Source: Acholeplasmatales bacterium (lineage in GTDB: Bacteria; Bacillota_I; Bacilli_A; Izemoplasmatales; Hujiaoplasmataceae). Taken from it: a stretch of 64,000 nucleotides of DNA. The translations under genes and the position numbers were made by a program. The notes below the pieces were generated by a model. It searched no databases and was not told the origin of the DNA. It was given only the letters and a program-made list of their open reading frames with translations. The stretch spans positions 19,160 to 83,159 of the forward strand of contig DMTN01000039.1 of assembly GCA_003477305.1 (NCBI GenBank). Reading direction: 5' to 3'. Shown one piece after another: positions 1-64,000 of this stretch (positions are counted from its first letter, which is position 1; every line of letters begins with the position of its first letter).

Positions 1-135
1 CCCCTTCAGGACCGTTTCGACGGCTGCGGTGAGCGGTGAAGAAAGCGCGGCCGACTCCGTCCCGACCCGAAGCGACATCGCGAAGATTCCCAGGGTGAAG
101 AGCGCGCTCACCCCGAGCAGAAGGTACTTTTTCAC
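1..135 (-). CDS. 5' end of an unnamed membrane or secreted protein (rest lies outside the window)
   Basis: GTG at 135 overlaps the uvrB stop (GTGA). In-frame translation (M)[34 protein letters not shown]... stays open to the window edge and begins with a K-rich region plus a hydrophobic helix. Too short for the ORF track. Confidence 0.3.
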
Positions 136-2093
136 AAATGACCCTTCATTTCGAGGATCACGTCGCGGAGTTCGGCGGCGCGTTCGAAGTCGAGATCCTT
201 GGCGGCCGCGCGCATCTGCATTTCCAGGATCTCGATCGATTTCTGGATTTCCTTCTTCGAGATCCGCTTGTAGTCGACCTCGCCGGTCTTCTTGTCGATC
301 TTGATCGAGAGCGATTCGCCGATCGCCTTGAGGATCGTCTTCGGGACGATGCCGTGTTCTTCGTTGTGCCTGATCTGGATGGTCCGGCGGCGGAGCGTCT
401 CATCGAGCGCAAAGCGCATCGACGGCGTGATCTGGTCGGCGTACATGATGACCTTGCCGTGTTCGTTGCGGGCGGCGCGGCCGATGATCTGGACGAGCGA
501 GCGGCCGCTGCGGAGGAAGCCTTCCTTGTCGGCGTCGAGAATCGCGATCAGCGATACTTCCGGGAGGTCGATGCCTTCGCGCAGGAGGTTGATCCCGACG
601 ATGATGTCGTGGATCCCGAGGCGGAGCTTGCGGATGATCTCCATCCGTTCGAGCGTCTTGATTTCGGAATGGAGATAGGCGACCTTGTACCCCATCCCCT
701 GCAGATACGCGGTCAAATCTTCGCTCATCTTGATCGTGAGCGTCGTGATCAGGACCCGTTCCTTGCGGGCGAGGGTCGTCTCGATCTCGCCGATGAGGTC
801 ATCGATCTGGCCTTCGGACTTGCGGACGTAGACGTTCGGGTCGAGCAGGCCGGTCGGACGGATGATTTGTTCGACGATCGCGCCGGCGCGTTCGAGTTCG
901 TAGTCGCCGGGCGTCGCCGAAACGTAGACGACCTGGTTGATCTTGGCGTTGAATTCTTCATAGTTGAGGGGCCGGTTGTCGAGCGCCGAGGGTAACCGGA
1001 ACCCATATTCGACGAGCGTCGTCTTGCGCGAGCGGTCGCCGTTGAACATCCCGCGCACCTGCGGGAGCGTGACGTGTGATTCGTCGACGATGAGCAGGAA
1101 GTCCTTCGCGAAGAAGTCGATCAACACCGACGGGGTCTCGCCCGGACCGCGCAGGGAAAGATGGCGGGAATAGTTTTCGACGCCGTTGCACGTCCCCATC
1201 TCCGACAGCATCTCGAGATCATACATCGTTCTCTGCCAGATCCGCTCGGCCTCGAGCGGGCGGTTGGTTTCTTTGAAAATTTGAACCTGTTCGAGCAGTT
1301 CCGCCTTGATCCGTCCCATCGCCGTTTCGAGTTTTCCGCGGTCGGTGAGGAAGTGCGAAGCCGGAAACAGCGAAATCACCTGACGCTCCTCGAAGGCTTC
1401 GCCGGTGACGACGTTGAAGATGCGGATCCGCGACACCTTGTCGTAGTCGAACGAGATCCGGATCCCGGAGGTCTTTTCATAGGTGGGGAGGATTTCCAAC
1501 ACGTCGCCCTTGACGCGGAAACAGCCGCGGTTGAAGTCGATGTCGTTGCGTTCGTAGAGGATCGCCACGAGCTGGCGGATCAGCACGTCGCGGCCGAACT
1601 CTTCGCCGACGCGGACCGTGACGATGCCCTTCCGGTATTCCTCCGGGTCGCCGATGCCGTAGATGCAGGACACCGAGGCGACGATGATCGTGTCGCGGCG
1701 CTCCAACAGCGAGCTGGTCGCCGCATGGCGCATCTGGTCGATCTCGTCGTTGATCATCGAATCCTTCTCGATGTAGAGGTCGCGGCCGGGGATATAGGCT
1801 TCCGGCTGATAGTAATCGTAATAGGAAATGAAGTATTCGACCCGGTTTTCCGGGAAGAAGTTCTTGAATTCGGTATAGAGCTGGCCCGCGAGCGTCTTGT
1901 TGTGGGCGAGCACGAGCACCGGCCGGTCGAGTTGTTCGATCAGGTTGGAGACGGTGTAGGTCTTGCCGGTGCCGGTGGCGCCGAGCAATACCTGTTCCTT
2001 CATGCCGGATTTGATGTTGTTCACCAACTGCTCGATCGCCTTCGGCTGATCGCCGGTCGGCTGATAGTCGGATACGAGTTTGAAGATTCCCAT
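132..2093 (-). CDS. uvrB: excinuclease ABC subunit B
   Basis: 653 aa. N-terminus [23 protein letters not shown], Walker [10 protein letters not shown]-terminal UVR motif [26 protein letters not shown] upstream. Confidence 0.95.
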
Positions 2094-2193
2094 CGTCCCA
2101 CCTCCATGCTTACAAGTATATCATATCGGACCGATGTGCGACATCGGGTTTTGACTTTGGGCGTGCTTCTGCTAAAATGGAACTGGTGATCAT

Positions 2194-3840
2194 ATGAACA
2201 TCGTCCTGTGCGCCATCGACGCCAAATTCATCCATACGAACGTTGCCCTCCGGCTTCTGAAGGCGAACTGCCCGCTTCCTTGCGAACTGTTCGAATTCAC
2301 GATCAAAAGCGATGAGGACACGATCGTCTCAACCATCCTTGCGGCGGCGCCCGACCTCGTCGCGTTTTCCGTCTATATCTGGAACGTCGAAATCGTCAGG
2401 CGGGTCGCAGACGCGATCCGCAAACGTTCCTCTGCGAAAATCGTTGCCGGCGGCCCTGAAGTAGCCCATGACGCAGGGCGTTTTCTCGCCGATTGTCCGT
2501 TCGACTTTGTCGTCCGAGGCGAGGGCGAACGAGCTTTTGCGCGCCTCGTGACAGCCCTCGCGGACGGATCTTCGTTCCGTGACATCCCGAATTTGGCGTA
2601 TTGGGACGGTTCGACGGAACGGATCAATCCGATCGAACCGATCGCCGACCTTGCCGGGATTGCCAGCCCGTATCGGTTTACGGCGGATGAAAAAGACATC
2701 CCGCGCAAGATCCAGTACCTCGAACTATCCCGCGGCTGTCCCTTTTCCTGCGCGTACTGTCTCGCTCCGCTCGATGGGGCGGTGCGGTTTTTCCCGCTTC
2801 CGCGAATCAAGGATGAGATTCTGGCTTTGCAGGAACGCGGCGCGCGGACCTTCAAGTTCCTCGACCGCACCTTCAACGTCCGGCCCGAGGTCGCGACCGA
2901 CCTCTTCGACTTCATCATCCGAAACCGGCGTGACGGCGTCGTCTTCCAGTTCGAGATCACCGGCGACATCCTGCCCGATGCGATCATCCGGCACTTAAAC
3001 GATGTCGCGCCGCCCGGGCTGTTCCGCTTCGAGATCGGGATCCAGTCGACGAACGATGCGACCAACCGGGCGGTCGCGCGCACGCAAGACAACGCGCGCC
3101 TCTTTAAGAACATCCGTGCGCTCGTCGCGGGCGGACGCGTCACGATCCATCTCGATCTGATCGCCGGTCTGCCGGAAGAGGGTCTGGATTCCTTCATCCG
3201 CACGTTCGACGATTCGTTTGCGCTCTTCGCCCCCGAACTGCAGCTCGGGTTTTTGAAGATGCTCCGAGGAACGCCGCTGCGGCGTGACGCCGCTCGACTG
3301 GGGTATGAATATGATCCGAATCCGCCCTACCAGGTGACAAAAAGCGCCGTGCTGTCGGCCGTCGACCTCGATCGCATCGCTTGCGTCGAAGCCGTCCTCG
3401 AACACTTCTGGAACCGCGGCTTCATGCCGGAAGCGATGAAGATGATGCACGCATGCGTTCCTTCGATGTTCTTTTGGATGGAATCGCTGTATGCGTTTCT
3501 TCTTGATCGCGGCTTCTCGTTTCTCCGCCACCAGATCTTCGAGATGTTTGCGCTCATCGACGCGTTCGCGCAGAAGACGATTCCCGCCGGATACGCGAAC
3601 GTGCATGACGCGCTCGTCCGCGACTATCTCGAACGGGCCGAGGCGCGTCCGAAACCGTGGTGGACGGTCCGTGAGGAACGCCGCGAGCAAAAAAGCGCGC
3701 TCTTGCAACGGGCGCATGCAATCGATCCGTCGATCCCGCTCGACGATTATTTCAAATACGGCGTCGTCGCTCCATACGCCGGCGGTTACCTCGCCGCGGT
3801 CTATCGTCCGTCCGGAAAATCCATGATCCGATTCGATTGA
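2194..3840 (+). CDS. B12-binding-domain radical SAM protein (DUF4080-type)
   Basis: 548 aa. N-terminal B12-binding-like domain, then the radical SAM cluster motif SRGCPFSCAYC (CxxxCxxC). Confidence 0.8.
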   Translation: MNIVLCAIDAKFIHTNVALRLLKANCPLPCELFEFTIKSDEDTIVSTILAAAPDLVAFSVYIWNVEIVRRVADAIRKRSSAKIVAGGPEVAHDAGRFLADCPFDFVVRGEGERAFARLVTALADGSSFRDIPNLAYWDGSTERINPIEPIADLAGIASPYRFTADEKDIPRKIQYLELSRGCPFSCAYCLAPLDGAVRFFPLPRIKDEILALQERGARTFKFLDRTFNVRPEVATDLFDFIIRNRRDGVVFQFEITGDILPDAIIRHLNDVAPPGLFRFEIGIQSTNDATNRAVARTQDNARLFKNIRALVAGGRVTIHLDLIAGLPEEGLDSFIRTFDDSFALFAPELQLGFLKMLRGTPLRRDAARLGYEYDPNPPYQVTKSAVLSAVDLDRIACVEAVLEHFWNRGFMPEAMKMMHACVPSMFFWMESLYAFLLDRGFSFLRHQIFEMFALIDAFAQKTIPAGYANVHDALVRDYLERAEARPKPWWTVREERREQKSALLQRAHAIDPSIPLDDYFKYGVVAPYAGGYLAAVYRPSGKSMIRFD

Positions 3841-3877
3841 AAAACCGCCACCCGGCGAACCGGATGGCGGTTTTTTA
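3840..3877. terminator. bidirectional rho-independent terminator between convergent genes
   Basis: Hairpin ACCGCCA-CCGG-cgaa-CCGG-a-TGGCGGT flanked by an A-run (3841-3844) and a T-run (3871-3876). Confidence 0.7.
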
Positions 3878-4867
3878 TCTTGTTCCCTGATCGTAAATCT
3901 TGCCGGCGGCTTTCGGCGCGCGCGACGATTTCGACGTGGCCACGAGCACGATGAGCGTGGCGACATAGGGAATCATGCGATACAGGTTCGTGTTGATGTC
4001 GAGGGCGGAAAGGAAGGGAATCGACGAATACGAGATCGCGATCGTCTTCATGAGACCGAAGAAGAAGGCGGCGAACAGGACGCGGAACGGCCGCCAGTTG
4101 CCGAAGATGAGCACGGCGATGGCGAGGAAGCCGAATCCGGAAACCGTTCCTTCGAAGGACTTTCCGACGGATGCGGCGAAGATGAAGCCGCCCATCCCGG
4201 CGAGGAAACCGGAGGTGAGGACGGCGCCGTAGCGGATCTTGAAGATGTTGACGCCGAGCGAGTCGGCGGCGTGCGGGTTTTCGCCGCAGGCCATCAGGCG
4301 CAGGCCGGTCTTCGTCTTATAGAGGAAAACGTAGGCGAGAAGCAGGATGATGATCCCCATGTAGAAACCGACATTGACGTTCTTGAAGAACAGGTCGCCG
4401 ATCACCGGGATGTCGGCGAACGAACCGACTTCCGTCATCTTGAACGTGGTTTTGTATTCGATGTGGCGGCCGCCGATGACCGAACGGGCGACGAAGATCG
4501 CGATCGCCGGGGCGACCAGGTTCAGGGCCGTGGCGGAAATCGTTTGGTCGGCCTTCATCGTGATCGAAGCATAGGCGTGCAGCCAAGAAAAGAGCAATCC
4601 GGCGATGCCGCCGATGAAGGCGCCCTCGATGAAGAGGATGCTCTTATCGAGGTTGGACTGCGCCGCGGCGAGGACGAGCGTCTGCGGTTCGGCGATCTTG
4701 ACGAACCAGCAGCCGACGAACGCGCCGAAGATCATGATGCCTTCGAGGGCGATGTTGGTGACGCCGCTCTTTTCGCAGATCATCGCGCCGACGGCGACGA
4801 TCAAAAGCGGAATCATCGTTTCAAGCGTGGAGGTGAACAGTTCGTAGACGAGCGCATTCGTGATCAT
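3875..4867 (-). CDS. ABC transporter permease (BMP/nucleoside-type system, second permease)
   Basis: 330-aa polytopic hydrophobic protein. 4-nt overlap with the upstream permease. Sits in an operon with a BMP lipoprotein and a double-NBD ATPase. Confidence 0.85.
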   Translation of the reverse strand: MITNALVYELFTSTLETMIPLLIVAVGAMICEKSGVTNIALEGIMIFGAFVGCWFVKIAEPQTLVLAAAQSNLDKSILFIEGAFIGGIAGLLFSWLHAYASITMKADQTISATALNLVAPAIAIFVARSVIGGRHIEYKTTFKMTEVGSFADIPVIGDLFFKNVNVGFYMGIIILLLAYVFLYKTKTGLRLMACGENPHAADSLGVNIFKIRYGAVLTSGFLAGMGGFIFAASVGKSFEGTVSGFGFLAIAVLIFGNWRPFRVLFAAFFFGLMKTIAISYSSIPFLSALDINTNLYRMIPYVATLIVLVATSKSSRAPKAAGKIYDQGTR

Positions 4868-6105
4868 CGTTCGTCACCTCCGCTCAGTACGGCCGCATCG
4901 GCCGTTTTTTTCTTCTTGCGGCGTTGCAGGAACTGATAGAGCGCGACGGAAAGCGCGCTGAAATAGATGATGACACTGGTGATGACGTCGGCGAGTTCCT
5001 TCATGTAGTTGGCCTGGTCGATATAGTCGCCGCCGATCCGGATGTAGGCGAGGAAGAGCCCGGCGAGCCCGACGCCGATCGGCTCGGAAAGACCGAGCAG
5101 GGCGATCGAAATGCCGTCGAACCCGATCGACATGAACTCCGAGGACATCGTCGCCTGGTCGGTGAACATCTTCTTGTCGGGAACCATGATGATGATCGCG
5201 CCGGCGAGACCGGCGAGCAGTCCCGAGATCGCCATCGAAAGCATGATGTCGCGCTTGGTGTTCATGCCGGCGTACTTCGAGGCGTCGCGGTTGAATCCCG
5301 CCGCCTTCAATTGATAGCCGAGCGTCGTCTTGTTCAACACGATGTACATGATGACGACCGCCGCAATCGCGATCAGGATGCCGATGTTGACGGTGTAGCC
5401 GTTGAACACGTCCGCCAGACCGCGGGGCAACCAGGCCGTCTGCGCGAGCGTGTCGGTATAGGGCGCAAGCGAAATCTGTCCGGTCACCGAGTCGACGAAG
5501 CGATGCCGCAGATTGAATGCGTCAAGCGACCAGAACGCGAAATACATCGCGATATAGTTCATCATGATCGAGGCGACGACTTCGTGGACGTTGAAGACGG
5601 ATTTGAGGAATCCGATGATGAACCCCCACAAGGACCCGGCCGCCATGCCGCCGATCAAACAGAGCATCCAGTGCCACGGCGCGGGGATCGAAAGCTTGAC
5701 GCCGATGATGATCGCCGCGAGCGCCCCGAACACGAGCTGTCCCGGCGCCCCGATGTTGAAAAGACCGGTCTTGAAGGCGAAGCCGACCGCGAGGCCGGTC
5801 AAAATCAGCGGCGCGGCGCGGTAGAGCATGTAGCCGAGGCTGTTCATGCCCTTGTTGAATCCGCCGGCAAGCAACTTGGCGATGCCGCGGAACAATTGCG
5901 GGTCATTGATGACGTTGAAGACCTTGACCTTGACGAGCAGCCAGATCACGAACATCGTGAAGATGCCGAAGATCAGGCCGGCGCCGATCGCGACGAGCGA
6001 AGGCATCGCCTTCTTGAAGGTCGCGCCGACGAAAAACGCCCGGATCGCAGTCGGAATATGCTTGAAGAAGGCGCCGATGCGCTTCAGGATGTCATGCGGC
6101 TTCAT
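4864..6105 (-). CDS. ABC transporter permease (BMP/nucleoside-type system, first permease)
   Basis: 413-aa polytopic membrane protein. Its start overlaps the ATPase stop by 14 nt. Confidence 0.85.
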   Translation of the reverse strand: MKPHDILKRIGAFFKHIPTAIRAFFVGATFKKAMPSLVAIGAGLIFGIFTMFVIWLLVKVKVFNVINDPQLFRGIAKLLAGGFNKGMNSLGYMLYRAAPLILTGLAVGFAFKTGLFNIGAPGQLVFGALAAIIIGVKLSIPAPWHWMLCLIGGMAAGSLWGFIIGFLKSVFNVHEVVASIMMNYIAMYFAFWSLDAFNLRHRFVDSVTGQISLAPYTDTLAQTAWLPRGLADVFNGYTVNIGILIAIAAVVIMYIVLNKTTLGYQLKAAGFNRDASKYAGMNTKRDIMLSMAISGLLAGLAGAIIIMVPDKKMFTDQATMSSEFMSIGFDGISIALLGLSEPIGVGLAGLFLAYIRIGGDYIDQANYMKELADVITSVIIYFSALSVALYQFLQRRKKKKTADAAVLSGGDER

Positions 6106-7630
6106 CGGTCTTCACCTCGGATTTCGAGCCGGACATATAAAGTCCGATTTCGTGGAACGTCGTCTTCTGTGGATCGAGTTCGGCGACGATGCGCCCTTCG
6201 AACATCACGAGGATGCGGTCCGAAAGGTCGATGATTTCGTCGAGTTCGAGGCTGATGAGCAAAATCGCTTTGCCCGCATCGCGTTCCTTCAAAAGTTGTT
6301 CGTGGATGTATTCGATCGCGCCGACGTCGAGGCCGCGGGTCGGCTGGACGGCGACGAGCAGTTCGGGATCGCGGGAGATCTCGCGCGAGATGATCGCCTT
6401 CTGCTGATTTCCCCCGGACATCGAGCGGACCACGGTGGCGACCCCGGCGGCGGAACGGATGTCGAATCGTTCGATCAGGTTTTCCGCGTTGGCGTCGACG
6501 GCGTCGAACTTGATGAATCCGCGCTTCTGGTACGCGGGAAGATAGTAGTTCTCCAAAACCAGATTTTCGGCGAGATTGAAATCGAGGACGAGGCCGTGCT
6601 TGTGGCGGTCTTCGGGAATATGGCCCATGCCGGTTTCCAATTTCGTCCGAATCGAGGCGTCGGTGATGTCGACGCCTTTCAGGGTGAAGCGGCCGGCGGT
6701 CTGACGCTTCAGGCCGGTGATGATGTCGACGAGTTCGGTCTGACCGTTGCCTTCGATACCGGCGATGCCGATGATTTCGCCGCCCTTGGCGCTGATCGAC
6801 ACGTCGTCGACCGTCATCCGGTTCTTCTCCTTGCTGAAATAGGAAACATGTTCGGCACGGAAAATCTCATCCTTTACGTTGGCGGGATGCTTGTGGACGG
6901 TGAAGATGATCTTGCGTCCGACCATCATTTCCGCGAGGTCGGCCGCGGTCGTGTCCTTGACGTCGACGGTGCCGATGCACTTGCCCTTGCGGAGCACCGT
7001 GCAGCGGTCGGCGACCGCCATGACTTCATTCAGTTTGTGGGTGATGATGACGATCGATTTGCCTTCTTTGGCAAAGTTGCGGATCGTGATCATCAGTTCA
7101 TCGATCTCCTGCGGCGTGAGGACCGCCGTCGGTTCGTCGAAAATCAGGATGTCGGCGTCGCGGTAGAGCATCTTGAGGATCTCCACGCGTTGCTGCATCC
7201 CGACCGATATATCCTTGATCAGCGCATCGGGGTCGACGGTCAGTTTGTACCGTTCGCTCAATGCGACGATTTTTTTTCGCGCTTCTTTTTTGGTCAGAAA
7301 CCCATACTTGGTGTCTTCGTTGCCGAGGATGATGTTTTCCGTGACGGTGAAAACATCCACGAGCTTGAAGTGCTGGTGGACCATCCCGATGCGAAGACGG
7401 TTGGCGTCATTCGGATTCTTGATCTCGACTTTTTCGCCTTTGTAGCGGATCTCGCCGCCATCGGCGGCGTAGAGCCCGAACAGGATTGACATCAATGTGC
7501 TTTTGCCGGCGCCGTTTTCGCCGACGAGGGCGTGGACTTCGCTCTGCTTCAGTTCGAACGTCACATGGTCGTTCGCCTTGAGCGTGCCGAAATTCTTGCA
7601 GATGTCGAGCATTTCGATGATGTAGGGCAT
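6092..7630 (-). CDS. ABC transporter ATP-binding protein with two fused NBDs (sugar/nucleoside importer type)
   Basis: 512 aa. Walker A GENGAGKST, second NBD IEGNGQTE, signature MSGGNQQKAI. RBS GAGGTGA upstream. Confidence 0.9.
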   Translation of the reverse strand: MPYIIEMLDICKNFGTLKANDHVTFELKQSEVHALVGENGAGKSTLMSILFGLYAADGGEIRYKGEKVEIKNPNDANRLRIGMVHQHFKLVDVFTVTENIILGNEDTKYGFLTKKEARKKIVALSERYKLTVDPDALIKDISVGMQQRVEILKMLYRDADILIFDEPTAVLTPQEIDELMITIRNFAKEGKSIVIITHKLNEVMAVADRCTVLRKGKCIGTVDVKDTTAADLAEMMVGRKIIFTVHKHPANVKDEIFRAEHVSYFSKEKNRMTVDDVSISAKGGEIIGIAGIEGNGQTELVDIITGLKRQTAGRFTLKGVDITDASIRTKLETGMGHIPEDRHKHGLVLDFNLAENLVLENYYLPAYQKRGFIKFDAVDANAENLIERFDIRSAAGVATVVRSMSGGNQQKAIISREISRDPELLVAVQPTRGLDVGAIEYIHEQLLKERDAGKAILLISLELDEIIDLSDRILVMFEGRIVAELDPQKTTFHEIGLYMSGSKSEVKTDEAA

Positions 7631-7667
7631 GCGATCACCTCAGAAGTCATTCCGGTCCTTCATTTGA

Positions 7668-7704
7668 AAAGAAGGAAGGACGAGTGAAAAATCCTTCCTT
7701 CTTT
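7668..7704 (-). promoter_or_regulatory. intercistronic 13-bp stem-loop between the binding-protein and ATPase genes
   Basis: AAAGAAGGAAGGA (7668-7680) pairs perfectly with TCCTTCCTTCTTT (7692-7704) around an 11-nt loop. No U-run follows on the minus strand. Confidence 0.4.
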
Positions 7705-7752
7705 CAAGACGAAGTGTATTCAGGTGCTTGATTGTCTGTCAGATGATGATGT

Positions 7753-8874
7753 TTATTCTGCCGGTGCGGGCGGTTCGGCGGCTTCGGTGATCGCGACGAT
7801 CTCTCCGGGGAGGAGGATGCCGAGGTCTTCGAGGAACGCGGCGAGGCTGGATGCATCGTTCGTCGGGACGACGACGGTGCCGGCGACGACGAGGTCGAAC
7901 AGGGTCTCATAGGCTGCTTCGACGGCAGCGGCTCTGTTCATGAAGCGGGAGAAATCGGCCGGGAGCGCGACGCCGCCTTCGGCGGAGCCGAGGGAGATCG
8001 TTCTGCCACCGACGAAGGTTCCGCCGTAGTAATCGGTGAGCGCCTGGAAGGCGGCTTCGCCGACGCCCTTGAGGGCGGAGGTGATGACGGTCAGCGATTG
8101 TTCGGACTGATCCATGTCGACGCCGATCGTATGTTTGCCGGCGACTTCTTCGGCGGCGAGCATCGCGGACGATCCGGCACCGCCGGCGGCGGCGAAGATG
8201 ATGTCGACGCCTGCGTTGAACCAGGCAACCGCGAGGTTCTTGGCATCATCGGACGGCGCGAAGCTGCCGAGATAATGATAATGATTGTAGCTGAACGTGA
8301 TATCTTCGTCGAGTTCTTCGGCTGCGTAGTAGGCGCCGGCGATAAAGCCGATGCCGAAGCGGACGACGGCCGGAACCGCCATGCCACCGAAGAAGCCGAG
8401 GTTGTCCATGCCGCCCACGACGGCTGCGTAGCCGGCATAGAATCCGGCTTCTTGCTCATCGAACAGGATGCAGAGGGTGTTCGCGGCGGTCGTATAGGTC
8501 GAATAGTCGGCCGTATGCGGTTCGCCGTCGATCAAAACGAACTTGACATCGGGATACAGCGTCTGGGCTTGATAGATCGAAGTTTCGAACAGGAAGCCGG
8601 GAGTGACGACGATTTTCGCGCCGCCATCGACGGCGGTGGAGATGGCAGCGAGATACGCTGCGTCGGAGATTTCCGACGGCTTGTAGTACTTGTAGGTCTT
8701 CTCGTTCGCTTCGGCGTAACGGATGATGCCTTCCCAGGTGCCCTGGTTGAAGGACTTGTCATCGATTCCGCCCGAGTCGGTGACCATGGCGATTTCATAG
8801 GTCGTTTCGCCGCAGGCCACAAGCGTTAAAACGGATACCAAAGCCAATGCAAGTGCGATTAGTGCCTTTCTCAT
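7753..8874 (-). CDS. BMP-family ABC substrate-binding lipoprotein (nucleoside-binding type)
   Basis: 373 aa. Lipoprotein signal MRKALIALALALVSVLTLVAC-GE. BMP/PnrA-like body, plus a ~60-aa C-terminal extension ending in EAAEPPAPAE. Confidence 0.9.
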   Translation of the reverse strand: MRKALIALALALVSVLTLVACGETTYEIAMVTDSGGIDDKSFNQGTWEGIIRYAEANEKTYKYYKPSEISDAAYLAAISTAVDGGAKIVVTPGFLFETSIYQAQTLYPDVKFVLIDGEPHTADYSTYTTAANTLCILFDEQEAGFYAGYAAVVGGMDNLGFFGGMAVPAVVRFGIGFIAGAYYAAEELDEDITFSYNHYHYLGSFAPSDDAKNLAVAWFNAGVDIIFAAAGGAGSSAMLAAEEVAGKHTIGVDMDQSEQSLTVITSALKGVGEAAFQALTDYYGGTFVGGRTISLGSAEGGVALPADFSRFMNRAAAVEAAYETLFDLVVAGTVVVPTNDASSLAAFLEDLGILLPGEIVAITEAAEPPAPAE

Positions 8875-8924
8875 TTGTTTCCCTCCGTTTTCTATTGAAT
8901 ATCTTTTGAAAATATTCTAGCATC

Positions 8925-8953
8925 ATTATACCGCCATCGGCGGGCGATGTAAA
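8925..8953 (-). promoter_or_regulatory. sigmaA-type promoter of the BMP ABC operon
   Basis: Minus strand reads TTTACA (8953-8948), a 17-nt spacer, then TATAAT (8930-8925). RBS GGAGGGAAA lies before the ATG at 8874. Confidence 0.55.
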
Positions 8954-9019
8954 CCATTTTTCGGTGAATAAAACCGATCCCTCGAGCGAAAAACCGAATG
9001 ATAATGAATCTTCTATAAA

Positions 9020-9970
9020 TCAGCTTATCTTTTCAAGATATTCGTACAGATCGGTCCGTTTGCGCTTGACGGCGAGCGCTTCCCGAAGCGGCATGCTGAA
9101 GATTTCGATGCCCCGGGCGCAGACGGCGTGGCCGAACGCCCCGTCCCTGACGAGTTCGACCGCGTAGGTCCCCATCTTCGAAGCGAGGATGCGGTCATAG
9201 GCCGCCGGCGTGCCGCCGCGCTGGACGTATCCGAGGACGGTCGCGCGGGTTTCATAGCCGGTGTAATCCTCGATTTCCTGCGCGAGCGCGAAGACGTCGA
9301 GCATGTGTTCCGCGACAACGACGATCATGTGCCGTTTCTTCATCTGCTTGGCTTTCCTGATCTTGTCGAGAACGTCTTCCCGGTGGAACCCGGTCTCTTC
9401 GGTGATGACGATTTCCGACCCGGAGGCGACGCCGGCGAAAATCGACAAATCGCCGCAATGGCGTCCCATCAGTTCGACGACGGTGCAGCGCTGGTGCGAA
9501 AAGGAGGTGTCGCGCAGCTTGTCGATGCAGTCGATCGCGGTGTTGAGCGCGGTGAAAAAGCCGATCGTGTACTCCGTCGAGGCGATGTCGTTGTCGATCG
9601 TTCCGGGGATTCCCATGCAGTTGACGCCCATGTCGCAGAGATCCGCCGCGCCGCGGTAGGTGCCGTCGCCGCCGATCGTGACGAGCGCGTCGATCGAGAG
9701 CGCCTTGAGGTGGTCGACCGCCTTCTGCCGCACTTCGAGCTGTTTGAATTCTTCGAGACGCGCCGATCCGAGGATCGTTCCGCCGCGGTTCAGGATCATC
9801 CCGACGTCGTTTCTTTCGAACTTCCGGATATCCCCGTCGACGAGACCCTTGTATCCGTTCATGACGGCGTACGCTTCGATGCCGTAATGGATCGCCGTCC
9901 GCACCACGGCGCGGACCGCGGCGTTCATGCCGGGAGCGTCTCCTCCCGAGGTCAATACCGCTATCTTCAT
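9020..9970 (-). CDS. pfkA: ATP-dependent 6-phosphofructokinase
   Basis: 316 aa. MKIAVLTSGGDAPGMNAAVRAVVR and a GGDGT-type motif (TIGGDGTYRGA). Confidence 0.95.
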   Translation of the reverse strand: MKIAVLTSGGDAPGMNAAVRAVVRTAIHYGIEAYAVMNGYKGLVDGDIRKFERNDVGMILNRGGTILGSARLEEFKQLEVRQKAVDHLKALSIDALVTIGGDGTYRGAADLCDMGVNCMGIPGTIDNDIASTEYTIGFFTALNTAIDCIDKLRDTSFSHQRCTVVELMGRHCGDLSIFAGVASGSEIVITEETGFHREDVLDKIRKAKQMKKRHMIVVVAEHMLDVFALAQEIEDYTGYETRATVLGYVQRGGTPAAYDRILASKMGTYAVELVRDGAFGHAVCARGIEIFSMPLREALAVKRKRTDLYEYLEKIS

Positions 9971-9985
9971 CGCAGTCGCTTCCTT

Positions 9986-12900
9986 TCAGCGCAATTTCTG
10001 AACATCGTCGATGATGAATTGTTTCTTGTCGCTCTTCTGTTCGAGCCTTCCGACGAAGACGAGGACGGCGCCTTTCTCGAGGTCGGAAGCCGCCCTGGCG
10101 TAGGTGCGCGGGAAGAGCGTGCCTTCGGCGCTGGACAACTGGTCTTCGATTTCGACGAACGCCATCGCCTCGCCGCCTTTGGTCTTGATCTTGTTGATGC
10201 GGGAGACCATGCCGGCGAACCGGATCGAAGTTCCCAACGAATGGATTGCGTCGGACACCGTCAGAAGTCCCAAAGCGGTCAACTTCTCCGCAAAGCGGTT
10301 AAGCGGATGATGGAGGAGATTGATGCCGATCAGTTCCTTTTCGCGTTCCTGCAGGACCTCGAAATCAACCTCGGGGGAATCGATGTAGACGAAGCGGGTG
10401 GTGTCGGAATACTCGCCGAAGGACATGTAGTTGGCGATCTGCTTCTGATTGTTCGAAAGCGTCGCCCGGTTCTTGCCGAAGGAATCGAACGCCCCGACCA
10501 TGATCAGGCTTTCGATCGCGCGGGCGTTCACGTCCGTCGTCCGGCGCATGAAATCGATGAAGTCGGCGAAGGGTGCGTCGCCGCGGAGTTCTTCGATCCG
10601 TTTGGCGACCACGGGACCGATCCCGCGGATCCCCTGGAAGGGGAAGCGGAGCCCGTCCTGTTCAATCCGGAAACGGGCGCCGGAGCGGTTGATGTCGGGG
10701 GGCAGGACCTTGATCCCGAGCTTGCGGCATTCCCGCACGTAGTCGTGCGTCGCCGCGGCGGAGCCGACGGCGGCGTCGAGCAAAACCGCCATGAATTCGA
10801 ACGGATGGTTCGCCTTCAGGTAGGCCATCCAGTAGGCGACGAGGGCATAGGCGACGGAGTGGGACTTGTTGAAACCGTAGTCGGCGAACTTCACGATGTA
10901 GTCGTAGATCTGGTTGGCGACATCGGAGGCGTGACCGTTTTCGGTGCACTTGCGGACGAATTTCTCGCGCTCCTTGACGAGTACGTCTTCCTTCTTCTTG
11001 GAGACGGCGCGGCGTAGCACGTCGGCTTCGCCGAGCGAATAGCCGGCGTACTGGTTGGCGATCTGCATGATCTGTTCCTGGTAGACGATGATCCCGAACG
11101 TCTCCTTGAGGATTTCCGCGAGCGCCGGATCGGGATAGCTGACCTTCGCCTTGCCGCTGCGGCGTTCGAGATAACTCGGGATGTTCGCCATCGGCCCCGG
11201 ACGGAACAGCGCGACCGCCGCGGAGATGTCCTCGAAGGTCTTGATCTGCATCTGCCGCAAAAGGTTCATCATGCCGTCGCTTTCGAGTTGGAAAACGCCG
11301 AGGACATTGACGTCCTGCAAGAGCTTGAAGGTCGACGGATCATCCATCGGGATCTTGTAGATGTCGACCTTCATGCCGCGGTTCTGCTCGACGAGCTTCA
11401 GGACGCGGTCGATCGTGGTGAGGTTGGAGATGCCGAGGAAGTCGATTTTGAGGAGGCCGATCGCTTCGAGGTCGGACGCTTCGAACTGGGTCTGGTTGAG
11501 GTCGAGCAACCCGGTGCGGACCGGCGAGAACGTCGTGATCGGCTCGTCGGTGATCACGATGCCGGCGGCGTGGGTCGACAGGTGCTTCGGCAAATCGACC
11601 AGTTTTTCGGCGATCGTGAGCAGTTCCGCGATTACCGGCGTCGCCATCATGTATTTGTATTTCGCGGGTTCGTTCCGTTTGAATTCGACGATCGAATTCG
11701 ATGTTTCGCTCACCGATCCGGTGATCTCGCCGACGACCGCGTCGGGCGTCTTCAGGATCCGGGCGACTTCGCGGATCGCGCTCTTGCCCTGGAAGGTGCC
11801 GAAGGCGACGATGTTGGCGACGTGGTCCTTGCCGTACTTGTCGGCGACGTATTTGATCACTTCGTCGCGGCGGTCGTCGGGGAAGTCCATGTCGATGTCG
11901 GGCATCGTGATGCGTTCGGGATTGAGGAACCGCTCAAAAAAGAGATTGTGGGCGAGCGGATCGACGTCGACGATGCCGAGCACGTAACTCGTCAGCGAAC
12001 CGGCCGCGGATCCGCGTCCGGGTCCGACCAGGATGCCCTTCTTCTTGGCGTACAGGACGAAATCCCAGACGACCAAAAAATAATCGGAATAGCCCATCCC
12101 GTCGATCGTCGCGAGTTCCCAGTCGAGCCGCTTGCGATACGCTTCCGGCGCCATCTTGCGCCGGTCGGCGGAGGTCGTGACGAGTCTTCGCGCGAGTCCC
12201 TTTTCCGCCATGCGGCGGAGTTCGGCGGCGGCCGTGGTACCCGCCGGAAGCGGGTAGCGCGGCAGGCGCCTGGTATGAAAATCGATCGTCACGGCGGATT
12301 GTTCGATCAACCGTTCGGTGTTGGCGACGGCGCGGCGGTACTCGCCGTACATCTTCGTCAACCGTTCCGGCGTCTTGTAGTCGTAGACGGCGTCCGCCGC
12401 AAGGAAAAGCCCTTCGTTCAGACTATTCTCCTCGTGCAAAATCTGCGCGAGCATCTTCGAGGCGGGAATGTCGTCGGGTTCCATATAGTTCACGCGGTTG
12501 AAAACCACCGGCCGGCCGATCTCCGAAAGGACCGGGGCGATCTTCATTTCGCTTTCGAAATCATTCGTGTCGAGCCCGAGGTAACTCTCCGGGAGAAGCT
12601 GGGTCACGCTGCGCCAAAGGTCGACCGCGCCGGGCAGGTCGCCTTCGACGATCAAGGTCGCGAGCGCGCCTTGATACAGCGGCGCGACGAAGAAAAGGCC
12701 TTCGGAATGTGCGGCGAGGACGTCGATCGACAGCGCCTTCGTTCCCGTGCCGAGAAGCGACGCCAGTTCGATCAGACGATGGTATCCGGCGTCATTTTGG
12801 GCGAACGCCGAAAAGGGGAGTTGCATCCCCTGTCCCACGATCGCCGGAAACGCCATTCCGAGGATCGGCTTGATGCCGGCTTCCACGCACTTCCGGTAGA

Positions 12901-13048
12901 ACTTGATCGTTGCGAACATATTCTGTTCATCGGCGATCCCGAGTGCGGTGAATCCGTCCGTTTTCGCCCGTCCGACGATGCGGTCACAATCGATGAGCGA
13001 CCCGTTGAACGAGTATCCCGTTTGAACGAAAAGATTGCTTTTGAGCAT
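9986..13048 (-). CDS. dnaE: DNA polymerase III alpha subunit (DnaE type)
   Basis: Motifs MPDIDMDFPDDRRDEV and GLLKIDFLGISNL, with an OB fold at the C-terminus. Start moved to the ATG at 13048 (MLKSNLFVQTGYSF), which has RBS GGTGGA. The 43 upstream codons of the ORF overlap the neighbouring gene. Confidence 0.9.
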   Translation of the reverse strand: MLKSNLFVQTGYSFNGSLIDCDRIVGRAKTDGFTALGIADEQNMFATIKFYRKCVEAGIKPILGMAFPAIVGQGMQLPFSAFAQNDAGYHRLIELASLLGTGTKALSIDVLAAHSEGLFFVAPLYQGALATLIVEGDLPGAVDLWRSVTQLLPESYLGLDTNDFESEMKIAPVLSEIGRPVVFNRVNYMEPDDIPASKMLAQILHEENSLNEGLFLAADAVYDYKTPERLTKMYGEYRRAVANTERLIEQSAVTIDFHTRRLPRYPLPAGTTAAAELRRMAEKGLARRLVTTSADRRKMAPEAYRKRLDWELATIDGMGYSDYFLVVWDFVLYAKKKGILVGPGRGSAAGSLTSYVLGIVDVDPLAHNLFFERFLNPERITMPDIDMDFPDDRRDEVIKYVADKYGKDHVANIVAFGTFQGKSAIREVARILKTPDAVVGEITGSVSETSNSIVEFKRNEPAKYKYMMATPVIAELLTIAEKLVDLPKHLSTHAAGIVITDEPITTFSPVRTGLLDLNQTQFEASDLEAIGLLKIDFLGISNLTTIDRVLKLVEQNRGMKVDIYKIPMDDPSTFKLLQDVNVLGVFQLESDGMMNLLRQMQIKTFEDISAAVALFRPGPMANIPSYLERRSGKAKVSYPDPALAEILKETFGIIVYQEQIMQIANQYAGYSLGEADVLRRAVSKKKEDVLVKEREKFVRKCTENGHASDVANQIYDYIVKFADYGFNKSHSVAYALVAYWMAYLKANHPFEFMAVLLDAAVGSAAATHDYVRECRKLGIKVLPPDINRSGARFRIEQDGLRFPFQGIRGIGPVVAKRIEELRGDAPFADFIDFMRRTTDVNARAIESLIMVGAFDSFGKNRATLSNNQKQIANYMSFGEYSDTTRFVYIDSPEVDFEVLQEREKELIGINLLHHPLNRFAEKLTALGLLTVSDAIHSLGTSIRFAGMVSRINKIKTKGGEAMAFVEIEDQLSSAEGTLFPRTYARAASDLEKGAVLVFVGRLEQKSDKKQFIIDDVQKLR

Positions 13049-13095
13049 GTCATCCACCGGCTCGATTATACCATACCGCCGCGCTTTCCGATAGG

Positions 13096-14421
13096 CTACT
13101 TCTTGCGGAAGATCAAAAACAGGCCGACCACGGCGCACGCCCCGGACAGGACCTCGACGAACGGGAAGGCCTCCCACCAGGACATCGGAACCGGGGCCGC
13201 GACGATCGTAAACGACACCGTCCGATAGGGTTCTCCGTCAAAATAGAGGACGAGTTCGTAGGTTCCCGGATCCGTCACCGCAAGCGTCCCGGCGACGCCG
13301 ATCCCGCCGAGCACGGCGGTCCCGTTGAGTGCGATCGTGACGCCTCCCTCGTAAACGCCGCCGTCTTCGACCCCCGCGGCCGACGGCAGGATCGCAAAGG
13401 CGATCGTGCGGAGGTATCCGTTGGCGGCGTAGACGGTGAGCACGTGTCGCCCGGGGATCCGATACGGATCTCCCGCGGCGTAGGGCGCCTCGTCGATCAT
13501 GAGTGCGGATGCGTTTGAAAAGATGCGGATCGCATCGGTCGTCTGAAAGTCGTCGGCGATGTTGGCGACATACGGACGGATCACGAACGAAAGCGTCTTC
13601 CGATATCCGTTTTCACCCGCGATCGCAAGCTCATGGTTGCCCGGCATCGCAAAAACGTCGCCCGATGCGTACGGCGCGCCATCGATCGAAAGAACCCCTT
13701 TTGCGGTGATCGTCACCCCTTCGTCGTAGGTCCCGCCGGCGATGACGCCCGCGATCAGCGGATCGACGGTGACGCAGGCGCGGTAGACGTATTCGCCGTC
13801 GGACACCGTCAGTTCATAGATCCCGGGTTCCTCGATCAGGATTTGATCGACATCGGCGCCGTCGATCGTCGCAAAGCCGCGATACTGATAGGCAAACGAA
13901 CCTTCCGCCGCAAGTTCTTCCGGCAGGGTCGTTTCCGCAAGCGACGCGTCGAAGACATAATCGGCCGCATGCGCGTCGTCTTTTGACAAGACCAGCAGAT
14001 GGCCGTGGTTGTTGTATCCGGTCATCAGGCCGGGTACGCCCGCACGATCAAGATAGCTCCCGTCGCGGGTGAAGGTGAGGATCTCCGTCTTGCGAAGCGA
14101 CGACCCGCCGCTTCCGGGAATCCCGCGGGTTTCGGTCACGAGCGTGAAGACGTCGTCCGCGAGAATCGCGAAGTAGATGAACGTCTCGTCATTGCCGCCA
14201 TCGTACAGATAGGTCGCGATCTCCGCATGGGTCGAAGCGTCGGTGATGCGAAGCCACGCGTCGCCGTCAAACGGATCCGCCGATTTGACGAGACGTCCGA
14301 ATTCATAGAGCCGGCCGTCCCACAAGACGCCGCCGGGACCGGCGTCGATCGCCGGCGAGCCGACGGGATCGACGGGGATCGCGATGAACATGAGGCAAAC
14401 CAGAAGACTCAAAATTGACAT
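13096..14421 (-). CDS. hypothetical surface protein with four repeated beta-rich modules and a C-terminal TM anchor
   Basis: 441 aa. N-terminal hydrophobic signal MSILSLLVCLMFIAIPV. Four units each end in PG-x-[YH]-[EV]-L...F-x-I-x-P. C-terminal helix WWEAFPFVEVLSGACAVVGLFLIFRKK. Confidence 0.6.
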   Translation of the reverse strand: MSILSLLVCLMFIAIPVDPVGSPAIDAGPGGVLWDGRLYEFGRLVKSADPFDGDAWLRITDASTHAEIATYLYDGGNDETFIYFAILADDVFTLVTETRGIPGSGGSSLRKTEILTFTRDGSYLDRAGVPGLMTGYNNHGHLLVLSKDDAHAADYVFDASLAETTLPEELAAEGSFAYQYRGFATIDGADVDQILIEEPGIYELTVSDGEYVYRACVTVDPLIAGVIAGGTYDEGVTITAKGVLSIDGAPYASGDVFAMPGNHELAIAGENGYRKTLSFVIRPYVANIADDFQTTDAIRIFSNASALMIDEAPYAAGDPYRIPGRHVLTVYAANGYLRTIAFAILPSAAGVEDGGVYEGGVTIALNGTAVLGGIGVAGTLAVTDPGTYELVLYFDGEPYRTVSFTIVAAPVPMSWWEAFPFVEVLSGACAVVGLFLIFRKK

Positions 14422-14483
14422 GAAAAAAACCTCCTCGCATCAATGATACGCGGGAGGTTCTCTCATTCTTTATCGACGTGTCT

Positions 14484-15674
14484 TCAGGCGTGGATCAAAC
14501 GGACCGTATCGCGGGCGATCATGACTTCCTCATTGGTCGGGACGACCCAGACCTGGATCTTCGAATCCGGGGTCGAGATCAGCCGTTCGACGCCGCGGCA
14601 TTCGTTCTTGGCCTCGTCGATCGCAACGCCGAGGGCGGTCAAACGCGCGCAGATGATCGAGCGGGTCGAAGGCGCGTTTTCGCCGATGCCGGCGGTGAAG
14701 ACGATCGCGTCGGCGCCGCCGACATAGCAGTGATAACTGGCGACATAGTCGGCGATCCGCTTCGCCTGGACGTCGAGGGCGAGGCGGGCGCGGGCGTTTC
14801 CGCGGTTGGCCGCATCCCAGAGGTCGCGCGAATCGGAGGAAACGCCGGAGACGCCGAGATAACCGGACTGCTTGTTCAGGATGGCCGTGATCTCCCTGGC
14901 GGACTTGCCCTTCTTGACCATCATGTATTCGATGACGGCGGGATCGATGTTGCCGGAGCGGGTGCCCATCGGAATGCCTTCGAGCGGGGTGAACCCCATC
15001 GAGGTATCGATCGAGACGCCGCCCTTGACGGCGCAGATCGAGGCGCCGTTGCCAAGATGGCAGACGACGACGTTCACGTCCTTGGGTTCTTTGCCCATCA
15101 GGACGGCGACGCGTTCGGAAACATATTTGTGAGACGTGCCGTGAAAACCGTATTTGCGGACCGCATGGCGTTCGTACCAGTCGTAGGGAACGGCGTACAT
15201 ATACGCCTCTTCCGGCATGTGAGCATGGAAGGCGGTGTCGAAGACGGCGACCTGCTTCACGGTGGGAAGGATTTCCTTGAAGGCCTTGATGCCCGTGAGG
15301 TTCGGGATCAGATGCAGCGGCGCGAGGTCGACGAGTTCCTCGAGGATCGCGATCTCCTTGTCGGTGATCAGAACCGACTCGGTGAGGACGTCGGCGCCGT
15401 GGACGACGCGGTGGCCGACGCCTTCGATTTCGTCGAAGGACTGGATCACGCCGAGTTCGATCAGCTTGTCGAGAACGAGCTTGGTGGCGACGGCGTGGTT
15501 GTCGATGTCGAACATCTGCTGGATTTTTTCGCCGTTCACCTTGATCGTGAAGACGGAGTCCTTCATGCCGATGCGTTCGACGATGCCGGTGGTGATCACC
15601 GTTTCCTCGGGCATGCCGATGAGTTGGAATTTGAGGGATGAGCTGCCGGCGTTGACCGCCATGATTTTTGCCAT
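14484..15674 (-). CDS. ackA: acetate kinase
   Basis: MAKIMAVNAGSSSLKFQL. Start set at the ATG at 15674, which has RBS GGAGA 9 nt upstream. The ORF-track start at 15701 lacks an RBS. Confidence 0.95.
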   Translation of the reverse strand: MAKIMAVNAGSSSLKFQLIGMPEETVITTGIVERIGMKDSVFTIKVNGEKIQQMFDIDNHAVATKLVLDKLIELGVIQSFDEIEGVGHRVVHGADVLTESVLITDKEIAILEELVDLAPLHLIPNLTGIKAFKEILPTVKQVAVFDTAFHAHMPEEAYMYAVPYDWYERHAVRKYGFHGTSHKYVSERVAVLMGKEPKDVNVVVCHLGNGASICAVKGGVSIDTSMGFTPLEGIPMGTRSGNIDPAVIEYMMVKKGKSAREITAILNKQSGYLGVSGVSSDSRDLWDAANRGNARARLALDVQAKRIADYVASYHCYVGGADAIVFTAGIGENAPSTRSIICARLTALGVAIDEAKNECRGVERLISTPDSKIQVWVVPTNEEVMIARDTVRLIHA

Positions 15675-15701
15675 TGTCTTTGTTCTCCTATGTTTGATCA
15701 A

Positions 15702-16637
15702 TCAGCGAAGATTGTCGGTAAACCAGATGTTGATGCCCTGGATCGCGCGGGCCGCGGCTTCGGCGTCCTCGAAGGACGGGATGTCGGCGAGCAGGACCTT
15801 GGAAGGCGCTTTGGCGCCGCCGCGCGCGTTCTGCATGATGAGGATGCTCTTCCCCATTCCCCGGAACATCGCATCGGGCAGTTTGACAAGCCCGACGACA
15901 TTCCATGCGCCGTGGATCACGGTGCGGAACGCGTCCGCGCCGGGAATCGTGAAGAAATCGTTTTCGATCAGGCCGACGAACCAGCCGTCGTCCTTCACGT
16001 TGGCGCGGTGATGCTTGATCACCTCGTACGGGAAGTACGCGCCGTCGTCGACGATGCGCGACGGCGGAAAATCGGTGAGAAGGACGTCCGCGGCGACGCC
16101 GGCGAAGGAAAACGTATCCTGACAAAAGACATCGTCGCCCGCGTCGGTCATGGAAAACATCGCTTCGGCGATTTTATAGGCGGTCAGGTCGACCTCGACG
16201 CCGTAGAGTTTCGTGGTGCGGTCGAGGTTGTTCGCGGCGGTGACGAGCAGGTTGCCGGTGCCGACGAGCGGATCGAACAGCACGAGCGGACCGGCGGGGA
16301 TCAGTCTGCCGATCAGGTAGGCGGCGAAGATGCCGATCGTGTCGGGGGTCATATCGGAATTCGGACGGCGGACATGTTTGAACCCTTTGAGGATGCAGAG
16401 TTGAAGGGCCTTGCGCACTTCTTCCTTCTGGAATTCGATTTTCTTCACCGGCCGAAGCCGGGCGGCCGCCTTGCGGCGCGATCCCTCCGGCATTTCCGGT
16501 CCGACGCTGCCGGCATGGATCGCCGCGCAGGCTTCGACGATGCCCTGAAGGTATGGCGTCTTGGCGTTTTCGTAGAGCAGGGACGCATATCCGTCCACCG
16601 CATCATAAATGATTTCTATATTATCTTTGTTTAACAT
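15702..16637 (-). CDS. class I SAM-dependent methyltransferase (YtxK-like, N6-adenine MTase fold)
   Basis: 311 aa. SAM motif I FDPLVGTGNLLV. Lies immediately upstream of ackA, an arrangement I recall for Bacillus ytxK-ackA. Confidence 0.7.
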   Translation of the reverse strand: MLNKDNIEIIYDAVDGYASLLYENAKTPYLQGIVEACAAIHAGSVGPEMPEGSRRKAAARLRPVKKIEFQKEEVRKALQLCILKGFKHVRRPNSDMTPDTIGIFAAYLIGRLIPAGPLVLFDPLVGTGNLLVTAANNLDRTTKLYGVEVDLTAYKIAEAMFSMTDAGDDVFCQDTFSFAGVAADVLLTDFPPSRIVDDGAYFPYEVIKHHRANVKDDGWFVGLIENDFFTIPGADAFRTVIHGAWNVVGLVKLPDAMFRGMGKSILIMQNARGGAKAPSKVLLADIPSFEDAEAAARAIQGINIWFTDNLR

Positions 16638-16731
16638 AAATCCACCTCAACTATTGTAACATACCGTCGTGCGATTCACAAGCACAGACGCAGCCGACGA
16701 CCTTGTCGCAAAATGACGCGTTCGTGGTACA

Positions 16732-17016
16732 ATGGAAGCGGTGATCCCCGTGCGAAAATGGATGATAAAACTGATTCACAAGTATCAAACGACCTTCGCG
16801 GGTCGGCCGGCGCGCTGCCGCTACCATCCGACCTGTTCGAACTATGCGATCGAAGCCTATGAAAACTACAACTTCTTCTACGCCACGATCCTCACGATCT
16901 GGCGGATTTTACGATGCAATCCGCTGTTCAAGGGCGGGTATGACCCGATCCCGAAGTACAAGAAGATCCTGAAGGCGGAACTGAAAGCCGAAAAGGAGAA
17001 CAACGACGCTCGTTGA
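16732..17016 (+). CDS. yidD: membrane protein insertion efficiency factor YidD
   Basis: Conserved CRYHPTCSNYAIEA ... CNPLFKGGYDPIP. The start is uncertain; the alternative ATG at 16762 (MIKLIHKYQ) fits family length better. Confidence 0.8.
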   Translation: MEAVIPVRKWMIKLIHKYQTTFAGRPARCRYHPTCSNYAIEAYENYNFFYATILTIWRILRCNPLFKGGYDPIPKYKKILKAELKAEKENNDAR

Positions 17017-17032
17017 AGCGTCATTTTTTTTC
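17005..17032 (+). terminator. rho-independent terminator after yidD
   Basis: GACGCT-cgttga-AGCGTC followed by A plus T9. Overlaps the 3' end of the convergent antiporter gene. Confidence 0.6.
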
Positions 17033-18373
17033 GGGCAAAGCGGTTTCCGCATGGTGGTCGTCGTGCTCGTCGGGATGACCGGTGAAATACATCAGTTTCG
17101 GGTCGATTTCATGCGCGTCGACCAACGCCTTGCGAGAGAAGAACGGACCGACGAACTGATAGAGGATGCCGGCGATCAAAATGACCATGAAGAGCGTTTT
17201 GCGCCATTCTTCCGGAAGCGATTCCTCATGGAGCACGACCTGTGCCATACCGATCGAGACGGTCGCCTGCGGAAGCAGGGCGCGGACGAGGAATTTGAGG
17301 ACTTTTGGATCGGTCTTTTTGATTTTCGAACCGATGAAGATGCCGATCTGCTTGCCGGCGACGCGGACGACCGCGTAGGCAAGGACGAGGATCAGGATGA
17401 ACCACCAGACCGCCTCGACGCTTTGCATTTCCATCACGAACTGGGCGCCGATCAGGGCGAAGAAAACGAGGATGAACGGCGGCGTGAACCCGTCGACCGC
17501 CTCATCGTTTTCCTTGCGGAGATCCTTCGGGATGAAGTTCGTGAAGAAAATTCCCATGAACATCGGGGTGAGAATCGGCGAAAGCACGAAATGCACTTCG
17601 CCGATTTGCCAGTCGTGCAGCGCCAGCGCGGCCGTGAGCAGAACGGCGGCGACGGTTTCGGTGAGGAAGGTCTGCTTATATTCGGGATCGCGGCGTTTCG
17701 CGAGTTTGATGAAGATCGCGAGCAAGGCGCCGATGATGGCGCCGACCGCGATCGATCCGACGATTTCCAGGAATGGTTCGGCGATCGCGACTTCGGGATT
17801 CGGGGATCCTCCCGCGGCGGCGGCGCCGGCGATTGCGAGCGCGACCGAGAAGAGGATGACGCTGACGATGTCGTCCATCCCGATGTGCGGCATGATCGCG
17901 TTCGTCAGATGTCCTTTGGTCTTGTATTTGCGCGACAGGACCATGATCGTTTCGGGCGAGGTCGCGGTGGCGATGACGCCGACGATGATGGCCATGTACC
18001 ACGGCGCGCCGAACAGGATGAACAGAAGCGTCACGAGGCCGATCGTGAAGACCGCCTGCGTGAGAACGATCACGGCGACTTCCGAGAAGTTCGCCCGCAG
18101 CGATTTTCGATGCAGCCGCGTACCGAGTTCGAACGCGATGAACGCGAGCGCGACGTTCGACAGGATCGAAAGACTGCCATAGACGGATTCGCCGTCCGCG
18201 AAGAGCAAAAAGCCGCCGAGGATCAACCCGGAGACGAAATACCCCGTGATCGACGGGAGCCGGATCGTTTCGGCGAGGCGACCGAGGATCGCGCCGATGG
18301 CGATGACGACCGCCAAAACGGCGAGCGCGTTGAAGAACGATTCGTTGATGATGGAAAGAAACAGTGCGGGCAT
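17021..18373 (-). CDS. cation:proton antiporter (CPA2 / Na_H exchanger family)
   Basis: 450-aa polytopic protein. N-terminal ETIRLPSITGYFVSGLILGG is typical of the Kef/NapA-like family. Paralogous to 51848-53062. Confidence 0.8.
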   Translation of the reverse strand: MPALFLSIINESFFNALAVLAVVIAIGAILGRLAETIRLPSITGYFVSGLILGGFLLFADGESVYGSLSILSNVALAFIAFELGTRLHRKSLRANFSEVAVIVLTQAVFTIGLVTLLFILFGAPWYMAIIVGVIATATSPETIMVLSRKYKTKGHLTNAIMPHIGMDDIVSVILFSVALAIAGAAAAGGSPNPEVAIAEPFLEIVGSIAVGAIIGALLAIFIKLAKRRDPEYKQTFLTETVAAVLLTAALALHDWQIGEVHFVLSPILTPMFMGIFFTNFIPKDLRKENDEAVDGFTPPFILVFFALIGAQFVMEMQSVEAVWWFILILVLAYAVVRVAGKQIGIFIGSKIKKTDPKVLKFLVRALLPQATVSIGMAQVVLHEESLPEEWRKTLFMVILIAGILYQFVGPFFSRKALVDAHEIDPKLMYFTGHPDEHDDHHAETALPEKK

Positions 18374-18403
18374 GAGAATCCTCCTCGGGAGTGCGACGTA
18401 ATC

Positions 18404-18431
18404 ATTATATCGTACGGGAAGCGTTTTTCAA
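18404..18431 (-). promoter_or_regulatory. sigmaA-type promoter of the antiporter gene
   Basis: Minus strand reads TTGAAA (18431-18426), a 16-nt spacer, then TATAAT (18409-18404). RBS GAGGAGGA lies before the ATG at 18373. Confidence 0.5.
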
Positions 18432-18483
18432 AATGAAATAGCGGACTCCCGACGAAACCGCAACGGCGGCTTCTTTCCCCGGT

Positions 18484-18927
18484 TCAATCGTCGATGACTT
18501 CGACGGCATCGCTTGCGAGCCGATAGACGTCGCTGATCTTGTCGGCGATTTCGCCTAAGATCGCCTCGCCTTCGAGCCCGTCCTTCCGCATGTAGTCGAA
18601 TTGGCGACGAACCATGTGGTTCTGCGGCATGAAGACGATCCGATAGGCGACGCCGTCTTCCGAGAAATCGACTTCAAGCGTCGATCCGTCCTTGAACTGG
18701 GCGCGATGTTCTTGAATGATCTTGCCGTCGGGGCTACGGGAAATCAGTTCGTACGAGCGTTGTATCGGCGCCCCGCCGAAATCGATCCGCTCCAGGAAAT
18801 CCCGGCTTCCCGGAACGCGTTGGCACGCGATCAGGCTTTCAAACGCCGAGGTCGGTTTTTCCACCGCTTTCGCAATCCAGCGATCGACATCGTTCTTCGC
18901 TTTTTTCCCAAACCGCCATAGCGCCAT
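18484..18927 (-). CDS. hypothetical protein
   Basis: ORF with normal codon usage. Start placed at the internal ATG (MALWRFGKKAKND). I recognise no motif. Confidence 0.45.
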   Translation of the reverse strand: MALWRFGKKAKNDVDRWIAKAVEKPTSAFESLIACQRVPGSRDFLERIDFGGAPIQRSYELISRSPDGKIIQEHRAQFKDGSTLEVDFSEDGVAYRIVFMPQNHMVRRQFDYMRKDGLEGEAILGEIADKISDVYRLASDAVEVIDD

Positions 18928-19003
18928 ATGAACCCTCCGTCCGGCCGCGTTCCGCCGGTGCCCAATCAATTATAGCACGTTCCACCGCCGTCTTCACCGC
19001 CTA

Positions 19004-19041
19004 AAACAAAAAAGCACCGGCGCTTTCGCCGATGCTTTTTT
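19004..19041 (-). terminator. terminator of the tRNA cluster (usable on both strands)
   Basis: 10-bp stem AGCACCGGCG / CGCCGATGCT with one mismatch and loop CTTT. U-runs are present on both strands. Confidence 0.6.
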
Positions 19042-19064
19042 CGCTATCGTAATCGACTTGAAGA

Positions 19065-19149
<85 letters not shown>

Positions 19150-19162
19150 GCCGATTGAAAGA

Positions 19163-19238
19163 TGGTGACCCGCAGGCGATTTGAACGCCTGACCCTTTGA
19201 TTAAAAGTCAAATGCTCTACCAACTGAGCTAGCGGGTC
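19163..19238 (-). tRNA. tRNA-Lys (anticodon UUU)
   Basis: Reverse complement GACCCGCTAGCTCAGTTGGTAGAGC...TTTGA-CTTTTAA-TCAAA...GGTCACCA. Confidence 0.9.
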
Positions 19239-19241
19239 GAT

Positions 19242-19316
19242 TGGCTGGGCTAGCTAGAGTTGAACTAGCGGTCTCGGAGTCAAAGTCCGATGCCTTAACC
19301 ACTTGGCTATAGCCCA
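19242..19316 (-). tRNA. tRNA-Gln (anticodon UUG)
   Basis: Reverse complement TGGGCTATAGCCAAGTGGTTAAGGCA-TCGGA-CTTTGAC-TCCGA...AGCCCAGCCA. Confidence 0.9.
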
Positions 19317-19335
19317 ATCTTTTGCGAAACACGAG

Positions 19336-19412
19336 TGGGGCGAATGATGGGAATCGAACCCACGAATGTCGGAGCCACAATCCGATGCGTTAACCACTTC
19401 GCCACATCCGCC
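19336..19412 (-). tRNA. tRNA-His (anticodon GUG)
   Basis: Reverse complement G(-1)GCGGATG...TCGGA-TTGTGGC-TCCGA...CATTCGC-C-CCA. The extra 5' G pairs with C73, as is typical for tRNA-His. Confidence 0.9.
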
Positions 19413-19438
19413 ATATTCATTCGTTTTTCGCACCTATA

Positions 19439-19467
19439 AGTCTACTAAATCGGTCGGTAATTGTCAA
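19439..19467 (-). promoter_or_regulatory. candidate promoter of the tRNA cluster
   Basis: Minus strand reads TTGACA (19467-19462), a 17-nt spacer, then TAGACT (19444-19439), about 25 nt upstream of tRNA-His. Confidence 0.4.
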
Positions 19468-19496
19468 GCATTATTTCCCAAACGGAACCGGTTCGA

Positions 19497-19534
19497 AGAA
19501 ACGAAAAGGGGTCGCGCCGGCTTGCCGCGACCCC
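19497..19534 (-). terminator. rho-independent terminator after the DegV gene
   Basis: GGGGTCGCG / CGCGACCCC 9-bp stem followed on the minus strand by TTTTCGTTTCTT. Confidence 0.65.
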
Positions 19535-19549
19535 TGATGTATGCATTCC

Positions 19550-20398
19550 TCATTCTCCCGTCATGGCGATGCCGAACCCCTGGTCGCCGAGATGGATGTA
19601 GAACACCGGCGAGAGCGTCTGAGTCAGGTGGATCCGGATGTCGGGGTTCTCGCGTCCGATCGCTTCGACGAGCCGATCGCCCCAGTCGTCGCGGTTGATC
19701 GCGATCACGTCGACGGACACGTTGCGATGAAGCACGCGATAGGCGCGGACGTTTTGCAGGAAGTATTCATAGCAGGCGATGTTGGTCCGCTCCTTCTTCG
19801 TGAGTTGGAGTTTCCCGTCGATCATCTCGATGATCGGCTTGATATGCAAAACCGTGCCGATGAGCGCGCTCATCTTGTTCAGGCGGCCGCCGCGGAAGAG
19901 GTTCATCAGATTCGAGAGCGTGAACATCACCTTGGCGTCGGCGAAGAGCGACTTGCACCGTCCGACGACCCGGTCGAACGGATGGCCGGCCTCGATGTCG
20001 GCGATCAACGCCATCACGCCGTTGGTGACGCCATAGGAGGCCACCGCGGTCGGATAGATTTCGACTTCGAGCGGGATGTCGAGCATCCCCTTCGCGATCA
20101 CGGCCGACTGGGCCGTGCCGGAAATCTTGTCGGAAATCAGGACGACGAGCACGTGCGTGTATCCTTCGCTCGCGAATTCTTCATAAAGGCGCAAAAATTC
20201 GCCCGGCGCGGGCTGCGAGGTCGTCATCTTCTTCGCGGTGTGAAGATGCTCCATCATCTTTGCTTCGGTAATGTCCGTCTCACGATACTCGTTGCCGTCG
20301 ATCAAGACGTTGAGCGGCGCGACCTTGACGCACGCATGCGTCAGGATGTCGCCTCTGGTGAGGGTGGTGCTGTCGATGAGCAAACCGATTTTCGGCAT
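19550..20398 (-). CDS. DegV-family fatty-acid-binding protein
   Basis: 282 aa. N-terminal MPKIGLLIDSTTLTRGD is typical of DegV. RBS AAGAGGTAAAA upstream. Confidence 0.85.
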   Translation of the reverse strand: MPKIGLLIDSTTLTRGDILTHACVKVAPLNVLIDGNEYRETDITEAKMMEHLHTAKKMTTSQPAPGEFLRLYEEFASEGYTHVLVVLISDKISGTAQSAVIAKGMLDIPLEVEIYPTAVASYGVTNGVMALIADIEAGHPFDRVVGRCKSLFADAKVMFTLSNLMNLFRGGRLNKMSALIGTVLHIKPIIEMIDGKLQLTKKERTNIACYEYFLQNVRAYRVLHRNVSVDVIAINRDDWGDRLVEAIGRENPDIRIHLTQTLSPVFYIHLGDQGFGIAMTGE

Positions 20399-20522
20399 GT
20401 TTTTACCTCTTTCTTGAGACGTCGGAAGCGAAATCGATGATTTCGTCCGGTACTATGTCACACATACTACTCTAACAAATGGAAGGGCGTGATGTCAAGC
20501 CGTACGGTGTGAAGTTTTTGTA

Positions 20523-20552
20523 TAAAGAAAAACAGCCGCGCATCGGCGGCTG
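20523..20552 (-). terminator. rho-independent terminator after the EF-G paralogue
   Basis: CAGCCGC / GCGGCTG stem followed on the minus strand by TTTTTCTTT. Confidence 0.65.
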
Positions 20553-20556
20553 TCGG

Positions 20557-22629
20557 TCAGGCTTGGGCTTTCTTGTGTTCTTCGATGATTTTCGCGACCA
20601 GGTTGCCCGGGACTTCCTCGTAGCGGAGGAACTCGCGGGTGAAGGTGCCGGAGCCCTGGGTCATGGCCTTGAGGTCGATCGTGTACTTGACGATTTCGAC
20701 TTCGGGGACTTCGGCGACGACTTTCTGGTAGCCTTGATCCGCCGGTTCCATGCCGAGGACGCGGCCGCGGCGCTTGTTCACGTCGCCGAGCACGTCGCCG
20801 AGGTATTCGTCCTTGATCGTGACGACGATCCGATGGATCGGTTCGAGGATCGTCGGCTTGGCTTTCGCGCAGGCTTCCTTGAAGGCGAGCGAGGCGGCCA
20901 TCTTGAAGGCGAGTTCGTTGGAATCGACCGGATGGTATTTGCCATCGGTGAGGATGCCTTTGATGTTGATGACGGGGAAGCCGGCGAGCGGTCCGTGTTC
21001 GAGGGTTTCCTGGAGACCCTTGTCGACGGCCGGGAAGTAGTTGCGCGGGACGACGCCGCCGAACACTTCTTCGGCGAATTCGTACTCTTTGTCGGCGAAC
21101 GGTTCGAAGCGCATGACGACGACGCCGTAGTAGCCGGATCCGCCGGACTGCTTGACGTAGCGGCCTTCGGCGGTCGCGGTCTGCTTGATCGTTTCGCGGT
21201 AGACGACCTGCTGGTCTTCGGTTTCGACGTCGACCTTGTAGGCGTTTCTCATCTTGTCGACGATGTATCCGATGTGGATCGAGCCCTGTCCGCCGATGAG
21301 CAGCTGGGCGGTTTCCTTGTTGCGCTTGATTTCAAAGGTGCCGTCTTCGAGCACGATCTTGGCGAGGGCGTTGCCGAGCTTGTCTTCGTCGGCTTTGTTC
21401 TTCGGTTTGATCGAGACGTACATCGTCGGGCTCGGGGTGACGGTCGCATCATAGACGACCGGGGCCTTCTTGTCGGAGAGCGTCGTATCGGTCGTGACCT
21501 TGGCCATCTTCGTGACGGCGCAGATGTCGCCCGCATGACACAGATCGAGGGGCGTCTGGGTCTTGCCGACGACGGTGAAGAGCGGACCGACCTTCTCGAC
21601 TTCGCCGGAATGCGAGACGTAGACTTCCTGGTCCTTCTTGATCGTGCCGGACTTGACCTGCATCAGGTTGATGATGCCGACGAACGGGTCGACGAGGGTC
21701 TTGAAGACGTAGGCGGAGAACGGTTCGTCGTCGGCGCACTTGCGTGTGACGACATCTTCGGTTCCGGGCTTCTTGCCTTCGGAGGGGGCCGCTTCGGACA
21801 TCGACGGGAAATACTCGCGGATCATGTGCAAAAGCGTGAGCGGACCGATGTTCTTGGTCGCGGAGCCGACCATGACGGGAATGGCTTCGCCCGAGGAAAC
21901 GGACAGCCGGAGGCCGTGCTTGATTTCGTCGATCGAAAGTTCTTCGCCGTTGAAATACTTCTCCAGCAGCGCTTCGTCGGCGCCGGCGACGTTTTCGACG
22001 AGTTCCTGGCGGAGCGCCTGGACCTTATCGAGCTTGTCGGGATAGATGTCGCCGTCGACGCAGGCGATGCCGTCATAGATGCGGGCCTTGAGCTCGACGA
22101 TGTCGGCGAAACCGTTGAAATCGTTCTGTTTCCCGATCGGGAGGCAGAACGGGATGGCCTGCTTGCCGAGCCGGTTCTTGATCAGGTTCAGGACTTCGTC
22201 GAACTTGATGTTCTCCTTGTCCATCTTGTTGACATAGATGATCGCCGGCAGATTGTGCTTGCGGATTTCCATCCACATCTTCTCCGCGCCGACTTCGACG
22301 CCCTTGGTCGCGTCGAGGACGAGGACCGCGCCGTTCGCCACGCGTAGGGCATGGCCGATGTCGCCGATGAATTCGTCGGCGCCGGGGCAATCGAGAAAAT
22401 TGATTTTGGTATTCTTGAACTCGACCGGGATGATCGCGGTCGAGAGCGAAGAGAGGCGAGTCTGTTCTTCCGGAGTATAGTCGGAGACGGTGTTCTTCTT
22501 CTCGACTTCACCCTTCTTTTCAATGCCACCGGCGGTATAGATGAGGGACTCCGTCAAAGAGGTTTTTCCGGATCCGAGGTGGCCGAGAATGATCACGTTC
22601 TTGATATTCGAGGCGAGGTATTCTTTCAT
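20557..22629 (-). CDS. EF-G-family translational GTPase paralogue (non-canonical)
   Basis: 690 aa with EF-G domain order. G1 GHLGSGKTS and G4 NKMD are present, but G3 reads DCPGADEF instead of DTPGHVDF. It is not in an rpsL-rpsG-fusA-tuf context. Confidence 0.85.
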   Translation of the reverse strand: MKEYLASNIKNVIILGHLGSGKTSLTESLIYTAGGIEKKGEVEKKNTVSDYTPEEQTRLSSLSTAIIPVEFKNTKINFLDCPGADEFIGDIGHALRVANGAVLVLDATKGVEVGAEKMWMEIRKHNLPAIIYVNKMDKENIKFDEVLNLIKNRLGKQAIPFCLPIGKQNDFNGFADIVELKARIYDGIACVDGDIYPDKLDKVQALRQELVENVAGADEALLEKYFNGEELSIDEIKHGLRLSVSSGEAIPVMVGSATKNIGPLTLLHMIREYFPSMSEAAPSEGKKPGTEDVVTRKCADDEPFSAYVFKTLVDPFVGIINLMQVKSGTIKKDQEVYVSHSGEVEKVGPLFTVVGKTQTPLDLCHAGDICAVTKMAKVTTDTTLSDKKAPVVYDATVTPSPTMYVSIKPKNKADEDKLGNALAKIVLEDGTFEIKRNKETAQLLIGGQGSIHIGYIVDKMRNAYKVDVETEDQQVVYRETIKQTATAEGRYVKQSGGSGYYGVVVMRFEPFADKEYEFAEEVFGGVVPRNYFPAVDKGLQETLEHGPLAGFPVINIKGILTDGKYHPVDSNELAFKMAASLAFKEACAKAKPTILEPIHRIVVTIKDEYLGDVLGDVNKRRGRVLGMEPADQGYQKVVAEVPEVEIVKYTIDLKAMTQGSGTFTREFLRYEEVPGNLVAKIIEEHKKAQA

Positions 22630-22673
22630 GCGCTGTTCAGGCTCCTTCCGTTAAAACGCTTTCAGTCTAGACT

Positions 22674-22682
22674 ATTATATCA
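22674..22682 (-). promoter_or_regulatory. extended -10 promoter element of the EF-G paralogue gene
   Basis: Minus strand reads TGATATAAT (TGn-TATAAT). The -35 is poor. Confidence 0.4.
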
Positions 22683-22726
22683 TATCTCCCCTGAAAAGAA
22701 AGAATCCATTTTGAAGTATTTAGAAG

Positions 22727-22767
22727 AAGAAAAAACCGTGGTTCATCCTTGCGGATCGGCCACGGTT
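22727..22767 (-). terminator. rho-independent terminator overlapping the 3' end of the ABC exporter gene
   Basis: AACCGTGG (22734-22741) pairs with CCACGGTT (22760-22767). The stop codon sits in the loop. T8-rich run on the minus strand. Confidence 0.6.
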
Positions 22768-24758
22768 TTGATTTGCGAGCGGTAGATGTTGGCATAGACG
22801 CCGTTCTTCGCGAGGAGGTCCTTATGACGGCCTTCCTCGACTTTGACGCCGTTTTCGAGGACGACGATCCGGTCGGCGTTCTTGATCGTCGAAAGGCGGT
22901 GGGCGATGACGATCATCGTCCTTCCCTTGGCGACCGTTTCGAGCGCGTGCTGGATCATTTCCTCGGTTTCGGTGTCGATGTTCGCGGTCGCCTCGTCCAT
23001 TACGAGGATTGCCGGGTCGTGCACGACGGCGCGGGCGAACGAGATAATCTGTTTTTCGCCGACGGAGAAGTTCCCGCCGCCGCGGGCGACCAGCGTGCGG
23101 ATGCCGTCGGGCAGTTTCGCGATGACCTTTTTCCCGCCGATCCGGACGAGCACGTCTTCGACGTCCTGATCGGAGAGTCCCTCGACGCCGAACCGGATGT
23201 TGTCGGCGAGCGTCCCCTTGAACAGCACCGGGTCCTGGAGGACGATCCCGACGTGCATGCGGTAGGACCGTTTTGAATGCGTCGTGATGTCTTCGCCGTC
23301 GATCTTGATCATCCCCATGTCGCACGGTTTGAAATCATAGAAGCGGAGCAACAGGCTCATCAGCGAGGATTTGCCGGACCCCGTATGACCGACGAGACCG
23401 ACCATTTCGCCGGGTTTGACGTGCAGGTCGACCCCCTTCAGGACGGGATGGCCTTCCTGATAGGAGAACCAGACGTTTTCAAACGCGATGTCGCCCTTGA
23501 ACCGGGGGATGGCTGCGAAGGATCCGTCCTCCTGCTCGCCGTCGATGATGCGGAAAATGCGGTCGGTCTTGACGATCGCATGCTGGAGGTTGCCGAATTC
23601 GCGGAAGAGCGTGCCGACCGGTTCGATCAGACGCCCGAGATAGTCGTTGTAGGCGTAGACGATGCCGGCGGTGACGACGAAGCCGGCGACGGTCAGATAA
23701 CCGTTGCCGAAATAGAACACGATCGCCGCGGTGACGAGCGCGCCGACAAGACGGATCATGTTCCAGCCGATCGACAGGTGGAGGCGCTGTTCCTTCATCT
23801 TTTCGTTCATGAAGTCAAGCGACAGTTCGTCGAAGTCCTTCGTGGTCTGGGACTGGAAGTTGAAAATCTGAAGGATCGAGATGCCGTTGATGATCTCGTT
23901 CAGGCGGGCGGTGATCATCGAAGCCTGTTCGTTGACCTTGACCGCGATCGTATTGAGTCGTTTCACGAAGAAGCGGAGCCAGACATAGACGAGCGGGAAG
24001 ACGATGAAGGTGATGAGGGCGAGCGTCGTGTCGAGGTAGAACATGCCGATATAGGCGAAGACGACCGACATCGTCGCGTTCACGAGCAGGTTCATGATCG
24101 TCGAGAAGAGGTTCATCATGCCGCCGACGTCGGAGATGACGCGGTTGGCGATCTTGCCGGCGGGTTCGGTCTCGAAGTATTCCATCGGCATCCGCTGTAA
24201 ACACGCGATCGCGTCCTTGCGGGCGTCGCGCACCATATTCACGTTGATCATCATCGTCGTGATGCGCTGGATGTAGGTGAAGATGATTTGCAGGATGAAG
24301 CGGATCAGAAGCAGGATCAGGAAGATGACGAGCGGCCGGACGAACGGCCCGTAGAACGCGAGGACTTCGTCGTGGGTCAGCTTGACCGCCGAAAACGCAT
24401 AGAGTTCGTCCTGCGGCGTGATGACCGTCAGGGTATCGCCTTCGACGTTCTTGTTGCCGGTCGGGACGGCGTCTTCGACGAAATAGAAGCCGCCCTGGTA
24501 GAGGACGACCGAGACGCGGTCGCCGCCGACGTCTTTCTGCGTATAGTAGTTTCCGCCGTACAAAACGACGTTTTCGCCAGATGCGTCGGTATGGTACCAC
24601 GGGTCCTCGATGCCGACGAGATAGTCGTCGAGGATCGCCTTCACGAGCAGCGGGGCGGCGAGCCCGAGGGCTTGGACGACGAGCATCGCGAGGATCGTAA
24701 TGACGAGCAGTTTTTTATATTTGGCGATGTAGCGCCAGACTTTTTTCATCGCTTTCAT
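22743..24758 (-). CDS. ABC exporter, fused TMD-NBD half-transporter (partner 2)
   Basis: 671 aa. Walker A GHTGSGKSS, signature FSVGEKQ, Walker B ILVMDEATA. About 100 aa of extra extracellular loop after TM1. Confidence 0.9.
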   Translation of the reverse strand: MKAMKKVWRYIAKYKKLLVITILAMLVVQALGLAAPLLVKAILDDYLVGIEDPWYHTDASGENVVLYGGNYYTQKDVGGDRVSVVLYQGGFYFVEDAVPTGNKNVEGDTLTVITPQDELYAFSAVKLTHDEVLAFYGPFVRPLVIFLILLLIRFILQIIFTYIQRITTMMINVNMVRDARKDAIACLQRMPMEYFETEPAGKIANRVISDVGGMMNLFSTIMNLLVNATMSVVFAYIGMFYLDTTLALITFIVFPLVYVWLRFFVKRLNTIAVKVNEQASMITARLNEIINGISILQIFNFQSQTTKDFDELSLDFMNEKMKEQRLHLSIGWNMIRLVGALVTAAIVFYFGNGYLTVAGFVVTAGIVYAYNDYLGRLIEPVGTLFREFGNLQHAIVKTDRIFRIIDGEQEDGSFAAIPRFKGDIAFENVWFSYQEGHPVLKGVDLHVKPGEMVGLVGHTGSGKSSLMSLLLRFYDFKPCDMGMIKIDGEDITTHSKRSYRMHVGIVLQDPVLFKGTLADNIRFGVEGLSDQDVEDVLVRIGGKKVIAKLPDGIRTLVARGGGNFSVGEKQIISFARAVVHDPAILVMDEATANIDTETEEMIQHALETVAKGRTMIVIAHRLSTIKNADRIVVLENGVKVEEGRHKDLLAKNGVYANIYRSQIKTVADPQG

Positions 24759-24762
24759 CGCA

Positions 24763-26496
24763 TCACCTCATCGTGATCTGCTGGATGAACTGGTCTTTGT
24801 ACCAGCCGCCCTGCCGAAGCAGATCCTCATGTTTCCCACGCTGGGTGATCTTCCCCGCCTCGAGGACGAGGATCAGGTCCGCGTCACGGATCGCGGAGAA
24901 GCGGTGCGAGATGATGATGTTCGTCTTCCCGCCGCGGGTTTCGCGCAAGCGGGCGATGATGTTTTCCTCAGTCGTCGCGTCGACCGCCGAAAGCGAGTCG
25001 TCGAGAATCAGGATCTCCGGGTCCTTGATGAGCGCGCGGGCGATCGAAAGACGCTGCTTCTGTCCGCCGGACAAGGTCGAACCGGCTTCGCCGACCTGGG
25101 TATGCAAGCCTTCGGTGAGATAGATGACGTCCTTCTCGAAATCGGCGTTCTTGACCGCCTTGTCGAGGTCGGCGAGGCCAGCGCGGGGATTGCCGATCAT
25201 GATGTTTTCGTCGACGCCCTTCTTGAAGAGCATGTGCGCCTGCGGCACATAGCCGACAAGGGCGCGGACGTCGTGGATCTTGTACTTGCCGATCGACACG
25301 CCGTCGATCGCGATCTCGCCGTCGGTCACGTTGAATTCGCGGAGCAACTGCCGGATCAAGGTTGACTTGCCGGCGCCGGTCGGACCGACGATGCCGATCG
25401 TCTGGCCCTTCTCGATCGAAAAGTCGATGTTCTTGATGACGGGCGCCTTGTCAAACGGATATTTAAAGGTGACGTTCTTGAAGTCGATCCGGTTGAACGC
25501 GAGGATCGGCTGGGAAGCCGCTTCGTCCTTGACTTCCGGGGCGGTGGACATGATCTCTTCGAACCGGTCGATTGAAACCTGGGCGTTGTTGAGCTGCGTG
25601 AAGAAGCCGGCGATCGAGACGATCGGTCCGTAGAGGGTGCCGACGTAGGCGAGGAAGGTGACGAGCTCGCCGACGGTGATTTCCTGCTGGATGACAAGGA
25701 AGGCACCATAGGCGAACGCCAGAAAATAGGTGACGCCGTAGACGATTTCAAAAAGCGGGTTGAACCAGTTTTCATAACGGACGATGTACCGCCAGGACTC
25801 GATGTCCTTGTCGATCGCCTCGTATTGGCGCTTCAAGTCGTTTTCTTCCTGGACGTAGGCGCGGATGACCTTCATGCCTTCGACCGACTCGAGGACCTTG
25901 TCGGTGAATTCGGCGTAGATCTCGCGGTGTTTTTTCACATACTTGCGCTTGCGGTTGCGGATCACGTTGAGTCCGGTGAGCGCGATCGGCATGATCGTGA
26001 CGGCGATCGCGGTGAGTTTCCAACTGATCGTGAAGCCCATCAAGAGGATCGCGAGGACGATCACGGAGGTATTGAAAATCAGCCCTTCGAGCATCGATGT
26101 GGCGGCCGTCGTGATCGCGTCGAGATCGTTCGTGACGCGTGAGATCAAATCGCCTTTCGGATAGGCTTCGTAGAAATTCGAGTCCATTTCAAAAAGGTGG
26201 TCGAGGTATCGGCGGCGCAACTTGAAAGCGAGTTTCTGGGCTTCCTTGGTGATGATGTAGTTATAGGCGAACGAGAGAAAATAGCGGCCGAGCGGCAGGG
26301 CGATGAGGACACCGACGAGCCAAAGCATCGACGTGCGGTTGAGGCCGCCGAGGACGATCGTGTCGATCGCCAGTCCGAGCGCCTTCGCCGGAAGCAGCGA
26401 AATGAAGGAGATCGACAACAAAAGGAAGAGCATGAGGACATAGATCTTCCACTCTTCCTTGATGAACCATGCAAGTTTTTTAAAGATGGTTTTCAT
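24763..26496 (-). CDS. ABC exporter, fused TMD-NBD half-transporter (partner 1)
   Basis: 577 aa. Walker A GPTGAGKST, signature LSGGQKQRLSIARA, Walker B ILILDDSLSAVD. Confidence 0.9.
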   Translation of the reverse strand: MKTIFKKLAWFIKEEWKIYVLMLFLLLSISFISLLPAKALGLAIDTIVLGGLNRTSMLWLVGVLIALPLGRYFLSFAYNYIITKEAQKLAFKLRRRYLDHLFEMDSNFYEAYPKGDLISRVTNDLDAITTAATSMLEGLIFNTSVIVLAILLMGFTISWKLTAIAVTIMPIALTGLNVIRNRKRKYVKKHREIYAEFTDKVLESVEGMKVIRAYVQEENDLKRQYEAIDKDIESWRYIVRYENWFNPLFEIVYGVTYFLAFAYGAFLVIQQEITVGELVTFLAYVGTLYGPIVSIAGFFTQLNNAQVSIDRFEEIMSTAPEVKDEAASQPILAFNRIDFKNVTFKYPFDKAPVIKNIDFSIEKGQTIGIVGPTGAGKSTLIRQLLREFNVTDGEIAIDGVSIGKYKIHDVRALVGYVPQAHMLFKKGVDENIMIGNPRAGLADLDKAVKNADFEKDVIYLTEGLHTQVGEAGSTLSGGQKQRLSIARALIKDPEILILDDSLSAVDATTEENIIARLRETRGGKTNIIISHRFSAIRDADLILVLEAGKITQRGKHEDLLRQGGWYKDQFIQQITMR

Positions 26497-26509
26497 CGTT
26501 TATCCCGTT

Positions 26510-28831
26510 TCACTTGACGAAGCGGCCGTACGTCGACTTGCGGCGGTCGACGACATACGCCTGTTTCAGGATCGCTTTCTGGAAAGCGGCGATCACGCTT
26601 CTGGTCTCGTCGGCGTCCTCGATCGTGAAGTCGAGCCGGGCGACGGAAATGCCGGAGGTTTTGAAGAATTCGATGAAATCGATAAGATTGAGGGCGCGCG
26701 AATTGAGCACGCGGATGTTGCAGTTGCCATCGTTCACAAGCGGGAATTCGTATCCCATGCGGTCTTTCAGTTTGTATTGATTGCGCGCGCAAAGCGTGCA
26801 GCCGACGTTCGTCTGAAACGTCTTGGCGATCGGACAGTACTTCGAAATCATCAGATCCTGATATCCGTACGCGACGATCTCGAGCGCCGGTTTTTCGCCG
26901 TAGCGGGCGAGATAACCGTCACCCAGGGCTTTGATCCGATCTTGCGACAATTCCGCCGACAGGGTGACGGAGCCGGCGCCGTGGCGGCCGAGGAAATGGA
27001 CGGTGCGGAGGTTCGCGACATTCATGAACAAATCGGCGAGGAAGGGATGATCGAGGGCCGAGAGTTCGCTCGCATAGGCTTCCCGCGCCGGATCGATTGG
27101 GACGCCGGCGGGCCGGATGCGGAGGCGTTCGGGGATCAGGCGTACGCCGGGATAGGCCGACGGATCGAAGCGGAGGATTTCCTCGTAGGCGATCGTCTTG
27201 ACGCCCATCGCCCAGGCGGTCTGCAGTTGTTCCTCGGTCCGGACCTTGGCGACGAGCGCAAACGGCTTCGGTCTGAACCCGGCCGGGATGTCGTCGATCG
27301 CGACGATCTTCGGTTCACGGCGCGGCGCGACGCGCTGCTCGGTGAGCTTTTCGATCGCCATTCGGCGGGTTTCGTTGATCGCCTTGACCGGAATGAACCC
27401 CTTCCCGTCCGCATCGATGCGCAGCTCGGTCCAGAAGAACGGCGTGTTCCCGAGTTTCGCGATCTGGTCTTCGATTTCCTTCGTCCCGACCGGGCGATTC
27501 GTCGCCGGCGGGATCGGAAAGGCCGTTTCGGCTTCCGCAAGGCGTCCCGCTTCATCGCGGACGACGAGCCGAAGGGGGGATCCGACCTTCGCGATCACGG
27601 TGCCCGCGATGCCGATTCTTTTAAAGGATTCGTCGTCATAGACGGAAAGTTCGGTTGCCAGCGCGTGGTCGAGCGTCTTCATCACCTTCGCGCCGACCTC
27701 GATGATCTCGGCGCTGTCGAGCTGGATCGTTTCACCGGCGAAGGCGCGCGTCACGAGCTTGTCGCCGGAAAGGATGCGGGAAACGACATCGCCGGAATCG
27801 GTCGATCCGACGAAGCGGATGCCGTCGTTCACTTCGAGCATCTCGATGAGTTTGACCGTCGCCTTGCCGCGGAGAAACGCGGTGACGGTGCCGACCTCGA
27901 TTCCCATGTGGTTCGGGCGATGGGGATTGTTGATGTCGTTCGGAGCGGTGTTGAAAAGATACCCCTGGGTATAGTCGCGGTTGAAAACGCGCTTCAAGAG
28001 ATCGATTTCCTTTCGGAAGTCAATCTCCGTCAGCCCGGCGAGCGCATCGAGCGCCTTGCGGTAGCTTTTCACCGTCTGGGCGACGTATTCGGGCTTGCGC
28101 ATGCGGCCTTCGATCTTGAAGGCGGCGACTCCGGCTTCGGCGAGTTCGCCGAGCCGTTCGAGCGTCATGAGGTCTTTCGGACTCATCAGGTAGGCTTCGT
28201 CGGTCACGGGTACGTCATCTTTGAGGAGGGTATAGGGCAGGCGGCACAATTGCGCGCATTCGCCGCGGTTCCCGGATCGCCCGCTGACGAGCGCGCTCCA
28301 CAGGCAGTTGCCGGAATAGGAAACGCAAACCGCGCCGTGCACGAAGACCTCGAGTTCGATGTCGGTCGTCTGGCGGATTTCCTTGATCGTATCGATCGAC
28401 GTTTCGCGGGCGAGGATGATCCGCTTGACGCCGAGTTCCGCAAGTTTCTTGGCCTGCGCGGGCAGATGCACGTTCATCTGGGTGGAGGCGTGGATCGGCG
28501 TGTTCGGATAGCGATGGAGAAAAACGTCGAGGACCCCGAGATCCTGGACGATGATGGCGTCGATGTCATGGGCGACGAGGAAGTCGGCGTACGAAAGCAG
28601 GTCGTCGAACTCGTCGTCATAGATGATGGTGTTGATCGTGACATAGACCGAAACGCCGCGGAGGTGGGCGAACCGGATCAATTCGTCGATGTCGTTGTCG
28701 CCGAAGTTTTCGGCGAAGGCGCGGGCGCCGAATTTCTTGCCTCCGAGATAGATCGCATTGGCACCGGCGTTGATCGCCGCAATCGCGGAAGCCTTGCTTC
28801 CGGCGGGAGCCAGAAGTTCCCCTATTCGCAT
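26510..28831 (-). CDS. U32-family protein, two U32 modules fused
   Basis: Start set at the ATG at 28831 (MRIGELLAPAGS), which has RBS GAGAGGAGG. The ~770-aa length is about twice a single U32 protein. Confidence 0.8.
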   Translation of the reverse strand: MRIGELLAPAGSKASAIAAINAGANAIYLGGKKFGARAFAENFGDNDIDELIRFAHLRGVSVYVTINTIIYDDEFDDLLSYADFLVAHDIDAIIVQDLGVLDVFLHRYPNTPIHASTQMNVHLPAQAKKLAELGVKRIILARETSIDTIKEIRQTTDIELEVFVHGAVCVSYSGNCLWSALVSGRSGNRGECAQLCRLPYTLLKDDVPVTDEAYLMSPKDLMTLERLGELAEAGVAAFKIEGRMRKPEYVAQTVKSYRKALDALAGLTEIDFRKEIDLLKRVFNRDYTQGYLFNTAPNDINNPHRPNHMGIEVGTVTAFLRGKATVKLIEMLEVNDGIRFVGSTDSGDVVSRILSGDKLVTRAFAGETIQLDSAEIIEVGAKVMKTLDHALATELSVYDDESFKRIGIAGTVIAKVGSPLRLVVRDEAGRLAEAETAFPIPPATNRPVGTKEIEDQIAKLGNTPFFWTELRIDADGKGFIPVKAINETRRMAIEKLTEQRVAPRREPKIVAIDDIPAGFRPKPFALVAKVRTEEQLQTAWAMGVKTIAYEEILRFDPSAYPGVRLIPERLRIRPAGVPIDPAREAYASELSALDHPFLADLFMNVANLRTVHFLGRHGAGSVTLSAELSQDRIKALGDGYLARYGEKPALEIVAYGYQDLMISKYCPIAKTFQTNVGCTLCARNQYKLKDRMGYEFPLVNDGNCNIRVLNSRALNLIDFIEFFKTSGISVARLDFTIEDADETRSVIAAFQKAILKQAYVVDRRKSTYGRFVK

Positions 28832-28859
28832 GTTAACGCCTCCTCTCGTACCATCGTCT

Positions 28860-28868
28860 ATTATATCA
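28860..28868 (-). promoter_or_regulatory. extended -10 promoter element before the U32 gene
   Basis: Minus strand reads TGATATAAT, about 30 nt upstream of the ATG at 28831. Confidence 0.45.
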
Positions 28869-28908
28869 TCAATCAATGCGCCGAGCACGCCGACGCGCAA
28901 GAAATCGC

Positions 28909-28935
28909 GAAAAAAAAGGCCGTCGCAACGGCCTT
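28909..28935 (-). terminator. rho-independent terminator after 28951-29259
   Basis: AAGGCCGT / ACGGCCTT 8-bp stem with a 4-nt loop, followed on the minus strand by T8. Confidence 0.7.
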
Positions 28936-28950
28936 GGTGGTGCGGTTGAT

Positions 28951-29259
28951 TCACTTGTTCGAAGTCTTGTAGATGTCGGGCAGATTCTGACGCTGATCCA
29001 TCAGAATGCCTTCGATGGCATCGAAGATTTCCCGCTTCTTCATCGGGAAGCAGTCGTCGCAGAAATTCGGTCGTTCGCAGTTGGCGCAGTAGATGCTCGT
29101 CATGTCCTTGTATTCGTTGACGATCGCCAACGTTGCGTCAATCGTGGCGATTTCGTCCTGACGGCGGAGGAAATAATAAGCCTCCAGCACTTCTTCGACG
29201 ACTTTGTCCTGCAGCTCGTTCACGCCGCGCAAAGCCTTGATCCGATGACTCGTTTTCAT
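28951..29259 (-). CDS. hypothetical small Cys-containing protein
   Basis: 102 aa with a CANC...CDDC motif (YCANCERPNFCDDCFP). RBS GGGGGAG upstream. Bounded by its own terminator. Confidence 0.5.
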   Translation of the reverse strand: MKTSHRIKALRGVNELQDKVVEEVLEAYYFLRRQDEIATIDATLAIVNEYKDMTSIYCANCERPNFCDDCFPMKKREIFDAIEGILMDQRQNLPDIYKTSNK

Positions 29260-29425
29260 GACTCCCCCTTCTCTCCCGTCTGATCTGCCGACCGTCTGAT
29301 GCGCCGAAACGCGCGGTCACGCTTGCGGAAGATGCAATTTCTACTTCCATTATACACGAATCCGGAAAAGTCAAAAGGAGACGATGGAAAATTATGTAAA
29401 AATTCACATGATGAATTCCAAGCGC

Positions 29426-29944
29426 TTACAAAATCGGTCCGATGCGGGCGAGGATCGCGGTGATGATCCCTGCCTTCTCCGCCATATAGCCCTCGATGTC
29501 CTCGGGGTGGCGGAGAGCTGCGAGCCGCTTCACCGCGCCGTAGGCGTCGCGGTCGTCCGCATGGGTCCGAAGATGATCGCGGAAAGCGAGATGGCGTTTC
29601 CATTCCGCCGCATCCCTGGCGCAGACGTAAAGATGATGCTTCATCAGGTGCGTCTTGTCCTCATATTTGAAGACTTCCCGACCGGGGATTCCTTGGTCGC
29701 CCTCATGGCGATACCCGATCGCTTCGAGACGGGTGCGGACAACAGGAAAGTCCGCTAAGGAAGCGATCGCGACGTCGATGTCGATCACCGGTTTCGCGGC
29801 GAGGCCGACAACGGCGGTCGAGCCGACGTGTTCGATCGCAAGCGCCGCGTCGCCGAGGGCGTCCGCGAGTTCCGTCCGGATTTTCTGAAATGCCATCGGC
29901 CAACGGTCGTCATAGGGAACGACCACGACATGCTTCGTCACCAT
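29426..29944 (-). CDS. GrpB-family (nucleotidyltransferase-fold) protein
   Basis: Start set at the ATG at 29944 (MVTKHVVVVPYDDRWPMAFQ), which has RBS GAGGGAG. Also has the IEHVGSTAV motif typical of GrpB. Confidence 0.75.
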   Translation of the reverse strand: MVTKHVVVVPYDDRWPMAFQKIRTELADALGDAALAIEHVGSTAVVGLAAKPVIDIDVAIASLADFPVVRTRLEAIGYRHEGDQGIPGREVFKYEDKTHLMKHHLYVCARDAAEWKRHLAFRDHLRTHADDRDAYGAVKRLAALRHPEDIEGYMAEKAGIITAILARIGPIL

Positions 29945-29954
29945 AAACGCTCCC

Positions 29955-30680
29955 TCAGCCGAGAATCTGTTGTTGGAAGAACCGGAGCGCGACGTCATAT
30001 CCGCGGAAACGGGATGGTCCGCCGTCCATGAAACGGAAGGCCTGAACGGTCTCGTCATAGAGAATCGGAATGAGGGTGTCCATCGCGAACGGCATAAACG
30101 ATGCGAGGGTGCGTTGATTCACAGCCCACGCTTTCACCGTTTCGAAATCGTCTTGGGCGACGCGATTCATATAATAGATCGCGAAGAGAATCCGCTTCTT
30201 TCCGGTTTTTTTCCCGCCCGCATCGAGGAACTGCGTAAAGCGTTCGGAAAGGGCGTGGACCTCGTTGGTGAAATCGGCGGTCCGGCGGATCAACGCGGCG
30301 TAAACGCTCCGCCGGTTCGTGCGGATCAGCAGATCGCCGTCTTCGACGAATCCGACGACGCGAAATTGAGCGCGCATCGCTTCGGGGCTCGACGGTGCGG
30401 CGACCGAGGAAACCGGATTGGCGTTCAGCCGATCGTACCGCAGACCGATCAGATCGAGAAGCAGCGGTTTCAGGTAGACCGACACGACGCCGATGGCGCT
30501 GAAGACGGCGACGATCGCAACGATGCTCAGGGCGACGAAGACATCGCGCGAAACGGCGTTTCTTTCCAATACCGCGATGGTCACGAGACAGAGGACGCTC
30601 AGCAGGAACAACCCCCCGCCGAGATAGCGGATCATGTTGAGCGCGTGTTTCGATGAAGCTTCTTTCTTCATGGATTTCAC
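29955..30680 (-). CDS. hypothetical membrane protein (2 TM helices plus a cytoplasmic domain)
   Basis: 241 aa. Helices LGGGLFLLSVLCLVTIAVL and VFVALSIVAIVAVFSAIGVVSVYL. Tightly spaced between the helicase and GrpB genes. Confidence 0.55.
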   Translation of the reverse strand: MKSMKKEASSKHALNMIRYLGGGLFLLSVLCLVTIAVLERNAVSRDVFVALSIVAIVAVFSAIGVVSVYLKPLLLDLIGLRYDRLNANPVSSVAAPSSPEAMRAQFRVVGFVEDGDLLIRTNRRSVYAALIRRTADFTNEVHALSERFTQFLDAGGKKTGKKRILFAIYYMNRVAQDDFETVKAWAVNQRTLASFMPFAMDTLIPILYDETVQAFRFMDGGPSRFRGYDVALRFFQQQILG

Positions 30681-30707
30681 CTCTCTAAAGCCTCGGCGGG
30701 ACTTTCG

Positions 30708-33389
30708 TCAGCGCCGTTTTCCATTCATCTTCTTGCGCCGTTCGACGGCGGCTTGGTTTCCGTTGACGATTGCCCTTCTTCGGCACTTCAGAAGTTCCCG
30801 CCGGCCCGTCTCGGAGCGTGTGAAGACCACGTCGAACTTCCCCGTCGATGCCGCCAGATGACGGGCCAGGATCGCGACGTTCCCGCCGTTTGCGCCGATG
30901 ATGCCGGGAACCGCGAATGCGATGCGGTAATGATGCCGGCCGAAGACGTTCAGCCGGATCAGAAGATAGCGGGGACTGTCGATCGGGGAGAGGAGTTCGG
31001 CGATCGCCGCGGCGAAGCGATTCTTCTCATGCGCGGAGGCCCCCTTCAGCCCGCACTCGACGCGGATGCCGTACGGATCGGTGCGAACCTCGAGACGGGC
31101 GGATCGGCTTTCGATCACTCCCATATCGCGCATGGTACGGAGGACGGCTTGGGCCAAGGTGCGGATCGTTCGTTCCGGTGAGGCATGCTTCACGATCCGG
31201 AAAATCAAGAATCCCGATCCATATAGCATCGCGAGGGCGATTATGGCGAGCACGAGGACCGACAGGGCGTTGTCGCCCAGGCGGATCGCATCGGCGAAGG
31301 CGCGGATGACGATTTCTTCGAGGTAGGTCAAAGCGATCAAAAGAGTCGCGTTCAAATAGGTCGCGCTCATCGGGAAGACACGCTTCGGGACTTCGTCGAC
31401 CTCGAGGATCTCGCGTGTCGGCGATGCGGCGATGCCGGTCGTCCAGGCGTTTTTCATCGCTTCGCGGTCGGCCGCCTTCGCGAGCATCGCGCGGTTGATC
31501 GCATCGATGCCTTCCTTTGTATAGGGCGGCTTGATTAACGTGATCCGATCGATGCCGCTTTGGAGTCCGGAGCCGTCATAGGCGGGCCCGATGAAACTTT
31601 CAAAGCGGCGGGAAAGCGATTCGAAGTCAAAGGAACGCGGGCGTTGCACATCGCGCCCGTGACCATCGTAAAATTCCGGTTTGAGGGGGTGGTCGGGTTC
31701 GACGGTGGAAAGATGCCATACATTCGCGGTCTTACCGGGTTCGGCGGGATTCACGCGGATCGCCCGTCCCCGCATCTGGTTCGAAAGCATCGAGGTCCCG
31801 ACGAAACTCGCCAGAATGAGGGCGTTGATACCGGGGGAATCCCAGCCTTCGCCGAGGAGCGCCGCGGTCCCGATGAGGATCTTGATCATCCCACGCTCAA
31901 ACAGATTCGTCAGCACGGCGACTTTGATCCGGTTTCCACCGGAAAAGACGATTTCGCTTGATTTGCCGTCTGATAACGGGATCGCGGTGATTCTCCCGCC
32001 GGCGGCGGCGGTTTCGCGTTGGACGGCCGCGACGAGTTCGGTCGGAACGATCGTGAGCGAGCCGGATAGAACCGCAGTCGGCGCCGTGACGGTCCGCGTC
32101 ACGGCGGCGAAGACGGTCACCGTGTTGATCGAGGTGAGCGGTTCGTCGTTGCCGAGGATATGGGTCAGATCGCGTTTGATGAAATCCGTCAGGATCAGCA
32201 TCCGCAGCCCACTTCCGAGCGAAGCGCTTTCGGCGGCGGCGATCGCCCGGATGCCATCCAGTTTTCCGATCGATCCGACGATCGCCTTGCGGATCATCGC
32301 GTTGGAGACCAAGGCGATGCGACGCCGCTCGATCAGTCCATACGACTTCAGTTTGTGCTCGATCCAGTCGACGGCTTCCTTCCCGAATCGGTCCTCGCTT
32401 TCGAGGATGAATTGGAAGCCGCGTTCAATGGACAATAACGTCGCGCGCGGAACGCGCCCGTCGGGACTCAGGAGGCGGATCATCTTCTTGGGAACGGGAG
32501 TGATCGCCGTCGCTCGTTCCGCGACGGCGAGCAAGGCGAGATGGTCGTCCGCCGCTTCGAGCAGTTCGGTCTCGCGGTCGGGATAAAGTTCCACGATCTT
32601 TGCGATAATGCCGCGGAAGATGTCCGAATCCGCGATTTCGGCGACGGCTTCCTCGGTGCGGCGGCGATGATCGCGGATCAAGGCCGCTTCGGATTCACCC
32701 GGGCAACCAAAATAGACGTAGTCCTGATGCGGACATAACGTCTTTTGAAAAACGAGTTCGGGGACGAAAATCTCCGCATCGATTTCGCCGCAGGTCGAGA
32801 TATAACGGTTCCATTCGACCGGCGCGGCATCGTAGGGAGGCGTCGCGGTCAGCGCGATCACCTTCACGGTGTCCGCCAGTTCGGCAAGCACGCGTTCAAG
32901 TGTTTTCTGCCACTCGCTTCGAAGGTGATGCGCCTCGTCGAGGCAAACCGTCTTGATCCCCGCGTCGCGCATCGTCTGCAGCAGGTCAAGTTCCGCATAG
33001 TCGATCGTCTTTCCGACTTCGGCGTCTTCTTCCCGCTCTTCATCGATGAGACGATGGAAGGCGGCGTGAAGTCCCTGGTAGGTGACGGCCGTCAACAGTT
33101 TCGGATGGCGCAGATCGAATGAAACGTAATCCGCTTCGACCGCCCCGTCGGGCAGGAAGTGCCGCGCAAAGCGCGACCCCCACTGGTCGCGGATCGTGAT
33201 CGTCGGCGCGAGGATGATCGCCGGCGCGTCAAGACGCCGGATCAGCTCGAGTCCGAGGACGGTCTTGCCGCTGCCCGGCGAGGCGACGATATGGATCCGT
33301 CCGTCGTCGATGTAATGGTTTGATTCGCGGAGAACCGCATCCTGATAAGTCCGGAACGTTCCCTTGAAGTTGATTCCCTGAAATCCCAT
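30708..33389 (-). CDS. SF2 (DEAH / ResIII-type) helicase with a C-terminal membrane-spanning region
   Basis: Motif I VASPGSGKT, II CLDEAHHL, III LTATPP, then LGEGWDSP and VI QMRGRAIR. A hydrophobic pair lies near residue 700 (LNATLLIALTYL...LSVLVLAIIALAMLYGSGFLIF). The ATG at 33389 has GGAG 9 nt upstream; the ORF-track start at 33434 abuts a TATAAT. Confidence 0.8.
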   Translation of the reverse strand: MGFQGINFKGTFRTYQDAVLRESNHYIDDGRIHIVASPGSGKTVLGLELIRRLDAPAIILAPTITIRDQWGSRFARHFLPDGAVEADYVSFDLRHPKLLTAVTYQGLHAAFHRLIDEEREEDAEVGKTIDYAELDLLQTMRDAGIKTVCLDEAHHLRSEWQKTLERVLAELADTVKVIALTATPPYDAAPVEWNRYISTCGEIDAEIFVPELVFQKTLCPHQDYVYFGCPGESEAALIRDHRRRTEEAVAEIADSDIFRGIIAKIVELYPDRETELLEAADDHLALLAVAERATAITPVPKKMIRLLSPDGRVPRATLLSIERGFQFILESEDRFGKEAVDWIEHKLKSYGLIERRRIALVSNAMIRKAIVGSIGKLDGIRAIAAAESASLGSGLRMLILTDFIKRDLTHILGNDEPLTSINTVTVFAAVTRTVTAPTAVLSGSLTIVPTELVAAVQRETAAAGGRITAIPLSDGKSSEIVFSGGNRIKVAVLTNLFERGMIKILIGTAALLGEGWDSPGINALILASFVGTSMLSNQMRGRAIRVNPAEPGKTANVWHLSTVEPDHPLKPEFYDGHGRDVQRPRSFDFESLSRRFESFIGPAYDGSGLQSGIDRITLIKPPYTKEGIDAINRAMLAKAADREAMKNAWTTGIAASPTREILEVDEVPKRVFPMSATYLNATLLIALTYLEEIVIRAFADAIRLGDNALSVLVLAIIALAMLYGSGFLIFRIVKHASPERTIRTLAQAVLRTMRDMGVIESRSARLEVRTDPYGIRVECGLKGASAHEKNRFAAAIAELLSPIDSPRYLLIRLNVFGRHHYRIAFAVPGIIGANGGNVAILARHLAASTGKFDVVFTRSETGRRELLKCRRRAIVNGNQAAVERRKKMNGKRR

Positions 33390-33475
33390 CGTATTTGCTC
33401 CGAGTTTTCGTCTTTTCATCGACACTTCGTTCATTTTCCATTATACACCACCGACGGACGCGCGGTCATCCCCTG

Positions 33476-33506
33476 AAAAAATAAAAAACCGTCGCACGGA
33501 TGCGAC
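33476..33506 (-). terminator. rho-independent terminator after tRNA-Trp
   Basis: GTCGCA-cgga-TGCGAC, followed on the minus strand by GGTTTTTTATTTTTT. Confidence 0.65.
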
Positions 33507-33520
33507 AGTCATGTGGTTGG

Positions 33521-33595
33521 TGGCAGGGGCGACAGGATTTGAACCCGTTCAAACAGTTTTGGAGACTGCTGTGCTACCGTTGACACCACGCCCCT
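33521..33595 (-). tRNA. tRNA-Trp (anticodon CCA)
   Basis: Reverse complement AGGGGCG...GCAGT-CTCCAAA-ACTGT...GGTTCAAATCC...CGCCCCT-G-CCA. Confidence 0.9.
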
Positions 33596-33609
33596 AAAGG
33601 TCTATTAAC

Positions 33610-33638
33610 ATTATCCAACAACCGTCCGAAATAGTCAA
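33610..33638 (-). promoter_or_regulatory. promoter of tRNA-Trp
   Basis: Minus strand reads TTGACT (33638-33633), a 17-nt spacer, then GATAAT (33615-33610), about 15 nt upstream of the tRNA. Confidence 0.55.
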
Positions 33639-33646
33639 GGAATTTT

Positions 33647-33685
33647 CATGGGCGCGCCGGCGGAGAAACCGCATGCGCGCCCATG
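33647..33685 (-). terminator. GC-rich 11-bp hairpin downstream of the HMA gene (terminator or processing site; no clear U-run)
   Basis: CATGGGCGCGC (33647-33657) pairs perfectly with GCGCGCCCATG (33675-33685). Confidence 0.35.
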
Positions 33686-33690
33686 TCCAT

Positions 33691-33897
33691 TCATCCTTTT
33701 TCGATCGAGACGAGACGGTAGCCTTCGGCGGCGAGGGTCGCGGCGATGATGTCCTTGGAAACGAACCCTTCGTACGTGGCGTAGCCTCCGGAAAGCGAGA
33801 CGGTGACATCGGTGATGCCGTAGATGGCGCTGAGGACGGTTTTCACGTCGCGCGCACACCCTTCGCAGCACATGCCTTCGATGATTGCCCTTTTCAT
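33691..33897 (-). CDS. heavy-metal-associated (HMA) domain metallochaperone-like protein
   Basis: 68 aa. Metal-binding motif GMCCEGC and a ferredoxin-like length. RBS AAGGAGGGG upstream. Confidence 0.8.
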   Translation of the reverse strand: MKRAIIEGMCCEGCARDVKTVLSAIYGITDVTVSLSGGYATYEGFVSKDIIAATLAAEGYRLVSIEKG

Positions 33898-33918
33898 GCG
33901 AATCCCCTCCTTGTCTTC

Positions 33919-33947
33919 ATTATAACGGATACCGGTGTCGGTGTCAA
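33919..33947 (-). promoter_or_regulatory. consensus sigmaA promoter of the HMA gene
   Basis: Minus strand reads TTGACA (33947-33942), a 17-nt spacer, then TATAAT (33924-33919). The -35 overlaps the GH31 stop codon. Confidence 0.7.
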
Positions 33948-36322
33948 ATCACCTTTTTGAACGGGAAGAGCGCAAGGAAGTCCTCGAGCATCGCCTTGAT
34001 GTGCGGCGGGATGCGCTTGAATGCCTTGGCGATTGGGTCGGGTGACTTGCCGTCGGCGAAGGCGTTCCAGACGGACGCCTTGACGTCGGGGTTCAGGATC
34101 ACGTCGACGAGCATGCGGTCGAGATCGGCGAACGCCGCCGTGCGGCCGGCGTCGCGGATGACCTTGTCGACGACGATTTCGACGTTTTCGTATGCGGAAA
34201 CGGGACCCGTTTCCACGATCATTCGGGTTCCCTCCCGGCGGGTCGGGAATCCTTCGACCTCGCCCGTCATGTTCACGAACGCGACGCGATAACTGCGGCG
34301 GACGGGAATGTACCCTTTTGCCAACTTGTCGGGGAGAATCCGGAGAATCGTCTTCTTCCCGTCGCGGACGAGCGCAAAGCGGGTTTCGTGCCGGTCGCCG
34401 GAGAGGTATGCGGAAGAATCGCCGTCGTCTTCATAAAGGGTGTACAGACGGTCGGCGCCGGGATAGACGCGGACCTCGAGCGTATCCGGATTCCGATCGG
34501 CCGGAGTCAAGGGGTCGGCGGCGAGGACGACGATCCCGCCCTCCCTGACGAAGACGTTCTGATGATCGAGGGGACGATGGAGCCGAAGCACCTTTCCCCC
34601 CGGATAGACCTGGTCGGTGAAGAAGTCGGTCCAGACGCCTTTGGGCAGATAGAACTCGGTCGCCGCGCGTTTCGTCCGCGGATCGACGGGAGCGGTGACA
34701 GGGGCGACGACCAGTTCGGTGCCGAGCGTATAGACGCCTTCGGCCGCGTACGCCTTTTCCCGTTCGGGTTCGGTGTAATACAGCGGCAAAAGCATCGGCC
34801 GACCCTCCGCGGAATCGAGGTGGGCGGCGGTGTAGATGTATGGAACGAGCTGATGGCGGAGTCGGAGGAAGTCCTTGACGACGGCGCGGATGCCCGGCGC
34901 ATGGCGCCAGGGTTCGCGCACGGCGAAGCGGTTGGAGGTGGAGTGCATCCGCATGATCGGGCTGAACACGCCGAATTCGATCCAGCGGACATAGAGCTCG
35001 GGATCTTCTTTGCCGGCGCAGTGGCCGCCGATGTCGTGGCTCCAGAGACCGAAGCCGATGTTCGCCGCGGTCGCGGTGAAATGCGGCTGATACTTGAGGC
35101 TCTCCCAGGTGATGATCGCATCTCCCGAGAAGCCGATCGGATAGCGCTGGGCGCCATAACCGCACCAGCGCGAAAAGGTGAAGGGACGCTTTTTGGGATC
35201 GCGGGCGGAATCATAGTGATGCAGATGATTGAGCATCCAGAGCGGATCGAGCCCTTCGACCTTGGTGCGCGACCCCTGTTGCCAGTCGACCCACCAGAAA
35301 TCGACCCCCATGGCTTCGTACGGATGGAGGAGAATCTCGAAATATCCCTGCATCGCCTTGGGCGAAGCGGCGTCAAACGGCACGGCGACCTTCGTCGCCG
35401 GATCGACGCCCATCCATTCGGCCATCTGGCGATACTGGTCTTCATAGGACTTCACGCCGTTGGCGGGATGAAGATTCACCGAAGTGCGGACGCCGCGGGC
35501 ATGCAATTGCCGGATGAATCCGGGGAAGTCGGGGAAATAACGCTTGTTCACGGTGTAGCCGGTCCAGCCGCCCCAGTAGTCCTGGACGCCGTCGATCGCG
35601 GTGATGTGCCAGTCCATGTCGACGATGCAGACGGAGAGCGGAATGCCGTCCTTGGCGAAGCGGTCGACAACGTCGAGCAGTTCCTGATCGGTATAGGCCT
35701 GGTATTTGCTCCACCAGTTGCCGAGGATGTAGCGCGGGACGAGCGGCGCCTTGCCGGAGATGCCGACGTATGCCTGGACCGCGGCCGCATAATCGTGTCC
35801 ATAGCCGAAGAAATACAAATCGGGATTGTTTCCCTTGCGCGGTTTCGGCCATCCGTACGGATCGAGCAAGAGCGACTTCGAATCGTCGAGGATCGCAAAG
35901 CCGTTTTTGCCGCAGACGCCGTCGGACAGTTTCGTGCGTCCGTCGACGCCGTCGAGGGTGCGGGCGGTGCCGCCCAGGTTTTCCGTTTCGGTGCCGAACT
36001 GCCATGTCGTTTTCGTCGCTTTCACGGTGATCCGGAGGGCGTCGGCGGTCAACAGTTCGCCGTCGCTCAAAGACAGTTTGAGTTCGGCCGTCTCGATCGT
36101 AAGCGCGACGTTCGATGTTTTTTTCTCGAAGGCGACCGCCGGCGCGTCGCGGTGCCAGACGGCCTGGCTCGGTTCGTCCACAAAGTCGCCCGTCCGCGAA
36201 AACTCGATCCGGATGAGCCGATCGGCGAGGACGGTGAAACGATAGCGTTGGAAGCGGACGACGTTCGCCGGATCGGCGATGCCGCCCGTATCGAGTTTCA
36301 TCGGATAGGGATGTTCGTTCAT
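33944..36322 (-). CDS. glycoside hydrolase family 31 protein
   Basis: 792 aa. GH31-type catalytic region containing GVDFWWVDWQQG. Length and architecture are typical of alpha-glucosidase/xylosidase-like GH31 enzymes. Confidence 0.85.
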   Translation of the reverse strand: MNEHPYPMKLDTGGIADPANVVRFQRYRFTVLADRLIRIEFSRTGDFVDEPSQAVWHRDAPAVAFEKKTSNVALTIETAELKLSLSDGELLTADALRITVKATKTTWQFGTETENLGGTARTLDGVDGRTKLSDGVCGKNGFAILDDSKSLLLDPYGWPKPRKGNNPDLYFFGYGHDYAAAVQAYVGISGKAPLVPRYILGNWWSKYQAYTDQELLDVVDRFAKDGIPLSVCIVDMDWHITAIDGVQDYWGGWTGYTVNKRYFPDFPGFIRQLHARGVRTSVNLHPANGVKSYEDQYRQMAEWMGVDPATKVAVPFDAASPKAMQGYFEILLHPYEAMGVDFWWVDWQQGSRTKVEGLDPLWMLNHLHHYDSARDPKKRPFTFSRWCGYGAQRYPIGFSGDAIITWESLKYQPHFTATAANIGFGLWSHDIGGHCAGKEDPELYVRWIEFGVFSPIMRMHSTSNRFAVREPWRHAPGIRAVVKDFLRLRHQLVPYIYTAAHLDSAEGRPMLLPLYYTEPEREKAYAAEGVYTLGTELVVAPVTAPVDPRTKRAATEFYLPKGVWTDFFTDQVYPGGKVLRLHRPLDHQNVFVREGGIVVLAADPLTPADRNPDTLEVRVYPGADRLYTLYEDDGDSSAYLSGDRHETRFALVRDGKKTILRILPDKLAKGYIPVRRSYRVAFVNMTGEVEGFPTRREGTRMIVETGPVSAYENVEIVVDKVIRDAGRTAAFADLDRMLVDVILNPDVKASVWNAFADGKSPDPIAKAFKRIPPHIKAMLEDFLALFPFKKVI

Positions 36323-37173
36323 CGTTGACGCTTCCTTTCGGATTCCAGGTCGATCCTGGGCAAGAGATTCAGTTTGAAGCGTTCCGCGAAGGCGATCGTC
36401 GCGTCGATCACGGCGTCGCAGAGATTGGGCGGGTTGTGGGTGTCGCAGCCGATGACGGCCCGGGCGTCCGGATAGGATGCGACGACGCGCCAGAAGGCCG
36501 TGCGGGGATAGAGCCAGTCCATGCCGTCCTGCGACACATACCGACCGCGGCGGGGACCGCCGCCGTTCACTTCCAGGATGACGCCATACTTGACGGAGGC
36601 TTCGATGATGCGACGCGTCGCCGCTGCGGCGGCCTCGTCGAAGAGCAGGACGCCTTGTTCGTCCCGGTACGTCATGAGGAAAAGATCGGGGTGGGCGAGG
36701 ATCGTGAAGAATCCGGTCGACAACGCCTGTTCGGCGAGCGCGGCGTACTCCGCGATGCGGGGTGCGTCCATCCGGTCATAGGCGTTGTAGAGTCCGCCTT
36801 CGGAAGGAAAGTAATGGATCCCGAGGACGAGATACTCGACCTTCGTGAGCAACCATCGGTAGTAGTCGTCATGGCCGGGGAGATATTCGATTTCCAGACC
36901 GGTGCGGATCGAGATTTTGCTTCCGTATTTGCGGATGCTTTCGGCGAGGTCGGGGAGATAGACCGATTCGAAGATCCGTTCGTCCATCTGACGCTCCAGC
37001 CAGTTGTCGGCGTATTCGCGGGGAGTCATGAACGCCCGCGGGATCGGTCCGTGATCGGAAAAGCCGATTTCCTTGAGACCGTTTGCGATCGCTTCGCGGA
37101 TATAGTCTCCGCTCATCCCCGCGGCGTGTCCGCAGAGGGCGGTATGGGTGTGATAGTTGGCTTGTAGTTTCAT
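36319..37173 (-). CDS. PHP-domain phosphatase (HisJ / histidinol-phosphatase family)
   Basis: 284 aa. N-terminal NYHTHTALCGHA metal-binding motif. 4-nt overlap with the GH31 gene. Confidence 0.8.
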   Translation of the reverse strand: MKLQANYHTHTALCGHAAGMSGDYIREAIANGLKEIGFSDHGPIPRAFMTPREYADNWLERQMDERIFESVYLPDLAESIRKYGSKISIRTGLEIEYLPGHDDYYRWLLTKVEYLVLGIHYFPSEGGLYNAYDRMDAPRIAEYAALAEQALSTGFFTILAHPDLFLMTYRDEQGVLLFDEAAAAATRRIIEASVKYGVILEVNGGGPRRGRYVSQDGMDWLYPRTAFWRVVASYPDARAVIGCDTHNPPNLCDAVIDATIAFAERFKLNLLPRIDLESERKRQR

Positions 37174-37200
37174 GTCCGGTACCTCGTTTTCATACTTTCT

Positions 37201-37209
37201 ATTTTACCA
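37201..37209 (-). promoter_or_regulatory. extended -10 element before the PHP-GH31 genes
   Basis: Minus strand reads TGGTAAAAT. RBS GAGG lies 9 nt before the ATG at 37173. Confidence 0.4.
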
Positions 37210-37241
37210 TCATTCCGTCCTAACGTGCACGCGCAACTATG

Positions 37242-37279
37242 TAAAAACGAAACCGCGGTCCCATGTCGGGGACCGCGGT
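37242..37279 (-). terminator. rho-independent terminator closing the peptide/regulator cassette
   Basis: Perfect 11-bp stem ACCGCGGTCCC / GGGACCGCGGT, followed on the minus strand by TTTCGTTTTTA. Confidence 0.65.
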
Positions 37280-37345
37280 CGGATCAGGAGGTGATGCGAT
37301 GGTTCACGGGGCGGCGATGCCGCCCGTGTCAGGGGTGGCGATGAA

Positions 37346-38638
37346 TCAGATCATGACGGATTCGTCGGAGAGCATCCGCGACGGTTTCGGCGCCTTCTTG
37401 TTGGCGAGTTCGTCCATCAGGTCGCGGGCGACATCGAGGATGTACTGGGCGCGGAACTTGTAGACTTCCATCTGGGTCTCGGCGAGTTTGAACGCGGCTT
37501 CGATTTCCTTGTACGACAGGCGGTTGAAATACGCCTTGAAGAAATGGATGAGCGAGAGGTATTCCGAGGCATATTGGTTCGCGGCGTTCAGGCGGTCGAG
37601 AATCTCGATGTAGGCGTTGGCGTTGTCGGCCTGCTTCAGGGAGTACATGCAGTAGGCGATCATGATCGCCTCGTAGTCCGGCTTCTTCGTCTGTTCCTTC
37701 TCGATCATATTGTAGTATTTGAGCGCTTCTTCGTATTTTTTCTCCATGAGGAGGCAGTCGGCATAGTTCAGATACGTGACGCGGGTGTTGCGCTGGACGT
37801 CGGTGAAGGTCATGTAGACGAGGTTCTTGCGCAGCAGTTTCTTCGCTTCGTCGATGTTCCCGAGTTTCTTGTAGAACGTCGCGATGTTGATGCGGCAGTA
37901 GACGGCCTTGTTATAGTTGAGCTGCTCTTCGAGCCGGGGCAGGGCCTTGTTCGCATAGATGAGGGCGTTGATGTAGTCGCCGATCATCGAGTAGGCGAAG
38001 GAGACGTGATAGTTGGCGGTCGGTTCGAAATCGATGAAGTTGGCGCCCATGTAGATCGTCAGGCGGGCGTAATGGACGACCTTCTCGCGATCCTTCTTGA
38101 ACCCGTAGTAGCAGGTCATGTATTCGTAATAGAGGAACCGGTGTTCATTGGACATCTTGTCCACGAAGTTCTTGAGGAACTCGATCGACTCGTCGAGTTT
38201 TTCCCAGGCGATCACGTTGGTATAGTTGACTTCGGAGATGTAGTAGATCAGTTGTTCGAGATAATATTGGATCATCAGGATCGAGTTCTGATAGAGCGGC
38301 AGGTTCGCCGTCGAGGCATCATAGTACTTCTTGAAGTCGTTGACCTTCGAAAAACAGACAGACGTATAAAAACGACTAAAATTCTCATCGAAGGACACAA
38401 TCGTCGACGGGTCGATTTTAGTCTGGATGTTGAGTACTTCGGCCATGCGCTCGAGCATGTCGCCGGATCCGCTGAATCCTTTCAGCTGGGCACGCCGAAA
38501 ATTGGACTTTGGAATATCCGCGCTTTCGTTGATGTCCTTCTGCGTGAGTCCCCGAAGTTTCTTCAGGTACTCGACCATCACGATGATGTCGTAGTGGTCC
38601 TTGAAATAATAACCGCACGAAAAATCATAGATCGTCAT
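37346..38638 (-). CDS. HTH (XRE-type) + TPR-like repeat transcriptional regulator, RNPP-like
   Basis: 430 aa. N-terminal helix-turn-helix LKKLRGLTQKDINESADIPKSNFRRAQ. The remaining ~350 aa is all-helical and Y/L/A/N/K-rich, TPR-like (e.g. AVYCRINIATFYKKLGNIDEAKKLL, YEEALKYYNMI). RBS AAAAGGATGA upstream. Confidence 0.75.
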   Translation of the reverse strand: MTIYDFSCGYYFKDHYDIIVMVEYLKKLRGLTQKDINESADIPKSNFRRAQLKGFSGSGDMLERMAEVLNIQTKIDPSTIVSFDENFSRFYTSVCFSKVNDFKKYYDASTANLPLYQNSILMIQYYLEQLIYYISEVNYTNVIAWEKLDESIEFLKNFVDKMSNEHRFLYYEYMTCYYGFKKDREKVVHYARLTIYMGANFIDFEPTANYHVSFAYSMIGDYINALIYANKALPRLEEQLNYNKAVYCRINIATFYKKLGNIDEAKKLLRKNLVYMTFTDVQRNTRVTYLNYADCLLMEKKYEEALKYYNMIEKEQTKKPDYEAIMIAYCMYSLKQADNANAYIEILDRLNAANQYASEYLSLIHFFKAYFNRLSYKEIEAAFKLAETQMEVYKFRAQYILDVARDLMDELANKKAPKPSRMLSDESVMI

Positions 38639-38732
38639 GTTGAATCATCCTTTTCACGAAGCTGTTTTTGGGGCATATCTATCGAACACCCGAAACCGCT
38701 TCGTTCCAAGGCAAAACGATGAGGCGTTTGCT

Positions 38733-39275
38733 TTAGAGCGAAATGAGGGCGTTCGGGTAAGCGAATTCGGGTTCCGGGTCATCGGCGAGTTGAATGACTT
38801 TGATGGGATAGGCGAATTCCGGTTCCGGGTCATCGGCGAGTTGAATGACTTTGGTGGGATAAGCGAATTCCGGTTCCGGGTCATCGGCGAGTTGAATGAC
38901 TTTTCCGGGATAGGCGAATTCCGGTTCCGGATCATCGGCGAGCTTGACGGCTTTTCCGGGATAGGCGAACTCGGGCTCTGCATCGCTAGTCTTACGGAAG
39001 GCTTTTCCGGGATAAGCGAATTCGGGTTCCGGATCATCCGACTGAGTGAAAGCTTTTCCGGGATAGGCGAACTCGGGTTCCGGGTCATCGGCGAGCTGAA
39101 TGGCCTTGGTCGGATAGGCGAACTCGGGTTCCGGGTCATCGGCGAGCTGGATGACTTTGACGGGGTAGGCGAACTCGGGTTCCGGATCGTCGGCGGCGTT
39201 GACCGTGGCGAACGTGACGAACAGGAAGGAAGCGAACAGGATGGCGATCAGGGACTTGAGAATGAGCTTTTTCAT
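38733..39275 (-). CDS. secreted tandem-repeat polypeptide (candidate multi-copy signalling pro-peptide)
   Basis: 180 aa. Signal peptide MKKLILKSLIAILFASFLFVTFATVNA, then 9 units of ~17 aa, each containing EPEFAYP. RBS AAAGGAGA 6 nt upstream. The other two open frames here are repeat artefacts. Confidence 0.75.
   Translation of the reverse strand: MKKLILKSLIAILFASFLFVTFATVNAADDPEPEFAYPVKVIQLADDPEPEFAYPTKAIQLADDPEPEFAYPGKAFTQSDDPEPEFAYPGKAFRKTSDAEPEFAYPGKAVKLADDPEPEFAYPGKVIQLADDPEPEFAYPTKVIQLADDPEPEFAYPIKVIQLADDPEPEFAYPNALISL
38736..39194 (-). repeat. nine tandem ~51-bp coding repeats (units of 45-54 bp)
   Basis: Repeated DNA core GGATAGGCGAA[TC]TC[CG]GGTTCCGG[GA]TCATCGGCGAG on the plus strand. 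Units encode (A)DDPEPEFAYPxK(V/A)(I/F)QL. Confidence 0.95.
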
Positions 39276-39359
39276 GGGAATCTCCTTTTGACGGCTGGTA
39301 TGGTACTACGGTGACGATTTGACTTTTTGAGATTTCGTGCGACCTCATGTGCCAACATC

Positions 39360-39388
39360 ACTATATCACAGCGTCAAAAGAATGTAAA
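39360..39388 (-). promoter_or_regulatory. sigmaA-type promoter of the repeat-peptide gene
   Basis: Minus strand reads TTTACA (39388-39383), a 17-nt spacer, then TATAGT (39365-39360). The leader to the ATG at 39275 is about 78 nt. Confidence 0.5.
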
Positions 39389-39402
39389 TATTCCCCTTTG
39401 TG

Positions 39403-39418
39403 AATACTAAGTACTATT
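39403..39418. promoter_or_regulatory. imperfect 16-bp palindrome upstream of the -35 (candidate regulator box)
   Basis: AATACTAAGTACTATT has 6 of 8 symmetric pairs. It is centred about 57 nt upstream of the predicted transcription start. Confidence 0.3.
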
Positions 39419-39591
39419 ATTATAGCATAATGCAAAATATCAAGCACTAAAATATTCGTTTTTTAGAACCTTTTGCGATTTTTCGGTTTTTTGACGAGCG
39501 GATTTCCGTCATACGAGTGGATAAAAATATTTTTTTCTTTATAGAAAACGATCGAATATTCATCATTTCGGACCTTTTCTGGCCGATCGGC

Positions 39592-39624
39592 AATAAAAAA
39601 GACGGTCTGATTGCTCAAACCGTC
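39592..39624 (-). terminator. rho-independent terminator overlapping the end of the PQ-loop gene
   Basis: GACGGT (39601-39606) pairs with ACCGTC (39619-39624), followed on the minus strand by TTTTTTATT. Confidence 0.6.
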
Positions 39625-39899
39625 GTTGTTTCGCGATGAAGGTCCAACCGGATATTCCGGAAAAGCAGAAGGCAATAGACCCCCACGATGGCGAAGTTGA
39701 AGAAGTAGAAGGCGAGGACATAGGTGATCTGCCCGTTCACGAATTTGTTCACGATCCCCATCGCATAACCGAACAGGATCAACAGCACGGCCGGCAGACT
39801 CGCTCCTTTGGCGGTGCGGGCTTTGTACGCCTTGAAGACGGCGACCGGCCAGGACGCACCGAAGCAGAGCAACATCAGAACTTCGAAGATTTGCGGCAT
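39615..39899 (-). CDS. small 3-TM membrane protein, PQ-loop / SemiSWEET-like
   Basis: 94 aa with three hydrophobic helices. WPVAVFKAYKARTAKGASL resembles the PQ-loop motif (PQ..K...K..S..G.S). Confidence 0.5.
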   Translation of the reverse strand: MPQIFEVLMLLCFGASWPVAVFKAYKARTAKGASLPAVLLILFGYAMGIVNKFVNGQITYVLAFYFFNFAIVGVYCLLLFRNIRLDLHRETTTV

Positions 39900-39913
39900 G
39901 ATCGGCGGAAGCC

Positions 39914-41161
39914 TTACTTCTTCTTCGTTTCCGCGTTGACGATCTTGAACAGTTCCTCGGCCGCGAAGTGAAGCTTGGTCACGACGTTTTTCTGATGACG
40001 CGGGTAGAGATAATAGGTGTCGTCGAGCGTCGACAGCGAGATACAGTCTGCGCCCTTGCCGAGATAGTCGTATTCGATGTGGATCGAATAATTGGCGAGC
40101 GGTTCCTTCTCGAGCGAAAATTCTACTCCGTCGAACACGCCCTTGACATGGAACCCGGTCCGGTCATGCACGAGATTGGCGTTGCCGAGCCGGATGAACC
40201 CTTTCGACCCCGGCAGCGAGTCGACGATGACGTCGTCTTCGAATCGGTAGTTGCCGGACTCGATCTCGCGTTTGACGTTCCCGCGCTCCCATTCGTACCA
40301 GTCCGGGACGCTCGTGAATTTGCCGTCACCGTTCTCGCCGTGCAGGACCCCGTGGGTGTCCATGTCGTATGCCTTGCCACAATGGCCGCACCAGAGACGG
40401 CTGCCGTCGGATTCCATCTCGTGCTCGGTGAGGCAGTGCGGGCACTGGTAGAGCACGCGGTGCAGACCCTTGGCCCGATCCTTGAACGTCATTTCCTGTT
40501 TCGATTCGAGCAGGTAGCGGTATTCGTCGTACACAAACGCCTTGGCGATGCGGGCGTTGATTTCCGCGACGGATATCGTCTTAATTTCGTCGGCGGTGAC
40601 GATCTGCGTCATGTCGGCCGCCAGTCGGATCTTCCGCTGCGTCAGATTCCAGACCGGCGAAGACAGATGGTCTCCGTGCATGTTGAGGACGGCGACCGGG
40701 ACTTTCATGACCTTGCACAACTTGCCGAGCGAGTCGGGTAAAATCGCCGTCGTCCCGCTGATCGAATAGCGCGCTTCCGGATAGATCGCGGCGATCGTCT
40801 TGTTGACTTTGAGCGAGTGTTCGATCTGCCGGACGAGGACGATGTCGTTCGTGAATTTCCGCTTGCAGATGCAACCGACATTGCGGAGGAGCTGCTCGCG
40901 GTTGATGAATCCGTCGATGGCCACGACATAGTTGGCGGTATGCGGAAAAATCGCGGCGGTCGTGACCGAGAAATCGATGAAGGCGGCGTGCGTACAAAGC
41001 AAAATGTACGGCGGTTTGAGCCCTTTCATATTGACCTTGTTGACTTTCAGGTGGTGTTTCCAAACGTTCGGGAAAGCCATGACCCAGGATAAAAGCGTCA
41101 GATACCACGCCTGTTTTTTCGGTTTTGCCAACATGTCGTAATGGACGATGCTCTTCTGCAT
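39914..41161 (-). CDS. lysophospholipid / 1-acyl-sn-glycerol-3-phosphate acyltransferase family protein with a C-terminal zinc-ribbon domain
   Basis: 415 aa. Acyltransferase HX4D motif (CTHAAFIDF), plus CPHC...CGHC in the C-terminal half. Confidence 0.75.
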   Translation of the reverse strand: MQKSIVHYDMLAKPKKQAWYLTLLSWVMAFPNVWKHHLKVNKVNMKGLKPPYILLCTHAAFIDFSVTTAAIFPHTANYVVAIDGFINREQLLRNVGCICKRKFTNDIVLVRQIEHSLKVNKTIAAIYPEARYSISGTTAILPDSLGKLCKVMKVPVAVLNMHGDHLSSPVWNLTQRKIRLAADMTQIVTADEIKTISVAEINARIAKAFVYDEYRYLLESKQEMTFKDRAKGLHRVLYQCPHCLTEHEMESDGSRLWCGHCGKAYDMDTHGVLHGENGDGKFTSVPDWYEWERGNVKREIESGNYRFEDDVIVDSLPGSKGFIRLGNANLVHDRTGFHVKGVFDGVEFSLEKEPLANYSIHIEYDYLGKGADCISLSTLDDTYYLYPRHQKNVVTKLHFAAEELFKIVNAETKKK

Positions 41162-41179
41162 TGCGTTGTCCCCCTTAGG

Positions 41180-41216
41180 AAAAAAACACAGCGATCAGTT
41201 CGACTTCATCGCTGTG
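41180..41216 (-). terminator. rho-independent terminator after the GGDEF gene
   Basis: CACAGCGAT (41187-41195) pairs with ATCGCTGTG (41208-41216), followed on the minus strand by T7. Confidence 0.6.
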
Positions 41217-41221
41217 GAATC

Positions 41222-41250
41222 ATAGTATCATGCGAATCGTGAATCGTCAA
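41222..41250 (-). promoter_or_regulatory. candidate promoter of the acyltransferase gene
   Basis: Minus strand reads TTGACG (41250-41245), a 17-nt spacer, then TACTAT (41227-41222). The predicted start falls inside the first arm of the terminator hairpin. Confidence 0.4.
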
Positions 41251-41275
41251 CCGCCCCGAACAACAGCGTTCGCAC

Positions 41276-42814
41276 TCAGAGCACGGTCGTGACGACGTTT
41301 TTATTCGAGCGTTTGGAGATGTAAAGGGCTTCGTCGGCGCCTTTGATCGTTTCCTTCAGCGAACCGCTGCCGACACGGGCGCCCTTGACGCCGACCGAGA
41401 CGGTGATGCGGATGCTGAGATTGCCGATTTCGAAGCTTGCTTGCTCCACGTTGACGCGGATGCGTTCGGCGACGACGCGGGCCTCTTCCGGCCTGGCGTC
41501 GCGGACGAAGACGACGAATTCTTCGCCGCCGTACCGGGCGAGCGTGGCATTCTCATCGAGCGCTGATTGGATGATGCTTGCCAAGTCTTCGAGGACCACG
41601 TCGCCGACCGGATGACCGTAGGTATCATTGACTTTCTTGAAGTCGTCGATGTCGATCATCATCACCGAATAATCGCCCTGCCCATGGGTCGGATCGTCGA
41701 GATAGGCGGTCGTTGCCGCAAAGAATGCGCGTCGGTTGAATACGGCGGTCAAGGAGTCGTGCGAGGCCTCATAATCCAGTTTCTCGATGCGTTCGAGATA
41801 ACTCGTCATATCGTTGAAGCGAATGATGTATCCGCTCAGCGTCCCGTGTTTCGTACTGAGCGGGAAGGTTTCAGCGATGTAACGCTTGTCATGATGCTCG
41901 AACGGAACCGTCTCCTTGCCTTTGACGGACTCGACGAACTCCTCGGGAAGAAACGACGCGGACAAAGGCATCCCGAAATGCACGACGTCTTTGCCGAAAT
42001 CGTCAAACGCGGCGTTCCAGGAAATGACATCGTAATGCTCATCAAGCACCAGAATCGGGTCAAGCGCCTTCTCAAATGTCGCCTGATGGGCGGACGGCGT
42101 CAAAATGAAGAGATCGTAGCGGAACATGAAATACAGGATGACGAAGCTGATGGCGGAGATCGCATAAAGCACATAGTCCAACCCAGAGGTCACGGTGGAG
42201 AAGAGGGTCACCGAAATAAACAAAGAAGCGGCGAATCCAAACGTACCGAGGATCCAGGATTGGCGGCGTTTGATGCCGGTTGATTTGAGTGCGATTTTCA
42301 TGTAAAGGGCGCCGACGAGGGCGAGCACGAGCAGATTGTGGACCGCTTGCACATAGTACATCCAGCCCTTGCCGAGAACAAGAACGTCGATTCCCAGCGT
42401 CGCAGCGGAACCCGGCATGATTTCGGCGAACGTATAGTACCAGTCAAACGGCGTATAGTAGCTGAATTGAACTGAAATCATCACGATCGAGGGAATGAAC
42501 ACCGCGAGTGTGGTCTGCCACCATTTTGGTTTCCGATCACGCCAGCCGAACTTCACCGCGAGCAAAAACCAGAACGGTGCCATGAAAGGGATCGCAATAT
42601 ACTGGATGTGATTGAAAAGAATCTTGACGTCGATCGATGTCGCGGCCAGTTCCAGCGCATAGGCGGTCGCATAGATCCCCAAGAGGAAAAACATCACGGC
42701 GAGTTGCCAGAATCCATGGGCTCGCCGAAGATTCGTCACGATGGCGACGGCGATGCCGATCGAGATGATGCCGATGGCGAAGGTGACGCCGATGAGAATG
42801 ATGTCGAATTGCAT
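41276..42814 (-). CDS. diguanylate cyclase (membrane 7TM sensor - PAS-like - GGDEF)
   Basis: 512 aa. About 7 N-terminal TM helices. C-terminal GGDEF domain with RYGGEEFVVF and an RxxD-like I-site context. Confidence 0.85.
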   Translation of the reverse strand: MQFDIILIGVTFAIGIISIGIAVAIVTNLRRAHGFWQLAVMFFLLGIYATAYALELAATSIDVKILFNHIQYIAIPFMAPFWFLLAVKFGWRDRKPKWWQTTLAVFIPSIVMISVQFSYYTPFDWYYTFAEIMPGSAATLGIDVLVLGKGWMYYVQAVHNLLVLALVGALYMKIALKSTGIKRRQSWILGTFGFAASLFISVTLFSTVTSGLDYVLYAISAISFVILYFMFRYDLFILTPSAHQATFEKALDPILVLDEHYDVISWNAAFDDFGKDVVHFGMPLSASFLPEEFVESVKGKETVPFEHHDKRYIAETFPLSTKHGTLSGYIIRFNDMTSYLERIEKLDYEASHDSLTAVFNRRAFFAATTAYLDDPTHGQGDYSVMMIDIDDFKKVNDTYGHPVGDVVLEDLASIIQSALDENATLARYGGEEFVVFVRDARPEEARVVAERIRVNVEQASFEIGNLSIRITVSVGVKGARVGSGSLKETIKGADEALYISKRSNKNVVTTVL

Positions 42815-42837
42815 GGCTTTCGCCTCCCTAGTACAAA

Positions 42838-42846
42838 ATTATATCA
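42838..42846 (-). promoter_or_regulatory. extended -10 element of the GGDEF gene
   Basis: Minus strand reads TGATATAAT. RBS GGGAGG lies before the ATG at 42814. Confidence 0.45.
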
Positions 42847-42896
42847 CACCGCCTGTGGATTACTTGTGTATTTTTATACACACGGTCGCTTTGTTC

Positions 42897-42940
42897 GAAA
42901 AAAAACCATCGAGTCGGCCGTCAGACGGCTTTCTCGATGG
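42897..42940 (-). terminator. rho-independent terminator overlapping the ABC-F stop codon
   Basis: CCATCGAG (42906-42913) pairs with CTCGATGG (42933-42940), with an inner GCCGTC/GACGGC helix. T8 on the minus strand. Confidence 0.6.
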
Positions 42941-44504
42941 AATCCAGATAGTCTTCGTAGTTGCAAGGCTTGTCGAAGGTGACCGTCCGATCGATCGCGA
43001 TGATGCGGTTGGCGACGGTGTCGATCAGTTCCTGGTCGTGGCTGGTGAACAGCATGACGCCGCGGAACCGATTCATGCCCTGATTGAGCGCGGTGATCGA
43101 CTCGAGGTCGAGATGATTGGTCGGATCGTCGAACACAAGTGCGTTCGCACCCGAGAGCATAAGCTTGATGAGCATCATGCGGACCTTTTCGCCACCGGAG
43201 AGGACCTTGCACGACTTGAGGCTTTCATCGCCGCCGAAGAGCATCCTGCCGAGCCAGCCGCGGATGAAGGTTTCCGCCTGCTCGGCGCCGGTGTACTGAC
43301 GCACCCAGTCGATCAGATTCATCTCCCGGTTGAAGTACTTCTGGTTGTCCTGAGGGAAGAAGGCGGTCGTGATCGTGATGCCCCACTTGAACGTTCCGGT
43401 ATAATCCTCATCTTCCCCTTCAAGGATTTTGAAGAGTGCCGAGATGATGGTCGTGTCCGATGAGATAAAGGCGATCTTCTCATCTTTCCTGACCGCGAAG
43501 GAGACATTCTCGAAGAGTCCTTTCTTGGTCAGATTCTCGACAAACAGGATTTCGTTACCGACGTCCCGGTTGGGCTGGAACTCGATGAACGGGTAGCGCC
43601 GCATCGACGGCTTGATGTCGTTCAAGACGATCTTGTCGAGCGCTTTTTTCCTGGATGTGGCCTGCTTGGCTTTCGATTTGTTGGCGCTGAACCGGCGGAT
43701 GAAATCTTCCAGTTCCTTGATCTTCGTTTCCGATTTCTTGTTCTGATCCTTCGCCTGGCGCAATGCCAGCTGGCTTGATTCGTACCAGAAGTCGTAGTTG
43801 CCGGGATACATCGTGATGCGCCCGTACTCGACGTCGCAGATGCGGGTACAGACATCATTCAGGAAGTGCCGGTCGTGGCTGACGACGAGGACGCAGTTCT
43901 CATAGTTCATCAGGAAGTTTTCCAACCAGCGAACCGAAATCGGATCGAGGTTGTTCGTCGGCTCGTCGAGCAGCAACACTTCGGGATTGCCGAAAAGCGC
44001 TTGGGCGAGCAGAACCTTGACCTTCCGCTTCGCGTCATAGGTCTTCATCGGCTTTTGATAGTCGTCCGCGTGGATCCCCAGGCCGTCAAGCAGAATTTCG
44101 GCGTTGCTCTCGGCGTTCCATCCGTCCAATTCGGCGAATTCACCCTCCAGTTCGGCGAGCCGCATGCCGATCGCTTCGGTGAAATCGACGGATTCATACA
44201 GTCGGTTTTTTTCGGTGATGACATCGACGAGCCGCTTGTGTCCCATCAGAACCGTCTCGAGGACGGTGTGGCGGTCGAACGCATGCTGGTTCTGCGCGAG
44301 AATCGACAGACGGCAGTTCGGCTGAAGCCATACTTCTCCGGAGGTCGTTTCGATTTCCTTCGTCAAAAGTTTCAAAAACGTCGTCTTGCCGGCGCCGTTT
44401 GCGCCGATGACGCCGTAACAGTTGCCCTTGGTGAATTCCAGATTGACTTCGGAGAACAGTTTTCTCCCGCCGAACATCAATTCGACATTACTTACTTTCA
44501 GCAT
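42921..44504 (-). CDS. ABC-F family ATPase (YbiT/YkpA-like), no TMD
   Basis: 527 aa with two NBDs joined by a K-rich linker. NBD1 has Walker A GANGAGKTT and Walker B LLLDEPTNNLD. NBD2 has signature LSGGEKVR. Confidence 0.9.
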   Translation of the reverse strand: MLKVSNVELMFGGRKLFSEVNLEFTKGNCYGVIGANGAGKTTFLKLLTKEIETTSGEVWLQPNCRLSILAQNQHAFDRHTVLETVLMGHKRLVDVITEKNRLYESVDFTEAIGMRLAELEGEFAELDGWNAESNAEILLDGLGIHADDYQKPMKTYDAKRKVKVLLAQALFGNPEVLLLDEPTNNLDPISVRWLENFLMNYENCVLVVSHDRHFLNDVCTRICDVEYGRITMYPGNYDFWYESSQLALRQAKDQNKKSETKIKELEDFIRRFSANKSKAKQATSRKKALDKIVLNDIKPSMRRYPFIEFQPNRDVGNEILFVENLTKKGLFENVSFAVRKDEKIAFISSDTTIISALFKILEGEDEDYTGTFKWGITITTAFFPQDNQKYFNREMNLIDWVRQYTGAEQAETFIRGWLGRMLFGGDESLKSCKVLSGGEKVRMMLIKLMLSGANALVFDDPTNHLDLESITALNQGMNRFRGVMLFTSHDQELIDTVANRIIAIDRTVTFDKPCNYEDYLDSIEKAV

Positions 44505-45684
44505 AAGTTTGTTGGTTCTCCTCTCCGGCCACAGAAGTTCTGATGCGCGGGGTGAAAATGATGAAGACGAGCAGCCCCGTGAAAATCAGGATCATATTGA
44601 CCAAATATAAATTCGGATACCCGTACTTCTCCACGAACATGCCGGAGACGAAATTGCCGACGCCGGTATAGATCGAGAAAAGCAAGGTGACGATGAGGAT
44701 CGCCGGCGTCACGTTTTCGACGCGGACGATCTTGATGAGAAACTTGATATGGGCAACCAGAATGATTCCCCATGCGGCGCCGCGCAGCAGCGTCACGGCG
44801 TAGATGACGGGGAGTGATGGCTCCAGCGTGTAGATCAGAAACCGGAAGACGAACATCCCGCCGGCGACGATGAACAAAAGTTTGTCAGACGCTTGCGTGG
44901 CTTTCGTCATTATCAGTCGCATCACCACGACTTCCACCGTGACGAACGCGGCGTATAACCAGCCGTAGTCGATCGACGTGATCGCGAATTTGTCGGTAAG
45001 ATAGATCCCGAAGAACGAATCGCCGATGCGGACCGAGCCGATCACCAGCGTATAGAATACCAGGTACTTGTAGAACTCGACATTCCGCAACAGTTCCTTG
45101 ATATCCCGTTTCGGCTTGACCGTGTTGCTGGACGGCTTCTCAAGCGGCTTGATCCAGATCGCGATGAACGCGGTCAGCGCGAACAGGATGCCGGCGCAGA
45201 GAAACAGCACGTCATATCCGACATAGACGCCGAGATAGCCGCCGATCAGGGTCGCAACGACGTAGGAGATCGATGCCCAGATGCGGATGCCCGAGTATTC
45301 GAGTTTGTTGTGATTGGCGAAGGTCGCGGTGAATCCGTCTTGGATCGAGATATACGGCGAACAGAGAACGGCGATAAGCCCGATGATGATCGCATAGGCC
45401 TCCAGCGTGCTGACCTGCGTGATCGAGAAGATGAGGATGCCTTCGACGACGGTCATGATTTGCAGGATGATGCGGCTGACCTTCATATCCTTGACGAAGT
45501 AGGTCCAGATCGGGTTGACGACGATGGTCAGGATCGGCGTGATCGCAAGCAGGAGCCCGAGTTCGGAATCCGAATTCGATCCGAGTTTGGACAAGAAATA
45601 AAGAGACGAGAACGGATAAAAGAAAGCGTCGGCGAAATAGCGGATGAAATAGAAGAATTTGAATTTGTTGTTTTCTCTTTCCAC
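44488..45684 (-). CDS. MFS transporter
   Basis: 12-TM-like hydrophobic protein. Start moved to the GTG at 45684 (VERENNKFKFFYFIRYF), downstream of a promoter at 45719-45747. The 84 upstream ORF codons are basic, non-membrane and AT-rich. Confidence 0.7.
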   Translation of the reverse strand: MERENNKFKFFYFIRYFADAFFYPFSSLYFLSKLGSNSDSELGLLLAITPILTIVVNPIWTYFVKDMKVSRIILQIMTVVEGILIFSITQVSTLEAYAIIIGLIAVLCSPYISIQDGFTATFANHNKLEYSGIRIWASISYVVATLIGGYLGVYVGYDVLFLCAGILFALTAFIAIWIKPLEKPSSNTVKPKRDIKELLRNVEFYKYLVFYTLVIGSVRIGDSFFGIYLTDKFAITSIDYGWLYAAFVTVEVVVMRLIMTKATQASDKLLFIVAGGMFVFRFLIYTLEPSLPVIYAVTLLRGAAWGIILVAHIKFLIKIVRVENVTPAILIVTLLFSIYTGVGNFVSGMFVEKYGYPNLYLVNMILIFTGLLVFIIFTPRIRTSVAGEENQQTYAESK

Positions 45685-45718
45685 GCGCGTCACCCCCGCA
45701 CTTCTCAAACGACATATA

Positions 45719-45747
45719 ATTATACATTTATTGAGGTTGAAAAGCAA
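45719..45747 (-). promoter_or_regulatory. sigmaA-type promoter of the MFS gene
   Basis: Minus strand reads TTGCTT (45747-45742), a 17-nt spacer, then TATAAT (45724-45719). Confidence 0.5.
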
Positions 45748-46514
45748 GATTTGTCTTGGGTAAAACGCTCTCAGAGGAACACGCGCATTGATTGCGATCA
45801 AGCGTCGGTGTGCGCTGGAAGATCTTGCTTCGCGGGAGGTGTTTTTCGTTTGCATACGCGCTCGGAAACCTCGAGTCCCCTCCGCTTCGAAACACCGTTT
45901 GGAATCGGTTTTTGACGGCTGAAACCTTCTTGACAATGGCAGAATTCAAGTCGTGATTTCATCAACAGAACGCATGAATGGGAACGACTCGACGATTGAT
46001 TTTCAGTGCTTTATTCATCAATTCAACATAGATTCTTCCATCAAACCACATCGATGAGCGAAGCCAAGCATCGCACGCGCGCGACTACATGTTTTTTCTC
46101 GCTGCCGTGCTCGATGGATCGTGCAACTTACAAATGCGGCCATTTTCGGATCACAAATGCGTTGCGTGTAAATAGCCGTATGTGGCTGTTTTTCACAATT
46201 TTCCATATATCAAGATTACTGCATCGAAATGTTGCAGACCAACATATCGGGATGCCGATCAAGGGGGGAACGACGGAGCGGAATCAAGCCAACCGAGCCG
46301 CTGTATCAATGAAAATCAACTTGATTGCGAGTTTTTGTGTGGGCGTTTGTTCATCGATGGGGAAATCGGTCGGCCGCTCGCGAACTCCCTGAAAGAATGT
46401 TGCGATTAATTATTTAAATTTCTTCTTTTTTACCATTCGTTGGCAAGTCCCCAACTTGCGCAAAAACCCCTTTGCACCTCGTTTTTCGACGCTCATTTAT
46501 TTTACGAAAGCCAG

Positions 46515-46543
46515 TTGACAAACCATTTTCCCTCCTATATTAT
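46515..46543 (+). promoter_or_regulatory. candidate promoter of nrdDG
   Basis: TTGACA (46515-46520), a 17-nt spacer, then TATTAT (46538-46543), about 40 nt before the nrdD ATG. Confidence 0.45.
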
Positions 46544-46584
46544 CAATCTCGCACCGTTTCAAACATTACTGGGGGAACCACCTT

Positions 46585-48699
46585 ATGCCGAAACAAATCG
46601 TCAAGCGCGACGGGTCCGTCGTACCATTCCGCAAAGAGAAAATCGTACTCGCCATTTTCAAAGCTGCCAGTTCGGTCGGAGGAACCGATTTTTCACGCTC
46701 CGAGTTACTTGCCGAACAGGTCTGCGAGATGGCCGATCGTTTGTATCCGAACGGAACGACCGAGGTCGAAGGAATTCAGGACATCGTCGAGAAGGTCCTG
46801 ATCGAAAACGGACACGCCAAAACGGCGAAGGCATACATCCTCTATCGCGAAAAACGTCGTTCTTCACGCGAAGCGAACGCTCTCATCGGCGCCACCATCG
46901 ACATGTTCACCGAATATCTGAACGATCGTGATTGGCAGATCAACGAAAATGCCAATACGTCCAAATCGATCAACGGTCTCAACAATTATGTCCGCGAAAA
47001 CTTCACGAAGAACTACTGGCTCCATGAAATCTATCCGGATGATGTCCGCTCCGCCCATCAGAACGGCGACATCCATATCCATGATCTCGGTTTCTTCGGG
47101 CCGTATTGCGCCGGTTGGGATCTTCGTCAGATTCTCATGAACGGTTTCGGCGGCGTATCCGGCAAAGTGGAATCGAACCCCGCCAAGCATCTGCGTGCTT
47201 TTCTCGGCCAGGTCGTCAATTCGACCTTCACGACCCAGGGCGAATCGGCCGGCGCACAGGCATGGTCGTCTTTTGATACCTATATCGCACCGTTTGTCCG
47301 CTATGACAAACTTGAATATAAAGGTGTCAAGCAGGCGCTCCAGGAATTCATCTTCAACCTCAACGTTCCGACCCGCGTCGGCTTCCAGTGTCCGTTTTCC
47401 AACCTGACCTTCGACATCAAGGCGCCGCACACGTTGCGCGACCTGAATGTCATCATCGGCGGCCGGCTGATGCCGGAAACGTACGGCGACTTCCAAGCCG
47501 AAATGGACATCGTGAATTCGGCATTCTGCGATATCATGATGGAAGGCGATGCCAAGGGACGGGTTTTCACTTTCCCGATACCGACGATCAACATCACCAA
47601 GGACTTCGACTGGGAGAGCCCGGTCATCGAAAAGTTCATGGAGATCACGGCGAAATACGGCATTCCCTATTTCTCCAACTACATCAACTCCGATCTCAGC
47701 CCCGAAGATGCCATGTCGATGTGCTGCCGCCTCCGTCTCAACACCTCCGAACTGCGCAAACGCGGCGGCGGATTGTTCGGATCGAATCCGCTGACGGGAT
47801 CCGTCGGCGTCGTCACCGTCAACCTTCCCCGGCTTGCCTATCTGTCACGCTCGGAGTCGGAATTCTACACGCGCCTTTGGGAAACCATCTACGTCGCGAA
47901 GAAGTCCCTGGAGATCAAACGCAAAGTCGTCGAGGAACAGACGACGCGCGGGCTTTATCCGTATAGCGCCTATTACCTCCGCGATGTGAAAGCGAAGAGC
48001 GGTTCCTACTGGTTCAACCACTTCAACACGATCGGTCTCATCGGCATGAACGAAGCCGCCCAGAACCTCTACGGCAAGGACGTCGATTTGACGACCCTGG
48101 CCGGTCAGGAATTCGCCGTGAAGACGCTCAACTACATGCGCGACGTGATCAAGGACATCCAGGAAGAAACCGGCAACAACTACAATCTCGAAGCGACCCC
48201 TGCCGAAGGTACCAGCTATCGGCTCGCGAAAGCGGACAAATCGCGCTTCCCGGACATCATCACCGCCGGTCACGATGTCCCCTACTACACGAACTCCACG
48301 CAGCTTCCCGTCGGATTCACCGACGACATCTTCGAAACCCTCGACATGCAGGACGAACTGCAATCGCTTTATACCGGCGGAACCGTGCTGCATCTCTATC
48401 TCGGCGAGCGCGTCAAGGATACCCAAACCTGCAAAACCCTCATCAAGAAGGTATTCACGAAGTACAAGCTTCCCTACATCTCGATCACCCCGACCTTCTC
48501 CGTCTGTCCCGAACACGGCTACATCTCGGGCGAACACTTCCACTGTCCGACCTGCGGACGCGACGCCGAAGTCTACACGCGGGTCGTCGGCTATCTGCGT
48601 CCCGTCCAGAACTTCAACAAAGGCAAGAAGGCCGAGTATGACGACCGCGTCAAGTATGTGATCCAGGATGAAATCGCCCCCGGAGCCGCCAAGTCATGA
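46585..48699 (+). CDS. nrdD: anaerobic ribonucleoside-triphosphate reductase (class III)
   Basis: 704 aa. N-terminal ATP-cone (MPKQIVKRDGSVVPFRKEKI). C-terminal Zn site CP..C...CPTCG and glycyl-radical motif RVVGYLRPV. Confidence 0.95.
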   Translation: MPKQIVKRDGSVVPFRKEKIVLAIFKAASSVGGTDFSRSELLAEQVCEMADRLYPNGTTEVEGIQDIVEKVLIENGHAKTAKAYILYREKRRSSREANALIGATIDMFTEYLNDRDWQINENANTSKSINGLNNYVRENFTKNYWLHEIYPDDVRSAHQNGDIHIHDLGFFGPYCAGWDLRQILMNGFGGVSGKVESNPAKHLRAFLGQVVNSTFTTQGESAGAQAWSSFDTYIAPFVRYDKLEYKGVKQALQEFIFNLNVPTRVGFQCPFSNLTFDIKAPHTLRDLNVIIGGRLMPETYGDFQAEMDIVNSAFCDIMMEGDAKGRVFTFPIPTINITKDFDWESPVIEKFMEITAKYGIPYFSNYINSDLSPEDAMSMCCRLRLNTSELRKRGGGLFGSNPLTGSVGVVTVNLPRLAYLSRSESEFYTRLWETIYVAKKSLEIKRKVVEEQTTRGLYPYSAYYLRDVKAKSGSYWFNHFNTIGLIGMNEAAQNLYGKDVDLTTLAGQEFAVKTLNYMRDVIKDIQEETGNNYNLEATPAEGTSYRLAKADKSRFPDIITAGHDVPYYTNSTQLPVGFTDDIFETLDMQDELQSLYTGGTVLHLYLGERVKDTQTCKTLIKKVFTKYKLPYISITPTFSVCPEHGYISGEHFHCPTCGRDAEVYTRVVGYLRPVQNFNKGKKAEYDDRVKYVIQDEIAPGAAKS

Positions 48700-49388
48700 T
48701 CTTCGCCGGGATGGTCAAGTCTTCCCTGATCGACTATCCGGGAAAAATCGCCACCGTGCTGTTCACGCCGGGGTGCAACTACAACTGCTTCTACTGCCAT
48801 AACCGCGCGATCATCGAAGACATCGACGTGCTCCTCGATCCGACTGAGGTCGACGACTTCCTCCTACGGCGCCAGGGCCTCATCGACGCCATCGTCGTCT
48901 CCGGCGGCGAACCGACCCTGCACCGCGATCTGATACCCTTTCTCCGCAAGGTGAAGGATCTCGGCTACCTCACCAAACTCGACACCAACGGATCCAACCC
49001 GGACGTCCTCAAGAAGTTGATCGACGAACATCTGGTCGACTACTTCGCCATCGACTACAAAGCGCCTGTCTGGCGCTACGGCGAGATTTGCGGACCGGAC
49101 GCCGACGGCAACGTCGTGCTCGAAACGCTCGTCATGCTCCTGTGGGCGGGCGTAGACTTCGAAGCGCGCACCACGGTCGTGCCGCAACTCACCGAGAAGG
49201 ACCTGATCCGGATGGCCAAGGAGATGCCGCCGCTTCCAAGATACGTCCTGAACCCGTACCGGAAGCCGAAAGTGTACCGTCCGGAAGACCAGGCCCGGAT
49301 CGACATCCCGCCGTATCCGGAAAAGCAGATCGCGAAATTCGCGGAGAACATCAAACTCTACCAGCAAAACGTCGTACTGATGTTTTAA
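48696..49388 (+). CDS. nrdG: anaerobic RNR activating protein (radical SAM)
   Basis: 230 aa. GCNYNCFYCHN cluster motif. 4-nt overlap with nrdD. Confidence 0.9.
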   Translation: MIFAGMVKSSLIDYPGKIATVLFTPGCNYNCFYCHNRAIIEDIDVLLDPTEVDDFLLRRQGLIDAIVVSGGEPTLHRDLIPFLRKVKDLGYLTKLDTNGSNPDVLKKLIDEHLVDYFAIDYKAPVWRYGEICGPDADGNVVLETLVMLLWAGVDFEARTTVVPQLTEKDLIRMAKEMPPLPRYVLNPYRKPKVYRPEDQARIDIPPYPEKQIAKFAENIKLYQQNVVLMF

Positions 49389-49395
49389 GCGTTCA

Positions 49396-49432
49396 AAGGA
49401 TGCGCAGCGAACCCTGTGCATCCTTTTGTTTT
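49396..49432 (+). terminator. rho-independent terminator after nrdG
   Basis: AAGGATGC (49396-49403) pairs with GCATCCTT (49418-49425), followed by TTGTTTT. Confidence 0.6.
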
Positions 49433-49594
49433 GTCGCCCACATGCGGTTATGCCGCGATCCCTGGTGCGATTACGACCGTTGTCCCCTGACCTCGAATCG
49501 TCAGAATCGTCCCTCCCCCACAGAAAACCGTTACCACATCCCGTTGTTTGTGATACAATATCAAGTGATATCCTTCTTACATCGGAGTTGTGCC

Positions 49595-51520
49595 ATGAAG
49601 AAAGTCCTCGTTCTGATCACCATCTCGCTTATCCTGTTCGCGCTTGCCGGCTGCGACCTTTTATCAACGATTTCAACCGCTGCGACCACGACGATCGAAA
49701 TCGGAACGGGCACGGATACGGAAACGACGAATCAGACGACGAATCAGACGACGACCACCGACACGACGTTGTTCGATACGCGGCCAAGCGCGATCGAGGC
49801 CGAGTTCGACCGGATCGAACCGCTGATCCCGGAGGCGATCATCGCCGATCGGGCGCTTCCCGCGACGACCGACCCGTCGATCACGGTCGAGTATTCCATC
49901 GACGGCACGCCGATCGGCATGACCCTCGTCTATAGCGCGCCGCCGACCGATGTCACCCTCGCGCTTGCGGTGACGCTGACCTATGGCGACCTCGCCGTCA
50001 CCCGCACCTACTCGATCCTCATGTTACGGGATTACGATGCCTACCAGGAGTATCTCCGGGATCTCGGTTTCTCCGAAATCGAAGCGTTGATCGAAGCCGG
50101 ACTGCCGGACGAGGCCAAATCGGACTTCACGCTGCCGATCATCTCCTACAACAATGCGGAAGTGAGTTATACGACGCCGGTCTCGCGCATCTATCACGGC
50201 CGCTTCGTCTTCACCTTCCCGTCCGTCGACGTTCAGCTCGTGATCACCTCACGCGTGATCTACATGGGACAGACGCGCTATTTCACTCATGAGATCACCC
50301 TCAAGGGGTTCTACTCGCTTTCCCGCATCCCGGAACTCTACATCCTCACCAGCGGCAATCAGGAAGTCACCTCCAAGGACTATTACATCGGCGGCGTCGC
50401 CACCTTAGTCACCTATGACGAGAACAACGTCGCGCACACCGTCTTCTCCAATCGTACGCTGGAAATCCGCTCGCGCGGCAACTCGACCTTATGGATGCCG
50501 AAACGGCCGTACAAGATCAAGTTCACCAACAAGACCGCGCTTTTGACGGAGTATGAGGCGAAAGACTGGGTCCTGCTCGCCAACTTCGCCGATCAGACGC
50601 TCATCCGAAACAAACTCGCCATCCAACTCGCCAACGCGATGGGCATGCCCTATACTCCATCCGCCAATTTCGTCGAAGTCTATATGAACAACGCGTACAT
50701 CGGAAACTACATGGTCACCGATCAGATCGAGGTTTCGTCCGTTCGCATCGACATCGAAGAAGATTCGTCGGCTGCCGATACGGGCTATCTGCTCGAGTGG
50801 GACCTGCGGCAATTCGATTCCTGGCAGGCCGACGGCGAAGAAGGCGTCGCCTGGTTCAACATCTACGGCATCGCGTTCGCGATCAAATCGCCGCAACCGG
50901 ACGGTTTCTACTACAACCAAGCCCAATTCGACTACATCTACAATTACATGTTGAGCGTGCATCTGGCGCTGAAAAACAAACAAAGCTACACCGGGTTGAT
51001 CGACGAAGCATCCTTCATCGACTGGTTCATCGTGCAGGAGGTGTTCAAGAACGTCGACTCCGGATATTCCTCCAATTTCTACTACAAGGATAAGGGCGGA
51101 CTTCTGAAGATGGGTCCGATCTGGGATTTCGACCTCTCCTCGACGAACCCGGGGCATCTCGACTACGAGAACCGCATGCCTCCGGGATGGTACACCCCGC
51201 AGCAGTACAAAAACGTCTGGTTCTACTACCTGATGAAGTACGAGGTGTTCCGCGAACATCTCAAGAATCGCTGGAACGACGTCTATGCCGATGCGATCGC
51301 GATGCTCGAATCGGTCTATCCGGAATCGGACGCGATCGCCCGGTCCCGCTACAGCAATTTCCAGCGCTGGGACATCATCGGGAAAAACTACGAATGGTAT
51401 ACCTCGACCGAGGTGTACGAAGCCAAAACCTACGAAGAGCAACTCGCTCTTTTATATGACTGGCTCGAAGCCAGGATCGCCTGGATGGACGAGGCGATCA
51501 ACGATCCGGATTTCGTCTGA
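49595..51520 (+). CDS. CotH-domain lipoprotein
   Basis: Start set at the ATG at 49595 (MKKVLVLITISLILFALAGC, lipobox LAGC), which has GGAG 8 nt upstream. Thr-rich linker. CotH-like core RGNSTLWMPKRPYKIKF...LIRNKLA...YIGNYMVTDQIEV. Confidence 0.8.
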   Translation: MKKVLVLITISLILFALAGCDLLSTISTAATTTIEIGTGTDTETTNQTTNQTTTTDTTLFDTRPSAIEAEFDRIEPLIPEAIIADRALPATTDPSITVEYSIDGTPIGMTLVYSAPPTDVTLALAVTLTYGDLAVTRTYSILMLRDYDAYQEYLRDLGFSEIEALIEAGLPDEAKSDFTLPIISYNNAEVSYTTPVSRIYHGRFVFTFPSVDVQLVITSRVIYMGQTRYFTHEITLKGFYSLSRIPELYILTSGNQEVTSKDYYIGGVATLVTYDENNVAHTVFSNRTLEIRSRGNSTLWMPKRPYKIKFTNKTALLTEYEAKDWVLLANFADQTLIRNKLAIQLANAMGMPYTPSANFVEVYMNNAYIGNYMVTDQIEVSSVRIDIEEDSSAADTGYLLEWDLRQFDSWQADGEEGVAWFNIYGIAFAIKSPQPDGFYYNQAQFDYIYNYMLSVHLALKNKQSYTGLIDEASFIDWFIVQEVFKNVDSGYSSNFYYKDKGGLLKMGPIWDFDLSSTNPGHLDYENRMPPGWYTPQQYKNVWFYYLMKYEVFREHLKNRWNDVYADAIAMLESVYPESDAIARSRYSNFQRWDIIGKNYEWYTSTEVYEAKTYEEQLALLYDWLEARIAWMDEAINDPDFV

Positions 51521-51582
51521 TCGAACTTTTACGCAACGTTTCATGCGATCGTGATTGCAAACGTTTTCTATTGCTGTCTTTG

Positions 51583-51611
51583 TTGACAAGGTCCAAATCC
51601 GGTGCTATGAT
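51583..51611 (+). promoter_or_regulatory. sigmaA promoter driving the riboswitch-antiporter operon
   Basis: TTGACA (51583-51588), a 17-nt spacer, then TATGAT (51606-51611). Confidence 0.6.
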
Positions 51612-51617
51612 GTAACG

Positions 51618-51739
51618 CGACTACTCCGAACATAGATTACGGTGGGGGAACCGAATCGCAACTGGGGTGAATCTTCCGTCAGGAAGCAGGGACGCTTGGA
51701 GTCCCGAACCCGTCAGCTAACCTCATAGGAGCGATCCAA
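51618..51739 (+). promoter_or_regulatory. cyclic-di-AMP riboswitch (ydaO/yuaA class) aptamer
   Basis: Contains the class-defining blocks ACGGUGGGGGAACC, GGGGUGAAUC and CCCGAACCCGUCAGCUAACCUCAUAGGAGC in the expected order and spacing. Matched from memory of the B. subtilis ydaO element. Confidence 0.8.
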
Positions 51740-51784
51740 GCGTGTGAAAGGTACCGATCGACCTTCCATGCGCTTTTTGTTTTG
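51740..51784 (+). terminator. intrinsic terminator forming the riboswitch expression platform
   Basis: 13-bp stem GCGTGTGAAAGGT / ACCTTCCATGCGC (1 mismatch, 2 G-U pairs) with an 8-nt loop, followed by TTTTTGTTTT. Confidence 0.65.
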
Positions 51785-51847
51785 CCAAATGAGGACGCCG
51801 TGGACCGGATGGCGCCCAACATTCTCCGGAGAGTACAAAAGAAGAAC

Positions 51848-53062
51848 ATGGACACAATGCTCAAACTTGGAATCCTGCTGCTCGCAGGACTCATCGGCGG
51901 TCGTATCGCACGCATTTTCAAACTCCCGAACGTTTCGGGATACCTCATCGCCGGCGTTCTCGTCGGCCCGTCGATTTTCGGCGTCGTCAACGTTACGGAC
52001 GTTGCGAACTTCACCATCCTATCGGAAATCGCCCTCGCCGTCCTCGCCTTTTCGATCGGCAGCGAATTCGTTTTGAAAGACCTCAAGAAACTCGGCAAGC
52101 GCGTCGTCATCATCACCCTGACGCAAGCGACGGGTGCGGTGCTCTTCGTCTTCTCGATCATGTACTTCGTCTTCCGTCAGGATTTCGCCTTCTCGATCGT
52201 CATCGCCTCGATGTCGGCCGCGACGGCGCCGGCCGCGACGATGCTCGTCGTCCGGCAGTTCAACGCCGACGGCCCCTTGGTCCGAACGATGCTTCCGGTC
52301 GTCGCGCTCGACGACATCTACGGCATCATGGCCTTCGGCATCGCCTTGCCGCTCGCCAAGATGTCGATCAGCACCGAAGCCATTCCGATCTGGTCGATGA
52401 TCCTCGATCCGTTCGTCGAAATCGGCGGTTCGCTCCTGATCGGCGGCCTCCTCGGGTTTTTGCTCTCGTTTGTCACGAAGCGTGCGAAGAGCCGCGACGA
52501 CATCAAAATCGTGTCGATCGCCGCGGTCGCGATCGCCCTCGGTCTTGCCAAACTCCTCGGACTGTCCTCGTTGCTCATGAGCATCATGATGGGCACCGTG
52601 CTCGCCAATCTGAACAAGAAGTCGAACCGCGTCTTTGAAACGGTCGATGAGTTCATCTCGCCGTTTTATGTGCTGTTCTTCACGGTAGCCGGGGCCGGCC
52701 TCGAACTCGGGGTCATCCGGGATGTCGGGATCATGGGAATCTGCTATGTCTTCGCCCGCGGTTTCGGCAAGTGGCTCGGCGCTTTCCTCAGCGCCCGTGC
52801 GACCCACGCCGACAAGGCGGTCCAGAAGTATCTCGGACTGACGTTGCTTCCGCAAGGCGGGATCTCGATCGGTCTGTCGATCATCGTCCGCCAGGAACTT
52901 CCCGTCTATGCGGTCGCGATCACGACCATCATCATGTTCTCGATCCTCATCTATGAAACCTCCGGTCCGATCTTCGCGAAAATCGCGATTGCCAAGGCCG
53001 GCGAAATCAATGGCATGGCTTTACCCGCCGAAGCGAATCTGTCGCCGGCGGGATCCCACTAA
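51848..53062 (+). CDS. cation:proton antiporter (CPA2 / Na_H exchanger family)
   Basis: Start set at the ATG at 51848 (MDTMLKLGILLLAGLIGGRIARIFKLPNVSGYLIAGVLVGP). The ORF-track start at 51782 lies inside the terminator U-run. About 12 TM helices. Confidence 0.8.
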   Translation: MDTMLKLGILLLAGLIGGRIARIFKLPNVSGYLIAGVLVGPSIFGVVNVTDVANFTILSEIALAVLAFSIGSEFVLKDLKKLGKRVVIITLTQATGAVLFVFSIMYFVFRQDFAFSIVIASMSAATAPAATMLVVRQFNADGPLVRTMLPVVALDDIYGIMAFGIALPLAKMSISTEAIPIWSMILDPFVEIGGSLLIGGLLGFLLSFVTKRAKSRDDIKIVSIAAVAIALGLAKLLGLSSLLMSIMMGTVLANLNKKSNRVFETVDEFISPFYVLFFTVAGAGLELGVIRDVGIMGICYVFARGFGKWLGAFLSARATHADKAVQKYLGLTLLPQGGISIGLSIIVRQELPVYAVAITTIIMFSILIYETSGPIFAKIAIAKAGEINGMALPAEANLSPAGSH

Positions 53063-53076
53063 GGAGGGATGATCTT

Positions 53077-53433
53077 ATGAACGCGCTATTCATCGTACTG
53101 AACAAGACCGATTATCTCGACGACATCCTCAAAACGCTCGTGGAAATGGGCGTCGGGGGCGCCACCATCCTGGAATCGCAGGGCATGGCCCGCGCGATCG
53201 TGCACGGCGGCTACGACCACATCCCGCTGTTCGGATCGCTCAAGATGCTGATCGGCGACGAACATCCCTACAACAAGACCATCTTCACCGTCATCGAGAA
53301 CGACGAACTCGTCGATCTCGTCGCGGCGAAACTGCGCGAGGTCATCGACGAGCGCGACAAGCCGAATTCCGGTTTCATGTTCACGGTCCCGGTCGGACGC
53401 ATCATCCCCTTCACCGACAAGAACCATCGATAA
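53077..53433 (+). CDS. P-II-like (GlnB-fold) small signal-transduction protein
   Basis: 118 aa. The beta-alpha-beta pattern aligns by eye with PII: ALFIVLNKTDYLDDILKTLVEMGVGGATILESQG ... KTIFTVIENDELVDLVAAKLREVI ... GFMFTVPVGRII. RBS AAGGAGGGA upstream. Confidence 0.55.
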   Translation: MNALFIVLNKTDYLDDILKTLVEMGVGGATILESQGMARAIVHGGYDHIPLFGSLKMLIGDEHPYNKTIFTVIENDELVDLVAAKLREVIDERDKPNSGFMFTVPVGRIIPFTDKNHR

Positions 53434-53443
53434 CGACGATGCA

Positions 53444-53472
53444 TCCCGGAGCCGACGCTCCGGGATTTTTTT
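53444..53472 (+). terminator. rho-independent terminator after the PII-like gene
   Basis: 9-bp stem TCCCGGAGC / GCTCCGGGA with loop CGAC, followed by T7. Confidence 0.7.
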
Positions 53473-53477
53473 AAGAC

Positions 53478-53502
53478 GAAAAAAAGCGGATCGGAGTCCG
53501 CT
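53478..53502 (-). terminator. rho-independent terminator after tRNA-Tyr
   Basis: AGCGGA / TCCGCT stem, followed on the minus strand by T7-8. Confidence 0.6.
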
Positions 53503-53513
53503 TTGATTCATCA

Positions 53514-53598
53514 TGGTGGAGAGGGACGGTTTCGAACCGCCGAACCCAAAGGGAGCAGATTTACAGTCTGCCGCGTTTAGCCTCTTCGCTACCTCTCC
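53514..53598 (-). tRNA. tRNA-Tyr (anticodon GUA)
   Basis: Reverse complement GGAGAGG...GCAGA-CTGTAAA-TCTGC, a long variable arm, GGTTCGAACC and encoded CCA. Confidence 0.9.
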
Positions 53599-53625
53599 GT
53601 ATGCCGTCTTTTGTTCGGCTACTAC

Positions 53626-53654
53626 ATTATAACAAATCGGTTTTTAAAATGCAA
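53626..53654 (-). promoter_or_regulatory. promoter of tRNA-Tyr
   Basis: Minus strand reads TTGCAT (53654-53649), a 17-nt spacer, then TATAAT (53631-53626). Confidence 0.55.
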
Positions 53655-53705
53655 GAACTAAAAAAGCCGGTCAACCGCACCGGTTCCATAATCCGCTTTT
53701 TCGGC

Positions 53706-53734
53706 TTGGAACCGCGCTCCCGGCGTGATATAAT
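53706..53734 (+). promoter_or_regulatory. promoter of mgsA
   Basis: TTGGAA (53706-53711), a 17-nt spacer ending in TGA, then TATAAT (53729-53734). RBS GGAGG at 53756-53760. Confidence 0.6.
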
Positions 53735-53766
53735 GATATCGTTCAGCACCCCCACGGAGGTATCTT

Positions 53767-54135
53767 ATGCGGATCGCGTTGATCGCTCACGACAAGAAAA
53801 AACAGGAAATCATCGATTTTGCAACGAAATACGTGTCGGTGCTCCAAAAGCACCAGCTGTTCGCAACCGGAACGACCGGGCAACGGATCATCGAGGCAAC
53901 CGGCCTCAATATCCATCGCTTTCGCTCCGGACCGCTCGGCGGCGACCAGGAAATCGGCGCGCGGATCGCCAACGGCGAGATCGATCTGATCTTCTTTTTC
54001 CGCGACCCGCTCACCGCACAGCCGCACGAACCCGATGTCTCGGCGCTCCTCCGGCTTTCCGACGTCTACCGGATTCCGCTGGCGACCAACAGTTCAACCG
54101 CCGAACTGATCGTCCATGCTCTGATGAAAGAATGA
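53767..54135 (+). CDS. mgsA: methylglyoxal synthase
   Basis: 122 aa. [12 protein letters not shown]...ATGTTG...[11 protein letters not shown]...[12 protein letters not shown], a full-length match to the MgsA family pattern. Confidence 0.95.
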
Positions 54136-54146
54136 ATCCGAATCAA

Positions 54147-54185
54147 AACGGCATCGATCCCACTTGGGGTCGATGCCGTTTTTCT
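54147..54185. terminator. bidirectional terminator between mgsA and the AlkP-family gene
   Basis: 14-bp stem ACGGCATCGATCCC / GGGGTCGATGCCGT with loop ACTT, flanked by A- and T-runs. Confidence 0.7.
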
Positions 54186-55299
54186 ATTGTTTCGGGCGTT
54201 GGGCGATGACGAGCGGAACGAGCATCTCGTCTTTCAGGATGCCGGCGTGCTGTCCGCGGAAGTAGGTTGAGAAACGGCGGAACGCGAAGAAATAATGTTC
54301 GATCGCGACGGCGATGAAATCGCCGACGAAGGAATCGAATTCGGGATGCTTGACGCCTTCCCCGAACAATTTGTTTGCGACGAGATCCGCGGAGCGATAA
54401 AGCGCGAAATACTCATTGAAGTAATGATTGAACAACGTGCGGAACGCTTCGTCTTGACCCTCTTTCACAAAGAAGGCGGCGGCCCGGGTTTCGATCGAGG
54501 GGAGCCGATCGCACAGCGCGAGCAGATCGGGATAATCATCCAGGATGATCGGACAGACATCGACTTGGCCGTGATCGGCGATCAGGATCACGACCGCATC
54601 GTCGATCGAATCGACGAATGCGCCATAGGCGGAATCGATCCCGCGGACCATCGCATTCACTTCGACGGAGCCGGGACCGAATTCATGGGCGAGCGTATCG
54701 ACCTTGTCCCAGTAGGCGTAGATGAAGTGTTTCCCGGGCTCGTCGCACGCCGTCTTGACGGCGGAAAGCAATTTGGCGAAGGTGTCGTTTTCAGGGGTGC
54801 GGAACGCCGGGAAGATTTCCACGGTCGATACGTCCGAAGCGGCCTTTTTGATTTGGTCATAGATCGTCTCGTAAGGAATCGTCGTCGCGGCGACGCCATG
54901 CCCGATCGGCGCGTCCGTGTAAAAATCCACGTCCAGGAAGGTGATGACGGTGCGCGCTTCGGTGCGGAACCACTGCGCCCAGCCGAGCCAGCCGGTTTCA
55001 AGGGGCGTCTTGCCGGAGAGCACGGATGTCGTCGCGGAGACGGTCGTCGACGGAAAGACGGAAGTGATGCTGTCGCGACGATCGCGCACGATGCGCGCGT
55101 CGCTGCCCAGATGCCGGTCGACCAACGCTTCGCCAAGCGCATCGACGAGGATCAAAACGACGTTGCGCGGGCGTGCCGAAAGCGCCTCGTCGACTTGGAC
55201 GAGGGTCGCCTTGTCGGTCTTCGCGCCATAATGGCGGAGGATCGAGGCGGAAACATTCATGATCGAATGGGTGTAATCCGGAAAACGGATCGGTTTCAT
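54184..55299 (-). CDS. alkaline-phosphatase-superfamily protein (type I phosphodiesterase / nucleotide pyrophosphatase-like)
   Basis: 371 aa. VVLILVDALGEALVDRHL ... SVFPSTTVSATTSVLSGKTP (metal-binding and nucleophile Thr region typical of this superfamily). Confidence 0.7.
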   Translation of the reverse strand: MKPIRFPDYTHSIMNVSASILRHYGAKTDKATLVQVDEALSARPRNVVLILVDALGEALVDRHLGSDARIVRDRRDSITSVFPSTTVSATTSVLSGKTPLETGWLGWAQWFRTEARTVITFLDVDFYTDAPIGHGVAATTIPYETIYDQIKKAASDVSTVEIFPAFRTPENDTFAKLLSAVKTACDEPGKHFIYAYWDKVDTLAHEFGPGSVEVNAMVRGIDSAYGAFVDSIDDAVVILIADHGQVDVCPIILDDYPDLLALCDRLPSIETRAAAFFVKEGQDEAFRTLFNHYFNEYFALYRSADLVANKLFGEGVKHPEFDSFVGDFIAVAIEHYFFAFRRFSTYFRGQHAGILKDEMLVPLVIAQRPKQ

Positions 55300-55320
55300 T
55301 ACTTCACCTACTGCCTTATA

Positions 55321-56754
55321 TTATACTGCAAACTCTTCGGTCTCGACCGGTGTTCTGCGGATTTTTGGAACATATCGGACCTTGCGGTAGAGATAGATGC
55401 CCACAAAGACGGAAAGGAAGTTCGATACGAGCATCATCGACCAGACGCCGAGGGTCCCGAGCCCGGTCAGCGCACTCATCAGATACACGAGCGGCAGCCG
55501 GATGGCCCAGAGCCGGATCATCGACAGCCAGAACCCGTAGCGCGTTTCGCCGCTTCCCTGGAAGGTCGCGAGGAAGGTCTGGTAAACTCCCATGAAGGGA
55601 AGCCCAAGATGCAAAAACAGCATATACCGGTCAGCCTCGGCGAGCGTCAGCGGGTCGGAATTCATGATCATCACGAGCGGGATCCGGAAGGGGATGATGA
55701 GGGCCGCGCCGATCGTCATCATCGCCACGGCGATGGTCATTCCGGTCCGGAAGGAAGCCCGGGCGCGGGCGACGTCGCCGGCGCCGACGTTCTGCGCGAT
55801 GTAAATCGCGAGAATCGCCGAAACCGAAGATACCGGGAACATCACGATCGAATTGATGCGGTTTCCGATCGCATAGGCGGTCGAGGCGTACGTGCCGTAG
55901 GAAAGGATGACGCCGTTCAGGATGACGAAGCCGAGCGCCTGGATCGCCTGGCCGACGGAAGCCGGGATGGCGATCTCAAGCAGATGCTTCATGATCTTGA
56001 AATCGGCGAAGCGCTCTTTGAAATCAACCCTCAGACCTGATGATGAAAACGTCAGAATCAAGAGAAAAGCGGGAAGCCCGACCCAGTTGGCGATCAACGT
56101 CGAAAGTCCGGCGCCGACGACGCCCATGTCGAGGACGGACACCATCCACCAGGTCAACACGATGTTCAGCACGATCTGAAACGAAGAGACCAGAACCGGC
56201 GTGGTGGTATCGCCGGTCGATTGCCGGATCGCCTGGAAGGCATACGAGAAAAACAGGATCGGCAGTTCGAAGCTGCGGATGCGCAGATAGGTCACGGCAT
56301 ACTCGTAATCGGCTCCGACGGCGCCGATCGCGCGCATCACCCACGGCGCGATCACATAGAGGGTCAGGTTGAAGACCAGGCCGAGGCCGAGCGCCATCAG
56401 GATCAGGTTGCCCGCGTATTTCTTCGCGTTGCCGGGATCGTGATGCCCGATGTACTGTCCGATCAGCGCGGCGCCGGCGACGGAAAGTCCCATTCCGAAA
56501 GAGATGAAGATGAAGAACAGGGACCAGGTGATCCCGACGCCGTTTTGCATGTGGGTCGCGTTGGCGATCCCGTCGCTCAGATCGATGCCGGGCACGCGCC
56601 CGAGAAAGAACGTGTCGACGAGATCGTGGACCGTCTTCAGGATATTGACGAAAAAAACCGGGATGGCGAGTTGCAGCATGCCCTTCCAGATCGGCGTGCC
56701 CTTCAGAATCATTTCCGTTTTGCGATCCATCTGTTCTTTGCGTAACTGTCTCAT
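55321..56754 (-). CDS. MATE-family efflux transporter
   Basis: 477 aa, ~12 TM helices, with the two-fold internal repeat typical of MATE (NorM/DinF-like). Confidence 0.85.
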   Translation of the reverse strand: MRQLRKEQMDRKTEMILKGTPIWKGMLQLAIPVFFVNILKTVHDLVDTFFLGRVPGIDLSDGIANATHMQNGVGITWSLFFIFISFGMGLSVAGAALIGQYIGHHDPGNAKKYAGNLILMALGLGLVFNLTLYVIAPWVMRAIGAVGADYEYAVTYLRIRSFELPILFFSYAFQAIRQSTGDTTTPVLVSSFQIVLNIVLTWWMVSVLDMGVVGAGLSTLIANWVGLPAFLLILTFSSSGLRVDFKERFADFKIMKHLLEIAIPASVGQAIQALGFVILNGVILSYGTYASTAYAIGNRINSIVMFPVSSVSAILAIYIAQNVGAGDVARARASFRTGMTIAVAMMTIGAALIIPFRIPLVMIMNSDPLTLAEADRYMLFLHLGLPFMGVYQTFLATFQGSGETRYGFWLSMIRLWAIRLPLVYLMSALTGLGTLGVWSMMLVSNFLSVFVGIYLYRKVRYVPKIRRTPVETEEFAV

Positions 56755-56771
56755 CGATGAACTGTCCTTGT

Positions 56772-56801
56772 CCTAGAAAAGAAAAACGCACTCTGTGCGT
56801 T
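56772..56801 (-). terminator. intrinsic terminator located in the 5' leader of the MATE gene (candidate attenuator)
   Basis: Perfect 7-bp stem AACGCAC-aga-GTGCGTT (56801-56785), followed by TTTTTCTTTTC. It ends 18 nt before the MATE ATG. Confidence 0.6.
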
Positions 56802-56969
56802 ATGCGACGTCGTCTTGGCGGTTTTGCGCCGCATTGACGCTCGAAACGAAGCTGGTCGAAGAGAAGACGGCGCTTCTTTGAAAACGGCGCTATCGGCCGT
56901 TTCCATCGATTCCGTCACATTGATGCGGATGCTTGAGGATTCGTTGCGGCGGCGAAAGCGATCATCCAT

Positions 56970-56999
56970 ATTATATAACATTCTTTATAAGAATGCCAA
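56970..56999 (-). promoter_or_regulatory. candidate promoter of the MATE leader
   Basis: Minus strand reads TTGGCA (56999-56994), an 18-nt spacer, then TATAAT (56975-56970). This gives a leader of about 200 nt. Confidence 0.45.
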
Positions 57000-57207
57000 A
57001 AAAATCGAAATCGGAAATGTGCCTTCGTCGCGATCGTCCGCATCCATTTCGATTCGCGATGAATCGCAGGAAATTCCATCCGTCCGGTACGCCGCCCGAA
57101 ACGATGATTTTTTCGATTCCTTTTGATGAAAGAATGCGCTTTTATGGCAACAAAACACCGAAAATATGATATCCTATTCACACAAATCGTCAAACGAGGC
57201 GCCGCAT

Positions 57208-58149
57208 ATGATCAATCGAATGAACCGACATACCATCTTCCTGATCTCCATCATCACCGGGACCATCCTGGCGTTCGACCTGTTCACCATCATCACGAAT
57301 CTTTATGTCGCCCCTGTGCTCGAGGGCTTCGGACTCCCCGACATCCTGATCTACATGAAGACGAGCATCTTTCTTGTCCTGTGGATTTTTTTCACCGTGT
57401 GGCTCGTGGACGGCAAAGCCCGGCTCAACAAGACCAACATCAAATCGTTGATGATCGTCGGCATCGTGACGATCGTGGCATACTTCCTGAGCCTCTACAT
57501 CTACAAGTACTACCTGCTCGTCGATACCAACTACATCATCCGCTATCGGATCCTCGAAGGGAATCCGGCGCTCGCCCTCGAGTACTCCCGGATCAACTAC
57601 CAGACGCTCAAATACATCATCACGGTGTACAGCGGCTTCAACTCCGAACTGGTGCTGTTCGCGGAGGCGATGTTCTTCCAGATGGGCGTCTACGCGATCC
57701 AGAAGATGGAAACCGACGAAGAACCCACCGTCGCCTACGACCATTTCATGTTCGATGTCAAACTGTTCCCGATGGCGGTCTTGTATGTGCTCGCGGCGTT
57801 CCTCTCGATCAACATCCTCACGATGCGCTACGATCTCCTCGGCTCGATCGAGATGGCCATCGCGATCACCGGTTTCATGGCGGCCGCACCGGGAATCGGC
57901 TATGCATACAAGCTCTACAGGAGCCGCAACTACGAATGCACGCGGGCGTTCTTCATGGGGACCTACAAGTATCTTCTGATCATGGCCGTCATCGGTATCG
58001 TCCTGTTCGGCGCGTTGTTCGGACTCAACCTGTACTTCATCCAGCTCGGCCGGGCGACCTATCGCATCGCCAGCTCGTTCGTCTCCCTGGTCCTCGCAAT
58101 CTTGATTTTCTTCCGCATCCGCAAGATCCTCGCGGTCGAAAACAAATAA
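57208..58149 (+). CDS. hypothetical polytopic membrane protein
   Basis: Start set at the ATG at 57208 (MINRMNRHTIFLISIITGTILAF), which has GAGG 8 nt upstream. About 8 hydrophobic helices. I recognise no motif. Confidence 0.6.
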   Translation: MINRMNRHTIFLISIITGTILAFDLFTIITNLYVAPVLEGFGLPDILIYMKTSIFLVLWIFFTVWLVDGKARLNKTNIKSLMIVGIVTIVAYFLSLYIYKYYLLVDTNYIIRYRILEGNPALALEYSRINYQTLKYIITVYSGFNSELVLFAEAMFFQMGVYAIQKMETDEEPTVAYDHFMFDVKLFPMAVLYVLAAFLSINILTMRYDLLGSIEMAIAITGFMAAAPGIGYAYKLYRSRNYECTRAFFMGTYKYLLIMAVIGIVLFGALFGLNLYFIQLGRATYRIASSFVSLVLAILIFFRIRKILAVENK

Positions 58150-58184
58150 CCCCGCCGCGCATTTGACGGCATCGAAAATCAATC

Positions 58185-58236
58185 AAACGGCTGTTCGCCG
58201 ACATCCTCAGGATGCGGGTGAACAACCGTTTTTTTC
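58185..58236 (+). terminator. rho-independent terminator after 57208-58149
   Basis: Long interrupted hairpin AAACGGCTGTTCGCC...GGTGAACAACCGTTT with inner helix CATCC/GGATG, followed by T7. Confidence 0.65.
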
Positions 58237-58255
58237 GCATGGAATATCCCCTGAC

Positions 58256-58311
58256 CGAAAGAAAGGGACGGCGTCGATGCGGAGCTGATGCGTTCCGTTC
58301 GACGTCGTCCC
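58256..58311 (-). terminator. terminator at the end of the opp-associated minus-strand operon
   Basis: 13-bp stem GGGACGGCGTCGA / TCGACGTCGTCCC with 1 mismatch, followed on the minus strand by TTTCTTTC. Confidence 0.55.
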
Positions 58312-58315
58312 ATAT

Positions 58316-59071
58316 TCAGATGAGCTTTTTGATTTCGTTGATGTGGTATTCATAATACAGGCTGGGACGGTAGGTGTCCGAATAAAGCATCACGGCGGCG
58401 CTTTCGGCGCGGTACAGCCCGACATTGACCGTCGAAATCACGGTCCGGTTCGGTCGGAACAAATCCCAGTTCGAGCGGAGGAAGAGGATTTCCTTGATTT
58501 GATCCTTGGTGTGATCGTCGAGGATCCCGATCTCCTTCATCTGCGTGATCAGCATGCGGTAGATCCGCATGTGTTCTTTCAGATACTTCTGCTGGATCTT
58601 GGCGATTTCCTGATCGACCTGTTCGAGATAGAAGACGTTCTGTCGCTGGTTGACCAGCACCACGACCTCGAGCAAGTAGCGCTTGAAGGTGCGGTTATCG
58701 ATCGGATCCCGGTTCAAGCGGTGATAGAGCGCGTGTTCGAGATCCTGCGCAAAGAGTTCATACCCCAGGCTTTTCAGGTATTCGGGCATGTCGTCGGGGT
58801 TCTTGGTGTGTTTCATCGGGATCGGACCGCCCTGGTTCGCCCGGATCTTGACGAGATAACTCAGCTGGGTGATCCGGTCCATCTTCGCCTTGAAGAACGT
58901 GATGACGAAGAGCAGGAGGATCAAGGAGAACAAATAGATCAAAAACTGAATATTGAAGTCCTCGATCCAGATGTTCGCGGCGATCATCCCGAAGGCGATC
59001 GCGATCACCAAACCGAGCACGCCGAGGAGGTTGAACAGAAACTTGCGGTTGATCCGCTTGATATCGTTCAT
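58316..59071 (-). CDS. hypothetical membrane-anchored protein
   Basis: Start set at the ATG at 59071 (MNDIKRINRKFLFNLLGVLGLVIAIAF), which overlaps the upstream stop by 4 nt. Two TM helices, then a ~170-aa soluble domain. Confidence 0.55.
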   Translation of the reverse strand: MNDIKRINRKFLFNLLGVLGLVIAIAFGMIAANIWIEDFNIQFLIYLFSLILLLFVITFFKAKMDRITQLSYLVKIRANQGGPIPMKHTKNPDDMPEYLKSLGYELFAQDLEHALYHRLNRDPIDNRTFKRYLLEVVVLVNQRQNVFYLEQVDQEIAKIQQKYLKEHMRIYRMLITQMKEIGILDDHTKDQIKEILFLRSNWDLFRPNRTVISTVNVGLYRAESAAVMLYSDTYRPSLYYEYHINEIKKLI

Positions 59072-59433
59072 GCCATGACCTGGAAAGCGAGGATCCCGGC
59101 GGTAACGATGAGGATGGCCGACGTGATCAGAACCTCGATGAAGATCGCCGAGCTGATCTTGTCCTTGCGTTCGTCCTTGTATTCCTTGTAATGGGGATAT
59201 TCGTTGCGGAACGAGGGCGAAATCAATACGCGCATCACATAGCGGATGCCGTGAAAGACTTTGAAGGCGCTTGTCAACGCGATGACGCACGGCAGGAAGA
59301 AAACGACGCCGACGACGAACAGGACGTTACTCACGTTGGTCAAGGTGATGTTGGTGCGATAAACCGCAAGGTGAAGCAGCCCCGCGGCGATGACCATGCT
59401 TGCCAGGATCAAGACCATTCTGAACGGTTTCAT
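59068..59433 (-). CDS. small membrane protein (DUF3899-like)
   Basis: 121 aa with 3-4 hydrophobic helices. 4-nt overlap with oppF upstream. Confidence 0.5.
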   Translation of the reverse strand: MKPFRMVLILASMVIAAGLLHLAVYRTNITLTNVSNVLFVVGVVFFLPCVIALTSAFKVFHGIRYVMRVLISPSFRNEYPHYKEYKDERKDKISSAIFIEVLITSAILIVTAGILAFQVMA

Positions 59434-60908
59434 TTGCCGCTCAACTTCTCCTGATAACGCGCGAATTCCGCGGAATTGCAGAGCACGAAGTGATTCGGCT
59501 CGACTTCCCGCAAAATCGGCTGCTCGACGGAATAATCATGTTCCGCAGCGGGATTGTAGCGGGGAGTGCGGACGCGGGATTTTTCGGTCTCGGGATCCGG
59601 AATCGGAATCGAGGCCATCAGCGACAGGGTATACGGATGAAGCGGATGATTGAAGAGGAGGTCCTTGTCGCCGTGTTCGACGATATGGCCGTAATACATG
59701 ACCGCGACGCGGTCGCTGAAATACTTCACGACGGAGAGGTCATGGGCGATGAACATGATCGTGATGCCCTTGGTTTCGCGCATCTCGTTGAGCAGGTTGA
59801 TGACCTGGGCGCGGATCGAGACGTCGAGCGCCGAGATCGGTTCGTCGGCGATGATGAACGAGGGTTCGACGACGAGCGCGCGGGCGATGCCGATGCGCTG
59901 GCGCTGTCCGCCGGAGAATTCGTGGGGATAGCGGCTCGCGTGTTCCGGGACGAGGCCGACGGTCTTGAGCGCTTCGTTGACCCGATCCTCGATTTCCTTT
60001 TCGTTTTTCACGCCGTTGATCCGGAGACCTTCGGCGATGATTTCCTTGACCGTCATGCGGGGGTTGAGCGAGGCGATCGGGTCTTGGAAGATCATCTGCA
60101 TGCGGCGCATGAGCAGGCGGTTCTTGTGGGTGAGGCAGTATCCGAGCTTGCCGATGTCCTGCTTCCTGCGGATTTCGTTCAGCTTGAGTTCCTTTTGCTG
60201 CTTGACGAGATTCTCGGTGACTTCGCGGAGGACCTGCCTGGCGGTCTGAATCTGCGCCTTGTCCTTGTTTTCGACGGCTTGCCCGTATGCCGCTTTCGCA
60301 CGATCCCGTTCGTCCATCAGACCGTTGATGAGCTTGATGGTCTCCTGGTTCGCGAAGTCGTATTTCTTGTCGACATCCTGGCATTCGGGGAAAGAGCAGA
60401 GTTCCTTGCGGGCGCGCAGACCTTCTTCGTCGATGATGCTTTCGAAGCGTCGGTCGCGTTTCGCCTGGTGCAGGATGCCCCGCGCTTCGGTGACCTTGCC
60501 GGTGAATTCGATATTCAGTTCCGTGACTTTTTCGTTGAAGGACGACTGCCCGAGGTGGCCGGTGGCCAACTGGTCTTTGAGTTCTTGGGTCCGGGCGATC
60601 TTCTCCGCCAGATAGTCCTTGTAATTCGCCTGAAACGTTTTTTTGGCGGCGATGACGTCGCTGACGATGCGGGTGCCATGGAAAAAGACTTCTCCGCCCG
60701 AAGACGAATAGAGTTTGATGATCGCGCGACCGGTGGTCGTCTTGCCGCAGCCGGATTCGCCGACGAGCGAGAACACTTCGCCCTTGTAGATTTCAAACGA
60801 GATGCCGTCGACGGCCTTGTTGACGATCTTGTTGCGACCGGAACCGGACTTGAAATACTGCTTCAGCCCGACGACTCTTAGGATTTCTTCACGTTGTGGG
60901 CTGTTCAT
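59430..60908 (-). CDS. oppF: oligopeptide ABC transporter ATP-binding protein OppF with a ~180-aa insertion
   Basis: LKQYF...NKAVDGISFEIYKGEVFSLVGESGCGKTT, MQMIFQDP, FSGGQRQRIGIARAL, C-terminal oligo_HPY region. 492 aa, against about 320 as I recall for typical OppF. Confidence 0.85.
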   Translation of the reverse strand: MNSPQREEILRVVGLKQYFKSGSGRNKIVNKAVDGISFEIYKGEVFSLVGESGCGKTTTGRAIIKLYSSSGGEVFFHGTRIVSDVIAAKKTFQANYKDYLAEKIARTQELKDQLATGHLGQSSFNEKVTELNIEFTGKVTEARGILHQAKRDRRFESIIDEEGLRARKELCSFPECQDVDKKYDFANQETIKLINGLMDERDRAKAAYGQAVENKDKAQIQTARQVLREVTENLVKQQKELKLNEIRRKQDIGKLGYCLTHKNRLLMRRMQMIFQDPIASLNPRMTVKEIIAEGLRINGVKNEKEIEDRVNEALKTVGLVPEHASRYPHEFSGGQRQRIGIARALVVEPSFIIADEPISALDVSIRAQVINLLNEMRETKGITIMFIAHDLSVVKYFSDRVAVMYYGHIVEHGDKDLLFNHPLHPYTLSLMASIPIPDPETEKSRVRTPRYNPAAEHDYSVEQPILREVEPNHFVLCNSAEFARYQEKLSGK

Positions 60909-62464
60909 TGGGGTTCACCTGTCGTTTCCGGCATGACTTTCTTGGCATCGGCATCTGCCGCGGCGCGTTTCTGCGACGCTTGGAACCGCGTGATGCGTTC
61001 CAGAAGAACCGGCGGCATGGCGACCTTCGGTGCGTCCGGATGGAGCAGCCAGGTCGCCGCATAATGGGTGTCGCTGACTTTGAAGAACGGCGGATGCTCC
61101 TCGAAATCGATCTTCAAGGCGTGCTGGTTGCGGTCCGCGAAGGCGTCGCCTTTCGGCGGGAACAGCATGTCCGGCGGCGTGCCCGGGATCGAGGTGAGCT
61201 TATCCTTCGTGTCGAGGTCCGGCGCAGAGGAAAGCAGCGCCCAGGTATAGGGGTGCTTGGGATCGTAGAAGATGTCGTAGAGCGTGCCGTATTCGACGAT
61301 CTTGCCCGCGTACATGACGGCGACGCGGTCGGCCATGTTGGCGACGACGCCGAGGTCGTGGGTGATGAAGATGACGGACAGGTCGCGCTGCGTCTTGATG
61401 TCCTTGATCAGATTGAGGATCTGTTTCTGGATCGTCACGTCGAGCGCGGTGGTCGGTTCGTCGCAAATCAGAAGCTCGGGATTCGCGGTGAGCGCGATCG
61501 CGATGACGATGCGCTGACGCATGCCTCCGGAAAACTGGAACGGATACTGGTTGAAACGTTTTTCCGGTTCGACGATGCCGACTTCGTTCATGATCCGGAT
61601 CGCGGTTTCATACGCTTCCTTTTTGGTCACTTTGAAGCGGCGGCGATAGATTTCCGAGTTGCTCAGGATCTGTTCCCTGAGTTCTCTCAGTTCGGCCGCG
61701 GCTTTTTTGTATTTGGCGGAATCCTTATCGTATTTCTTGAGCGTCGCTTTCTTCGCTTCCCATTCGGACTTCAATTTCGCGAAAACAGTCGCTTTCTCGG
61801 CTTTGACGGCGGTGACTTCCTTATTGATTTGGAGCTTCGCCTGCGCCTTCACTTCGAGATATTTCGCCTTCAGGGCGGGCAGATGGGTTTTGTACTCCTT
61901 CACGTCGAGATGGTGCTTCACGCGGGCGGCGTGGATCGCTTCCTTGACGTCGCGGCCGCGAAGATCCTGATCGTGGTTGATTTCAAAGATCCGGTTCTTC
62001 AGTTCCTTGTCCGAAAGTTTGATGCGGGCGATCATGTTCAGATAGTCGTGGTATTCCTTGTGAAACAGGTCCATATAGCGGGACTTCATGCGGTCGCCGT
62101 TCACGAGCATCGCTTCGGTGATCTGCTTGCCGATCTTCATGATCGGGTTCAAGCTCGAGAGCGGATCCTGGAAGATCATGCCGATCTTGCTGCCGCGGAT
62201 CAGATGGAAATTTTCTTCGGACAGTTTGGTCAGATCCTGGTTGCTGTAGAGAATTTCGCCGCCGTCGATGATCGCGTTGCGGGCGAGAATGCCCATGATG
62301 GCGCGGTTGGTGACCGATTTGCCGGATCCGGATTCGCCGACGATCGCGAGCGTTTCGCCTTTGTAGAGATCAAAGGAGACTTCGCGGACGGCGCGGACGA
62401 GTCCGTTCGGGGTGCGGAAGGAAATGGTCAGGTCTTTGACTTCGAGCACTTTTTCTTTATTCAT
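60905..62464 (-). CDS. oppD: oligopeptide ABC transporter ATP-binding protein OppD with a ~155-aa insertion
   Basis: LEVKDLTISFRTPNGLVRAVREVSFDLYKGETLAIVGESGSGKS, GMIFQDP, FSGGMRQRIVIAIAL. 519 aa, against about 340 as I recall for typical OppD. Confidence 0.85.
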   Translation of the reverse strand: MNKEKVLEVKDLTISFRTPNGLVRAVREVSFDLYKGETLAIVGESGSGKSVTNRAIMGILARNAIIDGGEILYSNQDLTKLSEENFHLIRGSKIGMIFQDPLSSLNPIMKIGKQITEAMLVNGDRMKSRYMDLFHKEYHDYLNMIARIKLSDKELKNRIFEINHDQDLRGRDVKEAIHAARVKHHLDVKEYKTHLPALKAKYLEVKAQAKLQINKEVTAVKAEKATVFAKLKSEWEAKKATLKKYDKDSAKYKKAAAELRELREQILSNSEIYRRRFKVTKKEAYETAIRIMNEVGIVEPEKRFNQYPFQFSGGMRQRIVIAIALTANPELLICDEPTTALDVTIQKQILNLIKDIKTQRDLSVIFITHDLGVVANMADRVAVMYAGKIVEYGTLYDIFYDPKHPYTWALLSSAPDLDTKDKLTSIPGTPPDMLFPPKGDAFADRNQHALKIDFEEHPPFFKVSDTHYAATWLLHPDAPKVAMPPVLLERITRFQASQKRAAADADAKKVMPETTGEPQ

Positions 62465-62466
62465 CG

Positions 62467-64000
62467 TCAGCTACCTCTCAATTGCGGATTGAGCGCATCG
62501 CGAAGCGCATTGCCGAACATGTTGAAGGTGATCATCAAAATCGAGACGATGATCGTCGGGAAGATGACCAGCCACAGGTTGCCGGCGAAGATCTGCTGCT
62601 GTCCGTCGTTCAGGATGACGCCGATGGAGGTGCCGGTAAGGGTGATCGGGCCGATTCTAAAGGCTTGCCCGTTGCCGATGCCGAATCCGAGATACGATAG
62701 ATTCACTTCAAGGAAGATGACGGAGGGAATACTCAGGACGACGCGGGTGATGATGGTTCCGAGCGCGTTGGGCAGGATGTGCTTGAAGATGATGCGGCTG
62801 TCGGAGGCGCCGAGGGTCCGTGCGGCCAAGACATACTCCCTGCCTTTATATCGATAGAATTGCGATCGCGTGACCTTCGCCGCGCCGATCCATCCGTCAT
62901 AGACCATGAAGATGAACAGGGCGGTGAACCCGGGTCCGATCAAAACCGTGATGATGGCGATCATCGTGATCTGCGGAAAACTACCCCAGATATCGGTGAA
63001 ACGTTCCATCATGATGTCGACTTGACCGCCGTAATAAGCGGAGGTTGCGCCCCAGATGATGCCGACGAAGATGTTCACGCAGGCCGCCATGAAGCCGAGC
63101 AGGAGGGACGTTCTGAGGCCGAGCCAGATCAGGGTGAAAAGGTCCTGTCCGAAGACGTTCGTGCCGAACAGGAAATAGGGTGTCGTTTCAAAACCGAGCG
63201 CGTAGGATCCGTCCAGCATGACGACATAGTTCGTCGCCGTGATGCCCGTGCCGGGCAGCGAGATGATTTCGACGCTGACCACCGAGACGATCGGAAAGCC
63301 TTCGCCGAATAGCCAGCCGTCCGGATTGTCGGGATCCGGAACGATGCTGTCTTCCATGCCTTCGTTTTCTTGCAGGATGCGGTCGTAATCGGCGTCGCCG
63401 ATGGTCGAACGCTGGTCTGCGAATAACGCTTCATAGACATTATAGCGGAAATTCGCGGTGGTCATGACGGCGTTCTTGCGGACGAACCGTCCGTTTTCGG
63501 TGAGCGAATCGACGTTATATAGCGCGAACATCGCAAGCGGGTACCCGTCGTAGAAGTTGACGTTCACATCGGCGGCGTTCTTGACGGCGATGCTGTTGAA
63601 GGAAACATATTCGGAGCCGTCGGTGGAAGGTGCTGGGAGTTCGTATTTGAATACGACATAGCGGGCGACGCCGTTGGCGATTGCGGTCATCGGATCGAGC
63701 ACATGGACGCCGGCTTCCGTGATCGTTCCGAGAAGCGCCAGATCATCCCAGGAAGCGTATCCCGAACCGACCGATAGCGCCGACAGGTAGACTTTGAGGA
63801 CACCTGCCGGGTCGATTTCGTTGACATCCACTTCGATGGTATGCCCGGTCAGAAAGGAAATTGCAACCGGCGTGACGATGGCGTAGGCGGAGCGTTCCGT
63901 GTCAACGAACAGTTCGTTCGTTCCGCCGCGGAACTGCGGGCTGCGGTCGGTACCGATGACATCTTGGTTTGTCAGCGTATCAAACAGAAAATAATCCGCT
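62467..64000 (-). CDS. oppC: oligopeptide ABC transporter permease OppC, 5'-truncated by the window edge
   Basis: C-terminal permease core with ARTLGASDSRIIFKHILPNALGTII. The frame stays open upstream of the track start (GTG at 63831) to position 64000, so the true start is outside the window. More than 250 aa of non-membrane sequence precedes the core. Confidence 0.8.
   Translation of the reverse strand, partial: ADYFLFDTLTNQDVIGTDRSPQFRGGTNELFVDTERSAYAIVTPVAISFLTGHTIEVDVNEIDPAGVLKVYLSALSVGSGYASWDDLALLGTITEAGVHVLDPMTAIANGVARYVVFKYELPAPSTDGSEYVSFNSIAVKNAADVNVNFYDGYPLAMFALYNVDSLTENGRFVRKNAVMTTANFRYNVYEALFADQRSTIGDADYDRILQENEGMEDSIVPDPDNPDGWLFGEGFPIVSVVSVEIISLPGTGITATNYVVMLDGSYALGFETTPYFLFGTNVFGQDLFTLIWLGLRTSLLLGFMAACVNIFVGIIWGATSAYYGGQVDIMMERFTDIWGSFPQITMIAIITVLIGPGFTALFIFMVYDGWIGAAKVTRSQFYRYKGREYVLAARTLGASDSRIIFKHILPNALGTIITRVVLSIPSVIFLEVNLSYLGFGIGNGQAFRIGPITLTGTSIGVILNDGQQQIFAGNLWLVIFPTIIVSILMITFNMFGNALRDALNPQLRGS

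Follow-up and report, generated by a model that had tools for sequence, protein, structure and literature searches.

Why would a member of the Izemoplasmatales encode an apparently exported protein that consists, beyond its signal peptide, of nothing but nine copies of one short motif? The gene lies on the minus strand (39275..38733) of the 64,000-nucleotide stretch of DNA that was analysed as a whole (hereafter the window), and it encodes a 180-aa precursor in which an apparent Sec-type signal peptide is followed by nine exact 17-aa units and then directly by the stop codon (38735..38733, minus strand). The first-pass annotation had read the repeat as the source of a short released peptide, and that reading stands, but it had overlooked the adjoining HTH-TPR receptor gene downstream, which narrows the reading from any released peptide to one type of system. 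We consider it likely that the two genes form an RRNPP-type cassette for peptide quorum sensing whose propeptide is a polyprotein.

The precursor is preceded by the ribosome-binding site AGGAG, 7 nt 5' of the ATG (39286..39282, minus strand). By inspection, its residues 1-27 (39195..39275, minus strand; MKKLILKSLIAILFASFLFVTFATVNA|A) show the n/h/c layout and follow the -3/-1 rule of a signal-peptidase-I substrate, with an MKK n-region, a hydrophobic h-region of about 20 residues and a VNA|A c-region, and the same layout is kept, again as judged by inspection, in 18 orthologous precursors. The nine units of 51 nt each, which carry the putative signalling peptide (D)DPEPEFAYP, occupy 38736..39194 on the minus strand, exactly residues 28-180, so the position given earlier was right although the strand had been left unstated. 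At the DNA level, Tandem Repeats Finder reports a period of 51 nt, 8.7 copies, 81% matches and a score of 471; in the protein the units recur every 17 aa without deviation, with EPEFAYP starting at residues 32, 49 and so on to 168. As had been noted, this heptapeptide is identical in all nine units and DDPEPEFAYP in eight of them, the exception being unit 5 with SDAEPEFAYP. The composition of the precursor is highly acidic and proline-rich. The protein indeed has no further domain and ends after unit 9, and neither a lipobox nor an anchor or transmembrane segment was found in it. Comparison with Pfam, NCBIfam and PHROGs gave noise-level matches only (HlyD_3, E 0.022; YqiH), and a protein search with the precursor as query returned just 2 matches; the orthologous precursors were located via the receptor, not via a search with the precursor.

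Every copy of the core is under purifying selection. In pairwise Nei-Gojobori comparisons among the nine units, EPEFAYP accumulated 92 synonymous and 0 non-synonymous differences, and the 6-aa spacer has a pN/pS of 0.78, which bears out the earlier statement that the core is held constant despite synonymous drift; the codon variants quoted for individual copies were likewise correct. Six of the seven core codons are variable, each at the third position only, and by a rough estimate the chance that all six variable sites would be synonymous is ~(4.33/21)^6, or roughly 8e-5. Within the 27-nt core, variation inside the genes of 22 related loci amounts to 11 variable sites at the first codon position, 6 at the second and 129 at the third, which settles the reading frame and shows that the pattern is general. 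The annotation had named translation of a different frame as a result that would speak against its reading, and the DDPEPEF frame turned out to be the sole one preserved and the one that carries the third-position drift. The other open frames of the repeat (plus strand, 38637..39314; minus strand, 38654..39139) were rejected because no frame of similar length corresponds to them in the AT-rich orthologues and because variation gathers at the third positions of the DDPEPEF frame.

The gene pair recurs at some 25 related loci, most of which carry the label Izemoplasmatales or Tenericutes; one of the related loci, L004, lies on the complete chromosome OW818673.1. The precursors there all combine an apparent signal peptide with 1-9 copies of D-D-[PD]-E-P-[ED]-[FI]-[VAM]-Y. 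The 18 complete precursors (55-190 aa, 105 units in total) have repeat periods of 13-30 aa, and 17 of them are multi-copy; the remaining one, at locus L010, is a single-copy, canonical-looking propeptide of 55 aa. Copy number can change between close relatives, with 4 vs 9 copies at two loci whose flanks are 98.5% identical; identical units may have been merged in assemblies from short reads. The conserved block, D-D-[PD]-E-P-[ED]-[FI]-[VAM]-Y-[PCAL], contains four invariant positions, and the entropy just outside it is ~3 bits; at three loci (L005, L012 and L021) the core Tyr is followed by Cys. The spacers of different orthologues are wholly different in sequence and length, the opposite of the outcome "spacers conserved, core not" that had been set against the peptide reading, and selection on a short peptide from a multi-copy precursor, presumably released from it, is thereby supported. 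However, the further suggestion that the spacers (xK[VA][IF]QL-A) are protease recognition sites did not survive this comparison, as the motif is not conserved beyond the closest relatives and so does not support a specific recognition site. Across the orthologues we found no conserved protease motif in the spacers, in which the only semi-conserved residues are the two preceding the core, [LVG][AEI]. The Y-P bond that ends the core is a poor protease site, so that the mature peptide may end with or without the proline, AY(P).

The receptor gene (37346..38638, minus strand) encodes 430 aa (410-436 aa in the orthologues), within the 250-500 aa used as the RRNPP size criterion, with an XRE-type HTH at about residues 21-75 (38578..38414, minus strand) and a predicted all-helical TPR superhelix at about residues 77-415. 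It matches Pfam TPR_12 (E 1.5e-10), but Pfam and NCBIfam returned generic TPR models only, with no named RRNPP family model and no Rap or RapH_N match, the N-terminus being HTH-like instead. Its AF2 model is all-helical (pLDDT 88, pTM 0.81), and the best Foldseek match in the PDB is RapI 4i1a (E 1.9e-6, TM 0.70), with RapF, the Rap of phage phi3T, NprR 4gpk/5dbk (17-19% identity) and the Rap of pLS20 also among the top matches. The Rap/NprR structures rank above generic TPR proteins, and the modelled fold is thus Rap/NprR-like. The same search also returns unrelated TPR superhelices, e.g. LGN. When a profile of the 32-member receptor family was run against the PDB sequences, no NprR chain appeared at E <= 10 and only generic TPR matches were obtained (E >= 0.2), so the receptor is linked to the solved RRNPP structures at the level of the fold only.

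The HTH was assigned through a distant homologue, since direct detection failed: the receptor's own HTH stays below threshold (HTH_3, E = 0.14; HipB, E 0.29), and the closest folds to the N-terminal model, the XRE HTH of HipB, SinR and C.Esp1396I, are non-significant (best E 0.6). A word-indexed profile search for remoter named relatives found the same 32 proteins again, and an exhaustive profile search reached relatives of ~400 aa, in which HTH_3 (Pfam) is present in 24 of the 43 scanned and RapH_N in 2 of the 43. Aligned by hhalign to one relative that carries HTH_3, the family reaches 97.8% probability (E 7e-13), with residues 21-75 lying on the HTH, and the family's best conserved stretch, TQK.IN...I..S...RAQ, falls within this region. 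Judged by these profile alignments, the receptor N-terminus is homologous to HTH_3 domains. Among the distant receptor relatives, all five examined adjoin an ORF of 44-55 aa with MKK and a hydrophobic signal.

The two genes are co-oriented and adjacent (precursor 39275..38733, receptor 38638..37346) and lie between two terminator-like hairpins. The upstream limit of the cassette is a hairpin with T-run (39601..39624, minus strand) that ends the gene of a 94-aa membrane protein, and the downstream limit is a hairpin of 12 pairs, 9 of them G-C, with T-run, after the receptor gene (37251..37280, minus strand). The 94-nt spacer between the genes (38639..38732, minus strand) contains the receptor ribosome-binding site GGA(T)G and no predicted terminator, and the two genes are probably co-transcribed. 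An attenuator or RNA element between them was considered and rejected (hairpin not significant, z = -1.6; no Rfam match). The neighbouring genes, which encode a PHP-domain protein, a GH31 protein, the small membrane protein and a 415-aa protein without Pfam match, are outside the terminators. A mobile-element origin is countered by the ordinary chromosome in the window (UvrB, DnaE, PFK, acetate kinase, EF-G, NrdD) and by the flanking genes for the 415-aa protein, the 94-aa membrane protein and the PHP protein, whose synteny is kept at most loci of the family; in the distant relatives the flanking genes differ and the pair of small ORF and receptor stays.

Upstream of the precursor, all on the minus strand unless stated otherwise, promoter P2 (39360..39388) consists of TTTACA, a 17-nt spacing and TATAGT with TG 5' of the -10, and its -35 hexamer is abutted by a proximal operator-like palindrome, TATTC-N8-GAATA (39389..39406), which is the sole exact match to this pattern within the 64-kb window. 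Further upstream, the extended -10-like element TGCTATAAT (39419..39427) may be a distal promoter, P1; it is overlapped by a TTGATA-16-AATAAT promoter match (39443..39416). Beyond it lies a distal operator-like box, GGTTC-N8-GAATA (39453..39470), which reads TATTC/TGTTC-N8-GAATA at the same aligned position in orthologues. The -35 sequence AATATTTACA is invariant across all orthologous upstream regions, TGnTATAAT is invariant in the 8 of 8 aligned, and both are flanked by ATTC-N8-GAAT palindromes at all 19 loci with sequence upstream of the precursor, an arrangement that occurs once in the 64-kb window. A regulon search of the window for TATTC-N8-GAATA with <=1 mismatch returned the cassette's own promoter and a site at 53087, which is at chance level (>=2 matches in 43 of 100 shuffles).

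Bernard et al. 2023 (PMC10075063) define RRNPP systems as adjacent genes for a propeptide and a TPR receptor; their operational criteria are a receptor of 250-500 aa and a propeptide of 10-100 aa that is either Sec-exported or of the SHP type. Receptor size, TPRs, an HTH N-terminal to the TPRs, as in NprR, PlcR, PrgX, Rgg and AimR, and direct adjacency (94-nt gap, same strand) all agree with an RRNPP system. The propeptide, at 180 aa, exceeds the size range because its core is repeated, and the 55-aa version at L010 and the 44-55 aa ORFs of the distant relatives fall within it. The precursor would be exported by Sec and cut by signal peptidase after VNA, and extracellular or surface proteases would then cut between the units and yield up to nine acidic DDPEPEFAY(P) peptides of ~9-10 residues per molecule. 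The peptide would build up with cell density and presumably be taken up again by an oligopeptide permease; a scan of 30 window ORFs showed none. Once imported, it may bind the receptor (430 aa, cytoplasmic) in the concave groove of the TPRs, where the invariant basic residues H166, R167, K231, R249, K257 and K258 would be candidate contacts. Peptide binding would then alter how far the receptor's XRE-type HTH occupies the palindromes (ATTC-N8-GAAT) of the cassette's own promoter. The most likely effect would be promoter activation and hence an autoinduction loop, and the receptor probably also acts on targets elsewhere in the genome.

Conserved cores with variable spacers are typical of multi-core precursors in some RiPP classes, and the cores could accordingly be excised and modified into an antimicrobial or a metal binder, with the HTH-TPR protein merely regulating their production. 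Modification could take place on the Tyr, which is invariant and lies among acidic residues, or on the Cys that follows it at three loci, but the N-terminus looks like a Sec signal peptide rather than a RiPP leader, and the terminator-bounded cassette contains no modifying enzyme, dedicated protease or exporter. Since, in addition, the pair of small ORF and receptor persists in distant relatives despite changed flanking genes, and the 55-aa single-copy version resembles a standard pheromone propeptide, we regard this explanation as very improbable. We would give equally little credence to an intact acidic repeat protein, secreted or on the surface, that serves in cation binding, as a coat or in adhesion and lies beside the TPR regulator by accident or for purely regulatory reasons. 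Some extracellular repeat proteins are acidic and proline-rich in this way, and surface repeat proteins often vary in copy number; however, the strict purifying selection on a 9-10-aa block in every copy between unconstrained spacers does not fit such a role, nor do the fall of the copy number to one at L010, the lack of any anchor, lipobox, transmembrane segment or second domain, and the pairing of receptor relatives with single peptides of 44-55 aa.

The peptide might also be a quorum signal with a receptor that acts like Rap, sequestering or modifying a partner protein without binding DNA, in which case the palindromes would belong to another regulator. The fold matches are best with Rap proteins (RapI, TM 0.70), RapH_N occurs in two distant profile matches and the family's own HTH signal is sub-threshold; NprR itself is bifunctional. 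Nevertheless, we hold this to be unlikely, because hhalign puts residues 21-75 on a bona fide HTH_3, which is present in 24 of 43 relatives, because the family is best conserved within the HTH region, and because the palindromic boxes accompany the cassette at every locus with upstream sequence and are absent at L008, where the receptor is present without a precursor. The reading as an RRNPP-type cassette with a DNA-binding receptor is therefore the one that we prefer.

Among known systems, the closest in precursor design are the tandemly repeated Phr pheromones of Bacillus, with "up to 8 copies" (Felipe-Ruiz 2024, PMC11343458; Even-Tov 2016, PMC5199041). Like the Rap-Phr systems with tandem Phr in Bacillus and in the phages phi3T and phi105, the present cassette combines a putatively Sec-exported propeptide with multiple pheromone copies that are identical or nearly so, conserved cores between non-conserved spacers, internal copies that need cleavage on both sides, and an adjoining TPR receptor gene with the Rap fold as the best PDB match. 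It differs in having an N-terminal HTH in place of the Rap three-helix bundle, a receptor without detectable membership in the Rap sequence models, the precursor gene upstream of the receptor rather than downstream, a core of ~9-10 acidic residues vs the 5-6-residue Phr, and a host from the Izemoplasmatales, not Bacillus; moreover, multi-copy precursors are the rule here (17/18) and an occasional variant there. Because multi-copy Phr propeptides are already known, the novelty lies in the receptor/peptide family and the lineage, not in the principle.

NprR-NprX of the Bacillus cereus group shares an HTH followed by about nine TPR-like repeats at a similar size (NprR has about 420 aa, the receptor here 430 aa), the fold match (4gpk/5dbk, 17-19% identity), a propeptide that looks to be of the Sec type, and a putative active peptide that, as in NprX, lies within the propeptide and not at its very end. 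However, nprR is followed by the gene for NprX, which is single-copy; the receptor has no sequence-level match to NprR, and operator and regulon may be unrelated. PlcR-PapR of the same group offers an HTH-TPR regulator with a palindromic box, autoinduction of the peptide gene, as proposed here, and a peptide with an acidic/aromatic motif (PapR ends in LPFEF). PlcR is shorter (about 285 aa, 5 TPRs), PapR is single-copy with a C-terminal active peptide, and no homology to this system was detected. The yeast alpha-factor precursor, to which the repeat had been likened, and animal neuropeptide polyproteins likewise place tandem identical copies with spacers after a signal peptide, amplify a secreted signal stoichiometrically and vary in copy number among relatives. 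They rely on conserved dibasic sites (Kex2), the eukaryotic secretory pathway and a membrane GPCR, in contrast to the spacers without a conserved site and the putative cytoplasmic receptor encoded next door, and the likeness is one of analogy, not homology.

Candidatus Izemoplasma is described as free-living and wall-less (PMC8397711). In the literature, we found no description of quorum sensing for Izemoplasma and no paper that joins Mollicutes with RRNPP. We advance only tentatively the broader proposal that this is the first peptide quorum sensing for the Izemoplasmatales and that tandem pheromone amplification is the norm in it, with copy number as an evolvable "gain knob". If true, RRNPP-type signalling would extend to an uncultured, little-studied mycoplasma-related lineage, and detection rules that limit the propeptide to <= 100 aa would miss polyprotein precursors, so that the arrangement may be far more widespread. 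DDPEPEFAY(P) as the predicted peptide and ATTC-N8-GAAT as the putative operator are both specific enough for culture-free testing. Copy number would determine how much signal each cell puts out and thereby the quorum threshold, and the copies kept by purifying selection, the free spacers and the copy-number change between close relatives would make signal dosage a testable evolutionary variable.

The nine tandem EPEFAYP units that the first-pass annotation placed at 38736-39194 occupy residues 28-180 of a 180-aa minus-strand ORF, the precursor (39275..38733), and every detail of that description holds. Tandem Repeats Finder gives a 51-nt period with 8.7 copies, 81% matches and a score of 471, and the protein contains nine units of exactly 17 residues, with EPEFAYP starting at residues 32, 49 and so on to 168. 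This core is unchanged in 9/9 units and DDPEPEFAYP in eight, the exception being unit 5 with SDAEPEFAYP; these are the counts reported before, and the codon variants quoted with them were right. When the nine units were compared pairwise by Nei-Gojobori counting, the core had 0 non-synonymous and 92 synonymous differences (pN/pS 0), and the 6-residue spacer 197 and 80 (pN/pS 0.78); variation affects 6 of the 7 core codons, exclusively at the third position. An AGGAG lies upstream of the ATG, and the N-terminus, MKKLILKSLIAILFASFLFVTFATVNA|ADD, is, judged by inspection, a predicted signal peptide of the signal-peptidase-I type. As had been stated, the domain search found nothing besides the repeat, and the protein ends six residues past the final core.

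The annotation overlooked a 430-aa ORF, the receptor, which lies 94 nt downstream on the same strand (38638..37346, minus). It matches Pfam TPR_12 (E 1.5e-10), and its N-terminus resembles an XRE-type helix-turn-helix (HTH). Its AlphaFold2 model, built with 32 homologues, is confident (pLDDT 88, pTM 0.81) and all-helical, and the top solved-structure match is RapI (E 1.9e-6, TM 0.70); RapF, the phage phi3T Rap with pheromone, NprR with NprX (17-19% identity in the fold comparison) and the pLS20 Rap are the other best matches, and receptors of the RRNPP group of peptide quorum-sensing systems outrank generic TPR proteins such as LGN. The sequence itself matched none of the named RRNPP families. 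The direct HTH_3 match is weak (E 0.14) and the N-terminal fold matches, HipB, SinR and C.Esp1396I, have non-significant E-values, but the HTH evidence from relatives is far stronger. When 1.84 billion representatives were searched exhaustively with a profile, full-length relatives of ~400 aa were recovered; a significant HTH_3 was detected in 24 of the 43 that were scanned, and the Rap N-terminal domain RapH_N in two. When the receptor family was aligned to one HTH_3-bearing relative with hhalign (97.8% probability, E 7e-13), residues 21-75 fell on its HTH, and this region includes the best-conserved stretch of the family (T32 Q33 K34. I36 N37 ... S45 ... R49 A50 Q51).

The 32 receptor homologues share 51-94% identity, and a word-indexed search found no intermediates beyond them; where named, their records are Candidatus Izemoplasmatales, Tenericutes, or unspecific Bacillota/Bacillales MAGs. 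We inspected the DNA 5' of each receptor gene in 12 genome and 17 metagenome loci (L or P numbers), and wherever this upstream sequence is long enough, except in L008, the receptor is preceded by an ORF that combines a signal peptide with tandem copies of the core. Copy numbers, taken mostly from short-read assemblies in which repeats may have collapsed, range from 1 to 9 around the same core block: DDPEPEFAYP (nine in the window, four in L013, four in L014, six in L020), DDPEPDFVYP (six in L016), DDPEPEFVYP (seven in L017, five in L004, four in P0034, three in P0033), DDPEPEFVYC (five in L005), DDPEPEIVYP (six in L006, eight in L026), DDDEPEFMYP (seven in L003), DDDEPEFMY[ACL] (nine in L021, eight in L012, four in L027), DDDEPEFAYP (nine in L023) and DEDPEPEFVYP, a single copy in the 55-aa protein of L010. 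Across 18 complete precursors with 105 units, the conserved block is D-D-[PD]-E-P-[ED]-[FI]-[VAM]-Y-[PCAL] with four invariant positions, column entropy rises to ~3 bits on both sides, the unit period is between 13 and 30 residues, and spacers of different lineages are unrelated, the reverse of the conserved-spacer pattern that had been named as contrary evidence. Within genes, variable sites of the 27-nt core number 11 at first, 6 at second and 129 at third codon positions (22 loci summed); thus, every copy is individually maintained, and the DDPEPEF frame, for which an alternative had been considered, is settled as the translated one.

Copy number turns over fast. The flanks of L027 (4 copies) and L021 (9 copies) are 98.5% identical, and the receptors of the window (9 copies) and L013 (4 copies) are 94% identical, with 87% identity at the DNA level. 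Contigs end inside the repeat (L001:1-325, L002:1-306, L015:1-245, L022:1-150) or contain N-runs there (L007:~3340-3520, L009:~3480-3580). Because the repeat breaks short-read assemblies, copy numbers there are lower bounds and the precursor gene is often absent from protein catalogues; as a protein query it gave only 2 matches.

Terminator-like hairpins on the minus strand bracket the gene pair upstream (39624..39601) and downstream (37280..37251), and none was predicted between the two genes. TGnTATAAT and AATATTTACA, which contributes the -35, are invariant in eight aligned upstream regions; the window promoter is TTTACA-17-TATAGT with an upstream TG (39388..39360, minus). Two palindromes of the ATTC-N8-GAAT type lie on the same strand; the distal palindrome is at 39470..39453, and the proximal palindrome, at 39406..39389, directly adjoins the -35. 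ATATTTACA is found 5' of the precursor in 19/19 loci with sequence there and occurs once within the 64-kb window, as does the exact palindrome TATTC-N8-GAATA. This layout resembles that expected for autoregulation by a dimeric HTH protein, with binding and sign both putative; reasoning from PlcR-PapR and similar loops, we favour activation, with only modest confidence. The PHP-domain gene downstream, syntenic in most loci, lies behind the terminator and has no ATTC-N8-GAAT box. In L008 (3400-4001; DILB01000002.1, 'Bacillales bacterium UBA5603') the receptor gene is present, and upstream of it we found neither a precursor ORF nor the ATATTTACA/palindrome promoter; a neighbouring gene for a ~95-aa membrane protein has two in-frame TAG codons where relatives have W and Y. 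This looks like an orphan receptor next to a decaying gene.

Immediately upstream of the cassette, and divided from it by a terminator, the window encodes a 94-aa three-helix membrane protein starting MPQ (39615-39899, minus) and a 415-aa protein (39914-41161, minus), both also present at the majority of loci of the family. An acyltransferase-like HxxxxD motif and a zinc-ribbon-like CxxC...CxxC segment occur in the 415-aa protein, which has no Pfam match at 1e-5. Two genes upstream of the cassette lies a 7TM (HisKA_7TM) and GGDEF diguanylate cyclase (41276-42814, minus), and at 49088-51520 (plus) this apparently non-sporulating, mycoplasma-related genome encodes a protein of 810 aa whose C-terminal domain is a CotH kinase. 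Window genes (33000-44000) have ~53-63% G+C, as do L001, L013, L014 and L016, and the majority of the orthologous loci with an Izemoplasmatales label are strongly A+T-rich (compare L003-L012); a published Izimaplasma genome is given as 29.6% G+C (PMC6256511). Thus, the core has been kept across lineages of very different base composition.

We propose that Sec exports the precursor and that signal peptidase cleaves after VNA. In 9/18 precursors, the first core follows this site immediately, from residue 32 on, so that signal peptidase itself would make the N-terminus A-DD. Proteolysis between units outside the cell would free as many as nine peptides, each about 9-10 residues long, whose build-up would track cell density. 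Uptake through an oligopeptide permease is a step that we infer, because none was seen among the 30 window ORFs scanned. The receptor would then bind the peptide in its TPR groove, and its HTH would alter occupancy at the ATTC-N8-GAAT boxes.

Other readings of the pair have little probability. That the precursor is a multi-core RiPP precursor is very improbable, as it has a Sec signal in place of a leader and the cassette has no enzymes. We give equally little credence to an acidic repeat protein that stays intact, since its spacers are free to vary, one orthologue is single-copy and the distant relatives have short peptides. The receptor might act like Rap, without binding DNA, which is marginally easier to entertain but still unlikely given its HTH homology and the co-occurrence of the palindromes with the cassette. 

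The preferred reading, a secreted multi-copy signal sensed by the adjacent receptor, also agrees with five distant relatives of the receptor whose contigs we looked up (E 1e-65 to 5e-12 with the family profile). In 5/5, an ORF of 44-55 aa with an MKK and hydrophobic start adjoins the receptor gene, upstream in 4 and downstream in 1, and therefore the pairing of propeptide and receptor is ancestral. A single-copy propeptide appears to be the ground state, and the window family is a sub-clade with a tandemly amplified peptide-coding unit. At L032:646-3399 and L034:954-3679, in distant relatives, tandem paralogous receptor-like genes (408 and 396 aa; 409 and 392 aa) follow one small signal-peptide ORF, ending in ...PPPDHPPVIFFTIKNLLSVLF and ...PGPDPPPIVFFTIKNLLSLLF, respectively; this may be a cassette version with two receptors.

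By the definition of Bernard et al. 2023 (PMC10075063), the window cassette agrees with RRNPP systems in receptor size, TPR content and adjacency, and departs from the 10-100-aa propeptide limit, purely because the core is repeated. The principle is already known, since Bacillus Rap-Phr systems include propeptides with tandem pheromone repeats (Even-Tov 2016, PMC5199041), with up to 8 copies reported and internal copies shown to be freed by extracellular proteases (Felipe-Ruiz 2024, PMC11343458). The yeast alpha-factor precursor, with which the precursor had been compared, is an apt likeness, although nothing beyond an analogy. What is new is a receptor family outside Rap, NprR, PlcR or similar families by sequence, a longer, strongly acidic core, and multiple copies as the norm (17/18 precursors); the HTH and TPR architecture is NprR-like, whereas its pairing with a polyprotein propeptide is new. 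The host lineage is new as well: Candidatus Izemoplasma is described as a free-living organism without a cell wall, intermediate between Firmicutes and Mollicutes (PMC8397711), and our literature search gave no account of peptide quorum sensing for Izemoplasmatales, nor any mention in three RRNPP surveys. The interpretation as a short released peptide is thus supported and sharpened, with a receptor gene added to it. The gene pair most likely represents a new RRNPP-type family of quorum-sensing cassettes whose propeptide is a polyprotein; it introduces no new principle and offers a clear experimental path.
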